Shown here: positions 1-64,000 of the stretch, one piece after another
Numbering within the stretch: the stretch's first letter is position 1
Layout of the letters: each line of letters starts with the position of its first letter
NCBI GenBank assembly: GCA_965219955.1
Contig: OZ244799.1
Span: 3,968,001 to 4,032,000 of the forward strand
Origin: a bacterium
GTDB lineage: Bacteria; UBA8248
Direction: 5' to 3'
Length of the DNA stretch: 64,000 nt
Notes under the pieces: model-generated
Database searches by the model: none
Seen by the model: only the letters and a program-made list of their open reading frames with translations
What the model was told of the DNA's origin: nothing
Program-made: the position numbers and the translations under genes

Positions 1-607
1 AGTCAGCGACCGAGAGCGCCAGGTGGACATTTTGCTCGACCAGAAGAATCGTCATTCCGGCTTCCTTCAGTTTCTTGATGATTTCCCCCAGGCGCTCGAC
101 GAGTATCGGCGCAAGACCCGACGAAGGTTCATCGAGCAACAGAAGCTTCGGCCGCGAAATCAGGCCGCGCCCGAACGCGACGAGCTGCTGTTGTCCGACA
201 CTGAGCGTATTACCCTTACGGTTCAACCATTGTCGAATTTCAGGAAACCGTTCGTAGATTGACTCGAAATCATCTTTCGATTTCTCCTGGCGCCGTCGCG
301 CGAAGGCGCCAAGCCTCAGGTTCTCCATAACCGTCAGCGGCGCGAAGATGCGGCGACCCTGCGGCACAAGAGAAATGCCCATTGGAACGATTTCACGGGG
401 TTCCATACCGCAGATTTCCCTATCCTCGAATCGAATGCTGCCGGCGCTCGCCTTCACGGCGCCGACGATCGTTTTCAACGTCGTCGATTTTCCCGAGCCG
501 TTGCCGCCAAGCAGGGTAATGACCTTGCCGGCGGGAACGTCGAGCGAGACACCGCTCAATACCTGTACGGGGCCATATGCGGCCCAGATATTGTCAAGAG
601 TCAACAT
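1..607 (-). CDS. livF: Branched-chain amino acid ABC transporter ATP-binding protein (LivF-like), truncated at window edge
   Basis: Manual translation from ATG at 607 gives MLTLDNIWAAYGPVQVLSGVSLDVPAGKVITLLGGNGSGKSTT (Walker A); later LSVGQQQ signature and LLLDEP Walker B; overlaps the livG stop. Confidence 0.88.
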   Translation of the reverse strand, partial: MLTLDNIWAAYGPVQVLSGVSLDVPAGKVITLLGGNGSGKSTTLKTIVGAVKASAGSIRFEDREICGMEPREIVPMGISLVPQGRRIFAPLTVMENLRLGAFARRRQEKSKDDFESIYERFPEIRQWLNRKGNTLSVGQQQLVAFGRGLISRPKLLLLDEPSSGLAPILVERLGEIIKKLKEAGMTILLVEQNVHLALSVAD

Positions 608-1373
608 ATTTCATCGCCTTGCCCAGGTAGGCCTCGATTACATTCGGGTCCCTGCGTACGACCTCGGGTGTCCCCTCGGCGATCTTCTCGCCGTGGTCGA
701 GAACCGTGATCCGATCGGAAATGCTCATCACCAGGCGGATGACATGCTCAATCAGCAATATGCTCGTCTTGCCGCGAGATCGCAGGTTGTCCAGGATTTC
801 GGTGAGCCGCTCGTACATCACCGGACTCAATCCCGCGGCCGGCTCGTCCAACAGGACGAGCAGCGGATCGGAGACCAGTGCGCGCGCGAGTTCCAACATG
901 CGTTGTTGCCCAAACGACATCCGGTTCGCCGGACGGTTGGCAAGATGAGCGAGCCGCACGGATTCAAGCGCCTCATACGCCCTGTCCCTGATCTCCGAAT
1001 CTTCCCGCACGACCCGAGGCGGGCGAACGACCCCGCCGATAACACCGCTTCGGCTCTTGCCATGATAGCCGACCATGACGTTCTCAAGCCCCGTCATCTC
1101 CGAAAACACCTGCAGGTCTTGAAAGGTGCGCGAAATACCAAGGCCGGCCATGCTGTATGCCCTGGTCGAACTGATGTTCTGACCGTTAAAGACGACCTCT
1201 CCCGTTTTTTGATGCAGAAACCCCGTTATCGCGTTGCAAAGCGTCGTCTTCCCAGATCCGTTCGGACCAATCAGCCCATGGATCTCACCAATGCCGATCT
1301 CGAGCGATACGCTCGAGAGAGCCGTAAGCGCCCCATAATTTACGGTCAGATCATCCACTTTAAGAATCGACAT
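594..1373 (-). CDS. livG: Branched-chain amino acid ABC transporter ATP-binding protein (LivG-like)
   Basis: GPNGSGKTT Walker A, ISRTFQ, MSFGQQR, LLDEPAAG, IEH and C-terminal VIEAYLG motifs. Confidence 0.92.
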   Translation of the reverse strand: MSILKVDDLTVNYGALTALSSVSLEIGIGEIHGLIGPNGSGKTTLCNAITGFLHQKTGEVVFNGQNISSTRAYSMAGLGISRTFQDLQVFSEMTGLENVMVGYHGKSRSGVIGGVVRPPRVVREDSEIRDRAYEALESVRLAHLANRPANRMSFGQQRMLELARALVSDPLLVLLDEPAAGLSPVMYERLTEILDNLRSRGKTSILLIEHVIRLVMSISDRITVLDHGEKIAEGTPEVVRRDPNVIEAYLGKAMKYVDS

Positions 1374-3318
1374 TGGTTTTCACCGGATTGGCAGCCAGGA
1401 TTTCGTTATGCTCCGAGTTGATGACAGAGACTTCGGAAGTTTCTTCCTTGCGTCTGAATGTGGATAGCAACCGGTGGACGAGGTCAGCCAGTCCCCCCGG
1501 CAAGAACATCATGAACGCGACCAGAAGCAACCCGAAGATCAGGATTCTATACTCCGCAAGCCAGCGCAGCATTTCCGGAACCCCAAGGACGAAGAACGCG
1601 CCGATAACGGCGCCGGCAAAGCTGCCGAGACCACCGAGCACGATCATCGTCAGGAATGCGATCGACTGCAGGATCGTGAAGGAATCCGGACTGATATAGG
1701 AGAAGAAGTGGGCATACAGTGAACCTGCTGTCCCGGCGCAACCGGCGCCGATACAGAAGGAGAGTGTCCGGTACCAGGCGACATTCACTCCCATGGCGAC
1801 CGCAGCCAGCTCGTTCTCGCGTGCTGCGATCAAGCCACGGCCGTAACGTGACCCTATCAGACGCTGTAGCGCCACGAAGACGATTACCAGGACGGCTATC
1901 GTCAAAAAATAAAAGGGTGCGCCTTCCTCGAACACAAAGGAACCGATGGACGGTTTTCGAATGCCGCTGATGCCCGACATCCCGTTTGTAACTTCCTTCC
2001 AGTTGATGAACGTGAGATGCATAATTTCGCCGAAGCCCAGGGTTGCGATGGCGCAGAAATGGGTCGGCAGCCTCAAAATCGGCCCGAACAGCAATCCGAA
2101 TACCCCGGCGACAATCGCCGCCGCAATGATTGCGAGCAGGAATGGAACGCCAAAATATACGGTCAGGATCGCCGAAGTGTAGGCGCCGATTCCCAGAAAC
2201 GCCGCATGACCGACGATGATGGCGCCGGCGTATCCGATTACGAGCTGGAGTCCGAGGGCGCCCGTGGCGTAGATCAGGATGAGCGTGACGAGGTAGAGCT
2301 CATAAGTATCGAGGAGCGACGGCAGCAGCAAGGCCATGACGCCGAGTGCGGCGATCATGCCGTACCTGAGATGGACGGCCTGCTTTTCGTTCAGCTCAAA
2401 CAAGTCCGCTATCGTTTGCCGTCTGTACCTGAACACCAGGCTCCCGCCGCGCGGCATTCGAGGGATCGCTACGAGCATCAGCACGATGATGGTGATCCCG
2501 AAGGCAATCCCGTTCTTGTAGGCGGATGAAATGTAACCCGCGGCGAAAGTTTCCATCAGGCCTAGAATGGGACCTCCAATCATCGTACCGAGTATATGAA
2601 ACTGTCCAAGCGCCGCACCGGCGAATGCCCGGGGTCCCTGCAGCCAAAGATCCTGCGCGACAAAAAACAATGGTGCGATAAGGACGCCGGCGGCGCCCGC
2701 CAGCATGGAACTGATGCCAAAAGTCATGGTGACGACCCGGTCGAAACTTACACCCATAATTTCCGCTGTATAAGAATCGTATGCCGACGCCCGCCATGCG
2801 ATGCCGAGAAGTGTTCGCTGAAAGAAGTAATGCAGGCCGAGCATGGAAAGGATGGCGAGAGCGATAATCCAGATATGCTGAACGCTCATCGGCAGACCGG
2901 CCACGACAAGATGGCCGACTTGACCAACGGATACCGGGTAACGCAGCGGCGCGGCGCCCCAAATCAGCTGAGAGACCAGCCGAAGGCATATCCCGATACC
3001 AACCGTTGCGATGATCAAATTCAAGAGCGGCGATTGCCGAAGTCGAATCGGGCGCAGGGCTACCCGCTCGATCAGCATGCCGAGGATGCCGGTCAAGATA
3101 CTCGCTATAACGAATACGGCCAGATACGGCAGCGGTGTCGCCACCAGGAGGGTATATCCGATGAAAGCGCCCGACATCACCAGTTCGCCCTGTGCGAAGT
3201 TGACGAGCTCGGTGGCCCGCAACATCATCGTGAAGCCAAGAGCGATCAGGGCGTAGACGCAACCGACCGCCAGCCCGCCGACAACCTGCTGCGTGACGAT
3301 ATGTAAATCTATCCCCAT
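1360..3318 (-). CDS. Fused LivH-LivM ABC permease
   Basis: N-half has YALIALGFT...NFAQGE (LivH); C-half has ALGLQLVIGYAG...GHAAF and LGGLGSFAGAVIGA (LivM); start placed at MGIDLHIV (ORF track extends to 3399). Confidence 0.85.
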   Translation of the reverse strand: MGIDLHIVTQQVVGGLAVGCVYALIALGFTMMLRATELVNFAQGELVMSGAFIGYTLLVATPLPYLAVFVIASILTGILGMLIERVALRPIRLRQSPLLNLIIATVGIGICLRLVSQLIWGAAPLRYPVSVGQVGHLVVAGLPMSVQHIWIIALAILSMLGLHYFFQRTLLGIAWRASAYDSYTAEIMGVSFDRVVTMTFGISSMLAGAAGVLIAPLFFVAQDLWLQGPRAFAGAALGQFHILGTMIGGPILGLMETFAAGYISSAYKNGIAFGITIIVLMLVAIPRMPRGGSLVFRYRRQTIADLFELNEKQAVHLRYGMIAALGVMALLLPSLLDTYELYLVTLILIYATGALGLQLVIGYAGAIIVGHAAFLGIGAYTSAILTVYFGVPFLLAIIAAAIVAGVFGLLFGPILRLPTHFCAIATLGFGEIMHLTFINWKEVTNGMSGISGIRKPSIGSFVFEEGAPFYFLTIAVLVIVFVALQRLIGSRYGRGLIAARENELAAVAMGVNVAWYRTLSFCIGAGCAGTAGSLYAHFFSYISPDSFTILQSIAFLTMIVLGGLGSFAGAVIGAFFVLGVPEMLRWLAEYRILIFGLLLVAFMMFLPGGLADLVHRLLSTFRRKEETSEVSVINSEHNEILAANPVKTNVDS

Positions 3319-3772
3319 TTCACCGTTCCGCGTCGTTCGTATCGATCCCGCTTTACCCGGGTAAACTTCCATTCCCTGGTGGTCATACCTGAATTTCACT
3401 ACCGCAGGGATGGCGTCTCCGCCGCGGGCATCCGACTGTTTGGTTTCGGTGATCCGGCCGTGTTACGAAGACCATTCGGCCGGTTTTCTCCTCACCCGAA
3501 CATCTCTTGCGTCGTTTTGCCTCGCCGCAGATTTCCTTGCCTACGCCGCGGCGGGTTTTCATCGCAGGTTATCAATCAAGACAGAGATGTTTGGGAACAG
3601 GTTGCCAGGCACGGAACCTCGGCCCTTTGGGACGCAACGCATCACCCCTGATGGACAGCCTCCTCACCCATATCCAGGCGATGAAGCCATCAACCCTCAA
3701 GTCGACGGCCCGAAAACCACTCACGGCAGTCCGGTTGCCTGCAACCGGACTGCCGTGAGCTGCAATTAGACG

Positions 3773-4957
3773 CTATCGACCGAGAGATCGCCAAAACTCT
3801 CCGTCGGCATGTTTGCTGTCGACAATTTCCCCGATGATCGGAGCCCAGTCGCCGTCTCCGTTTTTAGCAAAATAGACGTTGCCCAGGATGCCGCTGTAGC
3901 TGTTCTTCGCGCTGGTGAGATTGCGCGTAAACGCGCCTATCTGTTTGCTGTCGGGGACGTAGCCGTTGGCCTTGACAGCCTCGAAAACGATGCCCACCGC
4001 GTCATAGAACTCGCCGGCCCAGGGGTCGGGACGTTCATTGAATTTCGCTATGTATGCCTTCATGAAGGGCGCCAGACGTTTGTCGGCGCTTACGGGAATG
4101 AAGGTCGTGGCGAACACCAATCCCTCTACATGCTTGCCGCCGAGTTCCACGAACTTCGGATTCCCGCCAATCGTATCGCCACCGAGAAGCCGAACCTTCA
4201 TGCCGAGCTCTTTCACCTGGCGGGCAATGATGGCCTGCTCCTGGAATCCCGTCGCCATGATGACTCCATCGGCGCCCGCGGCCTTGATGCGGCCGAGTTG
4301 GCCTGTGAAGTCCTTGTCGCCACGCGCGTATTCCTCTTTCGCCGCGGGCTTGAGCCCAAGCGTTTTCAATACAGCGACGGTGCTGGCGGAGAAGGATTTT
4401 CCGACCTCCTCATTGGACGAGAGGATGGCGATCTTTTTCAGACCAAGATTCTTAACGGCGTAATTGACGGTTGCGATATTCAGGCCCTTGGTCGGAATGG
4501 CAACCCGGAATATCCACTTGGAACCCTGCTGGGTGATAGGCCCCGCAACACTCGTTGTGTATTGCGGAATTTTCGCCGCTGCGGTGATCGGAACGATGGC
4601 GAGCGTACAAGTGCTTTGCCATGCTCCGAGGAGCGCATGAATCTTGTCGCGCGTGATGAGCTTGCGTGCAGCCGATACCGAGACGTCACATTTGGATTCA
4701 TCATCCTCGGCGATGATCTCGATCTTGACCTTGTCCTGCATCTTGTTCAGCTCTTCGGCCTTCAGCTGAGCCCCCTTGAGCTGGAATTGACCACCGAACG
4801 CAAGATCGCCGGTAAGAGGACCGAGCACGCCCAGCCGCAATACTTTCGCCGCCTCGGCATGACCGCCGAAGGGCGCGACGACTATGGTTGCCAGAGTGAA
4901 TGCAAGAACTGTTGCGGAAATTTGAAACCGACGCCTGATAGAGATTGTGTAGCGCAT
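3773..4957 (-). CDS. Periplasmic binding protein, Leu/Ile/Val-binding family
   Basis: Signal peptide, LGVLGPLTG, EDDESK, DFTGQL motifs; upstream of the permease and ATPases. Confidence 0.9.
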   Translation of the reverse strand: MRYTISIRRRFQISATVLAFTLATIVVAPFGGHAEAAKVLRLGVLGPLTGDLAFGGQFQLKGAQLKAEELNKMQDKVKIEIIAEDDESKCDVSVSAARKLITRDKIHALLGAWQSTCTLAIVPITAAAKIPQYTTSVAGPITQQGSKWIFRVAIPTKGLNIATVNYAVKNLGLKKIAILSSNEEVGKSFSASTVAVLKTLGLKPAAKEEYARGDKDFTGQLGRIKAAGADGVIMATGFQEQAIIARQVKELGMKVRLLGGDTIGGNPKFVELGGKHVEGLVFATTFIPVSADKRLAPFMKAYIAKFNERPDPWAGEFYDAVGIVFEAVKANGYVPDSKQIGAFTRNLTSAKNSYSGILGNVYFAKNGDGDWAPIIGEIVDSKHADGEFWRSLGR

Positions 4958-5230
4958 CTTGAACCTCCTTTTAAAAAGAGATTGACTAGCGCGTATAAAA
5001 CCTCGGTATTTCTATATGATGGCGTGAATGATTTGATGGCAATTGATATCTTAAATGTATCAGATGAGCATGCAGGTGTCTACGAGTAAAATCCGGACGC
5101 TTTTAATCGTCCGGGGAGGGATTGCAGACGCTAAGCAAAAAAGCAATCCAAAACGCTCATCCCGGCGTTCTTTCCAGGTCGCTGCGCGAACTGGATGCTG
5201 CAGGCTCAAAAGTTCCGCACTCCGGCGCCG

Positions 5231-6175
5231 TCACCCCGAAAGGGACTGGTAGGTCTTCATCACGGCGTAGCTGTGAAGGTCCTGGAAGAAGTCGAACCGC
5301 GGGTGATCCTCGGGCGGGGCGTAGGGCCTGTCGAGGTCGAGCGGGATTCGCTCCATCGCCTCTGCGAGCGTCCATCCGGCGCTGACGGCTCCCCGCACGG
5401 CCTGGGTCACGTCGCTCAGGTATTGCATGTACCCGCCCAGGAGTTCCGGCCCCGACATGGGGTTGTGGGCGGGTATGAGGGTTTCGACCTCGAGCGTCTG
5501 GGCGAGGCGCGCGATCGAGTTCATGTAGGTCGGCGCGTCGCTCTCCAGGGGGATGATGAGGTTTCCGCCCGTCATGTTGCCCGTCCAGGCGACCTTCGCC
5601 TCGGGAACATAGGTAATGGTGTCGCCGGGGGTGTTCGCCGGGCCGAAATAGTGCAGTTCCACCACCTTCCCGCCCAGGTCGATCCGCAGGTAGTCGTCGA
5701 AGACGACGTCGGGGCGGCGCAGTTCCACCTTCTCTAAAATCTTCGGGTCGTTCCCCACGCAGGGCAGCATGAAGCGCCGCTCTTCCTCGTGACAGGGAAC
5801 GAGGGCCGCCGTCCGGCGGTGCTGGATAATCACCGTCTCGGCCGGAAACGCGCAGTTCCCAAAGGTGTGGTCCCCGTGGTAGTTGGAGTTGACGAGGTAG
5901 CGGATGGGCTTGTCGGTCACTTCGCGCACCCGCTCCTGAATCTGCCGCGCCATGGCCGGGTTGATGTGGGCGTCGACCACCAGCACGTCTCTATCGCCCA
6001 CGACGAAACCGGCGTTGTCCACGTTGGGGATGGAGGATAGAAGCGCGTACACCCCCGGAGAGAGTTCCTTCGCGTCCAGCCGCGCCCCCGTCGGGTCGAG
6101 GAAGAAGGGGGTGAACCCCTCCGGAAAATCCGCCCAGTCCAGAGGTTTCCAAGCATCTTTCGCAGAAGCGTTCAT
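5231..6175 (-). CDS. Metallo-beta-lactamase-fold protein (cyclase/hydrolase-like) with substituted metal ligands
   Basis: NAGFVVG, LVVDA, SNYHGDHTFGN, PANTPGD, WTGN, IPAH motifs align with the MBL fold. Confidence 0.8.
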   Translation of the reverse strand: MNASAKDAWKPLDWADFPEGFTPFFLDPTGARLDAKELSPGVYALLSSIPNVDNAGFVVGDRDVLVVDAHINPAMARQIQERVREVTDKPIRYLVNSNYHGDHTFGNCAFPAETVIIQHRRTAALVPCHEEERRFMLPCVGNDPKILEKVELRRPDVVFDDYLRIDLGGKVVELHYFGPANTPGDTITYVPEAKVAWTGNMTGGNLIIPLESDAPTYMNSIARLAQTLEVETLIPAHNPMSGPELLGGYMQYLSDVTQAVRGAVSAGWTLAEAMERIPLDLDRPYAPPEDHPRFDFFQDLHSYAVMKTYQSLSG

Positions 6176-6369
6176 CCCGGACTCCTTTCGGCTATCGGCT
6201 GGTGTGCGCGCCTCACCACTGTAACCGAACGAAAAATAATTGCAAAAGGCCTGACATCAACTCTTTCCAGGCCGTTCGCAATGATTCTTGTCACTTCAGG
6301 GTGGGTGTTTCCGGGTGAGCAGGAGCGTCCGCGAGATAGTTCCTTCCCGCGAGCCGGTTCTGTTTCACC

Positions 6370-6419
6370 TTGACAGTATGTTGCATTTTTTGCAGGTTGT
6401 ATGCTGTTTTCGTATACAA
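6370..6419 (+). promoter_or_regulatory. Putative promoter/operator of the mutase operon
   Basis: TTGACA at 6370-6375 and inverted repeat TTGTAT-N11-ATACAA at 6397-6419, 25 bp before the hcmB ATG. Confidence 0.4.
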
Positions 6420-6444
6420 GTGAGAGACCGATGAGGAACCCCTC

Positions 6445-6852
6445 ATGAGTCAACCAATTCGCGTCCTGCTGGCGAAGGTGGGTCTCGACGGTCACGACCG
6501 GGGCGTCAAAATCGTCGCCCGCGCCCTGCGGGACGCCGGCATGGACGTGATCTACACCGGCCTGCACCGCTCGCCGGAAGAGGTGGTGACCGCCGCCGTA
6601 CAGGAAGACGTCGACGTGCTGGGCGTCAGTCTCCTCTCCGGCGTGCAGATGACGGTGTTCCCCAAGATATTCGACCTGCTCCGCACCAGCGGCGCCGACG
6701 ACATGATCGTCGTGGCCGGCGGCGTCATGCCGGACGAAGACGTGGTCCAGCTCAAGAAGATGGGGGTAAGCAAGGTGCTGCTGCAGGATACGCCGCCGCA
6801 AACGATTATCGATACGCTGACCCGTCTCGTGGAGGAGCGCGGCGCGCGCTGA
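6445..6852 (+). CDS. hcmB: B12-binding small subunit of acyl-CoA mutase (2-hydroxyisobutyryl-CoA mutase small subunit)
   Basis: GLDGHDRG (DxHxxG), GVSLLSG, VAGG cobalamin-binding motifs; operon context. Confidence 0.85.
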   Translation: MSQPIRVLLAKVGLDGHDRGVKIVARALRDAGMDVIYTGLHRSPEEVVTAAVQEDVDVLGVSLLSGVQMTVFPKIFDLLRTSGADDMIVVAGGVMPDEDVVQLKKMGVSKVLLQDTPPQTIIDTLTRLVEERGAR

Positions 6853-6862
6853 GCCGACACCC

Positions 6863-8293
6863 ATGGAGTCCTGGTCATTCCCACCCGCTTACGACGAGAA
6901 TTTCCTGCCGGCTCCCGAGGGCCGCTACTGGTTCCCCCGGCGGGAGACGATGCCGGCGGGAGACCGGGAGAAGGCCGTCCTGGAGCGCCTCCGGCAAGTC
7001 TGCGCCTACGCCTACGAGAATGCTGCCCTCTACCGCAATAAATGGGACGAGGCCGGTTTTCACCCGAGCCGGCTCAAGTCGCTCGAGGACTTCGAGGAGA
7101 AAGTCCCGGTCCTCACCAAAAAGGACCTGCGCGAGGCGCAGGAGCGCCGGCCGCCTTTTGGCGATTACCTCTGCGTGGACGAAACGGAAGTCTTTCACAT
7201 CCACGGCACCAGCGGCACGACCGGGCGGCCCACCGCCTTCGCCATCTCGCAGAACGACTGGCGCGCCATCGCCAACGCGCACGCGCGCATCATGTGGGGC
7301 ATGGGCCTGCGCCCCGGGGATACGATTTGCGTCGCCGCCGTGTTTTCTCTCTATATGGGGAGCTGGGGGGCGCTCGCAGGCGCGGAACGCCTCGGCGCGA
7401 AAGCCTTCCCGTTCGGCGCCGGCGCGTCCGGCATGTCGGCGCGCTGCGTGCAGTGGCTCAACATGCTGAAGCCCACCGCCTTCTACGGCACGCCGACCTA
7501 CGCCCTGCACCTCGCCCAGGTCGCGGAAGACGAGGGCCTGGACCCGCGCGATATGCAGCTCAAGATCATGTTCTTCTCCGGCGAGCCCGGCGCCTCGATC
7601 CCGGCCATCCGCGAGCGCATCGAGGGGCTCTACGGGGCCAGGGTCTACGACAGCGGCTCCATGGCCGAGATGAGTCCGTGGATGAACGTGGCGAGTTCGG
7701 CCGAGACGGACGGGATGCTCTGCTGGCAGGACGTCGTCTACACGGAAGTGTGCGACCCCGAAACCATGTGCCGGGTCCCCTACGGGGAACGGGGAACGCC
7801 CGTGTACACCCATCTCGAACGCGCCTCCCAGCCGATGATCCGCCTGGCGTCGGGGGACCTGACCCGCTGGGTGGACGAACCGAACCCGTGCGGGCGCACC
7901 TATCCGCGCCTGCCGCACGGTATTTTCGGGCGCATCGACGATATGTTCACGATCCGCGGCGAGAACGTGTATCCCAGCGAGATAGACGCCGCGCTCAACG
8001 AACTCGCGCACTATGGCGGAGAGCACCGGATCGTGATCAGCCGCGAGGCGGCGATGGACGAGTTGCTGCTGCGCGTCGAGGCCGACGCCGGGACCTTCGC
8101 CGACCCCGAGGGCGCCGCCCGGTTCTGCACGGAGGTCGAGCGCAAATTGCAGAAGGTGCTCGGGCTGCGGACGGGCGTGGAGATCGTCGAGCCGGGCTCG
8201 ATCCCCCGAACGGATTTCAAGGCGCGCCGCGTGATCGACGATCGCGCCGTCTTCCAGCAGATGCAGACGCAACTGGATGACGAAAACCGCTGA
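6863..8293 (+). CDS. Phenylacetate-CoA ligase-family enzyme, likely 2-hydroxyisobutyrate-CoA ligase
   Basis: HGTSGTTGRP, SGEPG, GRIDDMFTIRGENVYPS motifs; lies between the mutase subunits. Confidence 0.8.
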   Translation: MESWSFPPAYDENFLPAPEGRYWFPRRETMPAGDREKAVLERLRQVCAYAYENAALYRNKWDEAGFHPSRLKSLEDFEEKVPVLTKKDLREAQERRPPFGDYLCVDETEVFHIHGTSGTTGRPTAFAISQNDWRAIANAHARIMWGMGLRPGDTICVAAVFSLYMGSWGALAGAERLGAKAFPFGAGASGMSARCVQWLNMLKPTAFYGTPTYALHLAQVAEDEGLDPRDMQLKIMFFSGEPGASIPAIRERIEGLYGARVYDSGSMAEMSPWMNVASSAETDGMLCWQDVVYTEVCDPETMCRVPYGERGTPVYTHLERASQPMIRLASGDLTRWVDEPNPCGRTYPRLPHGIFGRIDDMFTIRGENVYPSEIDAALNELAHYGGEHRIVISREAAMDELLLRVEADAGTFADPEGAARFCTEVERKLQKVLGLRTGVEIVEPGSIPRTDFKARRVIDDRAVFQQMQTQLDDENR

Positions 8294-9297
8294 TGGGCGC
8301 CTATGTCCCTTCGGTGGAACTCATCGCCCGCGTCCAAAATGGCGAGCCGGCCGCTATCGGCCGCCTCATATCGCGCGCGGAGTCGGGCCTGGCGGAGGCG
8401 CGCGGCGCACTCGCCCGGGTTCATAAACTCGCCGGAGGAGCGCACCTCGTCGGCATCACCGGGGTGCCCGGCAGCGGGAAATCCACGCTCGTCGGCGGGC
8501 TTGCGCAAAGGCTGCGCGCCGGCGGCGAGAAGGTCGGCATCATCGCGATCGATCCGTCCTCTCCGTATTCGGGCGGCTCCATCCTGGGAGACCGCATCCG
8601 CATGAGCGACTTGAGCGCCGACCCCGGCGTTTATATCCGCAGCATGGCGACGCACGGGGCGACCGGCGGCATGGCGCGCGCGGCGCTCGAGGCGGCCGAT
8701 ATTCTCGATGCCGCCGGCTTCGGGGTCATCATTCTCGAAACCGTCGGCGTGGGCCAGGACGAGGTCGAGATCGTGCGGGCCTCCCACACCACGGTGGTGG
8801 TTTCCGCACCCGGCCTCGGGGACGAAGTCCAGGCGATCAAGGCGGGCCTTCTGGAGATCGCCGACATCCACGTCGTGTCGAAGTGCGACCGGGGCGACGC
8901 CAACCGGACGCTGACCGATTTGAAGCAGATGCTGACGCTCGGAGCGCACGAGAGCGAACCGTCCGCCTGGGCTGCTCCCGTCATCGGCACCAGCGCCGTT
9001 TCCGGGGAAGGGATCGACGAGTTGCGCGAGGCGATCACCCGCCATCGCGACGCGGCGTCAAATACCGATGCGGGCCGGGCGCGGCGCAAGAGCATCGCGG
9101 AATTCCGGCTGCGCAAAACCGCCGAAAATCTGTTGTATGATCGATTCAACGCCGCCACGGCTGCGGCGAGCGCGAAACTCGCCGAACAGCTGATGCGCCG
9201 GGAGGGCGACCCCTATTCGCTGGCGGAGGAATTGCTCTCCACGACGCTCGAAAGGGAGGGAGACCATGAACGAGACGTTCACTCAAAATCCGCTTGA
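8293..9297 (+). CDS. meaB: MeaB/ArgK-family GTPase chaperone of B12 mutase (MeaH-like)
   Basis: GITGVPGSGKST, DPSSPYSGGSILGDRIRM, ETVGVGQDE motifs. Confidence 0.92.
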   Translation: MGAYVPSVELIARVQNGEPAAIGRLISRAESGLAEARGALARVHKLAGGAHLVGITGVPGSGKSTLVGGLAQRLRAGGEKVGIIAIDPSSPYSGGSILGDRIRMSDLSADPGVYIRSMATHGATGGMARAALEAADILDAAGFGVIILETVGVGQDEVEIVRASHTTVVVSAPGLGDEVQAIKAGLLEIADIHVVSKCDRGDANRTLTDLKQMLTLGAHESEPSAWAAPVIGTSAVSGEGIDELREAITRHRDAASNTDAGRARRKSIAEFRLRKTAENLLYDRFNAATAAASAKLAEQLMRREGDPYSLAEELLSTTLEREGDHERDVHSKSA

Positions 9298-10957
9298 GAA
9301 GCTCCTGAGCGAGATCGGGGATTGGGAGCGCAACGAGGTCGCCGCCTTCCTGAACAAACAAGCCGAGCGCAAGGAGCAGTTCTTCACCACCGGCGATATT
9401 CCGGTGCAGCGCGTCTATACGGCTGCTGATGTCGCGGAAACGCCGCTCGAGGATATCGGTCTGCCGGGGCGCTATCCCTTCACGCGCGGGCCCTACCCGA
9501 CGATGTACCGCAGCCGGGTGTGGACCATGCGCCAGATCGCCGGTTTCGGCACCGGCGAAGACACCAACAAACGCTTCAAATACCTGATCTCGCAGGGGCA
9601 GACGGGACTCTCGACCGACTTCGACATGCCCACGCTCATGGGCTACGACTCCGACCACCCGATGAGCGATGGCGAGGTGGGCCGCGAAGGCGTGGCCGTG
9701 GATACGCTCGCCGACATGGAGGCGCTCTACGACGGCATCGATCTCGAGAACATCTCCGTGTCGATGACCATCAACCCCAGCGCCTGGATCCTGCTCGCCA
9801 TGTACGTGGCGCTGGCCGAGAAGCGCGGCCTCGACCTGAACAGGCTCTCGGGCACCATCCAGGCGGACATACTCAAGGAGTACATGGCGCAGAAGGAGTT
9901 CATCTATCCCATCGCGCCTTCGGTCCGCATCGTGCGCGACTGCATTTCCTTCTGCGGCCGCAACATGAAGCGCTACAACCCGATCAACATCTCGGGTTAC
10001 CACATCTCCGAAGCCGGCTCCTCGCCCTTGCAGGAGGCCGCCTTCACCATGTGCAACCTGATCGTCTACGTGGAGGAGGTGCTGAAAACCGGCATGAGCG
10101 TCGACGAGTTCGCACCGAGGCTTGGTTTCTTCTACGTCTCGCAGGCGGACCTGTTCGAGGAGATCGCCAAGTTCCGGGCGCTGCGCCGCTGTTACGCCAG
10201 GATCATGAAGGAGCGCTTCGGCGCAAAGAACCCCGAATCGATGCGGCTCCGCTTCCATTGCCAGACCGCGGCCGCGACCCTGACCAAACCCCAATTCCGG
10301 ATCAACATCGTGCGCACCGCGTTCCAGGCCCTCGCCGCGGTCCTCGGCGGCTGCCAGTCGCTGCACACGAACGGCTACGACGAGGCGTTCGCGATTCCGA
10401 CCGAGGACGCCATGCGGCTGGCCCTGCGCACGCAGCAGGTCATCGCGGAGGAAACGAACGTCGCCAACGTCATCGATCCGCTGGGCGGTTCCTACTACCT
10501 CGAGAGCCTGACCAACGAGTACGAGACGCGCATTTTCGAGATTCTCGACTATGTGGACGAAAACGGCGGCGCGATCAAATTGATCGAGGAGGGCTGGTTC
10601 CAGAAGCAGATCGCCGATTTCGCCTACGAGACCGCCCTGCGCAAGCAATCCGGTGAAAAGCCGGTCATCGGGGTCAACACCCTGGTCGAGGAGGACGAAA
10701 ACCAGGAGATCGAGACCCATCCCTATGATTCCTCGACCGCCGACCGGCAGATCGCGCGGACGAAAAGAGTGCGCGCCGAACGCGACGACGCCAGGGTCGG
10801 GACCCTTCTGGAGGAGCTCGTTTCGGTCGCAAAGGACGAGACGCGGAACATCATGCCCGTCACGGTCGAACTCGTGCGCGAGGGCGCGACGATGGGCGAT
10901 ATCGTCGAGAAGCTGAAGTCGGTCTGGGGCACCTACCGGGAAACGCCGGTTTTCTGA
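9266..10957 (+). CDS. hcmA: Acyl-CoA mutase large subunit, 2-hydroxyisobutyryl-CoA mutase type
   Basis: MCM-family fold (RGPYPTMY, GYDSD, SGYHISEAG); RQIAGFG with Ile91 and GLSTD with Asp118. Confidence 0.85.
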   Translation: MNETFTQNPLEKLLSEIGDWERNEVAAFLNKQAERKEQFFTTGDIPVQRVYTAADVAETPLEDIGLPGRYPFTRGPYPTMYRSRVWTMRQIAGFGTGEDTNKRFKYLISQGQTGLSTDFDMPTLMGYDSDHPMSDGEVGREGVAVDTLADMEALYDGIDLENISVSMTINPSAWILLAMYVALAEKRGLDLNRLSGTIQADILKEYMAQKEFIYPIAPSVRIVRDCISFCGRNMKRYNPINISGYHISEAGSSPLQEAAFTMCNLIVYVEEVLKTGMSVDEFAPRLGFFYVSQADLFEEIAKFRALRRCYARIMKERFGAKNPESMRLRFHCQTAAATLTKPQFRINIVRTAFQALAAVLGGCQSLHTNGYDEAFAIPTEDAMRLALRTQQVIAEETNVANVIDPLGGSYYLESLTNEYETRIFEILDYVDENGGAIKLIEEGWFQKQIADFAYETALRKQSGEKPVIGVNTLVEEDENQEIETHPYDSSTADRQIARTKRVRAERDDARVGTLLEELVSVAKDETRNIMPVTVELVREGATMGDIVEKLKSVWGTYRETPVF

Positions 10958-10972
10958 TTCAAACGACGGCCC
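10891..10972 (+). repeat. Direct repeat copy 1 (3' end of hcmA)
   Basis: 82 nt matching 12245-12326 with 12 mismatches by manual alignment; 27-bp exact core CCGGGAAACGCCGGTTTTCTGATTCAA. Confidence 0.85.
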
Positions 10973-11049
10973 GGGAGAGCGTCCGGCGGCGCAGCCGGAC
11001 GCCTCGCGACCGATTCTTCATGCATCCCTTATTCCGAGGAAGATGGAAA

Positions 11050-12243
11050 ATGAAAGTGACTCGAAGCTTCATGGCAATCGCGTTCCTGGGGGCGGCGACC
11101 CTCCTCACCGGTTCGGCCCTGGCGTCAGGTGAAATCACCATCGGCGGGTCCATCTCCCATACGGGCCGTTACGCGGAGCCGGCAGGCCGGTTCGTCAACG
11201 CCTATCGTCTGTTCGTCGATCGGCAAAACGCCAGGGGCGGCCTGCTGGGCAGGAAGGTGAAGTTGGTGCTCCTGGACGATAAATCGGACAAGCAGACCAG
11301 CATCAAGCTCTACGAGAGGCTCATCACGCAGGAGAAGATCGATTTCACGCTCGGCCCCTACTCCAGCGGCATCACCGACGCGGTGGCCAACCTCTTTGAA
11401 AGGCACGAATACCCCACGCTGGCGCCGGGCGCTTCCTCCAGAGGGCTGTGGGAGAAGGGCAGAAAATACCTGTTCAACCAAAACGCCGTAGCCCAGAAAA
11501 ACCACAAGGGCGCGCTGCACCTCGCCAGGGAGGTCGGGGTGAAGCGGATCGCCATCATCGGCGAGGACAGCCTCTTTCCCCGGCAGTCGGCGGAGGGCGC
11601 CGTGGAGTGGGCGAAGAAACTCGGCCTCAAAGTGGTGCTGAACGAGAACTATCCGCGCAGGCAGACCGACTTCACAGCGCTGCTGCAGAAAATCAAGGCG
11701 CGCCGCGCGGAGGCGCTTTTCTCGAACAGCTATTTCGCGGACGCCGCCGCGCAGATTCGCCAGCTCAGGGAACTCAACATCAACCTCAAGATTTTCGCCG
11801 GAACCATCGGCCCCGGTCTCCCTAAATTCGCCGAGCAACTCGGCGCCACGGCGGAGTACGTTCTGGGCTTCAGCCAGTGGGAGCCGCAACCCGACGCCCT
11901 GAAGTTTCCGGGCATGAGAGAACTCATCGACTCCTACGAGAAGCGCCACGGGGTGAAGCCGAGCGATCATGTCGCCATGGCTTACGGAGCGATAGAGGTG
12001 GTGAGTCAGGCGATTCTGAAAGCAGGTTCCCATGATCGCCGAAAAGTCTGGAAGACGCTGCGCGCCTCGGCGTTCCAGACCGTGATGGGAAGATGGAAGG
12101 TGGATGAGAACAACCTCAACGAGCGGGACGGCCTGACGTTCCAGATTCTCGACGGCAGGCGCAGAATCGTCTGGCCGAAAGAACTCGCGGAAGTTCTCTA
12201 CAAGCTGCCGATGCCCGGATGGAAGGAAAGAAACAAACGCTGA
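11050..12243 (+). CDS. Orphan branched-chain amino acid-type ABC substrate-binding protein
   Basis: Signal peptide, ITIGGSISHTGRYA, GGLLGRKV, LGPYSSG, TDFTALL; no permease adjacent. Confidence 0.88.
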   Translation: MKVTRSFMAIAFLGAATLLTGSALASGEITIGGSISHTGRYAEPAGRFVNAYRLFVDRQNARGGLLGRKVKLVLLDDKSDKQTSIKLYERLITQEKIDFTLGPYSSGITDAVANLFERHEYPTLAPGASSRGLWEKGRKYLFNQNAVAQKNHKGALHLAREVGVKRIAIIGEDSLFPRQSAEGAVEWAKKLGLKVVLNENYPRRQTDFTALLQKIKARRAEALFSNSYFADAAAQIRQLRELNINLKIFAGTIGPGLPKFAEQLGATAEYVLGFSQWEPQPDALKFPGMRELIDSYEKRHGVKPSDHVAMAYGAIEVVSQAILKAGSHDRRKVWKTLRASAFQTVMGRWKVDENNLNERDGLTFQILDGRRRIVWPKELAEVLYKLPMPGWKERNKR

Positions 12244-12244
12244 T

Positions 12245-12326
12245 GACGGGAGATATGGTCGAGAAACAGAAGTCGGTCCGGAGCGCCTGCCGGGAAACGC
12301 CGGTTTTCTGATTCAAGCGATAGCCC
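12245..12326 (+). repeat. Direct repeat copy 2 (degenerate copy of hcmA 3' end)
   Basis: Starts right after the SBP stop codon; same alignment as copy 1. Confidence 0.85.
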
Positions 12327-12572
12327 CGCTGTAATGACCGGACGGGGCCGACCCGTGCGCCGTCGCCCAGCCTGATGCGGCGTTGCAGACGCCATTGCAT
12401 CTTCTCCGCTCACGGCGAGACCCGGCCGGAAAAATCATTTCATCCTTAGGGCCCGGCTGCCCGGCTTCGGGCGCTTTGCTACAATACGCCTCTCATTTTT
12501 GAAGTCACCCTCGTTCCGGGCGCCGCCGTTCGCCGGCGCGGCCTGCGGCGGGTCTTCTTGAGGAGACATGTC

Positions 12573-14198
12573 ATGCCCGAGTTGTCCGCCAATTTCGCGC
12601 CCTTGAGCCCGCTCAACTTCATGGAGCGCAACCACTGGGTCTACAAAGACAAGGAAGCCGTCGTCTACGGGAGCCGCCGCTACACCTACGCGCAGTTCGC
12701 CGATCGCGTCCAGCGCTGCGCGGCCGCCTTGAAGGCGGCGGGGGTCGGGGAGGGGGATCGGGTCGCCTACGTCGTCCCCAACGTGCCGGCCATGCTCGAG
12801 GCCCACTTCGCGGTTCCCCTGCTGGGCGCGCTCCTGGTGGCGATCAACATCCGCCTCTCCCCGGAGGAGATCGCCTACATCTGCGAGCACTCGGGCGCCA
12901 AGGCGCTCGTCGCCGACTGCGAATGGGCGAAGCCCCTCGCCGATCAGCGGAGCAAACTCCCGGGGGTCCGGACCTTCGTGAACGTGGTGGATGACGCCGC
13001 GGGCTTCGGTCCTTCCGACGCCGTTTTCGACGGGCCGGAGTACGAGGCGTTCATCGCCTCGGCGCAGAACGAGAACCTTCCCTGGAAGGTCGGCGAGGAG
13101 GGCGCGCCCCTCTCGATCAACTACACCAGCGGGACCACGGGCCGCCCCAAGGGCGTGATGTACACCCACCGGGGCGCCTATCTGAACGCCCTGGGCGAGA
13201 TCACCGAGGTGGGCGGCTCGGTCTACATGAACTACCTCTGGACCCTCCCGATGTTCCACTGCAACGGCTGGTGCTACACCTGGGGCGTGACGGCGGTTGG
13301 CGGACGACACGTCTGCCTGCGCGCCGTCCAGCCGGCCGAGATATTCCGCCTCATCCGCGAGGAGCGGGTCTCCCACTTCTGCGCCGCCCCCACCGTGCTT
13401 ATCGCCCTCGCGAACGACCCCGCCGCCCGGGAGGGCCCCTTCCCCCAGCCCGTCACCATCATGACCGCGGGCGCGCCGCCCTCCCCCACCATCATCGCCA
13501 CCATGGAGGAGGACCTCGGTGCTCGGGTCGTCCACGCCTACGGGCTCACCGAAACCTACGGCCCCCACACCGTCTGCGCATGGCATCCGGAATGGGACGA
13601 TCTCCCCGCCGCGGAGCGCGCGCGTCTCAAGGCGCGCCAGGGGGTCCCCTTCGTCATGACGGGGGAATGCGAGGTCCGGGACCCGGAGATGCGCGCGGTT
13701 CCCTGGGACGGAAAGACCCAGGGCGAGGTCATGATGCGCGGAAACAACGTCATGGCCGGCTATTACGACAACCCCGCCGCCACCGAGGAGGCCTTTCGGG
13801 GCGGCTGGTTCCACAGCGGAGACATCGCCGTCGCGCACGAGGACGGCTATATCGACCTCCAGGACCGCGCCAAGGACATCATCATCTCGGGTGGGGAGAA
13901 CATCTCCACCATCGAGGTCGAGAAAGCCATCGCCTCTCACCCGGCGATTCTCGAGGTCGCCGTCGTCGCTGCGCCCGATGAGAAATGGGGCGAGGTGCCC
14001 AAGGCATTCGCCGTCAAGAAGGAGGGGATGGAGGTGAGCGAGGAGGAGATCATCGAACACGTGAAGGGCCGCCTCGCCCGCTTCAAGGCGCCAAAGCGCG
14101 TGGAGTTCGGCCCGCTCCCCAAGACCGCCACGGGCAAGATCCAGAAGTTCGTCCTCCGCGACAAGGAATGGGCCGGCCGCGAGAAGCGGGTGAACTAG
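12573..14198 (+). CDS. AMP-dependent acyl-CoA synthetase
   Basis: YTSGTTGRPKG, YGLTE, GWFHSGD, DRAKDIIISGGENIS, PKTATGK motifs; AGGAG RBS before ATG 12573. Confidence 0.92.
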   Translation: MPELSANFAPLSPLNFMERNHWVYKDKEAVVYGSRRYTYAQFADRVQRCAAALKAAGVGEGDRVAYVVPNVPAMLEAHFAVPLLGALLVAINIRLSPEEIAYICEHSGAKALVADCEWAKPLADQRSKLPGVRTFVNVVDDAAGFGPSDAVFDGPEYEAFIASAQNENLPWKVGEEGAPLSINYTSGTTGRPKGVMYTHRGAYLNALGEITEVGGSVYMNYLWTLPMFHCNGWCYTWGVTAVGGRHVCLRAVQPAEIFRLIREERVSHFCAAPTVLIALANDPAAREGPFPQPVTIMTAGAPPSPTIIATMEEDLGARVVHAYGLTETYGPHTVCAWHPEWDDLPAAERARLKARQGVPFVMTGECEVRDPEMRAVPWDGKTQGEVMMRGNNVMAGYYDNPAATEEAFRGGWFHSGDIAVAHEDGYIDLQDRAKDIIISGGENISTIEVEKAIASHPAILEVAVVAAPDEKWGEVPKAFAVKKEGMEVSEEEIIEHVKGRLARFKAPKRVEFGPLPKTATGKIQKFVLRDKEWAGREKRVN

Positions 14199-14240
14199 GG
14201 GCCGCGGCCGCCTTCATCCTGACGGCGAGCCCGGCTGCGT

Positions 14241-15473
14241 TCAGCCCTCCTCCAGCGCGAGACGGGGGAGCGGCTTCTCGTCGATGGCCAGGTGGAGGAT
14301 GGCCGTGGACACCCCTAAGAACACGGCGGCCCACCACATCAGATCGTACGAGCCGGTGCGATCGTAGAGCATCCCGCCCATCCATATGCCGACGAAGCTT
14401 CCGATCTGATGGCCCAGGAACACGATGCCGAAGAGGGTCGCCATGAATTTCAACCCGAAGATCTGCGCGACGATGCCGGTGGTCAGCGGGACCGTCGAGA
14501 GCCACAGCAGCCCCATCGCCGCCGCGAACAGATAGATCGTCAGGGCGCTCGACGGAGCCATCAGGAGCGCGACGATGACCAGCGCCCGGCCCAGGTAGAT
14601 GACGGAAAGACTCATCTTCTTGCTGAACCGCTGGCCGATGGCGCCCGACATGAACGCGCCGAAGATGTTGAGCAGCCCGACGATCGAGAGCGAATAGGCG
14701 CCTACATGCGGCGGGAGGCCGAGATCGGTGACGTAGGCGGGGAAGTGCACGACGATGAACGAGACGTGGAACCCGCACACGAAGAAACCGATGGTGAGGA
14801 GCACGTAGCCGCGGTGGCTCATCGCTTCGTCGAGCGCCTCTCTGAGGGTCTGGCCCGATTCCGGCTCGCCGACTGCCTTGCCTGCGCCCCACAGCGTGAA
14901 CGCGAGCGGAATCATGGCCAGCGTGATGAGAGAGATCAGCAGGAGCGAGTCGTACCAGCCGTATCTCGATATCAGGGTCTGGGTGAGCGGTGAGAAGATC
15001 ACCTGGCCGAGCGAGCCGGCCGCGGTTCCGAAGCCGAGGGCGAGCGAGCGGCGCTCCGGCCCCACGACCCGCGCGATGGCGGCGAGCACGAGCGAGAACG
15101 AGGTGAACGCGACCCCGAGGCCGACGAGGAGGCCGCCGCTCAGATGGAGTGCGAGTCCGCTCTCCGAGGCCGCCATGCCTGCAATGCCCATGGCGTAGGC
15201 GACGGCGCCCGAGGCGAGCACCAGCGCCGGTCCGTACCGGTCCACGATGGCCCCGGCGACCGGGACGCCGACGCCCCACAATAGATTCTGGATCGCCATC
15301 GCGAACGCGAAGGTCTGGCGCGACCACCCGTTCGAAACCGTCATCGGCTCGAGATAGAGCCCGAAGCTCCCGCGGACCCCGAATCCGATGAGCGATATCA
15401 GGCAACCGGCCACGATTATCGCGAGCACGGCGCCGCGACCGGGATGGATTTCGGTGGTGGAAACGCGGCTCAT
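14241..15473 (-). CDS. MFS transporter
   Basis: About 12 hydrophobic segments, GAIVDRYG loop motif, GFFVCGFH. Confidence 0.9.
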   Translation of the reverse strand: MSRVSTTEIHPGRGAVLAIIVAGCLISLIGFGVRGSFGLYLEPMTVSNGWSRQTFAFAMAIQNLLWGVGVPVAGAIVDRYGPALVLASGAVAYAMGIAGMAASESGLALHLSGGLLVGLGVAFTSFSLVLAAIARVVGPERRSLALGFGTAAGSLGQVIFSPLTQTLISRYGWYDSLLLISLITLAMIPLAFTLWGAGKAVGEPESGQTLREALDEAMSHRGYVLLTIGFFVCGFHVSFIVVHFPAYVTDLGLPPHVGAYSLSIVGLLNIFGAFMSGAIGQRFSKKMSLSVIYLGRALVIVALLMAPSSALTIYLFAAAMGLLWLSTVPLTTGIVAQIFGLKFMATLFGIVFLGHQIGSFVGIWMGGMLYDRTGSYDLMWWAAVFLGVSTAILHLAIDEKPLPRLALEEG

Positions 15474-15806
15474 GGGGATTCGATCTCCATCTCAAGCAAT
15501 GGTCGAAGCATGGCGCTGCGGCCTGACGGTCTCTCCCGCGCATATACGAAGTGCGCAATGTAACACGCCTGGTGTCGATATCGAATCCGGATCCGGACCA
15601 TCCGTCTCGCGGAGCGACTCCGCCTTCAGGCGGGAAGGTGCGCTTCCCCGTCAATTGCATCACTTTGCGGCCTGCTCCGTTGCACGGGTAATTATCTATT
15701 TGAGGCTGTGAGGGAATTTCCTGCTTCGTACCGGGGGCAGGGTGCTTGTTTCCGTCAATTCATTTGCCGCCGCGCAGCGGGCGGAACCGGATGTTTCAGG
15801 CGGGAT

Positions 15807-16385
15807 TCAGCAGCCGTACACCCGGATGGCGGAGGGCTGCGTCGGGCAGAAATACTCGCATACGCCGCACCCGATACACCCTTTCTCGACCACGGGGCCG
15901 CGGACGCCTCCTGCGCGCTCGAGGCGGATGGCTCCTGAACCGAGCGGGCAGCGGTCCACGCAATAATCGCAGCCCGGATCCGTCCCGCTCCACGCGAGGC
16001 AGCGGTCGGGGCTCACCTGCGCGAGTCCGATCCGTATCTCCTCTCGGGACACCAGGGAGAGAGCGCCGCTCGGGCAGGCCTTCATGCAGGCCAAGTCCTC
16101 ACAGACGATGCAGGCGGCCTCCTGGGGGACGATGACCGGATGGAGGGTTCCAGAATCGTCCGCTCCGGGGACCAGCCGGATGGCATCGGCCGGGCAGACC
16201 TCCGCGCACGCGCCGACGCCGCAGCAAAGCTCCAGGAATTCCTCCTCGGGCGCTGCGCCCGGCGGACGGAGCGGGGGCCGGGTCGGCTCTGCGCTATCGT
16301 CCGAAGACGCGGAGAGGACCGCCTGGATAAAGGCGAAAGGTCCCTTCTGGAGGAAAGCCCTTCGGTCGAATTCAATCGGCTTCAT
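15807..16385 (-). CDS. Ferredoxin-type protein (NapF/NapG-like)
   Basis: LRPPGA motif and multiple Cys clusters (CIGCGVCEYFCP). Confidence 0.8.
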   Translation of the reverse strand: MKPIEFDRRAFLQKGPFAFIQAVLSASSDDSAEPTRPPLRPPGAAPEEEFLELCCGVGACAEVCPADAIRLVPGADDSGTLHPVIVPQEAACIVCEDLACMKACPSGALSLVSREEIRIGLAQVSPDRCLAWSGTDPGCDYCVDRCPLGSGAIRLERAGGVRGPVVEKGCIGCGVCEYFCPTQPSAIRVYGC

Positions 16386-16394
16386 CGCAAATCC

Positions 16395-17075
16395 TCAGAC
16401 CAGCCGGCGGGCCGGGCGTCCCTTCGTCCCGAAGGGGAGCACGTGAATCGCTTTCGTGGGAACGGGGCAGACCTCCTCGCAAAGTCCGCAGCCGACGCAG
16501 TATTTTTCGACGACTTCGGGCTTCAGCATGGCCTTTTGAATGATGGCCTCGCCCTTGAAGGGGCACACCGTGAAGCAGGCTTCGCACCGCCCGCGGTGGA
16601 TGTGCGGCAGGCATGCCCGCTTGTCGAGCACGGCCACCCCCATGCGAACCTGCGCCGCCTCGTCCTCCTCCATGGGACGGATGGCGTCGGTCGGGCACAC
16701 CTGTGTGCAGCGCATACACAGGATGCAGGCCTGTGCGCTGGGCACGACGAGGGGCGTCACCGAGGCGAGTCCTGCGCCCTTGACGAAGCGGATCGCCTTG
16801 ACCGGGCAGACCTCCCCGCAGAGATAACAGCCCGTGCACCGCTTCCGGAACAGGGACTCTTCCACCGCGCCCGGAGGGCGGAGGGGGCCGCTCACGTAGG
16901 TCGAGAAGGGGAAATCCTCCGCCAGCCGCTCGCGCAGGGGGCGGTGTACGAATGGCCGCAGGAGCCAACCCATCCCGGCGGCGGCGAGGGTCATCGCCAG
17001 CCAGCCGCCTGCGCGTCTCAGGAAGGCCCGGCGCCGGATTCGCTCTTTTCCGGGAAGAGTCTCGAGATGCCTCAT
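16395..17075 (-). CDS. Ferredoxin-type protein (NapG/MauM-like)
   Basis: RRRAFL Tat-like N-terminus, LRPPGA, four 4Fe-4S motifs. Confidence 0.82.
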   Translation of the reverse strand: MRHLETLPGKERIRRRAFLRRAGGWLAMTLAAAGMGWLLRPFVHRPLRERLAEDFPFSTYVSGPLRPPGAVEESLFRKRCTGCYLCGEVCPVKAIRFVKGAGLASVTPLVVPSAQACILCMRCTQVCPTDAIRPMEEDEAAQVRMGVAVLDKRACLPHIHRGRCEACFTVCPFKGEAIIQKAMLKPEVVEKYCVGCGLCEEVCPVPTKAIHVLPFGTKGRPARRLV

Positions 17076-18022
17076 GCCTCTTCCTCCAGCTTTTCCAGGA
17101 CCAGCGGCGTCCGAACGACGAGGGAGAGCGCATCCGCCGGACAGACCCGCTCACACTCCATGCAGGAGGTGCACTCGATCCCGGTCGTATCGGTCATGGG
17201 CGAAAGGCCGAAGGCGCACGCCTGGTTGCAGTCCCCGCAGCCGTCGCAGAGCGAGGGCTTGCGCTCGATGCGGACGACGCGCAGCGGGCTGAGCGCGGAA
17301 TAGAGCGCACCGCCCGGACACAGGTAGCGGCACCAGATCCGCCGGGAGAGGAAAATCTCCACCAGGACGACCGCCAGAAGGAACAACGCCCCTCCGCCCA
17401 GTCCCCCGAAGAAGATGAGCATGTACATCTGCCTGCCGAGAACGGCGGGCGGATAGATGAGCGGGAATATCTGCGCGCCGAGAGCCGCGGTCGCCACGGT
17501 CCCGAGTCCCAGGACGGCGTATTTCGTCCGGCGGTGCAGCCGGAAGTCGCGAAGGGGAACGCCCAGGCGCTTCAGCCATAGCCGGAGGCTGTCCGCCATT
17601 TCCAGAATAAAGTGAACCGGGCAGAGCCACCCGCAGAACACGCGCCCCATGGCCAGCGTGAGGACAAGGAGCGGCAGCGCCGCGAGCAGCACCATGCCGT
17701 ACGCGCCGCCGCCCGCCGCCAGCGCCCCCAGGGCGTTCAACGGCTCCACGAACTTCCACTCGCCGACGCGAAGGGCCCAGGGCGTCCCGGCGAGGGTTTC
17801 AGACAGCGGCCGGGCGTTTCGGGACCTCTCGCCGATGATAGCCGCCTGGGTCCGGACGAGAAAGGCTTGCAGGGGACTCATCTCCGCTATCCGGCGCGCG
17901 GCCAGGCTGTCGCCGTATCTGGCCTGAACGTGTTCTACGACGTCAAAGAGCGCCATGGACGGCGTCGCCAGCACCAGGAGAAAGACGAGGGTCTGGGTCG
18001 TCTTACGCGCCGGATGCCACAT
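17072..18022 (-). CDS. NapH/MauN-like membrane ferredoxin (quinol dehydrogenase component)
   Basis: GRVFCGWLCP, WCRYLCPGG, two C-terminal 4Fe-4S motifs; start placed at MWHPARK. Confidence 0.82.
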   Translation of the reverse strand: MWHPARKTTQTLVFLLVLATPSMALFDVVEHVQARYGDSLAARRIAEMSPLQAFLVRTQAAIIGERSRNARPLSETLAGTPWALRVGEWKFVEPLNALGALAAGGGAYGMVLLAALPLLVLTLAMGRVFCGWLCPVHFILEMADSLRLWLKRLGVPLRDFRLHRRTKYAVLGLGTVATAALGAQIFPLIYPPAVLGRQMYMLIFFGGLGGGALFLLAVVLVEIFLSRRIWCRYLCPGGALYSALSPLRVVRIERKPSLCDGCGDCNQACAFGLSPMTDTTGIECTSCMECERVCPADALSLVVRTPLVLEKLEEEA

Positions 18023-19526
18023 GGGCCTTCCTCCGGCGGGCCGCGCGGGTCCGCCTCCGGTGGAAAAAGAGGAGCAGGACGAACAGCAGAACGCCGCCCG
18101 TTGCCACATACGGCATCCATGAGACGGTATCGCCCCAGACTTCGACCGAGACGGACCCCTGAAACCCCTCGGCGACGAGCCTCAGGTCATAAAGCCCCGG
18201 TCCCGGCACCGACTGGCGGACCCGGTACACGGCTTCCTCGAAGGGCCGGTCGTGCCGGAAAGCCGCAAGCCGGGTCTTCCCCCGGCGCACCTCGATGGTC
18301 AGGGGGCCCGTGTAGCTTTGTCCGGTCCGGGCGTCCGTGAGGCTGACGTAGAACTGCACGTCGTCCGGCGTGTCCGATGTCTCCCGGCGCAGCCCCTCGA
18401 AGAAATAGCTCACCACGGTGATGTCGTAGCCGCCGACCCGGACGCGCGTTTCGCGCGTGGGGATCTGCGGATAATTCTCGGCGTAGCCGTAATGTGGTTT
18501 CCCCCGCATGTGGTGGCCGGAAGCGGTGAGCGGGATCAGGAGCAGGGCCAGCCCCAAACCCAGGGAGACGCCCTTTTTCAGGCGCGAGAGAAGTCCGGCG
18601 GGAAAGCGTCGGGGGGAGGGGGCGATTCCCAGGGTCAGGAGGTCGTCGGGGCACGCGGTCGTGCAGACCCCGCAGTTGTAGCATTCGGCCAGAGAGAACG
18701 CCTTCGCCGGGTTGACTCCCATCGGGCAGGCTCTCGCGCAGGCCGTGCAGCCCTCGATGCAGGAACGCTCGGCCTTGCGCACCCGGAAGGGGGCCAGCGA
18801 GCCGAAGAAGCCCAGGAGCGCGCCGGTCGGGCAGAGGGAGCGGCACCACGCCCGGCGCGAAAGGAGCAACTCGGCCAGGATGACGCCTGAGAAGATCAGG
18901 ACGCCGCCGTTGGTGGCGCCGAACACCATCAGGGAGAACACGTCCCGCCCGATCTGAACGTGGGGGAGGAGGTTCGCCCACAGGGCGATGTTGAATACGA
19001 CCGCCGCGATCAGCCCTGTGAGGAGCAGCGCCCACTTGGCCCACCGGGGAACTTTGAGGTCCGGCGGACGGACCCCGATCTTCGGCAGCGCGCGCTGCCT
19101 CAGGAGGTCGAACCCCTCGAGAAGGGTGTTCACCGGGCAGACCCACCCGCAGAAGACCCGCCCGAGGACGACGGCCAGGAGAAGCGGGAACGCGGCCCCC
19201 GCCAGGAGGGCCGGCCAGGCACCCGGCGTGCGGAACACGGTTTCCGCCGCGACCACCGGGTCGAGAATCGGGAACCCGAACACGGAGAACGACCCGAAGT
19301 TGCCTACCCAGTCCATCGAGCGGACTGCGGGGTCCGGCAGGCGCCCGATAGTGATCGAGAACAGGTGGTAGAGCCATTGCTCGAAGACGGTTCCCGTGAG
19401 GGAAATCTTGTGGTAGCCGTTCTTGCCGTACTGCTGGTAGAGGATGCCCCCGTAATTGAGGGCGGGCACGGCCAGGAGCAGGCCGAGCGCCCCCAGCTGA
19501 ATCACTCGTCTCAGCCGCCGGACCAC
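18003..19526 (-). CDS. NapH-like protein with an extra C-terminal membrane-anchored domain
   Basis: GRVFCGWVCP, WCRSLCPTG, two 4Fe-4S motifs, then TM-HHMRGKPHYGY...-TM extension. Confidence 0.8.
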   Translation of the reverse strand: MVRRLRRVIQLGALGLLLAVPALNYGGILYQQYGKNGYHKISLTGTVFEQWLYHLFSITIGRLPDPAVRSMDWVGNFGSFSVFGFPILDPVVAAETVFRTPGAWPALLAGAAFPLLLAVVLGRVFCGWVCPVNTLLEGFDLLRQRALPKIGVRPPDLKVPRWAKWALLLTGLIAAVVFNIALWANLLPHVQIGRDVFSLMVFGATNGGVLIFSGVILAELLLSRRAWCRSLCPTGALLGFFGSLAPFRVRKAERSCIEGCTACARACPMGVNPAKAFSLAECYNCGVCTTACPDDLLTLGIAPSPRRFPAGLLSRLKKGVSLGLGLALLLIPLTASGHHMRGKPHYGYAENYPQIPTRETRVRVGGYDITVVSYFFEGLRRETSDTPDDVQFYVSLTDARTGQSYTGPLTIEVRRGKTRLAAFRHDRPFEEAVYRVRQSVPGPGLYDLRLVAEGFQGSVSVEVWGDTVSWMPYVATGGVLLFVLLLFFHRRRTRAARRRKAHVASGA

Positions 19527-19530
19527 GGTA

Positions 19531-20121
19531 TCAGGACTCGGCCGGGACGATGCGGATCGCCTGGGGGACGTGGATGCAGGCGCGCTCGCAGAGCCCGCAG
19601 CCCACGCAGGCGTCCGTCACGATGGGCTGCTCGTACATCCCGGTCTTCATGGCCACCCCGGGGAAGGGGCAGGCGCGGATGCACACCCCGCAGGTGCGCC
19701 CCTGGTAGGAGAAGCACATGGAGCGATCCACCACCGCGCGCCCCATCTTGACCTCGGTGAGGACGGCGTCGCCGTCTGCGGCGATTCGGGTCAGCGCCCC
19801 CGTCGGGCAGACTTCGGTGCACTTCATGCAGAGCATGCAGGCCTGTTCGCGGGGGACGATGTAGGGCGTGTTGAGGTTTCGCAGGCCCTGCCCGAACCCG
19901 GTCATCTGGATGGCGGTGTTCGGACAGACGGCGGCGCACCTCGCGCAGCGGATGCACCGTTCGAGGAAGTCCTGTTCGCTCAGCGCGCCGGGCGGGCGGA
20001 GGAATCGGCGAAAGCGCGTAGCGGCTCTCGCGAAACCCCTCCGTCCGGCCGCGAGCAAGGAGGCGACGCCTGTGAGCGCCGCCGCTCCCGCGAGGAGGAA
20101 TTTTCTTCTGTTCAGGCCCAT
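19531..20121 (-). CDS. Ferredoxin-type protein (NapG-like)
   Basis: NRRKFL Tat motif, LRPPGAL, CIRCARC, CMLCMKC, CGVCIRACP, CVGCGLCERAC. Confidence 0.85.
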   Translation of the reverse strand: MGLNRRKFLLAGAAALTGVASLLAAGRRGFARAATRFRRFLRPPGALSEQDFLERCIRCARCAAVCPNTAIQMTGFGQGLRNLNTPYIVPREQACMLCMKCTEVCPTGALTRIAADGDAVLTEVKMGRAVVDRSMCFSYQGRTCGVCIRACPFPGVAMKTGMYEQPIVTDACVGCGLCERACIHVPQAIRIVPAES

Positions 20122-20202
20122 TCTGCCACCTCCATGTCTCCATACCCGGCGAGACGGGGAAGGCGAGAAACCTCTCCCCGTCCCGCTCGCTGCATCAAGT
20201 AT

Positions 20203-22842
20203 TCAAATCTTCTCGATCCTCGCCTTGACGTGCTTGAAGTCCGCCTGGCCGGATACCGGATCGAAAGCCCGGTGCGTGACCGCGTTGACGAGCCAGCGGT
20301 TCTTCTTCGGGTCGGCGCTGTCCGCGACGGAAAGGTTCCACGGGGAGAACACCTGCCCCGGCATGACCTTGTTGCGCGCGGGCTTGACCTTGCTCTTCGT
20401 GCCGATGCTGGCCCGCGCCTCGTAGCTGCCCCGGGGCGTCACGACCCGGACCCATTCCCCGTCCTCGATTCCGAGCTTCCGGGCGTCGCGGGGATTCATT
20501 TCGAGATACTGCTCCGGCACCAGCCGGCGGGTGGTGGCCGCCCGGATCGTCTTGGTGGTGTGGAAGTGCTCGAAGACGACCCCCAGGTTCAGCCAGAAGG
20601 GGTACTTGTCGGCCTTCTTGATCTCCGCCATGGTCTTTCCGTAGTAGTCGAAATCGGGCAGTTCCGGCGTCAACCCGTTGTCGCGCATCTCGACCAGCAC
20701 GTCGTAATGGTCCATGGCGTAGAAATCCGGGTCCTTGCCCGCTTTCGCGAAGATGTCCGTCAGCTCCTTGGCGCGCGAATAGTCCTGCTCGGTGAGCTTG
20801 AACTTCGCTCTTCCGTCCTTGCGGCGAAAGGCGCTGTAGGGCTTGTCCTTCCAGCCTGTCTCCTGCGCCATGTACTTGCGCGCGATTCCTCCCCCTTTGG
20901 CGATCTCGTACGTCGGGGCGGGATAAAAGACCCCCTTGCGCTTCCGAAGCTGCTCGTAGGGCGAGAGCTTGTCGCGCTTTTCCACCTCCAGCATCCCCGT
21001 CAGGTCCGCATCCGATCCCTTGCTGGCCCGTATGATGTCCCGGTAGACCTCTTCGGGGTCATAGAAGCCGTCCGCTTTCCTCGCGTAGGGGAATATCTTC
21101 TCCGCGTCCAGGCCGAGCTTTTTGGCGATGGACTTGCCCTCGTCGATGATGACGTCCAGATCGGGCCTGCAGTTCCTGGGCGGCTCCATGGCCTTGTCCG
21201 TGACGTACATCTTCCGCTCGCTGTTCTGGTACACCCCCCATTTCTCCCCGTGGGTGGCGGCGGGGAAGATGACATCGCCGTAGAGCAGGTTCGGGGCGTG
21301 CCGGTAGGCCTCCACCATGTAGGTGAACGTCTTGGTGATGGCGGGCCGGATGAGGGTGTCCACCTCCGGCAGATCCACGTGGGTGGCGTAGGCGAACTGC
21401 ATTATCTTGATGTCGCCCTTCAAGGCGCGCTCGAACATGCCGATGGTCATGCCCTTGTTCGGGGCGGCGGCGGTGACGTCGAGCCGTCCCGGCGGCAGGC
21501 CCCAGGCCTCGTTGATCTTCTTGCGGTGCGCGGCGTTCTTGATGCCCTCGTTGAACGGGAGCCGTCCGGTCAGGCCGCCCATGAGGCGTTCGCTCATGGC
21601 GTTGGGCTGCCCCGTCATGGAGAAGGGCCCCGCGCCCGGCCGGCCGATGTTCCCGGTCAGCAGGTGGAGGTTGATGATGTTGATGTTGCGGTGCTGCCCG
21701 TGGAGCGACTGGTTGTACCCGATCCCCCAGAAAGAGAGGACGCCGCCTTTCTTGCGCCGCCTGCCCTTCATGGTGGCGTCCGCCCAGATCGAGGCGATCC
21801 GCCTGACCACGGAGGGGGCGATCCCCGTCCGGTCGATGACCTGCTCCGGGCTGTAGCGGGCCATGATGCCCGCGCGGTAATCGTCGAACCCGTCCGTGTG
21901 CTGCCGGATGAAGGCCTCGTCCACGGTCTGGGGGAACTCCTTCATCAGGACGTGGGCGATGGCGTTCTGGAGGGAGAGGTCGCCGTTGGGGCGGATGGTG
22001 ATCGAGAGGCTGTTGTTGGGGTTGATCTGGGCGTAGCCGTCCATGGTCCCGGTGTAGCGCGGGTCGACCACCATGGTCGGGATGTTGCGCTTCTCCTTGG
22101 TGGCCGCCACGCGCCAGAACAGGACGGGGTGCGACCCGCGCGCGTTGTGGCCCCAGTGGTTGATGAAGTCGGCGTCCTCAATGTCGGAATAGTTCCCCGG
22201 CGGGTGGTCGCTCCCGAGGCTGTGGATGTAGCCCGTCACGGCCGAGGTCATGCACATCCGGGCGTTGGCCTCGATGCTGTTCGACTGGAGGACGCCCTTG
22301 TAGAAGATGTTGTCCAGCCATTGCTCCTCCATGGTCAACTGGCCGGACTGGTAGATCCCCACGGAGTTCCCCCCGTGCTTCTTCACGACCCCGACGACCA
22401 TGTTCGAGACGATGTCCATGCCTTCTTCCCACGTGCCGACGCGGAAGACGTCCTTATCGAAGCGCCCTTTCGTCTTCGAGACGTGCCCGGTCAGCGGGTT
22501 GGACATGTCCTTTCGGATCAGGACCTCCTCCAGCCGGTCGACGTAGAGGGACTCCGCGGCCGTGAGGCCCTTGATGCACTGAAGCCCCAGGTTGACGGGG
22601 GAGTCCTTGTCCGGGATGCACGCCACGATCTTTTCATTCTCGACGACGTAGTAGGTGTGGCACCCCACGCCGCAGTAGGGGCATTGCGTGGGGACGAGCT
22701 TCCGCGTGTCCTGGGCGCCTTCCGCCTCTCCGACGAGCTGGAACAGCTCCTTGTCGCGGGTCAGGGCCCCGCCCATGGCGAGCCCGGTGGCGAGCGCGGT
22801 GGACGACTGCAGAAACGCACGGCGATTGAATTTCGGCATCAC
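20203..22842 (-). CDS. napA: Tat-exported molybdopterin oxidoreductase, periplasmic nitrate reductase (NapA/Nas)-like catalytic subunit
   Basis: NRRAFL Tat signal, CPYCGVGC...CIKG 4Fe-4S motif, NARMCMTSA Mo-ligand Cys motif, FSMTGQPNA. Confidence 0.7.
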   Translation of the reverse strand: MMPKFNRRAFLQSSTALATGLAMGGALTRDKELFQLVGEAEGAQDTRKLVPTQCPYCGVGCHTYYVVENEKIVACIPDKDSPVNLGLQCIKGLTAAESLYVDRLEEVLIRKDMSNPLTGHVSKTKGRFDKDVFRVGTWEEGMDIVSNMVVGVVKKHGGNSVGIYQSGQLTMEEQWLDNIFYKGVLQSNSIEANARMCMTSAVTGYIHSLGSDHPPGNYSDIEDADFINHWGHNARGSHPVLFWRVAATKEKRNIPTMVVDPRYTGTMDGYAQINPNNSLSITIRPNGDLSLQNAIAHVLMKEFPQTVDEAFIRQHTDGFDDYRAGIMARYSPEQVIDRTGIAPSVVRRIASIWADATMKGRRRKKGGVLSFWGIGYNQSLHGQHRNINIINLHLLTGNIGRPGAGPFSMTGQPNAMSERLMGGLTGRLPFNEGIKNAAHRKKINEAWGLPPGRLDVTAAAPNKGMTIGMFERALKGDIKIMQFAYATHVDLPEVDTLIRPAITKTFTYMVEAYRHAPNLLYGDVIFPAATHGEKWGVYQNSERKMYVTDKAMEPPRNCRPDLDVIIDEGKSIAKKLGLDAEKIFPYARKADGFYDPEEVYRDIIRASKGSDADLTGMLEVEKRDKLSPYEQLRKRKGVFYPAPTYEIAKGGGIARKYMAQETGWKDKPYSAFRRKDGRAKFKLTEQDYSRAKELTDIFAKAGKDPDFYAMDHYDVLVEMRDNGLTPELPDFDYYGKTMAEIKKADKYPFWLNLGVVFEHFHTTKTIRAATTRRLVPEQYLEMNPRDARKLGIEDGEWVRVVTPRGSYEARASIGTKSKVKPARNKVMPGQVFSPWNLSVADSADPKKNRWLVNAVTHRAFDPVSGQADFKHVKARIEKI

Positions 22843-23579
22843 TTGTCCCTCCAGGGGTCTACGGGTCCCGAATCGCGTTTTTCCCAGGTGCGGATGTAGG
22901 CGACGATGTCGTTAATCTCCTCCTCGGTCAGCTCCACCATGCCCTGCTTCCCCTTGAGGTAGGCGCCCATCGGCGTACCGACCCGGCCCTGCATCATCGT
23001 CGCCTTGATGTAGCCGTCGGTGGCGGATTTGAGAAAACCCTGGTTGTTCAGGGCCGGTCCGGCGTAGCCCGCCATGGCGTTGGTCACGTGGCCTCCGCCC
23101 ACCTGGGGGCCGCCGAGGCCGTCCCGCCCATGGCAGCCGGAGCACATCCCGTCGAAAAACTCCTTTCCGCGGGATACGGAGCCCGCCACCCGTTTTTGAT
23201 CGATCCCGGCGTAGTCGCGGAGCTGCCAGCTCCGCACATAGGTCGCGATGGCTTCGATGTCTTCTTTTTTCAGGAAAGTCCCGTACGGGATCATCTGGCG
23301 CGGCAGCCGCCCGTAGAAGATGGAGCGGCGGATGTACCCTTCGGGGGCGACGGCCAGGAAGCTTTGCAGGTTCAGGGGGAGACCCACGCCTCCTTGGCCG
23401 TTCTTACCGTGGCAGGCCGCGCAGTGTATCAGGTAGAGCCGGCTGCCCTTCGAATAGACGGAATCCCATTTGGAATCGCGATCGAAGGCGTTGGTTCCGG
23501 TGGGAAGAAGAAGCGTGGCTGTCAGCACGAAAGAGAAGAGAAAACCGACGAGAACCGGGAATGAATGCCACTGTTTCAT
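22839..23579 (-). CDS. Periplasmic diheme cytochrome c (two class I c domains)
   Basis: Signal peptide; CAACH and CSGCH heme motifs, each followed by a distal Met candidate. Confidence 0.88.
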   Translation of the reverse strand: MKQWHSFPVLVGFLFSFVLTATLLLPTGTNAFDRDSKWDSVYSKGSRLYLIHCAACHGKNGQGGVGLPLNLQSFLAVAPEGYIRRSIFYGRLPRQMIPYGTFLKKEDIEAIATYVRSWQLRDYAGIDQKRVAGSVSRGKEFFDGMCSGCHGRDGLGGPQVGGGHVTNAMAGYAGPALNNQGFLKSATDGYIKATMMQGRVGTPMGAYLKGKQGMVELTEEEINDIVAYIRTWEKRDSGPVDPWRDK

Positions 23580-23715
23580 GAGTGCTCTCCTCTCGAACAG
23601 TCTCTGTTCCTATGTTGGTGGGACGAGCCTTGCTTGATCTCCTTTCTCTTATCCCCCGGATGGGGGCCGAATCTCATGCGTCGGGCGATGCGCTTGACTC
23701 ACGCCTATATAATTA

Positions 23716-23744
23716 AAAATAGGTTCGAGGGGCTGAATTGTCAA
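23716..23744 (-). promoter_or_regulatory. Putative sigma70 promoter of the cytochrome c/Nap-like operon
   Basis: Minus strand TTGACA-17 bp-TATTTT in an AT-rich patch. Confidence 0.5.
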
Positions 23745-24152
23745 AGAAAACTTCCGGCCCTCATGGATGCGGCTGGAGGGCGAGTTTCGCCGCAGCATCA
23801 GGCGGCCAGGAGGCGGCGGGCGCGGGCAGGATCATCCGCCGTTCCGGCGGGCTCGAGGCGGAATGCAGCGGCGTCGCTCTCGCTCACGCCGGGGGCCCGG
23901 TGCCTGAGACGCCCCGGCATGGACTGGCGCTGTGCCGGCAGACAAACCGCCTGAAACTTCGCGGCTCGGTGCGAGATAGATCCGTCAACAAATCCCGGGC
24001 GTCCCCGCAGAGCGTATCCGGTCGAGGCGTCATCGCCCCGAAAAAAGTTGTTGAGTCCTCCTGTAGCGCCCTTTATGATGGGCTTGTTCCAGAACGACGT
24101 CATGGCGGCAAGGAGAAGTGTTACGCGAGGAAATCCGAACCTGGAGGAGAAC

Positions 24153-27100
24153 TTGAAGCATTCAGACGGGAATTTCGATCCTTCCGAAAAAACCGAAAAC
24201 GGGGCGCCGGTGACTTCGCGGCCCGCGGAGCCCATCGCGATCGTGGGCATGGCGTGCCGCTTCCCCAATGCCGTCGGCATTCCGGCCTTCTGGCGTCTGC
24301 TCGAAGCCGGCGAGAACGCGGTGACCGAGGGCGTTCCGGGTTCGGGCGTGGGGCGCGTGGGCGTGCTTTTCCCCGACGCCGGGGTCCAGAGCGACGCCTG
24401 CCGTTTCGGCGCCTATCTCGACGAGATCGACCGGTTCGACGCCGCGTTCTTCCGCATATCGCCGGTCGAGGCGCACCTCCTCGACCCCCAGCAGCGCCTC
24501 ATGCTGGAGACGAGCTGGCGCGCGCTCGAAGATGCGGGGATGGACCCGGAAAGGCTCAGGGGCAGCCGCACCGGCGTATACGGGGGAGTCAGCAACAACG
24601 AATACCGCAGCCTGATCATGGACGTGAGCGATACAGCGGAACCCGCCACGAGCCTGTATACGGTGAGCGGCACCTCCTTCAACACGGCGGTGGGACGGGT
24701 TTCCTTCGCACTGGGTCTGGAGGGGCCGGCGATCGCGCTGGACACCGCCTGCTCCTCGTCGCTGGTCGCGGTGCACCAGGCGGTGGCGGGCCTGCAGCGG
24801 CGCGAAGCGGACCTCGCCCTGGCGGGAGGGGTGCACACGATCCTCTCGGGCCGCCTGCTGGAGTTGCGCGGCAACGCCGGGATGCTCTCGCCCGACGGGC
24901 GGTGCGCGACCTTCGACGCCGCCGCGAACGGGTACGTGCGGGGCGAGGGCTGCGGAATCGTGGCGCTCAAGCGTCTCGCCGAGGCGGAAGCGGACGGCGA
25001 CCGCATCTGGGGCGTGATTCGCGGGTCGGCCATCAACCAGGACGGCGCGAGTCCGGGGCTGACGGTGCCGAGCGGCCCGGCGCAGGAGCGGGTGATCGCG
25101 GCGGCGCTGGCGCAAGCCGGAATCCAGCCCCATGAAGTCGATTATCTCGAAGCGCACGGGACGGGAACGGAGGTGGGCGACCCGATCGAGCTGGAAGCGG
25201 CGGCTGCGGCTTACGGCAAGGGTCGCGATGCGGGCCGACCGCTCCTGATCGGCTCGGTGAAAACCAACATCGGACACCTCGAATCGTCGGCCGGAGTCGC
25301 CGGCCTGATCAAGGCGACGCTGGCCCTGAAGCAGGGGGTGGTTCCCAGGCACCTCCACTTCCGGGAGCCTACTCCGGCGGTGGACTGGGAGCGGATGTCC
25401 CTGCAGGTGGCGGCGGAGGCGACGGAGTGGCCGCGCCATCCCGGTCATCCCCCGAGGGCGGGCGTCAGCGGGTTCGGCTGGTCGGGCACGAACGCCCACG
25501 TCATCGTCGAGAGATACGAAGGGCCGGCGGGGGATTCCACCGTCGGCTCCATGGTTGAACCCGCGGGTTCCGCACTGCCGGTCACCGTTTCCCTGCCTGA
25601 AGCGCTGGCGGACCCGCCGCCGGCGGAAGACGGACCCGGAGCCCGCGAAACAAGGCTCCTTCCGCTGTCGGGCAAGTCCGAGGGCGCGCTTCGCGAGTTG
25701 GCGGGGCGGTATCTCTCCTGGCTTGATGAGCGCGGCGAAGAGTTCGCTTCCCAAAGCGCCGCCTCGGAGCCGCTGCTTTCGGACATGGCGTGGACGGCCG
25801 CTGTCGGGCGGAGCCATTTCACGCACCGCGCGGGGCTGCTCTTCGACGACGCGGCGCGGCTTCGCGAGCGGTTGAACGCCCTGGCCGAAGGAGTTGATCC
25901 GCCGGAACCAGGGACGGCGGCCAGGGTGGCGTTCCTCTTCACCGGTCAGGGCAGCCAGTGGGTCGGCATGGGGCGGGACCTGTACGAGAGCGAACCGGTG
26001 GCGCGGGCGGTTCTCGATCGTTGTGAGGAAGTCGCTCGCGCAACACGGGGCGCCTCGCTTCTGGACGTGATGTTCGCTCAAGGCGGGGGAGATCTCTACG
26101 ACACGGTTTGGGCGCAGCCGGCCATCTACGCGCTCGAGTGCGCGGTCACGGCGCTCTGGGCGAGCCTGGGGGTTCGCCCGGACGTGGTGGTGGGGCACAG
26201 CGTCGGTGAGTTCGGGGCGGCGCATACGGCGGGCGTGTTCGGACTCGAAGACGGGATGCGGGCCGTCATGGGGCGGAGCGAAATACTGGCGTCGGTCCCG
26301 GAAGCCGGGACGATGGCGGCCGTCTTCGCTCCCTACTCGATAGTCGAGGAGGCGGTGCGTGCGTACAACGAGTCGGCCGGTAGCGAGAGGCTTGCGATTG
26401 CGGCGAGGAACGGGGCGCACCAGGTGTTGAGCGGTCAGGTCTCCGCGGTCGAGGCGGTCTCGCAGCGCTTCGAGGCCGAAGAAGTCCGGGTGAGGCCGAT
26501 CCACACGAGCCAGGCGTTCCACAGCCCCCTGGTGGAGCCTGTTCTGGATACGCTGGAAAGTCTTTTCGGCGGATTCGAGATATCAGCGGCCTCGCGCACC
26601 ACGCTGGTGAGCAACGTGACGGGCCGGGTCGTGGAGCCGGACGAGATACTCGGCGGAGCGTACTGGCGCCGCCACGCCCGCGAGGCGGTGGCCTTCGACC
26701 TCGGCGTCAGGACGCTGGCGAATCTGGGCGTCGACCTGGTGGTGGAAGTCGGTCCGCACGCGGTGCTGGGCCCGATGCTGTCTTTCGCCTGGCCGGGGCC
26801 GGATGACGGTGCGGATGCCGCAGGTGTGGACGTCGAGGCTCCTCGCGTTTTGGCGAGCCTGCAAAGGCCCTCGCAGGACGAGGGTGCGTCGGCGGACGAG
26901 CTCGAGACGGGTTTCATGGGCGCGGTGGCCGGGGCCTATGAGGCCGGAGTCGACCTCTCCTTCGAGGGATTGTTCGCCGGAGAGAGCAGGCGGCGCATCT
27001 CGCTGCCGGGCTATCCGTTCCAGCGCGAACGGTTCTGGGTCGAGGGGCCGAAACGGCGCCGGCAAAGCGCAGGGCACCCGCTGCTGGGCGAGAGACATGA

Positions 27101-30100
27101 GTCCGCCGGCGGCGAAATCACCTTCGAGACCGAAGTGCTCCCTTCTGATCCGGCGTGGCTGAACGACCACCGGGTGTTCGGCCGGGTCATTGCGCCGGGC
27201 GCGCTCTATGGTGCGATGGCGGTATCGGCGTCCACCGCCGAGGGAAGCGGCTCGATGGTCATCGAGGAGATGCAGTTCCATAACGCGCTGATCTTCGGGG
27301 AAGAAAATTCAGAGAACGGCGGCGAGGGGCGGGAAATGCAGGTTCTGCTCGAGGCGCCGGGGGAGGAGCCCTCGCGTCTCGTCCGGATATTCAGCAAGGG
27401 AGAGGCCGAGGAGGGTTGGACGCTGCATGCGGAGTGCCGAGCGCCCTCGGAAGCGGGCGGACGGCAAGCACCGGAGCAGGTGGATTTGGAAGGCCTGAAG
27501 GCCGCCCTTTCGCCCGAGGACGTGCCGGCGTATTACCGCGCCAAGGCGAATGTGGGGATCGATCTCGGCCCATCGCTCCGCACGCTGGGGTCGGTCTGGT
27601 CCCGGACGGGCGAGGCGCTGGGTGAAATTTGCTTCCCCGAAGCCCTCGGCGCGAACGGCCTCGACGTGCACCCTCTCCTTCTCGACGGCTGCTTTCAGGT
27701 CATGGGGGCGGCGCGCAATCCGGGCGGGGCCGAAGACGGAATCACCTACCTGCCGTTCGGCTGGGAGCGGCTGTGGCTGGCGGAGAGGCTGCCGGACAGG
27801 CTTCTCTGCCACGTGCGCATGCGGGAGACCCCGAGCAGTCAGGAAACCGACGCTGAAACGGGCGGATCGCAGGAGGTCTTCGTGGGCGATTTCCGCCTCT
27901 ACGATGAGAACGGGGCGCTGATCGGCGAGTTGAGCGGGTTCATGGTGAAGCGCGCGACGCGGGCGGCGCTGCTCTCGGCGGTGGAAGGGCTGGACGATCT
28001 TCTCTACGAGGTCGTCTGGCGCGAGAGCGCCCTCCCGCAGGGAATCCAGCCCGCGGATTTCCTCCCGAGTCCGGGGGAGGTCGCAGAGAGTTGGGGACTG
28101 TTTTCCGACTACCTGGCGGCGGAAGGAGTCGATGCCGGGGTGCGGCCCGCCTTGATGGCGGATCTCTCGCGCATGGCGCGGCATTTTGCGCTCGCGGCCC
28201 TGGAGAAGCTCGGATGGGAGCGGAAGGCGGGCGAGGCCGTGGATTCGGAAGATTTGCGGGAGCGCCTGGGGGTCCGGGAGGAACACGGCCAACTGTTCCG
28301 CCGGATGCTGGAGATACTGGCGAAGTCGGGCGTTCTTCAGGCGGAGGGCGAAGGCTTCCTCGTCGCCGTAGGGAATGGTGAGCCCTTGCCGGAGGGAATA
28401 CCGGGGGAACCCGAGCAGTTCGCGGCGCAAGTAATCGAGCGTTACGCTTACGCTTCCAACGAGATCGGGCTGTTCCGCAGGAGCGCGGGCGCGCTGGCGG
28501 AAGTGCTGCGCGGCGAGGAGGATCCGCTCTCGCTCCTGTTCGGCAGCGGAGAACCGAGCGCCGCGGACCTCTACTTCAAGGCGCCGTTGTGGCGGGCGGC
28601 GAACAAGATGCTGGGAGACGCCACAAGGACGCTCGTGGCCGGTTTGCCCGAAGGACGGCGCTTGCGGGTCATCGAGGTCGGGGCGGGCACGGGGTCGGCG
28701 ACCGAATCCGTCCTGCCCGAGCTTCCAGAAGGGCGTTTCGACTACACCTACACGGACATCTCGGCGGGCTTCTTCGCGCAGGCGGAGGGGCTGTTCGGGG
28801 ACGGCGGCGGGTGTATCGAGTACCGTGTGCTGGATATCGAAAAAGACCCGTTGGAGCAGGGCTTCGACTCCCACGGCTATGATCTGGTGATTGCCTCGAA
28901 CGTGCTGCACGCCACGCGCTACCTGGAGGAAACGCTCACGCACTGCCGGAGCCTTCTCGCGCCCTCGGGACATCTCGTGGCGCTCGAGAACCTTTCTGGC
29001 CAGGACTGGCTGGATATGACTTTCGGGCAACTGGACGGCTGGTGGCGGTTCTCGGACGAGTGCCGCCCCACCTACGCCCTGGCGGGGCCGGACGTATGGC
29101 GGGGGTCCCTCGATGCCGCGGGTTTCGAGGGCGTGGAGATTCTGGGAGTTGGCGGGTCCGGCTCCGCAGAGATGCCGGACAGGGGCGTGATTCTGGGGCA
29201 ACAGACCGAGGAGGTGGCCGAGCGTCCCGGTGTCTGGATTCTGGCGGCGGACCGAGGCGGTACGGCAGAGGCGTTGGCCTCGGAGCTGGCCGCGCGCAAC
29301 CAGACGGTCGTGCTGGCTGGCGAAGCGGGTTCGACGGACGGGGGTCCTCCGGACGAAATACCCGGAGTCATCCATACGACTCTTGAGATGGATAGCCGCG
29401 AATCCTGGGGAGCGCTGCTCGAAGGCCTGCCAGGAGATGCGCCGCTCGGCGGCGTCGCGCATTTCGCCGCGCTCGACGGCCACGGACCCGATGCGACGAC
29501 CGGGGAGATGGCGGAGGACGTGAAACGGGCGGGGGCGAGCGCACTGGCGCTGGCGCAGGGGCTCCTGGACGCAGACGCGGCGCCCGGGAAGGGTTTCTGG
29601 TTCCTCACGCGGGGCGCGCAGGTGCTGGAGCGCGAACGCGGCGGAGAGCTCGCGGGCGCGACGCTGTGGGGTTTCGGAAAAGCGATGTCCCGGGAGGCTT
29701 CCCGGATGCAGCCGAAAATGCTTGATCTGGATCCCGAGCCTACGGCGCCGCCCGCAGACCTCGCCAATGAACTGCTCTACCCCGACGCGGAAAACCAAAT
29801 CGTCCACCGTGGCGACAGGCGTCGCGTTGCCCGCCTGGTCCGGGCCGGCGAGGGGGTGGAGCGGCTGGCCTTGCCCGAAGAGCCGGACTGGCTGCTGGGC
29901 GTCGGCGAAGACGGCGCGCTCAGCGGGCTGCAGGCAGAGCCGCCGCCGCTGGAACCGAGAGAAGTTCGCTTGGGCATAGAGGCCGCCGGGCTCAACTTCT
30001 GGGACGTGTTCGCGGCGCTCGGCCTGATTGACGAAAAATTCCTGGGCACGGAGATGTGCGGCCATATCCTCGAGGTGGGCTCCGAGGTATCGAGCGTTTC

Positions 30101-33100
30101 GGTGGGCGACCGCGTGGTCGGCGTGAAGCGCGGCACGCGCGGCATGTTCGGACCGGAATCCGTGACGCATGAGGAATTGGTGGCGCCCGCTCCGGCGGAA
30201 TTGTCGGCCACGGCGCTCGCCACGATGCCGACGGTGTTCCTGTCCGCGGCGCTGTCCTATGAACTCGCGGGGTTGAAAGCCGGTGACCGGGTGCTGATCC
30301 ACGCGGGCGCGGGCGGCGTGGGCCTGGCGGCCATCCAACTGGCGCAGGCGGCGGGAGCGGAAGTGTTCGCGACGGCGAGCGCGCCGAAACAGGCCTATCT
30401 CCGCTCGCTGGGCGTGGAGCACGTGTTCGACAGCCGCCAGACGAAATTCGGTGAGGAGATCCTCGAGGCCACGGGCGGCGAAGGCGTCGACCTGATCCTG
30501 AACAGCCTCACGGCGGAGGGCTATATCGAGGCGAGCCTGTCGTGTCTGGCGCATGGCGGCCGGTTCGTGGAACTGGCGGCGCGGGACATTCTGAGCGAGG
30601 AGGAGATGGCGGCCGTACGGCCGGACGTTGCCTATTACATCGTGAAGCTCGACGCCATGAAGGAGGATGAACCGGAGCGGCCGGGCGCTTTGCTGAAGGA
30701 CGTCATGGCGCGGCTGGCGGCGGGAGAACTGACGCCGCTCGTCCACACCAGGTGGCCGCTGAGTGAGGCGAGGCAGGCTGTCGAGTATATGCGCGACGGC
30801 CGGCACATCGGGAAGATCATCTTTGCGAATTCGCCGCTCGCCAGGGGCCGCTTGCGCGAAGACAGGACCTACCTCGTGACCGGCGGTCTGGGCGGCATCG
30901 GTTGCGCCGTGGCCGACTGGCTCGCGGAGCGCGGCGCCGGGACGATCGTGCTGAACGGGCGGCGGCCCCCGGATCCGGAGGTCGAGGAGGCAATCGAATC
31001 GCTGCGCAGGCGCGGGTTCACGGTGCGGGTGGAACTCGCGGACGTGACGGACCCGGACGCGGTGGACGAGATGCTGGCGCGGATGGATGCGGATTTGCCG
31101 CCTTTGGGCGGCGTGATCCACAGCGTGGGGGTGCTTTCGGACGGCGCGCTCGGGAACCAGAGCTGGGAGCGGTTCGAGGGGGTGCTTTGGCCGAAGGTGC
31201 TGGGCGCGTGGCACCTGCACCGCGCGACGCTTGATCGCGATCTGGACATGTTCGTCCTCTTCTCGAGCGTGGCGGGCGTGCTGGGCAATCCGGGCCAGTC
31301 GAACCACGCGGCGGCCAACGCGTTCCTGGATCAACTCGCCGCCCACCGCCGGGCGCTGGGGCTCCCGGGCCAGTCCATCGCATGGGGCGCGTGGTCGGAG
31401 ATTGGCGAAGCCGAGGAGCAGCGGGAGAGAATCTCCAAAAATATCGCGGTGACGGGAGTCGGCTGGATGACGCCGCAGCAGGGACTCAGGGCATTCGACC
31501 GGCTGGTCCGCGAGGACGCCGCGAATTCCATGGTTCTGGCGAGGGATTGGTCTGTATTCGAAAAGACCCTGGATAACATTCCCCCGTTTTTCGAAGACCT
31601 GCTTATCCACGCTCAAGACGCAGAAGCCGACTCCCCCTCCCTGGCGGACGACCTGATAGCCCGTCTGGCGGAGACGCCCGCGGCGGAGCGCGAGGCCTTG
31701 CTGGTGTCGTTCCTGCAGCAGGAACTGCAGGCGGTGCTTCGGCTGCCGGGCGCGCCCGAACCCACGGTGGGATTTTTCGATCTGGGCATGGACTCGCTCA
31801 TGGCCGTAGAGCTGCGCAACCGGCTGAACCGCGCGTTCACGGACGCCTATACGGCCCCGAACACCGTGGTGTTCGACTATCCCGACATCGCGGTGCTCGC
31901 CCGTCATCTGGCCGGTGAACTCGGCGACCTCGGGGAGGTCGCCCCCGCGTCCGCCCCGCAGGAACAACCCGAGCCGGAGCGGCGGCCTAAGGCGCCGCGC
32001 GAGGGGGAGCAAATCGCCGTCGTGGGCATGGCGTGCCGCTTCCCCGGCGCGCCGGATATCTCCGCTTTTTGGCGACTGCTCGAAGCGGGCGGTGACGCGG
32101 TGACGGACGGGCGGCGGGATTCCGGCCCCTGGAGCGGCGTCGCCGGAGACCCGGCCGCCGAAAAAGACTTCTACCGGCAAGGCGGGTTCATCGAAGGAAT
32201 CGACCAGTTCGATGCGAGTTTCTTCGGCATCAGGCCGATCGAGGCGCGCTTGATGGATCCGCGCCAAAGACTGTTGCTCGAGACGAGTTGGGGGGCGCTC
32301 GAGGACGCAGGCATAGACCCCGCTCCGCTCAAGGGTACTCGCACCGGTGCGTATGTCGGACTGGGCGTCAGCGAGTACCGCGACCTCGTCGTGGCCGGCG
32401 GCCTGGCTGACAGCCACATCGGCAACGCGCCGAGCGTGGCCATCGGGCGGATCGCCTTCGTTCTTGGCCTGATGGGACCGGCGGTGCCGCTGGACATGAC
32501 CTGCGCGTCGTCGCTGGTGGCGGTTCACCAGGCGGCCGCAGCCCTTCGGGAGGGCGAAGTCGACCTGGCTCTCGCCGGGGGCGTGCACGCGGTGCTCTCG
32601 CCTCCGGTTTCGAAATTCATGGCGGAGTTCGGGATGTTGTCGCCGAGCGGCCGGTGCCGGACCTTCGATGCGGACGCGGACGGCTACGTGCGGGGTGAAG
32701 GCTGCGGGATGGTGGTCATGAAGCGGCTGAGCGACGCAGAGACGGACGGCGACCGCATCTGGGGTCTGGTGCAGGGATCGGCGGTGAACCAGAACGGCGC
32801 GAGCGCCGCGCTTACGGTGCCCAACGGCACGGCGCAGGAACAGGTGCTCGAGGATGCGCTTTCCCGGTCCGGCTTTTCGCCCTCGGAGGTGGATTATCTG
32901 GAAGTACACGCGACGGGGTCGCAATTGGGCGACCCGATCGAGGTGCGCGCGTCGGCGGCGGTGTACGGGCGAGGACGCGCTCCTGACCGTCCTCTCCTGC
33001 TCGGTACGGTGAAGACGAACATCGGCCATCTGGAATCGGCGGCGGGGATCGCCGGCCTGATCAAGGTGTTGCTGGCGATGAAGCACGGAATGATCCCAAA

Positions 33101-34556
33101 GCACCTGCATTTCGATAACCCGAATCCGCATATGGACTGGGACGCGCTTCCGTTGCGGGTGACGTCTGAAGCGACGGCCTGGCCGCTCGTATCCGATCGT
33201 CCGCGCCGGGCGGGCGTGAGCGCTTTTGCGCTTTCGGGTACGAACGCGCACGTCCTGGTGGAGGGGTACGGCGCGCCGGAGGGGGAGTCAGCCGCAGACG
33301 CCGGACCGGGTTCCCCCGCGGGTTTCGCGCAGCCCGTCTCCGTAACGCTGCCGGAGTCGGTCCCGGAATCGCCGTCGGTAGATGGGATGCGTCCGCGCAG
33401 GACGCGGATGCTGCCGCTCTCGGGAAAATCGGACGAAGCGCTTCGTGAGTCGGCGGGGCGGTATCTCTCCTGGCTGGATGAGTGCGCCGGGGAGCTTTCC
33501 TCCGAGGGCGCCGCTGCAGAGCCGCTGCTTTCGGATATGGCCTGGACGGCGGCCGTGGGGCGGAGCCATTTCGCGCACCGCGTGGGTGTCGTATTCGAGG
33601 ACGCCGCGTCGTTGCGGGAAGGATTGAGAGCGATCGAGGAGTCAGACGGGTTGCCGAAGCCGCAGGCGGCGGCGAGGGTGGCCTTCGCGTATGCCGGAGA
33701 GAGCGGACACGGGGTCGGCATGGGCGAGGAACTCTATGAGAGCGAGCCGGTGGCGCGCGCGGTACTGGATAGATGCGACGAGGTGATTCGGGTGGAGCGC
33801 GGCGCCTCGCTGCTGGATGTGATGTTCGGCCGTTCTGGAGATCTGGACGATCCGGCGTGGTCGCAGCCGGCGGTCTTTGCGCTCGAGTGCGCGCTCACAA
33901 CGCTTTGGGCGAGTGTCGGGATTCGGCCGAACGTGGTGTTCGGCGCAGGTTCCGGAGAAGTTGCGGCGGCGCATGCGGCGGGCGTGTTCGCGCTGGAGGA
34001 GGGCTTGCGTTTCGCGGCGCGGCGCGGCGCGCTGATGGAGGCGCTCTCGGGAGACGAGGGAGTGGAGGCGGCCCTGGATGATATCGAAACGGCGCTCGAG
34101 GGCGTTGTGACGGCGTTGCCCTCGCTCACGCTGGTGAATCAGGTGACGGGCCGGGCGCTCGGGGCGGGCGAGACCATGGATGGCGCATATTGGCGACGGC
34201 AGGCGCGTGAACCGGCGGCGTTCGACGGATGCGCCAAGACGCTCGCGGAGTCGGGCGTGGAGGTCGTCGTGGAGATCGGGCCGGATGCGGCGTTCGTCCC
34301 GCAGGTGCTCTCGGCCTGGCCCGATCTTTCAGGCGACGCAGGAGCGAGCGGAAACGGCGCCGCGCCGCCGGTGATGCTTTCGAGCCTGAACCGGGCGTCT
34401 GAGAATGGCGCCGGGTTTGTCGAGGCGGTTGCGCGGGCGTATGAGGCGGGGCTCGCGCTCGACTTCGCCGGGCTGTTCGCCGGAGAGGAGAGGCGGCGGA
34501 TCTCGCTGCCGGGCTACCCGTTCCAACGCCGTCGCTTCTGGTTCGAGGCGCCCTGA
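24153..34556 (+). CDS. supA: Type I PKS/FAS-like synthase, SupA type: KS-AT-DH-cMT-ER-KR-ACP-KS-AT(degenerate)
   Basis: KS1 DTACSSS/HGTGT/NIGH; AT GHSVG and QAFHS; DH DHRVFGRVIAPG; MT EVGAGTG; ER HAGAGGVG; KR GGLGGIG; ACP LGMDSL; KS2 DMTCASS; TTG start after GGAGGA (ORF track starts at 24048). Confidence 0.88.
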   Translation: MKHSDGNFDPSEKTENGAPVTSRPAEPIAIVGMACRFPNAVGIPAFWRLLEAGENAVTEGVPGSGVGRVGVLFPDAGVQSDACRFGAYLDEIDRFDAAFFRISPVEAHLLDPQQRLMLETSWRALEDAGMDPERLRGSRTGVYGGVSNNEYRSLIMDVSDTAEPATSLYTVSGTSFNTAVGRVSFALGLEGPAIALDTACSSSLVAVHQAVAGLQRREADLALAGGVHTILSGRLLELRGNAGMLSPDGRCATFDAAANGYVRGEGCGIVALKRLAEAEADGDRIWGVIRGSAINQDGASPGLTVPSGPAQERVIAAALAQAGIQPHEVDYLEAHGTGTEVGDPIELEAAAAAYGKGRDAGRPLLIGSVKTNIGHLESSAGVAGLIKATLALKQGVVPRHLHFREPTPAVDWERMSLQVAAEATEWPRHPGHPPRAGVSGFGWSGTNAHVIVERYEGPAGDSTVGSMVEPAGSALPVTVSLPEALADPPPAEDGPGARETRLLPLSGKSEGALRELAGRYLSWLDERGEEFASQSAASEPLLSDMAWTAAVGRSHFTHRAGLLFDDAARLRERLNALAEGVDPPEPGTAARVAFLFTGQGSQWVGMGRDLYESEPVARAVLDRCEEVARATRGASLLDVMFAQGGGDLYDTVWAQPAIYALECAVTALWASLGVRPDVVVGHSVGEFGAAHTAGVFGLEDGMRAVMGRSEILASVPEAGTMAAVFAPYSIVEEAVRAYNESAGSERLAIAARNGAHQVLSGQVSAVEAVSQRFEAEEVRVRPIHTSQAFHSPLVEPVLDTLESLFGGFEISAASRTTLVSNVTGRVVEPDEILGGAYWRRHAREAVAFDLGVRTLANLGVDLVVEVGPHAVLGPMLSFAWPGPDDGADAAGVDVEAPRVLASLQRPSQDEGASADELETGFMGAVAGAYEAGVDLSFEGLFAGESRRRISLPGYPFQRERFWVEGPKRRRQSAGHPLLGERHESAGGEITFETEVLPSDPAWLNDHRVFGRVIAPGALYGAMAVSASTAEGSGSMVIEEMQFHNALIFGEENSENGGEGREMQVLLEAPGEEPSRLVRIFSKGEAEEGWTLHAECRAPSEAGGRQAPEQVDLEGLKAALSPEDVPAYYRAKANVGIDLGPSLRTLGSVWSRTGEALGEICFPEALGANGLDVHPLLLDGCFQVMGAARNPGGAEDGITYLPFGWERLWLAERLPDRLLCHVRMRETPSSQETDAETGGSQEVFVGDFRLYDENGALIGELSGFMVKRATRAALLSAVEGLDDLLYEVVWRESALPQGIQPADFLPSPGEVAESWGLFSDYLAAEGVDAGVRPALMADLSRMARHFALAALEKLGWERKAGEAVDSEDLRERLGVREEHGQLFRRMLEILAKSGVLQAEGEGFLVAVGNGEPLPEGIPGEPEQFAAQVIERYAYASNEIGLFRRSAGALAEVLRGEEDPLSLLFGSGEPSAADLYFKAPLWRAANKMLGDATRTLVAGLPEGRRLRVIEVGAGTGSATESVLPELPEGRFDYTYTDISAGFFAQAEGLFGDGGGCIEYRVLDIEKDPLEQGFDSHGYDLVIASNVLHATRYLEETLTHCRSLLAPSGHLVALENLSGQDWLDMTFGQLDGWWRFSDECRPTYALAGPDVWRGSLDAAGFEGVEILGVGGSGSAEMPDRGVILGQQTEEVAERPGVWILAADRGGTAEALASELAARNQTVVLAGEAGSTDGGPPDEIPGVIHTTLEMDSRESWGALLEGLPGDAPLGGVAHFAALDGHGPDATTGEMAEDVKRAGASALALAQGLLDADAAPGKGFWFLTRGAQVLERERGGELAGATLWGFGKAMSREASRMQPKMLDLDPEPTAPPADLANELLYPDAENQIVHRGDRRRVARLVRAGEGVERLALPEEPDWLLGVGEDGALSGLQAEPPPLEPREVRLGIEAAGLNFWDVFAALGLIDEKFLGTEMCGHILEVGSEVSSVSVGDRVVGVKRGTRGMFGPESVTHEELVAPAPAELSATALATMPTVFLSAALSYELAGLKAGDRVLIHAGAGGVGLAAIQLAQAAGAEVFATASAPKQAYLRSLGVEHVFDSRQTKFGEEILEATGGEGVDLILNSLTAEGYIEASLSCLAHGGRFVELAARDILSEEEMAAVRPDVAYYIVKLDAMKEDEPERPGALLKDVMARLAAGELTPLVHTRWPLSEARQAVEYMRDGRHIGKIIFANSPLARGRLREDRTYLVTGGLGGIGCAVADWLAERGAGTIVLNGRRPPDPEVEEAIESLRRRGFTVRVELADVTDPDAVDEMLARMDADLPPLGGVIHSVGVLSDGALGNQSWERFEGVLWPKVLGAWHLHRATLDRDLDMFVLFSSVAGVLGNPGQSNHAAANAFLDQLAAHRRALGLPGQSIAWGAWSEIGEAEEQRERISKNIAVTGVGWMTPQQGLRAFDRLVREDAANSMVLARDWSVFEKTLDNIPPFFEDLLIHAQDAEADSPSLADDLIARLAETPAAEREALLVSFLQQELQAVLRLPGAPEPTVGFFDLGMDSLMAVELRNRLNRAFTDAYTAPNTVVFDYPDIAVLARHLAGELGDLGEVAPASAPQEQPEPERRPKAPREGEQIAVVGMACRFPGAPDISAFWRLLEAGGDAVTDGRRDSGPWSGVAGDPAAEKDFYRQGGFIEGIDQFDASFFGIRPIEARLMDPRQRLLLETSWGALEDAGIDPAPLKGTRTGAYVGLGVSEYRDLVVAGGLADSHIGNAPSVAIGRIAFVLGLMGPAVPLDMTCASSLVAVHQAAAALREGEVDLALAGGVHAVLSPPVSKFMAEFGMLSPSGRCRTFDADADGYVRGEGCGMVVMKRLSDAETDGDRIWGLVQGSAVNQNGASAALTVPNGTAQEQVLEDALSRSGFSPSEVDYLEVHATGSQLGDPIEVRASAAVYGRGRAPDRPLLLGTVKTNIGHLESAAGIAGLIKVLLAMKHGMIPKHLHFDNPNPHMDWDALPLRVTSEATAWPLVSDRPRRAGVSAFALSGTNAHVLVEGYGAPEGESAADAGPGSPAGFAQPVSVTLPESVPESPSVDGMRPRRTRMLPLSGKSDEALRESAGRYLSWLDECAGELSSEGAAAEPLLSDMAWTAAVGRSHFAHRVGVVFEDAASLREGLRAIEESDGLPKPQAAARVAFAYAGESGHGVGMGEELYESEPVARAVLDRCDEVIRVERGASLLDVMFGRSGDLDDPAWSQPAVFALECALTTLWASVGIRPNVVFGAGSGEVAAAHAAGVFALEEGLRFAARRGALMEALSGDEGVEAALDDIETALEGVVTALPSLTLVNQVTGRALGAGETMDGAYWRRQAREPAAFDGCAKTLAESGVEVVVEIGPDAAFVPQVLSAWPDLSGDAGASGNGAAPPVMLSSLNRASENGAGFVEAVARAYEAGLALDFAGLFAGEERRRISLPGYPFQRRRFWFEAP

Positions 34557-34644
34557 TTGCTTGACAACGATATCGGGAAAGTTATGATTTCACTATCGTT
34601 TTGTTCACCGCTTTAACATTTTTCAAATGGGAGACAGCGCGACC

Positions 34645-34866
34645 ATGGCAAGTGTCGAAGAACGCATGGGGGATCTGGTGGAGAAACATCTGGGCATCTC
34701 GGATCGGGCGATGCTGGACGCGGACTTGGGCGAAATCGGCGTGAACTCGGTGGATGCCGTGAACTTTCTCAAGGTCGTCGATCGGGAATTCGGGGTCGAA
34801 ATTACACAGGAAATTGCCAGAGACTTCAGAACTTTGAGGGACCTGATCGACTATCTGGATGGTTGA
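34645..34866 (+). CDS. Stand-alone acyl carrier protein (SupB-like)
   Basis: Small acidic protein with LGEIGVNSVDAV motif and EFGVEI; directly after the PKS. Confidence 0.85.
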   Translation: MASVEERMGDLVEKHLGISDRAMLDADLGEIGVNSVDAVNFLKVVDREFGVEITQEIARDFRTLRDLIDYLDG

Positions 34867-35050
34867 AGCCGACGTAGTTGAGCGCGGACCCCGAATCAGA
34901 AAGTTGCAATAACTTTCAGACAGGAACACTGATTTTCAGGAAATGAAACAACAAGTTTCGTTTTGGAGCCGGGGCCAGTCCTGCAGGACTGGCCTCTGGT
35001 TTCAAGGCGCACAGGCGGCGACTCCCACACTCGCGGAAAGACTGGTTTCT

Positions 35051-35791
35051 ATGGCTGCTGAGGTTGTCGATTCCTGGTTTCACACGTTCCGTGAAATAGA
35101 CGATATTCTCGTCATACATGTCGACCTGACGCCCGATGAAGATCGCGAGGCGCACGCGATTTCATGGCTCGATGAGAAAGAGCGGGCGCGCCGGCGTCGT
35201 TACCGGTATGACCGTCCCCGGCGCGAGTTCACCCTGTGCCGCGCCGCGCTGCGCGCCATTCTCTGCCGTCGGCTCGGTTGCGGGAACGAGCGACTCGCGT
35301 TCGGCGCTTCCGAGCATGGAAAGCCGTTCGCGTTGGTAGACGGGGTAGCAGCTCCCGTCAGCTTCAACGTCTCTCACAGCGGCAAGCATGGGTTGATCGC
35401 CTTTTCGGCGCAAGGGCGGCTCGGCGTGGACGTGGAAGAACGCGCCGACCGCCTCGACCTCGACGGGATTAGCGAGTTCGTGTTCGGTCCGGACGAACAG
35501 GCCGACTTCGCTGCGACGCGTGGACGGGAAAAGTTTCACTTGTTCTTCACGCTCTGGACGCTCAAGGAGGCGCTGATCAAGGCTCTGGGCACGGGGTTTT
35601 CCCTGGACCCTGCCCGGTTCGAGATTCCATCGTCCATGCGGCATGGTGCGAGAGAGGATACATTCAGGTTCCCCCACATGCCGAATGTCGGATGGAGACT
35701 CGAAAATCTGGGCAACGCGGATTTCGCCGCCGCCATCGCCTATGAACCGGACCAGGCGCTCATGCGAGGAGAGAGCGAGGCGGCTCGATGA
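35051..35791 (+). CDS. Sfp-type 4'-phosphopantetheinyl transferase
   Basis: HGKP, FNVSHSG, LGVDVE, WTLKEALIKALG motifs; start placed at MAAEVV (ORF track 34943). Confidence 0.92.
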   Translation: MAAEVVDSWFHTFREIDDILVIHVDLTPDEDREAHAISWLDEKERARRRRYRYDRPRREFTLCRAALRAILCRRLGCGNERLAFGASEHGKPFALVDGVAAPVSFNVSHSGKHGLIAFSAQGRLGVDVEERADRLDLDGISEFVFGPDEQADFAATRGREKFHLFFTLWTLKEALIKALGTGFSLDPARFEIPSSMRHGAREDTFRFPHMPNVGWRLENLGNADFAAAIAYEPDQALMRGESEAAR

Positions 35792-35931
35792 CGATCTCGG
35801 AAAAAGCCCGGGCGATACCCTGACCGCTCGCCGCCCATGAAGTTCGGGTGGACGACGGCGGTTTGAAGGGTTGTTGAAAAAGTCCCGTGAAGCGATTTTG
35901 GGAATTCAGGCAACTGATGAGAGAGAAGAAT

Positions 35932-36124
35932 CACTCCCCCCTTGAGGGGGTTGTTGAAAAACCTGATGAAGGAGGAATCGCGGTTGTAGGGACAACCCTC
36001 CGTGGTTGTCCTTTCCGGGATGGTTGCCATCAGGACAGGCACGGAGGCCTGTCCCTACGGGTCATCACGCCGCCGACCGTACGCATAGTGGGCTTTTTCA
36101 ACAGCCCCCTCAAGGGGGGGAGCG
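35932..36124. mobile_element. MITE-like palindromic element enclosing a GTAG-type REP doublet
   Basis: Near-perfect ~30-bp inverted ends CACTCCCCCCTTGAGGGGGTTGTTGAAAAA / TTTTTCAACAGCCCCCTCAAGGGGGGGAGCG; internal GTAGGGACAACC...GGTTGTCC and GGACAGGC...GCCTGTCCCTAC. Confidence 0.7.
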
Positions 36125-36346
36125 TATCTTGCTCTTTCATTGGTCGTATCGAACCCTGGTTCATCGGGGTTGTTCAACAGCTCCTTTGATCCATGTATTC
36201 ACTCGCAATGCGAGGGATTTGTCTATGACGGATGATGGTGCGGGAGATCCTTTCAGACGAGTTGGCCGCACGAGAATTCTTCAAGCGCTGCGCCGTTTTC
36301 GTTTCGTCGGGCGCGCGCTCGGTGTTTTCAGGACATCGGTTGCGTC

Positions 36347-38077
36347 ATGAGTTCGAACGATTCGGGGCTTCGCTACCAGGCCGACGAAAAGCCACCGGTA
36401 AAAGTCGCTTTGGTCCTCGGCCTGCAACTCACCGCTATCAGCGTATCCGCCACGATTTTGCTCACGACGGTCGTGATGCGGGCCGCCGGCCAGAGCGAAG
36501 CCTATCTGGCATGGGCCGTGTTCGCCGCCGTCCTGATCGGAGGCGGGGCCACGATGCTGCAGGCGTTCCGGCTCGGGCGTTTCGGCATGGGGCACGTGCT
36601 CATGATGGGCAGCTCGGGGGCCTTCATCGCGGTATCCATCGAGGCGCTCACCGAGGGAGGGCCCGCTACCTTCGCCACCCTGGTCGTCGTCGCAGCGCTT
36701 TTTCAGTTCGTCATATCCGACAGGCTCGCGCTGTTCCGGCGGGTCCTGACCCCGTCCGTATCGGGAACGGTGCTCATGCTGATCCCGGTCTCGGTGATGG
36801 CGCCCGTCCTCAATCTGCTCAAGGACGTGCCGGAGGGCAGCCCGGCCCCGGGCGCTCCGCTGAGCGCTCTGGCGACAGTGCTCGTCATCTGCGGCCTCAC
36901 CCTCAAGGCGAGCGGGTCGCTTCGCCTCTGGGCGCCTGTCATCGGCGTCCTCGCAGGCTCGCTCGTCGCCGTCTTCTTCGGCATTTACGATACGGCCCGC
37001 GTCGCGGAGGCCGCCTGGGCCGGGCTGCCCCCGGTCGAATGGCAGGGCCTCGATCTCGGCTTCGGGCCGGCTTTCTGGTCGCTTCTTCCCGGGTTCCTGC
37101 TGGCGGCCACCATCGGCGCCATCCGGACGATCAGCAGCGCCGCCGCCGCCCAGCGCGTCTCCTGGCGTCGGCCCCGGGCGGTGGATTTCCGGGCGGTGCA
37201 GGGCGCGGTGGCCACTGACGGTCTGAGCAACCTGCTCTCCGGCCTCGCGGGAACGATGCCGAACACGTCCTATACGACGGGCGCATCCCTGGCCCAGCTC
37301 ACCGGGGTCGCGGCCCGCCACGTCGGGATCGCCGCAGGCGCGATGTTCGCGGCGCTGGCGTTTTTTCCGAAGGCGCTCGCCCTGGTGCTGGCGATACCGG
37401 GGCCGGTCTTCGCCGCCTATCTCATCGTGATGATGGCGATCCTCTTCATGATCGGCGTGCAGATGATCGTTCAGGACGGGATCGACTACCGCAAGAGCCT
37501 GATCGTCGGCGTCTCGTTCTGGCTCGGCGTGGCTTTCCAGAGCGGGGTCGTCTTCCCGGAGTTTTTCTCGAAATTCGCGGGCGGCCTCATGAACAACGGG
37601 ATGACGGCCGGGGGCCTCGTCGCCATCATCATGACCCTGTTCGTGGAGATGACCGAACCCCGCCCCGCCCGGACGGAAGCGGCGCTCGACGCCTCGTCCC
37701 TGCCGGAGCTCAGGGGGTTTCTCGGCGCGTTCGCCTCCGCGTGCAACTGGGATGAGGCGATGGCGAAGCGTCTGGGTGGCGTCTGCGAGGAGATTCTGCT
37801 GACGCTGCATGGACGAGACGAGGGCAGGGAGCAAAGCGGACGGCGTCTGGTTCTGCTCGCGAAAAAAGACAGCAGCGCAGCGGTTCTCGAGTTCATCGCG
37901 GCGGCGGGCGAGGGAGAGAACCTGGAGGATCGAGTCACCCTGCTCGGCGAGCAGACCGAAGAAGCCCACCTCGAGCAGGAAGTGTCGCTCAGGCTCTTGC
38001 GCCATCACGCGGCTTCGGTTCGCCACCAGCAATACCACGGCGCGGACATCGTGACCGTCCGCGTGGAAGCCCCATAG
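36347..38077 (+). CDS. NCS2 (xanthine/uracil)-family permease with C-terminal soluble domain (sup-cluster permease)
   Basis: LRYQADEKPP, ATMLQ, MGSSGAFI, DGLSNLLSGLAG, PNTSY motifs; C-terminal ~130 aa soluble domain. Confidence 0.85.
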   Translation: MSSNDSGLRYQADEKPPVKVALVLGLQLTAISVSATILLTTVVMRAAGQSEAYLAWAVFAAVLIGGGATMLQAFRLGRFGMGHVLMMGSSGAFIAVSIEALTEGGPATFATLVVVAALFQFVISDRLALFRRVLTPSVSGTVLMLIPVSVMAPVLNLLKDVPEGSPAPGAPLSALATVLVICGLTLKASGSLRLWAPVIGVLAGSLVAVFFGIYDTARVAEAAWAGLPPVEWQGLDLGFGPAFWSLLPGFLLAATIGAIRTISSAAAAQRVSWRRPRAVDFRAVQGAVATDGLSNLLSGLAGTMPNTSYTTGASLAQLTGVAARHVGIAAGAMFAALAFFPKALALVLAIPGPVFAAYLIVMMAILFMIGVQMIVQDGIDYRKSLIVGVSFWLGVAFQSGVVFPEFFSKFAGGLMNNGMTAGGLVAIIMTLFVEMTEPRPARTEAALDASSLPELRGFLGAFASACNWDEAMAKRLGGVCEEILLTLHGRDEGREQSGRRLVLLAKKDSSAAVLEFIAAAGEGENLEDRVTLLGEQTEEAHLEQEVSLRLLRHHAASVRHQQYHGADIVTVRVEAP

Positions 38078-38274
38078 CCGCTTGTTCGCGCACAGGCGAG
38101 AAGAATCATATACATGGCTCGAAGCGGGATTCCGGGCTTTGGATTCGACGGGGAACGACGTATCACTCCCCCAGGGGAAGTTGAAAAAGTTTGTTTCACG
38201 AGCGGGCGGACCCATGTGTCCGCCCATCCCCTAGAAGGGACCGCCACCTACAGAACCCCCCAACCCCCCTTGTC

Positions 38275-38487
38275 GGGGTTGTTGAAAAAGCCCTCCTCTC
38301 TCAGAAATGACGAACAAAACCACACCGCCTCATCCTGAGTAGCGGCGAAGCCGCGTATCGAAGGATGCCCTCTCGCCACGGCGCGAGTTCCTCGCCCTTC
38401 GATACGCCGCCTTCGGCGGCTACTCAGGGTGAGGAAAGAAGCGTCGGCGGTTTTCAGGGGACGCCTATGGGCTTTTTCAACAACCCC
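38275..38487. mobile_element. 213-bp MITE with perfect 19-bp TIRs and 5-bp target duplication
   Basis: TIR GGGGTTGTTGAAAAAGCCC at both ends; TTGTC at 38270-38274 and 38488-38492. Confidence 0.85.
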
Positions 38488-38750
38488 TTGTCAGGGGGGC
38501 TTTTTGGGCAAACCCCTCAAGGGGAGAGCGGGAAACCGCCCGGAAGTTCATCGTCGGTGTGACCGACTGCGCTGCGGCGCTCATTCGGGACGGTCGGCGG
38601 CCCGCCATGCCGGGATCATCGATGCGGGCCTTCGGGGCCGGAGGCTTGTCAGGATGCGGGTGCTTCACTTATAATCTCGATATGGATTACGCGAAACGCA
38701 CCCGCTTCAGAATCTCACGCTAGCTACCACCGGAAAAGGAGTGAACACTC

Positions 38751-38978
38751 ATGTCGGCAACACAGGATCGCATCAAAGAGATCATCGCGAAAACGCTCGA
38801 CCTCGGCCATGAACCTGATTTCAACGCCCAGTTCAGCGAAGCAGATATTAACTCGATGGAGGCGGTCGCTTTCTTCAAACTCGTCAACGATGAGTTCGGC
38901 CTCGATATGGCCATAGAGGACTTCTCGAAGTTCAAGGACCTGCAGGCTCTTGTAGAACATATCGACGCGCGCGGCTGA
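38751..38978 (+). CDS. Second stand-alone acyl carrier protein
   Basis: 75 aa acidic, QDRIKEII, ADINSMEAV, EFGLDM; AAGGAG RBS; resembles the first free ACP. Confidence 0.82.
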   Translation: MSATQDRIKEIIAKTLDLGHEPDFNAQFSEADINSMEAVAFFKLVNDEFGLDMAIEDFSKFKDLQALVEHIDARG

Positions 38979-39019
38979 TCGGCGTTCCTCGACGCTCGGG
39001 CGCAGCCAGACCTTCGGAT

Positions 39020-39919
39020 ATGACGAAAGGGGCGCATTGGGCGATACCCGAGCCCGTTTCGACATGCGAGGTCCGACTCGACGAACGCACTGTGACCACG
39101 GTGCGGCGACACGGCAATCCGGCAGGTCCCCGGCTCGTCCTGACCCACGGCAACGGTCTCGCGGTCGATCCCTATTATCCGTTCTGGTCGCTGCTCGCCG
39201 ACGATTTCGACCTGATGGTCTACGACCTCAGGAACCACGGCTGGAACAGCGTCGGCGCGCAGCGGGATCACAACATCCCGGCAATGATTTCCGACCATGA
39301 CCTCATTCTCGACGCCATCGTCGAGGAATACGGCGAAAAACCGACCGTGGGCGTGTTTCACTCCCTTTCGACGCTTGTGGCGCTCCTCTCCTTCACCGAC
39401 GCCTATTCCGCGCTCATCCTGTTCGATCCGCCGCTATGCAAACCCGCCAGGAGAGAGGAGGAATGGATCGCGGCGACGGAACGGATGGCGGCGATGATCC
39501 GGAAGCGGGCGGATCGGTTCGAGAGCCTGGAGCAGTTAACCGAAATCTTCGCCATCGTTCCCGGATACGCCCGCATCCTGCCGGGGGTGCGCGATCTCAT
39601 AGCGCAGTCGACCCTTCGCAAGAGCGCCGACGGGGACGCTTACGAACTCCGCTGCCCGCGCGATTACGAGGCCCAGATCGCGGAATATATGAGGAGCTTC
39701 TCGCCTTTGCTGGATCTGACGACACTGACCTGCCCGACGAAGGTCATCGGAGCCGACCCCACGCTGCCCTACGCGTACCTGCCGACTTTCGACCTGAGCC
39801 ACGCAGCGGCCGTCGACTACGACTTCGTGCCCGAGGCTTCGCACTTCCTGCAGGTGGAAAAGCCGGAGGAGTGCGCCGCGATGGTCCGGGAATACCTGGC
39901 AAGCCACGGAATTCGCTAG
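39020..39919 (+). CDS. Alpha/beta hydrolase (sup-cluster hydrolase, possible thioesterase)
   Basis: HGNG oxyanion region, DLRNHG, FHSLS nucleophile elbow, ASHFL catalytic His. Confidence 0.85.
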   Translation: MTKGAHWAIPEPVSTCEVRLDERTVTTVRRHGNPAGPRLVLTHGNGLAVDPYYPFWSLLADDFDLMVYDLRNHGWNSVGAQRDHNIPAMISDHDLILDAIVEEYGEKPTVGVFHSLSTLVALLSFTDAYSALILFDPPLCKPARREEEWIAATERMAAMIRKRADRFESLEQLTEIFAIVPGYARILPGVRDLIAQSTLRKSADGDAYELRCPRDYEAQIAEYMRSFSPLLDLTTLTCPTKVIGADPTLPYAYLPTFDLSHAAAVDYDFVPEASHFLQVEKPEECAAMVREYLASHGIR

Positions 39920-39933
39920 GCCGCGCGCGAAGG

Positions 39934-40395
39934 ACTGTTGAAAAAGCCCCCCTTTTCAGGGGATAGAGGGGACGCCGCCGTAGGGACAGGTCGCGACCTG
40001 TCCCTACAAGAAGCGGTGTGGTTTTGTTCGTCATTCCGGCGAAAGCCGGAATCCATTTTGACTTTTCACCGAGCAGGGCGGCCAAGACCTTGTTGTTGCC
40101 CGGCGTCCGGATGCGGAATGCAGAGAATCCGCCTTTCGTTTTTGTATTCGATTCCGGTCCTCCCCACCGGAGTGTAAAAATGTCCAAGCGAGGAGGTAAA
40201 AAGGCAAAGGCGGAAATGGATTCCGGCTTTCGCCGGAATGACGGGTGTTGTGATCTCTCCGGAAGGGTGTCGTAGGGGCGCTTCGTGAAGCGCCCGTTTC
40301 TCCGGCAAGGGCCGTTCGCGAACGTGGGCGGTTCGCGAACCGCCCCTACGGACCCCCTATCCCTCCTTGTCAGGGTGGGTGCTTTTCAAGTCAAG
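39934..40395. repeat. Composite cluster of REP-like palindromes between convergent genes
   Basis: GTAGGGACAGGTCGCGACCTGTCCCTAC (39980-40007); CGTCATTCCGGCGAAAGCCGGAATCCA (40029-40055) and its exact inverse (40217-40243); GTAGGGGCGCTTCGTGAAGCGCCC; GGGCGGTTCGCGAACCGCCCCTAC. Confidence 0.85.
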
Positions 40396-40414
40396 GGAGC
40401 GGTCAACAACCTCG

Positions 40415-41590
40415 TCAGGGGCTGTCTGCGGTTGTGGCGTCCCGCGCGGCCATCCTCTTGCTGACTATCTCCTGAAACACCATCAAGAGCCCTTCCTCGA
40501 GACCCAGCATGTGGGTTTCGTTCACTCCGTCCAGCAGGTTGGCCTGAACCCGTTCCGCCATCATGTAATCTTCGTCGTCCAACGTGACCTCCGCGTAGAG
40601 GAAGCGGTTGCGCAACGCTTTCTGCCCCGACTCCCCGACGTATTTATCGGGAAGATAGAGCAGTTCCTGCGAGCAGAGCGTTCGATCCGGGGCCAGCGGC
40701 AAGAACCTGCTGATTAAAATGGTGTCATCGCGCACGATGAAAATCGTGTTGGGGAACAGAACATAAAAAAGCGTTACGAAGTCGATAAGCTTTCTCTGTT
40801 TCTCCGGGACGTTTTCCGCCTCCGGCAAGTTCGTTTGTGCGGCCATAACGCGCAGATGAGGCCCCTCCACGTCGTGAGAAAGAAAACCTTCGCGGAAATT
40901 CGGAGCCAGGGTTCCTTTGTGAAGATGCGCAACGTGGTAGCCTTCCAGGTTCATTTGAACAAGAAGTTTCCAGTTGGCCTTTTTCTCCGTCACGACCCTT
41001 TTGTAGCTGACAAAACGCTCAAGTTGGAACTCCGCGAAATCTTCCGCGAAAGCGCCCAGATCCTGCGCCGGATCGAACGACTCATGTCCAGTTGGGTGAA
41101 CCCATATCAATCCCGTGCTCTCCGCCACCGAACACGCTTTCAGGCCGTAGTCGCGCTTGTCGATGCAAGGAAAGGAGGATGACCGCGGAATACCCCGTAG
41201 CGCGCCGTCCAGGCCATACGTCCACCCGTGAAACGGACAAACCAGCGCCCGCAGCGGTTCGTCTTTCTCCCTGAGAAGAAGCGGTGAGCCCCGATGACGG
41301 CAGGTGTTCAGAAATGCCCGGAGTACGCCGTCTTCGCCCCGGACGACGAAATACGGCCGGCGCGTCCAGTCGCCGAGCATGTAACTGCCAGGCTCACGAA
41401 CGCTGTCCATGTGCCCGGCCACGAGCGGGCTGCCAGAAAACAGCGTCTCGAGCTCGCGCTCGAAGATCTCCTGGCTGGTATAGGCGTCCAGGGGCAGACG
41501 CAAGGCCGTGTCGTAAATCTGTTGGTCTTCGGGTCGCCCGCGGAGTTCAAGCATTCTGTCGAGCAACGCCATCTGACGATCGTGTTTCAT
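40415..41590 (-). CDS. Rieske non-heme iron oxygenase alpha subunit
   Basis: CRHRG...CPFHGW Rieske motif, EGYHVAHLH mononuclear Fe motif, C-terminal EDY. Confidence 0.92.
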   Translation of the reverse strand: MKHDRQMALLDRMLELRGRPEDQQIYDTALRLPLDAYTSQEIFERELETLFSGSPLVAGHMDSVREPGSYMLGDWTRRPYFVVRGEDGVLRAFLNTCRHRGSPLLLREKDEPLRALVCPFHGWTYGLDGALRGIPRSSSFPCIDKRDYGLKACSVAESTGLIWVHPTGHESFDPAQDLGAFAEDFAEFQLERFVSYKRVVTEKKANWKLLVQMNLEGYHVAHLHKGTLAPNFREGFLSHDVEGPHLRVMAAQTNLPEAENVPEKQRKLIDFVTLFYVLFPNTIFIVRDDTILISRFLPLAPDRTLCSQELLYLPDKYVGESGQKALRNRFLYAEVTLDDEDYMMAERVQANLLDGVNETHMLGLEEGLLMVFQEIVSKRMAARDATTADSP

Positions 41591-42597
41591 CGTTCCACGC
41601 GCTCCTTTGGTTCAGGTCGAAAGTCCCGTTCGCGCCGGATCGTACGACGCTCGCGGTTATCGAAAAAGGCGCATTCCGCGAGAACGTCGCCGTCCTTTGC
41701 TCCGGCTTCCGCGATCTCCATGTGGAAACGGGTAATCGGTTTATACGGGAAGAACCCCTTCCCGTACTGTTCCGCTGGGTATTCGAGGTTTTTCGCCCGC
41801 TCCAGATCGTAGTGCGACCCGACATCCACAAAGCGCATCGCGTAGGCGGCGCGCTTGGGGAGCGCGCCCTCACCGAGCATGATGCTGCGGTGGACGACCA
41901 TTTTGTTGAACAGGAGCGCGTCGCCGGGCGCAAAATCGTCTTCGATCTGGTGGTTCTCCAGTATCTCGCACATGGTCGGCGAATTCAGGATTCCTTCGCG
42001 CATGGCGAAGTACTCATTTACGTTCGTCCTGACCCCGGCGCGCTCCTTGGCCTCCAGCGTCGAGACGACCGCCGGCTCGATCTGGCGGAAGACGAAATCG
42101 CCCGATATGACGTTCTGGGGGACATAAGCCATTCCGCCCCGCTGGCCCTTCGTATCCACGGGATGCAGCGGCGCCCAAATGGTGCACGCGAATTCCTCAG
42201 CGGGCTGAAAGCCGAAGCTCTGCACGCCGACGTGCCAGGGGAGCCCCTTGCTGACGTTCTTTTCGATTTCAAAGCACAACTCGGCAGTCAGGAAGAGATC
42301 GCATTCGGCCAGATCCGTCAGAGCCCGCCGGAAATAAGGCCGTTCCATCAGTTCATAGACTTGCCCTTTATCGGTCTCGAAGTCATACGTCGTTCGTATG
42401 TCGAGAAGTTCCGCTGAACGAGATTTGTTGAAATCGGTGGCCCCCTCCCCACTCAATTCGACTTCGACACGATTCAGAAGCGTCTCGACCACGTTATCGT
42501 TCAGGAACCCTTCCAGTTTGACGAAGCCGTCGCGCCGGAATTGCTCCTTCTGCTCCGGGGTGATGAAGAACTCGTTGTCGAAAGGATGGCTGCTCAT
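41587..42597 (-). CDS. PhyH-fold Fe(II)/2-oxoglutarate enzyme with HxG motif (putative halogenase), copy 2
   Basis: EQFRRDGFVKL, PWHVGVQ, TIWAPL, GGMAYVP, PGDALLF...HRS, RAAYAMRF; GGAGG RBS before ATG 42597. Confidence 0.78.
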   Translation of the reverse strand: MSSHPFDNEFFITPEQKEQFRRDGFVKLEGFLNDNVVETLLNRVEVELSGEGATDFNKSRSAELLDIRTTYDFETDKGQVYELMERPYFRRALTDLAECDLFLTAELCFEIEKNVSKGLPWHVGVQSFGFQPAEEFACTIWAPLHPVDTKGQRGGMAYVPQNVISGDFVFRQIEPAVVSTLEAKERAGVRTNVNEYFAMREGILNSPTMCEILENHQIEDDFAPGDALLFNKMVVHRSIMLGEGALPKRAAYAMRFVDVGSHYDLERAKNLEYPAEQYGKGFFPYKPITRFHMEIAEAGAKDGDVLAECAFFDNRERRTIRRERDFRPEPKERVER

Positions 42598-42629
42598 CGT
42601 ATCCTCCTGCGCGTTTCCGCCGGCGATAT

Positions 42630-43607
42630 TCAACCGGCCTGGAGAGAGCGTTCGCGCCGGATGGTACGACGCTCGCGGTCGTCGAAAAAGGCGCATTCCG
42701 CGAGAAGGTCGCCGTCGCTCGCTCCGGCTTCTGCGATCTCGATGTGCTGACGGGTGAAAGGTTTATACGGAAAGAACCCCTTCCCGTACATTTCCACGGG
42801 GAATTCGAGCATCCGCGCCCGCTCCAGATCGTAGTGCGAGCCCGCATCGATGAAGCGCATCACGTAGGCGGCCCGCCTGGGAAGCGCCCCCTCACCGAGC
42901 ATGATGCTCCGGTGGACGACCATTTTGTTGAACAGGAGCGCGTCGCCGGGCTCGAAATCGTCTTCGACCTGGTGGTTCTCGAGTATCTCGCACATGGTCG
43001 GTGAATTGAGGATCCCCGAGCGCATGGAGAAGTATTCGTTTACGTTCGTCCTGTCCCCGGCCCGCTCCCTGGCCTGCAGCGTCGAGACGACCGCCGGCTC
43101 GATCTGGTGGAAGATGAAATCGCCCGATATGACGCGATCGGGGACATAAGCCATCCCGCCCCGCTGCCCCTTCGTATCCACGGGGTGCAGCGGCCCCCAT
43201 AGCGTGCACCCGAATTCTTCCGCGATCTGAAAACCGAAGCTCTGTGCGCCGACATGCCAGGGAAATCCCTTGCTGACGTTCTTTTCGACTTCAAAGCACT
43301 GCTCGAAGGTCAAAAAGAGGTCGCATTCGACCAGATCCGTAAGGGCCCTTCGCAAGTAAGGCCGTTCCAGCAGTTCATAGACAGCGGTCATTTCGCCCGC
43401 GAAGTCATATTTCGCTCGATTGAACATTGCATCGGCCTTGAAACTGTCGGCCTCCCCCCGGTCCATTTCGGCTTCGACACGATTCAGCAGCGCCTCGACC
43501 ACTTCAGAGTTGTAGAACCCTTCCAGTTTGACGAAGCCGTCGCGCCGGAATCGCTCCTTGTGCTCGGGGGTGACGTGGAACTCGTTGTCGAAAGGATGGC
43601 TGCTCAT
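42630..43607 (-). CDS. PhyH-fold Fe(II)/2-oxoglutarate enzyme with HxG motif (putative halogenase), copy 1
   Basis: ERFRRDGFVKL, PWHVGAQ, TLWGPL, GGMAYVP, PGDALLF...HRS, RRAAYVMRF; close paralogue of the downstream gene. Confidence 0.78.
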   Translation of the reverse strand: MSSHPFDNEFHVTPEHKERFRRDGFVKLEGFYNSEVVEALLNRVEAEMDRGEADSFKADAMFNRAKYDFAGEMTAVYELLERPYLRRALTDLVECDLFLTFEQCFEVEKNVSKGFPWHVGAQSFGFQIAEEFGCTLWGPLHPVDTKGQRGGMAYVPDRVISGDFIFHQIEPAVVSTLQARERAGDRTNVNEYFSMRSGILNSPTMCEILENHQVEDDFEPGDALLFNKMVVHRSIMLGEGALPRRAAYVMRFIDAGSHYDLERARMLEFPVEMYGKGFFPYKPFTRQHIEIAEAGASDGDLLAECAFFDDRERRTIRRERSLQAG

Positions 43608-43780
43608 GGCTTGCTCCTCCCATGACTGTCTGTTCACATACATCCGGCTGCCTGGAAAAGTAAGTTAGCATAGCGTGGCGAACGAGGGTAGTTTTTTTTC
43701 AGAGGGAAGGATCCGTGGCGCTTTGGCGGAATGACGGCGGTGGTCAATTCCGACCCGTGAGGACTTCTTCAACAACCCCG

Positions 43781-45922
43781 CTAAGCGAGGGTCCCGTTTC
43801 GTTTCGTTTTGCCTGTTTTCTTGCGCGTCATGACCAGCCGGCCGAGCGGGTCCACCTCCACGCGGAACGAAGGCGGTATGAGTACCGTGGAATCGGGCTG
43901 CTCGATGACCGCGGGTCCCGGAACCCGGTTTCCGCCTTTGAGGCGTTCGCGTTCATAGATGGGACAGTCGATGAAACTACCGGCTTCGCGAAAATGCACC
44001 TTCCGCTCGCCCTTGAGCGCCGCTTTTGGGCTTCGTGAGCCTGCGGCGATTTCTTTCGGGCGAATCCGGTCCGTGAGGCCGATGGCCGAGACGCGGAGGC
44101 TGACGGCCTGGACGCTTTCCGCCTCATCGGAGTAGCTGTACTGGCGCAGGTGCGCGTCGTGAAACGCCCTTCGCGCCTTGCCGAGCCATCTGGCGTTCAC
44201 CTTGCCGCCGGGCAGCGGCACGTTGATCTCGTAGTTCTGAAGCGGGTAGCGCAGGTCGGCCGAGCGCGCGAGCATACGCCTCAATCGGGGCGCCTTCTCG
44301 GCCTTGAGCCATTCGTCCGCCGCAGCTTCCAGCTCGGCCATGAGAGCGGCGATGGAGCCTGCGTTATCCCCGGCGAGGCTCAGGCGGGTGGTGGCCGTGA
44401 AGTCCGCTCTCATGTCCGCCCAAAGCAGGCCGAGGGCTGAGAAAACGCCCGGCGCCTCGGGGATGACGATGCGCGGAATCCCGAGTTCGTCCGCCAGGTC
44501 CGCCGCGTGCAGGGGGCCCGCGCCGCCGAAACCGATGAGCGCGAAATCACGCGGGTCATAGCCCCTGGCGACCGAGACCACGCGCAGGGTGCGGACCATG
44601 TGCGCGTTGACGACTTCAATGACGCCTGCGGCGGCTTCCATGGTGGACAGACCGAGCGGCCCGGCTATCTTCTCCTCGATGGCTTTTTCCGCAAATTCGA
44701 GGTTGAGGCGAGATTCTCCCCCGACGAAATAATCGGGGTTCAGGCGGCCCAGGACGAGGTTGGCGTCCGTGACGGTGGGTTCCTCGCCCCCGCGCCCGTA
44801 GCAGACCGGGCCGGGTTCGGAACCCGCGCTGCGGGGGCCGACTTTCAGAACGCCCACGCCGTCCACCGAAGCGATGGAGCCGCCGCCCGCGCCGCATTCG
44901 GTGAGATCGATGACGGGCGTCTTGACGGGGTACCCCGTGAAGCGCACCGCCAGGGACTGGTGCATGCCCATCCCGATCTCGTATTCGGTGGTGGTCTTGT
45001 AGGCGCCGCCCTCGATGAGGCTCGCCTTGGCCGTGGTGCCGCCCATGTCGAAGGAGATGACGTCGGGCTCTCCGAGCTCTTGAGCGAGAACGGCGGCGGC
45101 GATGACGCCTGCCGCGGGGCCTGATTCGATGAGCGTGTGGGGGCGTTCTCGCGCAGAAGCCGGCGACATCAGCCCGCCGGCGGAGTTCATGATGAGGAGC
45201 TTCTCGGGGCGGTGGCCGAGCCGGGAAACCTCATCGTGCAGCCTTTCCGTATAGCGCGCGAATATGGGCTTCAGGTAGCCGACGAGTGAGGCCGTGCTGG
45301 TTCGTTCGAACTCGCGGAATTCGGGCGTGATGTCGGAAGAAGCGACGATGTGGCGGCCCGGAAGCGCGCGAACGAGATGTTCTTTCACCCGGTGCTCGTG
45401 GGCGGGATTCAGGTAGGAGAAGAGCAGCGCGATCACCACAGATTCGGCGCCCGAGACGTCTAGCGCGTCCGCGAGCCGGTCGAGTTCTTTTTTCGTCAGC
45501 TTTGTGACGACGTCTCCGTTCCACGCCAGCCGCTCGTTCACCTCGAAACAGAGCCGCCGGGGGATGAGGGGCCTGGCCTTCACTTCCTGCAAGTTATACA
45601 GGCTCGGCCTGCGCTGGCGGGCGATCTCGAGGATGTCCCGGAACCCCCGGGTGGCGACCAGGGCGGTGCGCGCGCCTTTTGACTCCAAAACGGTGTTGGT
45701 GGCCACGGTGGTGGCGTGGAGGATGCGCCCCACCTCTCCGGGCGATATGCCTTGCGTCGCCCTCAGGAGTCCGTTTACGAAACAGCCCTCCAGGTTCACC
45801 GGCGTGGTGTCCACCTTATAGGAGGCGATGAGTCCCTCCTGCTCTCCCATGAGGACGACGTCGGTGAACGTGCCGCCGATGTCCACGCCGACGCGGTATT
45901 TCGCTTTCTTCTCAGGAGCCAT
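43781..45922 (-). CDS. Hydantoinase/5-oxoprolinase subunit A
   Basis: GVDIGGTFTD, HATTVATN, SGPAAG, DMGGTT, GAGGGSIA, FGGAGPLH. Confidence 0.93.
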   Translation of the reverse strand: MAPEKKAKYRVGVDIGGTFTDVVLMGEQEGLIASYKVDTTPVNLEGCFVNGLLRATQGISPGEVGRILHATTVATNTVLESKGARTALVATRGFRDILEIARQRRPSLYNLQEVKARPLIPRRLCFEVNERLAWNGDVVTKLTKKELDRLADALDVSGAESVVIALLFSYLNPAHEHRVKEHLVRALPGRHIVASSDITPEFREFERTSTASLVGYLKPIFARYTERLHDEVSRLGHRPEKLLIMNSAGGLMSPASARERPHTLIESGPAAGVIAAAVLAQELGEPDVISFDMGGTTAKASLIEGGAYKTTTEYEIGMGMHQSLAVRFTGYPVKTPVIDLTECGAGGGSIASVDGVGVLKVGPRSAGSEPGPVCYGRGGEEPTVTDANLVLGRLNPDYFVGGESRLNLEFAEKAIEEKIAGPLGLSTMEAAAGVIEVVNAHMVRTLRVVSVARGYDPRDFALIGFGGAGPLHAADLADELGIPRIVIPEAPGVFSALGLLWADMRADFTATTRLSLAGDNAGSIAALMAELEAAADEWLKAEKAPRLRRMLARSADLRYPLQNYEINVPLPGGKVNARWLGKARRAFHDAHLRQYSYSDEAESVQAVSLRVSAIGLTDRIRPKEIAAGSRSPKAALKGERKVHFREAGSFIDCPIYERERLKGGNRVPGPAVIEQPDSTVLIPPSFRVEVDPLGRLVMTRKKTGKTKRNGTLA

Positions 45923-47708
45923 GCTGGAGGGCCTCCCTGCGTTTCAGCGCTTCATCGACAAGGGCGTTCGGATAGGACGCCCTGGCGTATTCGAGCGAAA
46001 TCTTTCCGTCCGCGAGATCGGCCGCCAACTCTTCCGGAGGGTGTTCGGCCGGGTCGCCGTACCCGCCGGCCCCGGCCGACTGGCACCTGAGCACATCACC
46101 CTCCCGCATCTCGTGGGGGCCGCCCTTGCTCGGCAGCTTCGTTTCATTCGGCTCCCCGGGATTTTTCAGGTGAATCCCCCTCGCGCCTTCCTTGCCCCCG
46201 AAAAGGGGCCAGGGGGAGAAATCGTGCCGGTCGGCGTGGGCGATGAAGCCCGTGTCGCTGAGCATCAGAAAGTCTTTTCTCGTGGCGAGTCCGCCCCGGC
46301 GGCGTCCCGCGCCGCCGCTGTCGGGCACGAGCTCGAAGCGCTCCACGCGGATGGGGTATTCACTCTCGAGGATCTCGACGGGCAGGTTCGGTATGTTGTT
46401 CGTGTGAATCTGGACGGCGTCCATTCCGTTGCTCGTCTCGCGGCCGCCCATGCCGCCGCCGATGCCGTCGATGCAGATGAACGGCCTTCGCCGGATGGCG
46501 TCGAAGCCGTGGATGTTGATGGAGGTGGTGCCGTGGCCGCAGGCGCATACGCGCTCCGGCGCGACCTTCGACATGACGCCGATGAGCAGATCGGCCAGCC
46601 GCTGGCAGGTGGTGCCGCGTCCGCCCACGGGCGCGGGCGGGCTGGGGTTCACGACGCTCTCCTCGGGCGCTACGAGCCTCACCACGCGCTCGAACGCCGC
46701 GTTCGACCACAGTTCGGGGTCGATGGTCGCCTTGAGCGCGTAGGCGACAGTGGCGAACAGCGCTTCATAGACGACGTTCACGCCGCCCGTTCTCTGCCGG
46801 CTCGAACCCGTGAAGTCGAAAACCATGTGAGGCTCAGGATTATGCGAGATGGTGAGCGTCACCTTGAGCGGTACCGGGCCGGGCACGTGGGCGTCGTCGT
46901 CGAGCTGGTCCTCGAAATCCCACGTCCCCTCGGGCAGTTCCTTTATCTTCGCGCGGATCGTTCGTTCGTTGTAGTCGAGCACGCCTTCCACGAGTTCGAG
47001 AAAACGCCCGGCGCCGTATTTTTCGCTCAGTTCCTGAAGGCGCCGGACGCCCAGCTGGTTGCACGCGGCCTGCGCGCGGAGGTCGGCCGGTCTGTCTTCC
47101 GAGAAGCGCATGTTCAGGAGGATGAAGGAGAAGAGGTCTTCCTGCAGTACGCCCTCCTTGAAAATTTTCATGGGTGGTATGCGCAGGCCCTCCTGGTATA
47201 TCTCGTTGCAGCCCTCGGTCATCGCGGCGCCCGGCTTGATGCCGCCCACGTCCGGCCAGTGGCCCATGTTGGCGACGAAGCCGATGAGGCGCTTGCCGTC
47301 GAACACCGGCGAGGCCACCGTGACGTCGGCGAGGTGGGTTCCGCCGCCGTGGTAGGCGTCGTTCGCCAGGAAGGCGTCGCCGGGCCTGAGTTCTTCCAGC
47401 GGGTAGCGCTTCAGGATGTTGCGGATGATGCTCAGCATCGCGCCCAGGTGCATGGGGATGTGCTCGGCCTGTGCGATGAGGCGGCCTTCGGCGTCGAAGA
47501 TGGCCGTCGAGGCGTCCTGGCGCTCCTTGATGTTCGTGGAGTAGGCCGTGCGGATGAGCGCCGCGCCCATCTCCTCGGCCACCGAGAGGAGGGCGTTCGA
47601 GAAGACCTCGAGCGCGACCGGATCGGGGGTCGCCGATGCGCGCCGCTTCGTGGTCTTCCGGCGCGAGGCCGCTTTTTTCGAACCCGCTTTCGTGCGTCCG
47701 GCCGGCAT
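45912..47708 (-). CDS. Hydantoinase/5-oxoprolinase subunit B
   Basis: RTAYSTNIKE, HIPMHLG, NDAYHGGGTHLAD, HWPDVGG, DSGGAGRRRGG, GAGGYGDP; start placed at MPAGRTK. Confidence 0.92.
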   Translation of the reverse strand: MPAGRTKAGSKKAASRRKTTKRRASATPDPVALEVFSNALLSVAEEMGAALIRTAYSTNIKERQDASTAIFDAEGRLIAQAEHIPMHLGAMLSIIRNILKRYPLEELRPGDAFLANDAYHGGGTHLADVTVASPVFDGKRLIGFVANMGHWPDVGGIKPGAAMTEGCNEIYQEGLRIPPMKIFKEGVLQEDLFSFILLNMRFSEDRPADLRAQAACNQLGVRRLQELSEKYGAGRFLELVEGVLDYNERTIRAKIKELPEGTWDFEDQLDDDAHVPGPVPLKVTLTISHNPEPHMVFDFTGSSRQRTGGVNVVYEALFATVAYALKATIDPELWSNAAFERVVRLVAPEESVVNPSPPAPVGGRGTTCQRLADLLIGVMSKVAPERVCACGHGTTSINIHGFDAIRRRPFICIDGIGGGMGGRETSNGMDAVQIHTNNIPNLPVEILESEYPIRVERFELVPDSGGAGRRRGGLATRKDFLMLSDTGFIAHADRHDFSPWPLFGGKEGARGIHLKNPGEPNETKLPSKGGPHEMREGDVLRCQSAGAGGYGDPAEHPPEELAADLADGKISLEYARASYPNALVDEALKRREALQHGS

Positions 47709-47962
47709 GAAGATATTTCTCCTTCGCCTGGGCGGATGAGGCAACGGGAAGCCGTGCCCCTCATCCGGGGAAATCGTTTTTCCGCTCTTCGTTCAAGGCG
47801 GGGCGTTTCGGGAATGCGCGGCCGCCGCCGGGTGGCTGTAGAGGCGAACGCGCTGTTCACCGGACGCCCGGGTTTTTCGCTGCAACTTCACGGGAAAACC
47901 ACGCGCGCATTCCGCTTCCCGGGCGCAGCGCCAAGGTGGAGCGGATGTGTCGAGCCGCAGGT

Positions 47963-48308
47963 TTAGAGAGGAAGTTTTACACGAGTTTTCCGCCTGTGGG
48001 CAAAGGGGTCGGTGGACTCGCCGAAACAGGCCCGCCCCTGCAGCCTGGCGCGGAAGCGTAGAGCTGCTGCCAAAGAGGCGTAGGCCGCCGAGAGGCCCTC
48101 CTCGTAGAACTCTCCCGGGAACGCCGCCATCCCGGCGCCGGACTCCGGATACCCCGGAACCCTCGAACGCCCGGAGCGCCGTCGCGTACACACGGCGGGT
48201 GTTCTCAGACATCGACGCCCTTGCAAGTACCCCGGCCGGGTCCCTTCCGGGCGTTTTCGTCATGGTGGCGTTTCGTGTCGACTCTGATGGCGTCGTCTCC
48301 GTTGTCAT
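47963..48308 (-). pseudogene. Frameshifted remnant of a tyrosine recombinase/integrase N-terminal domain
   Basis: ASMSENTRRVYATALRAF in one frame, continuing as EEGLSAAYASLAAALRFRARLQG in another; no catalytic domain follows. Confidence 0.55.
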
Positions 48309-48672
48309 GGTGAGAAGCCAATTGGCTCAGCCTGCAAATTGCCCCAAAGCATTTGACGACGGACAATTCATTCATATCCTCGATACATTGATTAAAAACT
48401 CTGTCGTTTTTGATATCATGTGGCGCGTTAGGGTGTCGCCGGCCCGGCGCAAATCCATGATGGGTCCATACGCCAAACCGTCGGCATTTGAAGAAAACGC
48501 CGCCGCGTTCGAGCCGTTGACTGCAGCCGGGCCGCCTCCGGCTATCCTCTCGAATGGAACAGAGGATATGCCGGCCAGCCGCTTGAGGGGCTTGGCGTCC
48601 CCCCCCACCGCATTTGCGCATCATTGACGGATGTCGCCAATTTCGCCAAATCTCCGATGAACTGAGGACACC

Positions 48673-49017
48673 ATGCTTGCCGTTATTTTTGAAGTTAACC
48701 CAACTGCCGAAGGCAAACAGGAATATCTCGATATCGCCGCCAGCCTCAGGGAACACCTTGTAAAGATTGATGGATTCATCTCCATCGAGCGGTTTCAAAG
48801 CCTGGTGGATGGAGGGAAAATTCTGTCCTTGTCATTCTGGCGGGATGAGGCAGCGCTGTCGGAGTGGCGCAACCTGCTTGAACACCGTCAGGCGCAGGCA
48901 AAGGGCCGCAATGAATTGTTTGCCGATTATCGTATCCGCGTGGCCGAAGTGTCACGCGACTACACGATGACCAAACGCGATGGAGCGCCCAGGGACAGTC
49001 TTGCTGCTCTAGGCTGA
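48673..49017 (+). CDS. Antibiotic biosynthesis monooxygenase (ABM) family protein
   Basis: MLAVIFEV, DGFISIERFQS, LSLSFWRDE, EHRQAQAKGR, DYRIRVAEV. Confidence 0.92.
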   Translation: MLAVIFEVNPTAEGKQEYLDIAASLREHLVKIDGFISIERFQSLVDGGKILSLSFWRDEAALSEWRNLLEHRQAQAKGRNELFADYRIRVAEVSRDYTMTKRDGAPRDSLAALG

Positions 49018-49140
49018 CGCGGGCGGCGTGTCGGATCCAATCACCGGGATAATGTAAATCACCCGGTTCGTGTCACCACCGCACATGCGGAGGGCGACCT
49101 TCGGAGACGGTCGCCCTCAACTCGGGGAGCGCGTTGCACG

Positions 49141-49208
49141 GGCCGTTCGCGAACGGCCCCCACGGGAGGTGAAGCATGAGCGCGGGGGGAGGTTTTTTCA
49201 ACAGCCCC
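49141..49208. repeat. REP-like palindrome plus a lone MITE-type end
   Basis: GGCCGTTCGCGAACGGCC hairpin followed by TTTTTTCAACAGCCCC. Confidence 0.6.
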
Positions 49209-49742
49209 GTACGGCGCGCTTCCGGGGGTCGGCGAGGCGGTCAGGTGCGTGAACATGGCTGCGGACGCGGGCGCGGATCGAAGGATCCGGATGGCCGCTC
49301 AGGCGAGGCGGGGAGCGCGTAATAATGCAAAAAATAATATGTGAGAAATAAGATAAAATCAGATAAATTCAGGGGGTTTTTCGATAAAAAACTGAAAATT
49401 TATTTTTTGAGAATGACGCCGCGGAATCCGGGCGCAGGGGAATTCTGCCATGGCCCGTTACGAATGAGATAACGGCAAATGCGCGGATTTGCGGGATGTT
49501 GCGGGGTGATGGGGCGCGGCGGGCCGAATCGTCATGGCCGGAAGCCGGTGATCACCCGCCCGGTGCGGCCGCCGCCGCCGGAGAAGGGGGGGAATCGTCT
49601 CGGAGCCCGGATGGTTCAAGGTCTTGATTCACAAGGATATATGGATACGCTGGGGCGGACTCTCTCCGTAGCCGCACGGATTTGACGCCACTCTCTTGAA
49701 GGGTTCCGCCGGGCCGGACGCATGCACAGGAGGGCATGAAAC

Positions 49743-50819
49743 ATGAAAAAAGAAATTGGAGTCGCGGTAATCGGATCGGGCCGCATCGGTACGCTTCGCG
49801 CCAACATGGCCTCGCGCCACCCGTCCGTCCGGTTTCTCGCGATTTCGGACAAAGAGCCCGAGCGTGCGGATTTGCTGGCCGAAAGCGTCGCGGCGCATCT
49901 CTCCTCGGGAGACAACTACGAGATCATCGCCCACCCCGAAGTGGACACCGTCATCGTCTCAACACCCGAGCATGATCATACCGAAGCCATCCTTCAGGCC
50001 CTGGAATTGGGCAAGCCTGTATTTGTCGAAAAACCCCTGACCCTGACCCTGGAGGATGCGGACAAGGTCGTGGAGGCGGTGGAAAGAACCGGAGTCGAAC
50101 TCCGGATTGGATACTCCCGGCGCCATGATCGCCGCTGGATGCTGGCCCGGGAGCAGGTGGCCCGGGGACGACTCGGCCAGATCCTGGGAATCAATTCCCG
50201 CATATACTCCTCGAGAGCCCAGATAGCCGAGCCTCTCAAGCGCTCACCGAACGCAACGCCGGTCCTCGACGTTCTCACCTACTACGTGGACATGGCCTGC
50301 TGGTTTCTGGAGGGTATCCGCCCGGTGGAAGTGTTTGCCAGGGGGAACGCGAAAATCTTCAAATCATGGGGCTACTCCGCCCACGACGTTACCTGGTCCA
50401 TCGTGACCTTCGAGGACGGAACGGTCGTAAACCTCGGTGTGTGTTGCGCCCTTCCAGCAAAATATCCAACCTATGGACAGAGCGCCCGCTTCGAGATTCT
50501 GGGTGTAGACGGAGCCATTCTCCTGGATGTCGACAACAAGGATAGTTTGTTGTTCACCGACAAGGGCGTGCCCCACGCCTACGTTCCTGATCATCGTGTA
50601 AATTTGCTCTTCATGCAGAGCAATTCGTCCGGCGACTGGGCCATGGGCGACTACTGGGGGCCTATCGCGAACGAGACACGCTCCTGGCTCGACCACCTCG
50701 CGACCGGTTCTCCTTGCGTTCACACGACTGCGATCGAGGGACGGCAGACGCTGGCGGTGACCTTGGCCATTGAAGAATCGGCAAGAACCGGCGAGATAGT
50801 TTCCTTGCCTCCCCGCTAA
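49743..50819 (+). CDS. Gfo/Idh/MocA-family NAD(P)-dependent oxidoreductase
   Basis: VIGSGRIG Rossmann motif, STPEHDH, VEKP, IGYSRR. Confidence 0.9.
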   Translation: MKKEIGVAVIGSGRIGTLRANMASRHPSVRFLAISDKEPERADLLAESVAAHLSSGDNYEIIAHPEVDTVIVSTPEHDHTEAILQALELGKPVFVEKPLTLTLEDADKVVEAVERTGVELRIGYSRRHDRRWMLAREQVARGRLGQILGINSRIYSSRAQIAEPLKRSPNATPVLDVLTYYVDMACWFLEGIRPVEVFARGNAKIFKSWGYSAHDVTWSIVTFEDGTVVNLGVCCALPAKYPTYGQSARFEILGVDGAILLDVDNKDSLLFTDKGVPHAYVPDHRVNLLFMQSNSSGDWAMGDYWGPIANETRSWLDHLATGSPCVHTTAIEGRQTLAVTLAIEESARTGEIVSLPPR

Positions 50820-51031
50820 CCCGAAAACCGGGTTTTGCTCCCTATCCATAGCGGAAATTTCAAGGCGAGCGGGAGCGCACCACCTCTTGCGGAGGGGTTC
50901 TCTCGAAGCCCGGAAAAACAGCCTTCTGGAAGGAGGGATTCTCAACTGATGCAAGAGGGGTTTCCTGTTGAGGAGAAAAGGACTCCGCGACCGGCAATCC
51001 TTCCTTCATCAGTCGGGATAGACCTTTTCCC

Positions 51032-51060
51032 TTGACACTCACCTTGCCCCTCGCTAGGTT
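51032..51060 (+). promoter_or_regulatory. Putative sigma70 promoter of fhs
   Basis: TTGACA-17 bp-TAGGTT ending 48 bp before the ATG. Confidence 0.5.
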
Positions 51061-51107
51061 GCTCTGGGGCGTTCATCCGCCCCTCCGTCGGTCCGGAAGG
51101 GGGGACT

Positions 51108-52790
51108 ATGGCCATCGCATCGGACGTGGAAATCGCACAAGCCGCAAAGCTGAAACCCATCACGGAAATCGCTGAAGAGCTGGGCCTGGGAGCCGATGAA
51201 GTAGAACCCTACGGCGCGCACAAGGCCAAGGTGAGCCTCGATGCGCTCGAACGCCGCAAGGACGCGCCGGACGGAAAACTCATCCTCGTCACCGCCATGA
51301 CGCCCACCCCGCTGGGCGAGGGCAAGACGCTCACCACGGTGGGCCTCGGCCAGGCGCTGGCGCGGCTCGGCAAAAAAAGCGTCATCTGCGTGCGCGAACC
51401 CTCACTCGGCCCCGTGTTCGGCATCAAGGGGGGCGCGGCGGGCGGCGGCATGTCCCAGGTGCTGCCGATGGAGGACATCAACCTCCACTTCACGGGCGAC
51501 ATCCACGCGGTCACCTCCGCCCACAACCTGCTCTCCGCCCTCATGGACGCGCACATATTCCACGGAAACGAACTTGCGCTGGACGTGAACCGCGTCACCT
51601 GGAAGCGCGTGCTGGACATGAACGACCGCGCGCTGCGCCACGTGCTGGTCGGCCTCGGCGGCAGGACGCACGGCGTGCCGAGGGAAGAGGGCTTCATGAT
51701 CACGGCGGCGTCCGAGATCATGGCCGTGCTGTGCCTCGCGAGCGACCCGGGGGACATGAAAGAGCGCATCGCGCGCATCGTGGTCGGCTACACGCGAAAG
51801 GGCGCGCCCGTCACCGCGGGCGATCTGAACGCCGCGGGCGCCATGGCCCTGCTCCTGAAAGACGCCATCAAGCCCAACTTGGTGCAAACTTTGGAACACT
51901 CCCCCGCCTTCGTCCACGGGGGGCCTTTCGGGAACATCGCGCATGGGACGAACTCGCTCATCGCGGACAGGCTGGCGTTAAAGCTGGGCGACGTGATGGT
52001 CGTGGAAGCCGGATTCGGCTCGGATTTGGGTGCGGAGAAATTCTTCGACATCACCGCGCGCACGGGGGGCCTGAGCGTGGACGCGGTGGTGCTCGTGGCC
52101 ACCGTCCGCGCGCTCAAGCTCCACGGGGGCGTTCCATTCGACAAGGACGCGCTGGCGGAGGAGAACGTGGACGCCATAGGGCAAGGCTTCGCGAACCTCA
52201 AAGTCCACATCGAGAACATGCAGGGCTTTGGCGCGCCCGTGGTGGTGGCCGTGAACCGCTTCGCTTCGGATACGGACGCCGAAATCGCGCGCGTGAAGGA
52301 GCTTTGCGCCGAGGCGGGAGCGCCCTGCCACGCGCACGAATTACACGCCAAAGGCGGCGATGGCGGCGTCGAACTCGCCGAGACGGCTTTCGATCTCGCC
52401 GCCGCGAACGATGCGCCCTACACCCCGCTTTATTCGCTCGAAGCGCCGCTCAAGGAGAAGATAGAGGCCATCGCGACGCGCATCTACCGCGCGGGCGCTG
52501 TGCGCTTCGAGCCGGCGGCGGCGCGCAGCCTGCGCTCGCTTACGAGGCTGGGCTACGGGGAGCTGCCCGTCTGCATCGCGAAGACGCAGGCCTCCCTCTC
52601 GGACGACCCCAAGAAGCCGGGCGCGCCCGAGGGCTTTACCCTGAACGTGCGCGAGGTCTACGTGTCAGCAGGGGCGGGGTTCGTCGTCGCCATCGCGGGA
52701 AACATCATGCAGATGCCCGGCCTCGCCAAAACCCCCGCCTCGGCCGGGATGGACGTCACGGCCGAGGGCAGGATTACGGGGCTGTTTTAG
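51108..52790 (+). CDS. fhs: Formate--tetrahydrofolate ligase
   Basis: TPTPLGEGKT, REPSLGPVFGIKGGAAGGG, INLHFTGD, HGGPFGNIAHG, CIAKTQ, ITGLF end. Confidence 0.97.
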   Translation: MAIASDVEIAQAAKLKPITEIAEELGLGADEVEPYGAHKAKVSLDALERRKDAPDGKLILVTAMTPTPLGEGKTLTTVGLGQALARLGKKSVICVREPSLGPVFGIKGGAAGGGMSQVLPMEDINLHFTGDIHAVTSAHNLLSALMDAHIFHGNELALDVNRVTWKRVLDMNDRALRHVLVGLGGRTHGVPREEGFMITAASEIMAVLCLASDPGDMKERIARIVVGYTRKGAPVTAGDLNAAGAMALLLKDAIKPNLVQTLEHSPAFVHGGPFGNIAHGTNSLIADRLALKLGDVMVVEAGFGSDLGAEKFFDITARTGGLSVDAVVLVATVRALKLHGGVPFDKDALAEENVDAIGQGFANLKVHIENMQGFGAPVVVAVNRFASDTDAEIARVKELCAEAGAPCHAHELHAKGGDGGVELAETAFDLAAANDAPYTPLYSLEAPLKEKIEAIATRIYRAGAVRFEPAAARSLRSLTRLGYGELPVCIAKTQASLSDDPKKPGAPEGFTLNVREVYVSAGAGFVVAIAGNIMQMPGLAKTPASAGMDVTAEGRITGLF

Positions 52791-52835
52791 GGAGCGCGCG
52801 CGGCGCCCGGCGCCGCGTCGGGCAACGGCCTGGAA

Positions 52836-53249
52836 CTACCCCTCCCCGCCCAGCTCATCCAGCTTGCTCTCGAGCCGGTCGATGACCTCGGCGGCGTCGG
52901 ATGCCGCGTTGTAGTCCTGCGCGAGGTCGCCGTCGCCGCAGGGGCTTTTCACGACGAAGAACACGGACTTCTCCCCGATGGTGCGCCCGCCGTGGCGCGT
53001 GTTCCGGGGGATGTGGACGAGGTCGCCCGGCTCGACGACCCGCTCCTCATCACCCACGATCACGTAGCGTTTGCCTTCGAGCACGAGGTAGAACTGCTCC
53101 TCGTTGGGGTGGTAGTGCGGCGTCGCGCCCTCGCCCTTCAGGTACGTCACGATACCCACCTTCATCAGTTCGCCGGGCACCGTCCTGGCGGTCGCAGGCG
53201 ATATCGAGGCGCGTACCTCTTCCATCTCGGAAATCTTGTAGAACGGCAT
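52836..53249 (-). CDS. Cupin domain protein
   Basis: PHYHPNEEQF...LEG and PGDLVHIPRNTRHG cupin motifs. Confidence 0.9.
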   Translation of the reverse strand: MPFYKISEMEEVRASISPATARTVPGELMKVGIVTYLKGEGATPHYHPNEEQFYLVLEGKRYVIVGDEERVVEPGDLVHIPRNTRHGGRTIGEKSVFFVVKSPCGDGDLAQDYNAASDAAEVIDRLESKLDELGGEG

Positions 53250-53261
53250 GATTCTCTCCTC

Positions 53262-53669
53262 TTATTCGGTGTATTCGCGCAGCTTCTCTTGCAAGCGTTG
53301 GGTGATGGCCTCCGCGTCTTCCGCGTCGTGGTGATCCTGATCGAGCGTGCCGTCGCCGGCGGGGCTCTTGGCGGTGAACATGCGCACCTCCTCGATGATG
53401 ACGCCGCCGTGCTTCGCCCCCCGGGGGATGTGGACGAGGCCGCCGGGGCCGATGAGCCCTTCCTCATCGCCCACGATCATCCACTGCCTGCCCTCGAGGA
53501 TGTAGAGGAACTGCTCCTCGTTCGGGTGGTAGTGGGGTCTCGACATCTTGCCCTCGGGATAGGTGACGAAACCCACCTTCACCAACTCGCCCGCCAGACC
53601 CTTGAAGCGGCCCATGGGCTGGGCGGCAACGTGTGATTCGGCCATCTCGGATGCTCTGTAAAAAGGCAT
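53262..53669 (-). CDS. Cupin domain protein (tandem paralogue)
   Basis: PHYHPNEEQF...LEG and PGGLVHIPRGAKHG; start placed at MPFYRAS after AGGAG. Confidence 0.88.
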   Translation of the reverse strand: MPFYRASEMAESHVAAQPMGRFKGLAGELVKVGFVTYPEGKMSRPHYHPNEEQFLYILEGRQWMIVGDEEGLIGPGGLVHIPRGAKHGGVIIEEVRMFTAKSPAGDGTLDQDHHDAEDAEAITQRLQEKLREYTE

Positions 53670-53841
53670 TTTAATACGTCTCCTCCTGTCTGTTGCTCCC
53701 CATTTTTCGTAGAGAGTGGCACGCCAGAACCCCTTGCCGGTTGGGGCAATCGGGCGCTCGGGAACCCTTTCATCTGCAACACCGGATTCGCCCATTCTAT
53801 AGAATCCACCCGCTTTTCGCACGAGAAAGCCTGAGCGCTTC

Positions 53842-54021
53842 CGGGTTGTTAAAAAAACCCTCCCCGCTCGGAATTGACCGCCGCCGGAATGACGAGCGAA
53901 TACCGCGCCCGTTGCAGGGGCGGTTCGCGAACCGCCCCTACGGCTGGGAGCACTCCGATGAAGATGGTTCGGACTGGCTACATACGCCGAATCACGGAAT
54001 CGAGGCTCTTTCAACAACCCC
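53842..54021. mobile_element. Degenerate MITE of the GGGGTTGTTGAAAAA family enclosing a REP
   Basis: CGGGTTGTTAAAAAAA ... CTTTCAACAACCCC ends, flanks GCTTC/GCTTG, internal GGGGCGGTTCGCGAACCGCCCC. Confidence 0.6.
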
Positions 54022-54111
54022 GCTTGCGGGCGATTCGGCGACTCAAGTATGTGGTAATATCTCTTTCGGATGCCGCCGTTTCACGCAAGGGTTCCCGGAG
54101 GAAATCCCGCC

Positions 54112-54681
54112 ATGCCTCTCGCCACCGCCCGCGGGCTCAAAAGCTCCGCCGCTATTGCATTCGCCCTCTTGCTCACGGGCTGCGCGGTCCAGACGTTCCC
54201 CACGATGGGAGTGCTGCGAGAGGGGCTGGCCGGAATGGTGGGCGCTCCCGTAGACGCTCTCGTCCAGCAGATAGGGTATCCGGAGAGCGACGTCACGATC
54301 GGCGGCCGGAAAGTCTACACCTGGGACCACAGGAAAGCCTTCACCTATTTCGTGCCGGAAACCATTTGCCGCGATGAGATCACGTTCTATCCCCGGGGCC
54401 GCAAGGAAGTGGTGCGCGTGTGCGAAACGCATCAGGTGGAGAAAACGGTGCTCCACCACTGCACGATCAAGGTGGAAGCCGACGAGGCGGAGAATATCAT
54501 CGGGTTCAGCTTCGACGGGAACGCGGATGGGTGCGAACGCTTCGCCGTGGCCTTCCGGAATCTCCCCTACGAGGCGTGCATCGAGAAGCTCTCGGGGCTC
54601 AAGTTCGCGGTGAACATCGGGACGGAGCCGCAGGAGAAGCTGACCGCGGCCATCGAACGGTGCAAGAGACTGCACCGCTAG
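54112..54681 (+). CDS. Hypothetical Cys-rich lipoprotein
   Basis: Lipobox LLTGC, LVQQIGYP...VYTW pattern, six further Cys. Confidence 0.65.
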   Translation: MPLATARGLKSSAAIAFALLLTGCAVQTFPTMGVLREGLAGMVGAPVDALVQQIGYPESDVTIGGRKVYTWDHRKAFTYFVPETICRDEITFYPRGRKEVVRVCETHQVEKTVLHHCTIKVEADEAENIIGFSFDGNADGCERFAVAFRNLPYEACIEKLSGLKFAVNIGTEPQEKLTAAIERCKRLHR

Positions 54682-54711
54682 GCCTGAATCATCACAAGAA
54701 CTCCAGGGACC

Positions 54712-56106
54712 TCACGCCGTCTGTCCCGCCGTCCGCGCCCGCGCGCCCGCCCCGCCTAGAAGCCGCATCAGGGATTCGATCTCGGGCTGCGCTTCAAGTG
54801 ATTCCAGGCGCGAGAGCACTTCCTCGTACTCTTCCTCCGCTAGGCGGGATTTCGCGCAATCGCGGAACTTGGAGCGTATCTTCTCATCCTCCAGCGGCCA
54901 GAGCGCGCAGCCGCGCGAGACGTCCGTTCTCTTTTTGAGGGTTCGCCCGTCGTTCAGGTATACGCGCACTTCGCTCGGGCGGCGCTCTCCGGGCCGCCAG
55001 CCCATGTCGTCGGCGGTGGCGTGGATTTTCTTCATCCAATCCTGGAGCAGGGGTTCGCGCACCGCCTCGTCCGTGAAGGTCTCAAGGCGCAAGTCCCTAT
55101 CCAGCAACATGCGCGCGAGGCAGTATTCGATGGAGAATTTCCCCTCCAGCCCCGTCTTGGGCGCGTGGTAGCGAAGCACCTGCATGGAGATTTCGAGCAA
55201 GGAGACCTCGATGCGCGCCACGTCCGCCGCAGTCAGGCCCGCCTCCTCCACCAGGTCGTAGAGCGCGTCCACCGCCGGGTGGGTCGAGAGGCAGCACGGA
55301 TAGGGCTTCATGTTCATCCCCGGTTCCGCCAGCGCGAAGGGCCGTCCGAGGCTCTCGATGACCGCCTCGCCATCTGGCGAGCCGCCGCCCGCGTATACGT
55401 CCAGAAAACCGCGTGGGGCTTCAAGGATCGTCGTATTCGCCGTGAGGCCCGCCGCCGCCAGTTCCGCCGCGCGAAGGCCGGCCTCGGGCGCCAGGCCTGC
55501 GTGGAGCGGCTTCGTCATCGTGCCGAAGTTCGCGTGAACGCCCGAGGCATGGGATGCCGCGATGCCGAGCGCGTGGCGCGTGGTCTCGGTGTCGAACCCG
55601 CGCAGGTGTGCGGCGGCGGCCGCCGCGCCCATCGTGCCGAGCGTGCAGGTGGAATGCCAGCCCGAGCCGTAGTGTTCGGGATTCATCCCCTGGCCCAGCT
55701 TGGTCGAAATCTCATAGCCGATGATGAAGGCCTCCAGAACCTCGCGGCCCGATGCCCCTTGCGCTTCCCCCTGCGCCAGGACGGCAGGCAGGACGACTAC
55801 GCTCGGGTGGCCGCTCAGCAGATAGCTCGAATCGTCGAAATCGAGCGCGTGGCCCATTGCCCCGTTGACGAGAGCGGCCATCGGCGCCGCCGCGCGGGTG
55901 TTCACCCCGATGATGCTGGCCTCGGGCGCGCCGCTCATTTTTCGCACGAATTCGGCCACGATGCGACCGACGGGCTCATCCACACCCGCGAGCGTCACGC
56001 CCACGGTGTCGACCACCGCCTTCTTCGCGCGCTCAATGACAAGTGGTGGAAAATTCGCCCACTTCGTTTCGACGATGAACTCCGCCATCCGTTCGGTAAC
56101 GCTCAT
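54712..56106 (-). CDS. MmgE/PrpD family protein
   Basis: NGAMGHALDFDD, GHPS, GWHST, GTMTKPLHAG, KPYPCC, GKFSI. Confidence 0.92.
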   Translation of the reverse strand: MSVTERMAEFIVETKWANFPPLVIERAKKAVVDTVGVTLAGVDEPVGRIVAEFVRKMSGAPEASIIGVNTRAAAPMAALVNGAMGHALDFDDSSYLLSGHPSVVVLPAVLAQGEAQGASGREVLEAFIIGYEISTKLGQGMNPEHYGSGWHSTCTLGTMGAAAAAAHLRGFDTETTRHALGIAASHASGVHANFGTMTKPLHAGLAPEAGLRAAELAAAGLTANTTILEAPRGFLDVYAGGGSPDGEAVIESLGRPFALAEPGMNMKPYPCCLSTHPAVDALYDLVEEAGLTAADVARIEVSLLEISMQVLRYHAPKTGLEGKFSIEYCLARMLLDRDLRLETFTDEAVREPLLQDWMKKIHATADDMGWRPGERRPSEVRVYLNDGRTLKKRTDVSRGCALWPLEDEKIRSKFRDCAKSRLAEEEYEEVLSRLESLEAQPEIESLMRLLGGAGARARTAGQTA

Positions 56107-56182
56107 GTACGCCTCCAGATTCAAAAGTCCGATCCGGCTCGACTTTCAGGAATTTCTCCCACCGAGATGGTTTGCGCCCTCA

Positions 56183-57277
56183 TCACGAAGACCCGCCTTT
56201 GATTGCGTTGATCGAGGCGGGTTCGATGGAAACGTAAACGCTCGCGCCTGATTCGAGTATCGGCAGCCGGTGTCCGTGGACGCGGATTTTCTGGCCTCCG
56301 GCGCTCAGCCAGAGTTCCAGCACGCCGCCCATGTACACCGCCTTGTCGACGCTGCACTCGATGGCGTTCGGAGTCCCCTCCGGAGGCGCCTCGGTGCTTG
56401 CGACGCAGTCCTCGGGCCGGATCGATAGCAGCACTTTCGAGCCTTCCGAAACGCCGGCGGTTCTGCAGAACAGCGTCACCTCGCCGATTTTCACCGCAGT
56501 CTGCGCGTCGCCCAACCCTGTGGCGACGACTTCGCCTTCCAGGAAGTTCGAGATGCCGACGAAACCGGCGACGAACTGATTGGCGGGGTTCTGGTAGATG
56601 TCGCTCGGCGATCCCATCTGCTCGATGCGCCCCTCGTTCATCACCACGATGATGTCGCTCATGACCATGGCCTCCACCTGGTCGTGGGTGACGAATATGG
56701 TGGTGATGCCGGATTCAGTTTGCAGTTCCTTGAGCTCCAGGCGCATCTCCTCGCGCAGCGCCGCATCGAGGTTCGAGAGGGGTTCGTCGAGGAGCAATAC
56801 GTCGGGTTCGTACACCAGCGCGCGGGCGAAGGCGACGCGCTGCTGCTGGCCGCCCGAGAGTTGCGAGGGGTAGCGCTCCCCCAGACCCTCGAGCCGCACG
56901 AGCCCCAGGGCGCGTTCCACGGCGCCTGCGATTTCGTTTTTGGGCGTTTTCCGCATCTGCAGGCCGAAGGCGACGTTGTCGCGCACCCGCAAGTGCGGCC
57001 ACAGCCCGTAGGACTGAAACACCATGCCGAGGTTTCGCTTGTGTGCCGGGACCAGCACGTTTTCCGAAGCGCTCGAAATGAGCCTCTCGCCGACGTGGAC
57101 GTCGCCGCCGTCGGGGGTCTCGAAACCGGCGATGATGTTCAGGGTGGTCGTCTTGCCGCAGCCGCTCGGCCCCAGCAGGGTCAGCAGCTTGCCTTTGGGC
57201 ACCTCGAAGGAAATCCCGGCGACGGCGACCACGTCGCCGAATCTCTTGACCAGATTATCCACCCGTACGTTTTGCAT
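56183..57277 (-). CDS. ABC transporter ATP-binding protein (FbpC/PotA-like, TOBE domain)
   Basis: GPSGCGKTT, LSGGQQQR, LLLDEPLSNLD, VTHDQ; start placed at MQNVRV. Confidence 0.92.
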   Translation of the reverse strand: MQNVRVDNLVKRFGDVVAVAGISFEVPKGKLLTLLGPSGCGKTTTLNIIAGFETPDGGDVHVGERLISSASENVLVPAHKRNLGMVFQSYGLWPHLRVRDNVAFGLQMRKTPKNEIAGAVERALGLVRLEGLGERYPSQLSGGQQQRVAFARALVYEPDVLLLDEPLSNLDAALREEMRLELKELQTESGITTIFVTHDQVEAMVMSDIIVVMNEGRIEQMGSPSDIYQNPANQFVAGFVGISNFLEGEVVATGLGDAQTAVKIGEVTLFCRTAGVSEGSKVLLSIRPEDCVASTEAPPEGTPNAIECSVDKAVYMGGVLELWLSAGGQKIRVHGHRLPILESGASVYVSIEPASINAIKGGSS

Positions 57278-58992
57278 CAGGTGAGTCCCTCCACGTCCGT
57301 TTGCTTCGTAAGCCAGCGCACCAGCGCCACCGAACCCAGCGAGAGGATAACAATGATGAGCGAGAGAATGCATACATGCGAGAAGAGCCCCTCGTCGTAG
57401 AGCTGGATGAGAATTGTGCTGATCACCTCCTTGTTCGAACTGAACAGCATGATCGAGGCCGAGAGTTCGCGCATCATCGATACGAATAGAATGATCCAGC
57501 CGGCGACGATGCCCGGCATGGCCAGGGGCACGAGGATCTTCCAGAAGACGACGCCCCAGTTCGCGCCGCTCACGGCGGCGGCCCGTTCCAACTCCTCATG
57601 GATTTGCGTGATTGAATTCGAGACCGAACGCACGCCGAAGGGCAGGAAGCGCGTAATGTAGGCGATGAGGATAATCCACAGCGTGTGATACAGGTTGAAC
57701 GGTTCGCGGATGTAGGCCCAGAGCATCGCGATGGCGATGACCGCCCCCGGAATGGCCACCGGGATGAGCGCGAGAAAATCGAGCGTTCCCCGGCCCTTCC
57801 AGGTGCTGCGTACCACGAAGTAGGCGACCACGGCGGAGAGCGCGATGCCGATGGTCGCACCCATGAAACTCAGGAAAAGACTGTTCTGGATGGACCGGAG
57901 GATGACCGCGCCCCCGTCTCCGGTGATGATCTCATGCAGGTGGCCCAGCGTGAGGAATTCCAGGGTTGGCGGGCGGCCGCGGTTGGAGATGAACGTGCCG
58001 TAAATCAGCGTCAGCACCGGCAGGATCGCCGAAACCAGAAGGTAGAAGGAGGCGAAGGCCAGTGCGACGTATTTCCACGGGCCCAGCTCCACGAGCCTCG
58101 GCCGGAAGCTCTTGCCCGCGACCGTGGTGTATCTGGCGCTTCGCCCCAGCGCCCTTGTCTGGCCCCAGAGCGCCAGCCCGCAAACCAGCAGGATGGGGAT
58201 CGACATGGCGGCGGCGTGCGAGAAGTTCGGCGGGATGCCGAGCATCATGCGCCATAGCTGGGTCGAGAACACGTATATGCCGCCCGAGACGCCGATGGTC
58301 GCCGGTATGGCGAACACCTCCAGCGACTGGATGAACGTGAGCAGCGCGCCCGACAGGATGGCCGGCGCCGCCATGGGCAGCGTGATCCAGAGCGTCGTTT
58401 GCCACTGGTTCGCGCCGCTCACGTGGGCGGCGTTCTCCAGCGTCGGGTCCATGTTCTTGAACGCCGTGACCGTGAAGATGAACACGTAGGGCGCAAGCGA
58501 GAGCGCCATCACGAAGATGAGCCCGCCCATGGTGAAGATGTCGAACAGCGGTTCCTTGGTGCCGGCCAGCCACTTCCAGAACAGGTTCACGAAGCCGACG
58601 CGCGGCGTGCCGAGATAGGCCCATGCCACCGCCACCACCACGGGCGGCATGATGAAGGGCAGAATCGCGATCATGTTGATGTAGTTCTTGAGCGGCGTGT
58701 CGGTTCGTCCGACGATCCAGGCGAGGGGAACGCCGATAAGGACGGACAGGCTCGTGACCCCGACCGACATGACGGCGGTGTTCCACAACACCTCGCCCAT
58801 GTACTCTTCTTCGAAGATGGCGTAGTAGGCGTCGAGGGTAAATTCCGTGCTTATCGGGTCGGGCCGGAAGCTGCCCAGCACCAGCCAGTACAGCGGGTAG
58901 AGCACCACGAAGCCGATGACGAGAAGACATCCCCATTCGAGCACCCGAACAGTGCTCGGCAGCCTGAACATGGCGAACGAACGGGGACGCAT
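57277..58992 (-). CDS. ABC transporter permease, FbpB-like with two EAA repeats
   Basis: LENAAHVSGA and LERAAAVSGA EAA loops; many TM segments. Confidence 0.9.
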   Translation of the reverse strand: MRPRSFAMFRLPSTVRVLEWGCLLVIGFVVLYPLYWLVLGSFRPDPISTEFTLDAYYAIFEEEYMGEVLWNTAVMSVGVTSLSVLIGVPLAWIVGRTDTPLKNYINMIAILPFIMPPVVVAVAWAYLGTPRVGFVNLFWKWLAGTKEPLFDIFTMGGLIFVMALSLAPYVFIFTVTAFKNMDPTLENAAHVSGANQWQTTLWITLPMAAPAILSGALLTFIQSLEVFAIPATIGVSGGIYVFSTQLWRMMLGIPPNFSHAAAMSIPILLVCGLALWGQTRALGRSARYTTVAGKSFRPRLVELGPWKYVALAFASFYLLVSAILPVLTLIYGTFISNRGRPPTLEFLTLGHLHEIITGDGGAVILRSIQNSLFLSFMGATIGIALSAVVAYFVVRSTWKGRGTLDFLALIPVAIPGAVIAIAMLWAYIREPFNLYHTLWIILIAYITRFLPFGVRSVSNSITQIHEELERAAAVSGANWGVVFWKILVPLAMPGIVAGWIILFVSMMRELSASIMLFSSNKEVISTILIQLYDEGLFSHVCILSLIIVILSLGSVALVRWLTKQTDVEGLT

Positions 58993-59020
58993 CTCAGGTC
59001 ATCGACCGGTCAGAAGCCGG

Positions 59021-60031
59021 TTATTTCTTTCTCTTCGCGTCACGAATGTGCTTGGTCATGAACGCGCGGTATTTCTTCTGATCCTTGAACACCTTCTCCC
59101 AGTTCGCATACAGCGGCTTGAAGGGGAAAGGGATGCCCTTCACGTGCGGCACGTCCGAACGCGCGGAGTTGATCTTGACGTCCTGGGTGATGACCGTCTG
59201 GCCTTCCTTGGAGAGGATCCAGCGGTACACCCGCTCCGCGTTCTTGGGGTTCGGGCCGTCCTTCACCATGCCGAACGAGGCGGGGACGACCGGCGTGCCT
59301 TCGGCCATCTTGGCGATCTTGATCTTCGCGCCCTTGTTGATGCGCCGGATGGCGATGTATTCGAACACCATCGTCACGTCGCGCTCGCCCGTGGCGACGC
59401 GCTCGGTGGAAGCGCCCATGCGCGACTGCACCAGCGCGCCGTTATAGAGCAGGCCCTTGATGTATTCTTCGCCGAATCCATCCGCGCCGTAGAAGAAATC
59501 CCAGAGACCCGCGGACTGGAACGGGTCGACCAGCACGAGACGGTTCTTCCATTTGGGCTTGGTCAGTTCCGCAAAGCTCTTCGGCGCCTCGCCGGGCTTC
59601 ACGTTGTCGGTGTTGTAGATGACCTGCAGCGTCGGCGCGCGGAGGCCTACCCACTGGGCCTTTTCGTCCTTGCCCCAGGCCGGGAATTTCTTGGCCTCGG
59701 GGAATTGCGTCACGTTCTTCACGTAGCCTCTTTTGGCGAGGTCGTACCAGCCCGGCGTGTAGCTGAAGTGCAGCAGATCGATCTTGCCCTTGCCCACGCT
59801 GCGCTCGGCCACGAAACGCTGATACAAGCTCACGCCGCCGGCCGTGATGGACTGGACCTTGATGTCCGGGAATTTCTTTTCGATGCCCTTCACCAGCGTG
59901 GCCTGTGCGGCGGTGGTGAGCGAGGAGTAGAAGATGAGGTTGGCTTTTTGCGCCACGGCTGCGTGGGACGTGAACGCCACGAACCCGGCAATCAGCAAAA
60001 TCGCGAGAATCGACTTGATGGAACGTTTCAT
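59021..60031 (-). CDS. ABC substrate-binding protein (FbpA/AfuA-like family)
   Basis: Signal peptide, LIFYSS, IYNTD, PKSFAEL, GPNPKNA. Confidence 0.88.
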   Translation of the reverse strand: MKRSIKSILAILLIAGFVAFTSHAAVAQKANLIFYSSLTTAAQATLVKGIEKKFPDIKVQSITAGGVSLYQRFVAERSVGKGKIDLLHFSYTPGWYDLAKRGYVKNVTQFPEAKKFPAWGKDEKAQWVGLRAPTLQVIYNTDNVKPGEAPKSFAELTKPKWKNRLVLVDPFQSAGLWDFFYGADGFGEEYIKGLLYNGALVQSRMGASTERVATGERDVTMVFEYIAIRRINKGAKIKIAKMAEGTPVVPASFGMVKDGPNPKNAERVYRWILSKEGQTVITQDVKINSARSDVPHVKGIPFPFKPLYANWEKVFKDQKKYRAFMTKHIRDAKRKK

Positions 60032-60258
60032 ATTTGCCTCTCCTTTTACGGTGAAACGGATTTCCCAAGAACAAGTCTGACGAGAACTTGTTCGCTGCGA
60101 GTTTTTCCGACGCGGTTACGCCGCTCCCAAATTTTACGATTGAATTCATTAAAGCAGGTTCGGGGGGGTCGGGTCAAATCAACTCCAGGGGAGATGAGCG
60201 AGGCTGTACCGGACAAAAGATCCGTTGAATACTCCAACGAAGGAGGGTTGCCGGTTTT

Positions 60259-60286
60259 GTAGGAACAGGTCGCGACCTGTCACTAC
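60259..60286. repeat. GTAG-type REP palindrome
   Basis: GTAGGAACAGGTCGCGACCTGTCACTAC, two mismatches from the 39980 copy. Confidence 0.75.
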
Positions 60287-60336
60287 GGCCACGCAACGAC
60301 GTCATTCCCGGCCTCCCAAGGCCATTTCACCAACCC

Positions 60337-61755
60337 CTAAAGGTCGGGTTTTCTCTCCCGCCATTCGGGGGTTGCTTCCTCATACGCATGCCCGACCCGG
60401 AACCCGCGCGCCTCATCGCCGGGTCGGGTCGTAATTTGCATCGCCATGGGGAGTCCGTGGGCCGAATCGAAGCCCGTGGGCACCATCAGGCCGGGGAAGC
60501 CGAGGAAGCTCTGCACGCCCGTCAGGTTGCGCCCCAGGCCGATGAAATCCATCTCCTTTCCGTTCACGAGCGCGGTGGTCGTTTCGACGGGTGCCGCCAG
60601 GCAGGGATAGCCGGGCGAGAGCATGGCGTTGTAAGGCGCCATGAGGTCGAGCATCCTGCGGATAATCGCCTTGCGGCGGTTGATCGCGTCGATATAGGTC
60701 GCCAGCGTGGTTTTCTCTGCGTTGGCGATACGCTGTTGCAAGCGAAGCCCATAGCCATCCGGATCCGCGTGATAGCGCTCGCCGTGCACGCGGTAGAATT
60801 CCGCGTCCGCGATGGCGCGGCGGTGGGGGTTGATCTCCCCTGCGAAGGGGCAGGGGACTTCTTCGATCTCGGCGCCCAGCCCGCGCAGCACGTCGAGCGC
60901 CGCCTCGAACGCGCTCAGGATGGGCGCATCGATCTCGACGTCAATCAAATCTTGGGAGATCATGAATCGCATGCCGCCGACCCCCTTTTCCAGGTCGGCG
61001 GAAAAATCGGGCGTCTCCATATCGGCGGAGAAAGGGTCGGCATGGTCGTAGCCCGCAAGCGCCTGGAGCAGCAGAGCACAGTCGCGCACCGTCCGCGTCA
61101 GGGGTCCTACGTGGTCGAGACTCGTCGCATTCGGATAGACGCCGCGCAGGCTGATCCGCCCGTAGGTCGGCTTGAGACCCACCACGCCGCAAATCGCCGC
61201 CGGTCCCCGCACGGATCCGCCGGTGTCGGTTCCGAGCGTACCGGGCGCCATTCGCGCGGCGACCGCTGCGCCTGAGCCGCCGCTCGAGCCCGCCGGCACA
61301 CGGGAGACGTCCCAGGGGTTGCGGCACGCCCCGTGGTGGGGGTTCTTGGTCGCCGATTCGGCGGCGAACTCCGCCGTGTTGCACTTGCCGATCATGACGG
61401 CGCCGGCCTCCCGCAGCCGCCGGACGCATTCGGCGTCCTGCGCCGGCACGTTGTCGCGGAAAAAGCTGGACCCCTGCGTGGTGCGTACGCCCGCCGTGTC
61501 GATGATGTCCTTGACCCCGACCGGCACGCCGTGCAACGGCCCGCGAATCCTGCCTCCCATCATTTCGGTTTCAGCCGCCTTCGCCTCGGCGCGCGCGCGC
61601 TCATGCGCCACGGTGGTGAACGCGTTCAGGGCCGGGTTGAGGGCGTCGATCTGCGCCAGATGCGCGTCGGTCACCTCTACCGGGGATAATTCCCTTGCGG
61701 CGATTTTTTTCGAGAGCTCATCAATCGTGAGATCACAGATTTCGGTTGTGGACAC
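60337..61755 (-). CDS. Amidase signature family protein
   Basis: GPLHGVPVGVKD, GSSGGS, GTDTGGSVR, GLKPTYG; GTG start after AAGGA. Confidence 0.92.
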   Translation of the reverse strand: MSTTEICDLTIDELSKKIAARELSPVEVTDAHLAQIDALNPALNAFTTVAHERARAEAKAAETEMMGGRIRGPLHGVPVGVKDIIDTAGVRTTQGSSFFRDNVPAQDAECVRRLREAGAVMIGKCNTAEFAAESATKNPHHGACRNPWDVSRVPAGSSGGSGAAVAARMAPGTLGTDTGGSVRGPAAICGVVGLKPTYGRISLRGVYPNATSLDHVGPLTRTVRDCALLLQALAGYDHADPFSADMETPDFSADLEKGVGGMRFMISQDLIDVEIDAPILSAFEAALDVLRGLGAEIEEVPCPFAGEINPHRRAIADAEFYRVHGERYHADPDGYGLRLQQRIANAEKTTLATYIDAINRRKAIIRRMLDLMAPYNAMLSPGYPCLAAPVETTTALVNGKEMDFIGLGRNLTGVQSFLGFPGLMVPTGFDSAHGLPMAMQITTRPGDEARGFRVGHAYEEATPEWRERKPDL

Positions 61756-62040
61756 TTCCTTATCCTCGATTGCGTGTGGATAACCTGATGAGCGGGAAAT
61801 TCCGGTCTTCCGGCGATTCCCTGCGCCATGACTCGGATTGCGCATCTTAACAGGTTTCGGGAGTGGGGCTAAGGGTGTGGTACATTCGCCATTTTTCTGC
61901 TCGTGTGATCCGGCAGAAGAAACCCCCCGCGGTTCGGCGCACAGGCCGAAAGTGTTAGGATGATTTTTCGTTTCCATCAATCTTATAGAGAACGTCCCGG
62001 CGAAAACCGGGCGGCCTCATTATCAGCAAAGGAGCGCGTC

Positions 62041-63216
62041 ATGCCGGAAGCACCCGCCAACACCCGATGGTTCACCTATTTTCCCGAGGATTACCGCTGG
62101 TCCTCAGGCGTCGTGAACTGCCTCTCCGTGGCCCCCTGGGGCGGGGCCGACATCGGCGAGGTCGATCAGGTGGGCAGACGCCTCAGGAAAGACGTCGGAA
62201 ACGATGCGCTCTGGTTCCGCGAGTGGGTCCGCATGGCGAACAAGGTGCGCGATTTGGGATTAGCGGCGGAAGAGAACAACCACCGACTCAGCGCCGCCTA
62301 CCACCACAAGCGCGCCGCGATGTATTACCAGATAGGTGAGCGCTTCCGCACGCCCAAGGACAAGCGGGCGAAAGACGCCTACAAACTCGCTCTCGACAGC
62401 TTCCTGCGCTTCACGAAGCTGACCGACGCGCCCAGGATCGAGCGCGTGGAGGTGCCTTACGAGAACGGCGCGAGCCTGCCGGGATATTTCGTGCACGCGC
62501 AGAACACGAAAAAGGCCAAGCCCCCCGTCGTCGTTTATTTCGATGGTCTCGACATCACGAAGGAGATTCAGTACCTGCGCGGCGTTGAGGAATTCGTGCG
62601 GCGCGGTATGAGCTGTCTCGTCATGGACGGGCCGGGAACCGGGGAGGCCATCCGTTTCAGGGAACAATACCTCCGCCCCGACTATGAAGTTGCAGGCTCC
62701 GCCGCGCTTGATTACCTCGAGACGCGCGGAGACGTGAACGCCCGTAAGGCCGCCGTCATCGGCATCAGCCTGGGCGGTTACTACGCGCCCCGCATCGCCA
62801 GCATGGAGAGGCGCTACAAGGCGTGCGTCGCCTGGGGGGCGTGCTGGGATTACCACGCGACGTGGAAAAAGCGCGTCGCCGCTTCGATGCAGACGGAACT
62901 ATCCGTGCCGGGTCACCACATCCTGTGGATCTTCAACACGACGAATTTCGAGGACACCTTCAGGAAGCTCGAGGGTTTCCGGCTCGACGGCGTGGTGCAG
63001 AAGATGCGGTGTCCGTTCCTGCTCACCCACGGGATCGACGACAAGCAGGTGCCCACGCGCGACGCGAGAAAACTCTTTAACGCCGTGGGTTCGAAGGACA
63101 AGACACTTAAGATATTCACCGTGAAGGAGGGCGGTTCCCAGCACTGCCAGCGCGACAACCTCTCGCTCGGCGTCACCTACATCGCGGATTGGCTGATGGA
63201 AAAGCTAAGGCCCTGA
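62041..63216 (+). CDS. Alpha/beta hydrolase (2,6-dihydroxypseudooxynicotine hydrolase/FrsA-like)
   Basis: ERVEVPYE, GLDITKE, DGPGTGE, GISLGG, HGIDD, QHCQ; AAGGAG RBS. Confidence 0.87.
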   Translation: MPEAPANTRWFTYFPEDYRWSSGVVNCLSVAPWGGADIGEVDQVGRRLRKDVGNDALWFREWVRMANKVRDLGLAAEENNHRLSAAYHHKRAAMYYQIGERFRTPKDKRAKDAYKLALDSFLRFTKLTDAPRIERVEVPYENGASLPGYFVHAQNTKKAKPPVVVYFDGLDITKEIQYLRGVEEFVRRGMSCLVMDGPGTGEAIRFREQYLRPDYEVAGSAALDYLETRGDVNARKAAVIGISLGGYYAPRIASMERRYKACVAWGACWDYHATWKKRVAASMQTELSVPGHHILWIFNTTNFEDTFRKLEGFRLDGVVQKMRCPFLLTHGIDDKQVPTRDARKLFNAVGSKDKTLKIFTVKEGGSQHCQRDNLSLGVTYIADWLMEKLRP

Positions 63217-63375
63217 GAGTCAATTCCGAGCGATGCGGGAGAAGTAGACCATCCGCAGAATGAGGGTTCGCGGCTTTCGCAGAAGGTGGTTTCCGCCCCG
63301 AGAAGACGCTCTACCTCCTCCTTGAACCGGACGGGATATCGGAACCATCACCAACCCCGGCCTGCCAATTGAATA

Positions 63376-63405
63376 CCTGTCGGCCTTTCGGGGAAGGCCG
63401 ACAGG
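63376..63405. terminator. GC-rich stem-loop downstream of the hydrolase
   Basis: CCTGTCGGCCTT-TCGGGG-AAGGCCGACAGG 12-bp stem; no clear U tract. Confidence 0.4.
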
Positions 63406-63740
63406 CGGGAACCCGCTTCAAGAACTTATACCTCGTGGATCGTGTCGCAACCAGCCTGGACCACGAATCGACCATACTGCCTTCGGCCTGCCCGAAAAAT
63501 TACAAACGGCTTGATGACGTCCCCCGAACATGCTCCTTCCCATGAAGTCCTCGAAGCTCTCCACGTCGCCCATGCGCCGACTTTCGCGGTCTTTGAACTC
63601 ACCCTTTGCAATTTTATGGATTATATGAATAATAATATGAATTAGGTATGAATAATTCAGTTTTTACATGACTTCAGCACGAATTCTGCATCTTCCGGTA
63701 ACCGATCCGGCCAACCCCCCGCCGGAAGAGGGCAGATGCC

Positions 63741-64000
63741 ATGAGTAATCCTGACGACCGAGAAGTCACCGAGCAGGGACATGAGGCGCGCCATTCCGGT
63801 TTGGCTGCGGCGATGCTGCGCATCGGTGCGAGCCTCGATCTGGAGACCGTCCTCAACGAGGTGGTGGAAAGCGCCCGAGCGCTGACTGGCGCGCGTCACA
63901 GCATCATCTCCACCATCGACGAAACAGGCGCGCCCCAGAACTTCGTCTCCTCGGGCTTTACCGAAGAGGAACAGCGCAACATGGTCGAATGGCCCGACGG
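63741..64000 (+). CDS. GAF-domain sensor/signal transduction protein, 5' part only
   Basis: Manual translation MSNPDDREV...LRIGASLDLETVLNEVVESARALTGARHSIISTIDETG; open to the window end. Confidence 0.8.
   Translation, partial: MSNPDDREVTEQGHEARHSGLAAAMLRIGASLDLETVLNEVVESARALTGARHSIISTIDETGAPQNFVSSGFTEEEQRNMVEWPD

Follow-up and report, generated by a model that had tools for sequence, protein, structure and literature searches.

The window, which is the whole 64,000-nucleotide stretch of DNA analyzed here, carries two tandem genes on its minus strand, named halA (41587..42597, 336 aa) and halB (42630..43607, 325 aa). Each starts at an ATG (42597 and 43607, respectively) with an AGGAGG-type ribosome-binding site 6–8 nt upstream, and the conserved N-terminus MSSHPFDNEF opens at both start codons. 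Both translations contain the motifs FRRDGFV, W.PL, GGMAYVP, and PGDALLFNKMVVHRS, followed by a later arginine, so that the initial annotation of this DNA, which had described a tandem pair with a PhyH scaffold at 41587..43607, was exact in both span and motifs. The two proteins are 77% identical (242/314 residues), and 43 fixed differences separate their paralogue clades. HalA is the more derived paralogue, and the two diverge most strongly in the lid loop ahead of a conserved tyrosine (the equivalent of Tyr64 in the BtnX halogenase, see below), which is four residues longer in HalA than in HalB. Purifying selection acts on both genes, with dN/dS values between related genomes of 0.10–0.24 for halA and 0.15–0.29 for halB.

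Downstream of halA, a minus-strand gene at 40415..41590 encodes the alpha subunit of a Rieske [2Fe-2S] non-haem-iron oxygenase (Pfam Rieske and Ring_hydroxyl_A). Its start overlaps the halA stop codon (ATGA), which places it in the same transcription unit and gives the operon order halB-halA-Rieske. Among proteins of solved structure, the Rieske protein is closest to the carnitine monooxygenase CntA (E 7e-27), and its closest relatives there use small polar compounds (carnitine, stachydrine) as substrates. The gene is kept next to the halogenase, at 82–91% identity, in a set of related loci (L003–L006, L010, and L013). Upstream of halB, after a gap of 173 nt, lie hydantoinase/oxoprolinase A and B genes (43781..47744, minus strand; Pfam), which adjoin the halogenase in L003 and L006 only and are probably not part of its system. 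The idea that they act as ring-opening partners for the ureido ring of biotin was dropped because of this limited adjacency. A promoter and terminator scan of positions 39900–43900 performed no better than shuffled sequences.

The halogenase operon converges, from 7 kb away and across repeat-filled spacers, on a plus-strand operon headed by a type I polyketide synthase (PKS) gene (24048..34556, 3502 aa). Its Pfam domain order, KS-AT-DH-cMT-ER-KR-ACP-KS-AT, corresponds to one full reducing, methylating module plus KS-AT, and it is the only PKS of its kind in the genome. On the same strand follow a 4′-phosphopantetheinyl transferase (PPTase; 34943..35791, Pfam ACPS), a 576-aa transporter of the xanthine/uracil permease family (36347..38077, Pfam), and an alpha/beta hydrolase that is a candidate chain-release enzyme (39020..39919, Pfam Abhydrolase_6). 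Among 55 related loci, these genes occur near the halogenase in 12, 9, and 19 cases, respectively, the hydrolase in many phyla.

Relation to BtnX

Pfam assigns both proteins to PhyH (PF05721) with weak scores (28.7 bits for HalA and 34.5 bits for HalB, cut-off 22), and the matches cover only profile positions 1–148 of 213. Despite passing this score, both lack the canonical hydroxylase triad His-x-Asp/Glu...His, since glycine replaces the acid. The resulting PWHVG motif had been placed by the initial annotation at 42226–42234 and 43248–43256, and codon counts from the two starts confirmed these positions for His122-Val-Gly124 of HalA (42226..42234) and His118-Val-Gly120 of HalB (43248..43256), both on the minus strand. 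His-x-Gly is kept in 112 of the 120 closest database homologues listed for the pair, and the motif is therefore not a chance feature of these two genes. The homologues carry public names such as “phytanoyl-CoA dioxygenase family protein” or “hypothetical protein”, as had been anticipated. HalB matches only 169 clusters (at 50% identity) among 1.84 billion representatives.

Both proteins match BtnX (PDB 9PV1) collinearly over their full length, with E 2.1e-139 over residues 1–318 for HalB and E 5.3e-134 over residues 1–321 for HalA; BtnX itself is absent from the 120 homologues listed. BtnX is Dshi_3684 of the Dinoroseobacter shibae killer plasmid (PDB 9PV1, 9Q04; Kipouros & Chang, Nature 2026, PMC13489965). 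It is reported to chlorinate C2 of biotin with a 2His-1Gly iron site, as shown in vitro and in crystals, in which chloride is bound to the iron, and replacement of the glycine (G117D/E) is described as suppressing halogenation and turning the enzyme into a hydroxylase (PMC13489965). Fatty acids are also accepted (PMC13489965).

By alignment, the iron site of BtnX (His115/Gly117/His229) corresponds to His118/Gly120/His232 of HalB and His122/Gly124/His236 of HalA. The distal histidine codons lie at 42912..42914 (halB) and 41890–41892 (halA) on the minus strand, and the residue is invariant in 80/80 aligned relatives. The network that holds the substrate carboxylate in BtnX, Tyr64/Gln119/Ser120/Arg248, is likewise kept as Tyr67/Gln122/Ser123/Arg251 in HalB and Tyr71/Gln126/Ser127/Arg255 in HalA. 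The distal histidine and candidate arginine proposed from the initial inspection thus align with His229 and Arg248 of BtnX. Further shared features are the context of the distal histidine (NK.VVHRS) and the stand-alone organization in proteins of about 310–336 aa. On the strength of these sequence features, HalA and HalB are almost certainly Fe(II)/2-oxoglutarate (2OG) radical halogenases of the BtnX family, predicted to chlorinate or brominate the carbon that adjoins a carboxylic acid group.

The pair also differs from BtnX in several respects. The genes are chromosomal, in a sponge-associated uncultured lineage, whereas btnX resides on a killer plasmid, and they form a diverged tandem pair in one operon with a Rieske oxygenase. 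ECF biotin transporter genes (BioY, BioM, BioN) are absent from the window, and BioY (PF02632) was not found in the genome (one contig, completeness 94%); the genes linked to the pair are instead those of a type I PKS, a PPTase, a hydrolase, and a permease. Loop lengths around the substrate channel differ as well in the alignment, with insertions of +3 (HalB) or +7 (HalA), +5, and +3 residues relative to BtnX and to homologues linked to ECF transporters.

Relation to other Fe(II)/2OG enzymes

An AlphaFold2 model of HalB built from an 80-sequence alignment reached a pLDDT of 94.2 (an earlier model from 19 close homologues, at 45.8, was unusable). Its best fold match is the Hal domain of CurA from the curacin A PKS (PDB 3NNF, 3NNL), with TM scores of 0.78/0.83 (Foldseek, PDB library to 2026-04-08, without 9PV1), and CurA Hal is also the second-best sequence match of HalB (E 1.6e-26). 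CurA Hal chlorinates the carbon adjoining the free carboxylate of HMG-ACP. It shares with HalA and HalB the fold, the His-Val-Gly motif, the association with polyketides and, by alignment, the equivalents of the network residues Tyr, Ser, and Arg, with glycine at the Gln119 position. It differs from the window proteins, to which it is about 22% identical, in being an in-line domain whose substrate is ACP-bound; halA and halB are genes of their own, at a distance of 7 kb from the PKS, and Pfam detects no Hal domain inside the PKS of the window.

SyrB2, WelO5, and BesD have Ala or Gly where the iron would otherwise have its carboxylate ligand, and this replacement makes room for the halide. HalA and HalB share this chemical logic but are not close relatives of these enzymes: none of the three appeared among the sequence matches of either protein, and the SyrB2-type model TIGR01762 scored 17.7 bits for HalB (cut-off 226.3) and did not match HalA. 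The initial proposal of aliphatic C–H halogenases is thus supported by the full-length match to crystallized BtnX and the retained iron-site and carboxylate-binding residues, and its halogenase class stands. The relatives it named do not, as BtnX and CurA Hal are closest among solved structures. The Vibrio campbellii L-aspartate 3-halogenase AspX belongs, according to its published description, to the same “alpha-carboxylic acid radical halogenase” superfamily (cluster X) and also acts on a free substrate, but falls in another subfamily with a narrow buried pocket, a separation drawn here from that description rather than from sequence comparison (PMC13489965).

A different reading of the missing acid is that HalA and HalB are ordinary oxygenases in which the iron-binding acid has moved elsewhere, as in HygX/EvdO2-type enzymes, which likewise combine a PhyH-like fold with loss of the His-x-Asp acid. 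An EvdO2-type structure does occur in the fold list of HalB, far down at rank 47 (E 2.3e-10), and HygX is absent from its sequence matches at E values up to 10. Four residues before the distal histidine, where a relocated acid was sought, lysine is found in 19/19 close relatives and lysine or arginine in 80/80 wider ones, and the aligned relatives revealed no clade-specific acid near the iron ligands. Near these ligands, the only acid that is invariant is Asp222, ten positions ahead of the distal histidine; since it is equally invariant in family members with His-x-Asp/Glu, it would not act as a compensating ligand. A compensating Asp or Glu, which the initial annotation had named as the counter-evidence to look for, was thus not encountered at the level of sequence. 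Together with the chloride-bound crystal and the G117D/E variants of BtnX, these observations largely refute a relocated acid, which we regard as extremely improbable.

Linkage to a polyketide synthase

In 23 of the 55 related loci, which by their record titles come from about eight phyla, the halogenase has an orthologue of the window PKS no more than 10 kb away, and these orthologues are 52–93% identical over long collinear stretches. In six loci (L008, L012, L036, L042, L043, and L045), the PKS is within about 0.5 kb of the halogenase on the same strand. Homologues from free-living bacteria adjoin ECF biotin-transporter genes instead; BioY/ECF genes accompany the homologues of four loci (L020, L023, L048, and L049) and, in part, that of L046, and none were seen beside the PKS-clade loci scanned. 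A quick-search tree of 58 rows, with SH-aLRT values as its only support, placed all 31 PKS-linked rows in one set of 47–48 rows (SH-aLRT 87–88), with the ECF-linked rows basal. This set shares the three insertions, which are absent from the ECF-linked rows and the outgroup; two of them fall at loops 50–57 and 275–276 of BtnX, described as mobile and as adjoining the 2OG site (PMC13489965). In taxonomic terms, most of the close BtnX relatives recovered (47–48 of the 58 rows) form one clade of metagenome-assembled genomes (MAGs) from uncultured bacteria.

In the PKS-linked clade, 16–17 members are not adjacent to a PKS. In all five clade genomes checked in which the halogenase lies away from a PKS, an orthologue was found elsewhere in the genome; a collinear orthologue was found in none of five ECF-type or free-living genomes. 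Within the genus of the window, eight genomes hold both halogenase and PKS, three the PKS only, eleven neither, and one the halogenase only, so that eight of nine genomes with a halogenase also hold the PKS. In the single genome with a halogenase in which the PKS was not found, the halogenase is truncated with a stop codon. Related genomes in these counts are not independent, and since sup-type PKSs have been described as ubiquitous among the symbionts of sponges (PMC4245539, PMC9426513), co-occurrence in genomes could reflect a shared habitat.

The PKS of the window is itself probably a sup-type sponge-symbiont PKS. It resembles sup PKSs as a small monomodular type I enzyme with orthologues in about eight phyla, a likeness of architecture and distribution rather than one to reference SupA or SupE sequences, and SUP-like clusters have been reported across many bacterial phyla (PMC9426513). 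SupE has been described as a permease (PMC3908369), and the transporter at 36347..38077 is SupE-like by this description only; the name SupE does not occur among the best 120 of its 4324 matches. The stretch was found in runs labeled sponge metagenome from three studies. In two sponge metatranscriptome runs (one study), RNA-library contigs with about 97% similarity extend over the Rieske gene, the junction of halA with halB, and halB itself, although such contigs cannot prove transcription. The hydantoinase genes are almost uncovered by them and covered by DNA runs, missing cover not being evidence.

Proposed function

The predicted product of sup PKSs is a methyl-branched fatty acid. We infer that the native substrate of HalA and HalB is not biotin but an acid from the adjacent monomodular methylating PKS, and we put the chance that they alpha-halogenate a PKS-derived fatty acid at about even. 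By homology to the BtnX structure, two histidines would hold the iron, and the glycine in place of Asp/Glu would leave a coordination site for chloride or bromide. Reaction with 2OG and O2 would form a haloferryl species that abstracts hydrogen from the carbon next to the free carboxylate, itself held by the equivalents of Y64, Q119, S120, and R248, and halogen rebound would yield a 2-halo acid. The PKS-made acid would be released by the conserved alpha/beta hydrolase, and the co-transcribed Rieske oxygenase probably adds further oxidation. The two paralogues probably either accept chains of different types or work one after the other.

Biotin itself stays a candidate substrate because the carboxylate-binding residues of BtnX are fully kept and the Km of BtnX for biotin is reported to be below 2 µM (PMC13489965). 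Both enzymes would then be biotin 2-halogenases, making a halobiotin antivitamin or modifying scavenged biotin for competition in the sponge microbiome, with the PKS incidental. BtnX is their closest characterized relative and is described as favoring biotin more than tenfold over octanoate (PMC13489965), and basal family members adjoin BioY or ECF transporter genes. However, these transporter genes are missing beside the PKS-clade loci scanned, as BioY is from the searched genome; the clade carries its insertions partly at active-site loops of BtnX; and both the adjacency to the PKS and the decay of the halogenase in the sole genus member in which no PKS was found point away from biotin. On balance, biotin appears an unlikely native substrate.

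The kinship with CurA Hal raises instead the prospect of an ACP-tethered intermediate with a free distal carboxylate rather than a released acid, for which an ACP-bearing PKS and a PPTase are linked and the Tyr, Ser, and Arg equivalents are shared with CurA Hal. Yet HalA and HalB stand alone and are far closer to BtnX, which acts on free substrates and whose open channel is reported to accept free acids (PMC13489965), and the architecture of the PKS points to a monocarboxylic chain in which the thioester is the sole carboxyl; we consider a tethered substrate very unlikely. The substrate might also be an acid unrelated to the PKS, for example host- or seawater-derived, handled by a small modification or catabolic module with the Rieske oxygenase. 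The composition of the operon, the carnitine- and stachydrine-type relatives of the Rieske protein, the reported high promiscuity of BtnX for propionate-headed substrates (PMC13489965), and the clade members away from a PKS are in keeping with such a module. The Rieske partner, however, is confined to one lineage, whereas the linkage to PKS, hydrolase, and PPTase spans phyla and the presence pattern within the genus follows the PKS, which makes an unrelated acid rather improbable. A PKS-derived acid is accordingly the reading that we prefer.

Extended to the family, this reading would make the BtnX-type halogenases, together with natural His-x-Asp/Glu hydroxylase variants, the missing tailoring enzymes of the sup PKS. 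The products, made by symbionts belonging to many phyla, would be 2-halo or 2-hydroxy methyl-branched fatty acids, and the halogenation of biotin by free-living bacteria would represent an ancestral or side branch. We advance this wider proposal tentatively and with some doubt. We know of no 2-halo methyl-branched fatty acids from sponges, nor did a narrow, non-exhaustive literature search turn up any record of 2-halo fatty acids in these animals.

Implications

Radical halogenases are rare and are sought as catalysts for C–H functionalization, and BtnX is, to our knowledge, the only promiscuous one known. As a kind of enzyme, HalA and HalB are already known, and the publication of the BtnX family in July 2026 lowers their novelty in this respect. 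Their PKS setting is new, although Supplementary Fig 2 of that report, which presents genome contexts, may already show PKS/ACP neighborhoods (PMC13489965). What the present locus adds is a clade of halogenases in MAGs of uncultured bacteria that is genetically coupled to a PKS. If this coupling is functional, the sup pathway gains a testable chemical prediction, and a new class of halogenated lipids would be expected in sponges. The clade would also offer a natural panel of variants for engineering, comprising two diverged paralogues, Gly/Asp/Glu switches at the iron site, and a clade with a Gln119-to-Asp exchange.

Identification of halA and halB as BtnX-family enzymes

The tandem genes halA (41587-42597, minus strand, 336 aa) and halB (42630-43607, minus strand, 325 aa) encode proteins of the PhyH-type fold that share 77% identity. 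Their starts, at 42597 and 43607, were set from homologue alignments and from strong ribosome-binding sites (AGGAGG or GGGAGGAG) located 6-8 nt upstream of both ATGs. They are the only copies of the halogenase in the one-contig 4.28 Mb genome, and dN/dS values of 0.10-0.29 show purifying selection on each. Pfam PhyH matches are weak and partial (28.7 and 34.5 bits; cut-off 22), and the SyrB2-type NCBIfam model scores far under its threshold (17.7 against 226.3 bits). A PDB sequence search gave full-length matches to "Biotin halogenase BtnX" (9PV1, 9Q04; E 2.1e-139 for halB, 5.3e-134 for halA), followed by the halogenase domain of the curacin A PKS (CurA Hal) at E ~1e-26. An AF2 model of halB built from an 80-sequence alignment (pLDDT 94.2, pTM 0.92) has CurA Hal as its best PDB fold match (E 1.7e-20, TM 0.78/0.83), in a library that predates the release of 9PV1.

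In the 1.2 A crystal structure of BtnX, chloride is bound at a 2His-1Gly iron site, and the G117D or G117E exchange is described as turning the enzyme into a hydroxylase; the substrate carboxylate is gripped by Gln119, Ser120, and Arg248, with Tyr64 also in the network (PMC13489965). By alignment, all seven site residues are conserved in both proteins: Tyr64 (Tyr67 in halB, Tyr71 in halA), His115 (His118, His122), Gly117 (Gly120, Gly124), Gln119 (Gln122, Gln126), Ser120 (Ser123, Ser127), His229 (His232, His236), and Arg248 (Arg251, Arg255). These equivalences rest on a BtnX chain index equal to the UniProt number + 2. The initial annotation had placed His-Val-Gly codons at 42226-42234 and 43248-43256, which agrees exactly with our codon count, and the other motifs it quoted are found in both proteins. 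Its reading of the pair as halogenases was right, given the full-length BtnX match and the seven retained residues; judged from sequence, halA and halB are very probably BtnX-family members with halogenase chemistry.

The glycine position across the family

A search of 1.84 billion representatives (E up to 1e-3) gave 169 clusters, which makes this a small superfamily. Of the 120 nearest database entries, 112 have His-x-Gly, five His-Val-Asp, one each His-Val-Glu and His-Val-Cys, and one is without a match; in the wider 80-sequence alignment the position is Gly in 60, Asp in 15, Glu in three, and Ser and Ala in one each. Such a mixture of halogenases and hydroxylases agrees with the published description of the family (PMC13489965).

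A HygX-type oxygenase with a relocated acid ligand was considered and is largely rejected by the residue pattern together with the BtnX structure. The compensating acid that had been proposed as a check is absent from the sequence four residues before the distal His, where Lys stands in 19/19 close relatives and Lys or Arg in 80/80 wider ones. Of the acids close by, only Asp222, ten positions ahead of that His, is invariant, and it is equally so in His-x-Asp/Glu members; the BtnX structure has chloride bound at the iron.

Some relatives depart from this pattern. Three PKS-linked loci carry an acid at the Gly position (L014 and L036, His-Val-Asp; L035, His-Val-Glu), natural counterparts of the BtnX hydroxylase mutants, which by analogy suggests 2-hydroxylation in place of 2-halogenation in some symbionts. 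A Chloroflexota MAG (L026, 8811-9731 and 10001-10951) holds a different tandem pair of the family, one His-Val-Gly and the other His-Val-Asp, in which a halogenase would be naturally paired with a hydroxylase. A His-Val-Gly-Val-Asp-Ser subclade (SH-aLRT 100; L038, L039, L040, L042, L043, L045, and L054, with genes at ~10001-10950 or at the locus start), PKS-linked in four of its seven loci, has Asp at the Gln119 equivalent, which may reflect a different substrate head group.

Linkage to a type I polyketide synthase

On the minus strand, hydantoinase B and hydantoinase A are followed after 173 nt by halB and after a further 32 nt by halA; next comes a Rieske oxygenase gene, its ATG overlapping the stop codon of halA. 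Converging plus-strand genes encode a type I PKS, a PPTase, a 576-aa permease, and an alpha/beta hydrolase. The PKS (3502 aa) has the domains KS-AT-DH-cMT-ER-KR-ACP-KS-AT; its C-terminal part (31848-34556) is a second KS-AT pair lacking a terminal ACP, thioesterase, or reductase, so another enzyme must release the chain, with the conserved hydrolase (39020-39919) as the obvious candidate. MITE-type short inverted-repeat elements lie in the spacers at 35856-36120, 38264-38528, and 40010-40243, with arms of, for example, 26 nt (35936-35961/36094-36119) and a perfect 30 nt (40029-40058/40214-40243). Depth in sponge-metagenome DNA runs is 500-2700 at these bins versus ~100 at genes, so that community holds many repeats of the element.

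Scanning a single genome from each species yielded 55 related loci, whose neighbours were compared by tblastn. In 23 of them no more than 10 kb separates the halogenase from an orthologue of the PKS (52-93% identity, collinear over long stretches), and in L008, L012, L036, L042, L043, and L045 the two are at most ~0.5 kb apart on one strand; the sequences of L003 and L010 stop before a PKS could appear. L022 was dropped as a 24th locus, its hit being an ER-like dehydrogenase only. By record titles, the linked loci belong to Nitrospinota-like, Pseudomonadota, Gemmatimonadota, Chloroflexota, Dadabacteria, Binatia, Actinomycetota, and Acidobacteriota genomes. The hydrolase recurs at 19 of the 55 loci, the PPTase at 12, the permease at nine, a closely related Rieske gene at six (L003-L006, L010, L013), and hydantoinases at only two; the scanned MAG loci other than the PKS-linked and ECF-linked ones have no neighbour in common. 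In L010, a Nitrospinota-labelled MAG, halB lies in two frames (807-1151 and 1162-1749) beside an intact halA, and the Rieske gene occurs in two copies (2837-7021; 82-83% identity).

Where clade genomes carry the halogenase away from the PKS, 5/5 have an orthologue elsewhere, at 55-65% identity; four of these are collinear across query positions 57-2648, and the one in G005 is in several pieces. Among 23 genomes of the window's genus, eight have both genes, three the PKS only, eleven neither, and one the halogenase only; two of the eight have a less than complete halogenase record (G032 with an 89-residue fragment, G030 with a split halB and an intact halA). As related genomes are non-independent, the pattern is suggestive rather than statistical. 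The halogenase-only genome, in which the PKS was not found, has a single copy (L018, G031:C1:3313510-3314244) cut to residues 1-245 with an internal TAG, which fits decay following loss of the partner pathway. Two same-genus PKS orthologues have in-frame TGA codons (two in G036:C1:2828450-2836327, one in G032:C134:8891-16795), which may reflect recoding, loss of function, or errors in sequencing.

The stretch is present in "sponge metagenome" runs of three studies, in "marine metagenome" runs, and in two coded organisms. Two sponge metatranscriptome runs, both from one study, contain contigs ~97% alike that span parts of the operon: the Rieske gene (40517-41405; 40707-41466), the halA/halB junction (42342-42678; 42056-42907), and halB. 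They are weak evidence that the region is transcribed, being compatible with DNA carry-over and unable to show a single transcript.

Phylogeny and divergence of the paralogues

In a quick IQ-TREE phylogeny with SH-aLRT support only, ECF-linked sequences are basal and all 31 PKS-linked sequences fall within one set of 47-48 (SH-aLRT 87-88). Independently of the tree, three insertions are common to the PKS-linked set and absent from ECF-linked sequences and the outgroup: the first lengthens the loop ahead of Tyr by 3 residues (by 7 for halA), the second adds 5 after Tyr-Gly (KGFFP), and the third adds 3 (AEA). The first two fall at BtnX loops 50-57 and 275-276, described as mobile and beside the 2OG site (PMC13489965). 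halA and halB are sister groups inside a 12-member set (SH-aLRT 92), which makes the duplication a recent one confined to this lineage. Their clades differ at 43 fixed positions, and halA-derived changes concentrate in the lid loop directly before Tyr (for example the Phe-to-Asp and Lys-to-Thr exchanges within an otherwise conserved F.R.KYDF, and a 4-residue insertion), which makes it plausible that the paralogues recognize different substrates.

Possible substrates and the probable sup pathway

BtnX chlorinates biotin at C2, accepts many propionate-headed compounds, fatty acids among them, and also transfers bromide and azide (PMC13489965). As substrate we favour the acid product of the linked PKS, a reading that, with the uncertainty over release included, we hold to be about evenly balanced. 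Biotin itself is unlikely. It is the substrate that names the closest match, and cultured or free-living homologues (Oceaniradius, Alexandriicola, two Amycolatopsis, partly a Hyphomicrobiales MAG) adjoin genes for BioY or for the ECF ATPase and T component, the same context as that of BtnX; L023 carries plasmid genes besides ECF-type neighbours, and its ORF layout recurs in L024 (Nioella). The window's genome (completeness 94%) gave no hit to BioY (PF02632), and a collinear PKS orthologue occurs in 0/5 ECF-type or free-living genomes, which gave domain-level matches only (33-49%). An unrelated acid would accord with the breadth of BtnX and is improbable beside the recurrent PKS linkage. Least probable is an ACP-bound intermediate.

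The linked PKS, on whose acid the favoured reading depends, is by description probably the "sup" PKS known from sponge symbionts; none of the 120 best of 4324 database hits to the permease bears the name SupE. Sup PKSs are described as small and monomodular, as ubiquitous in high-microbial-abundance sponges, and as distributed over several phyla, and their products are methyl-branched fatty acids by prediction only (PMC4245539, PMC3908369, PMC9864124, PMC9426513, PMC6151786). The BtnX publication (PMC13489965) uses neither "polyketide" nor "sponge" in its main text, and it places some members of its cluster X near ACP-related genes. The kind of enzyme is not new, having been published in July 2026; the novelty is a duplicated, indel-marked, PKS-coupled branch of the BtnX family in a sponge-associated lineage, which offers a testable connection to the product of the sup pathway.
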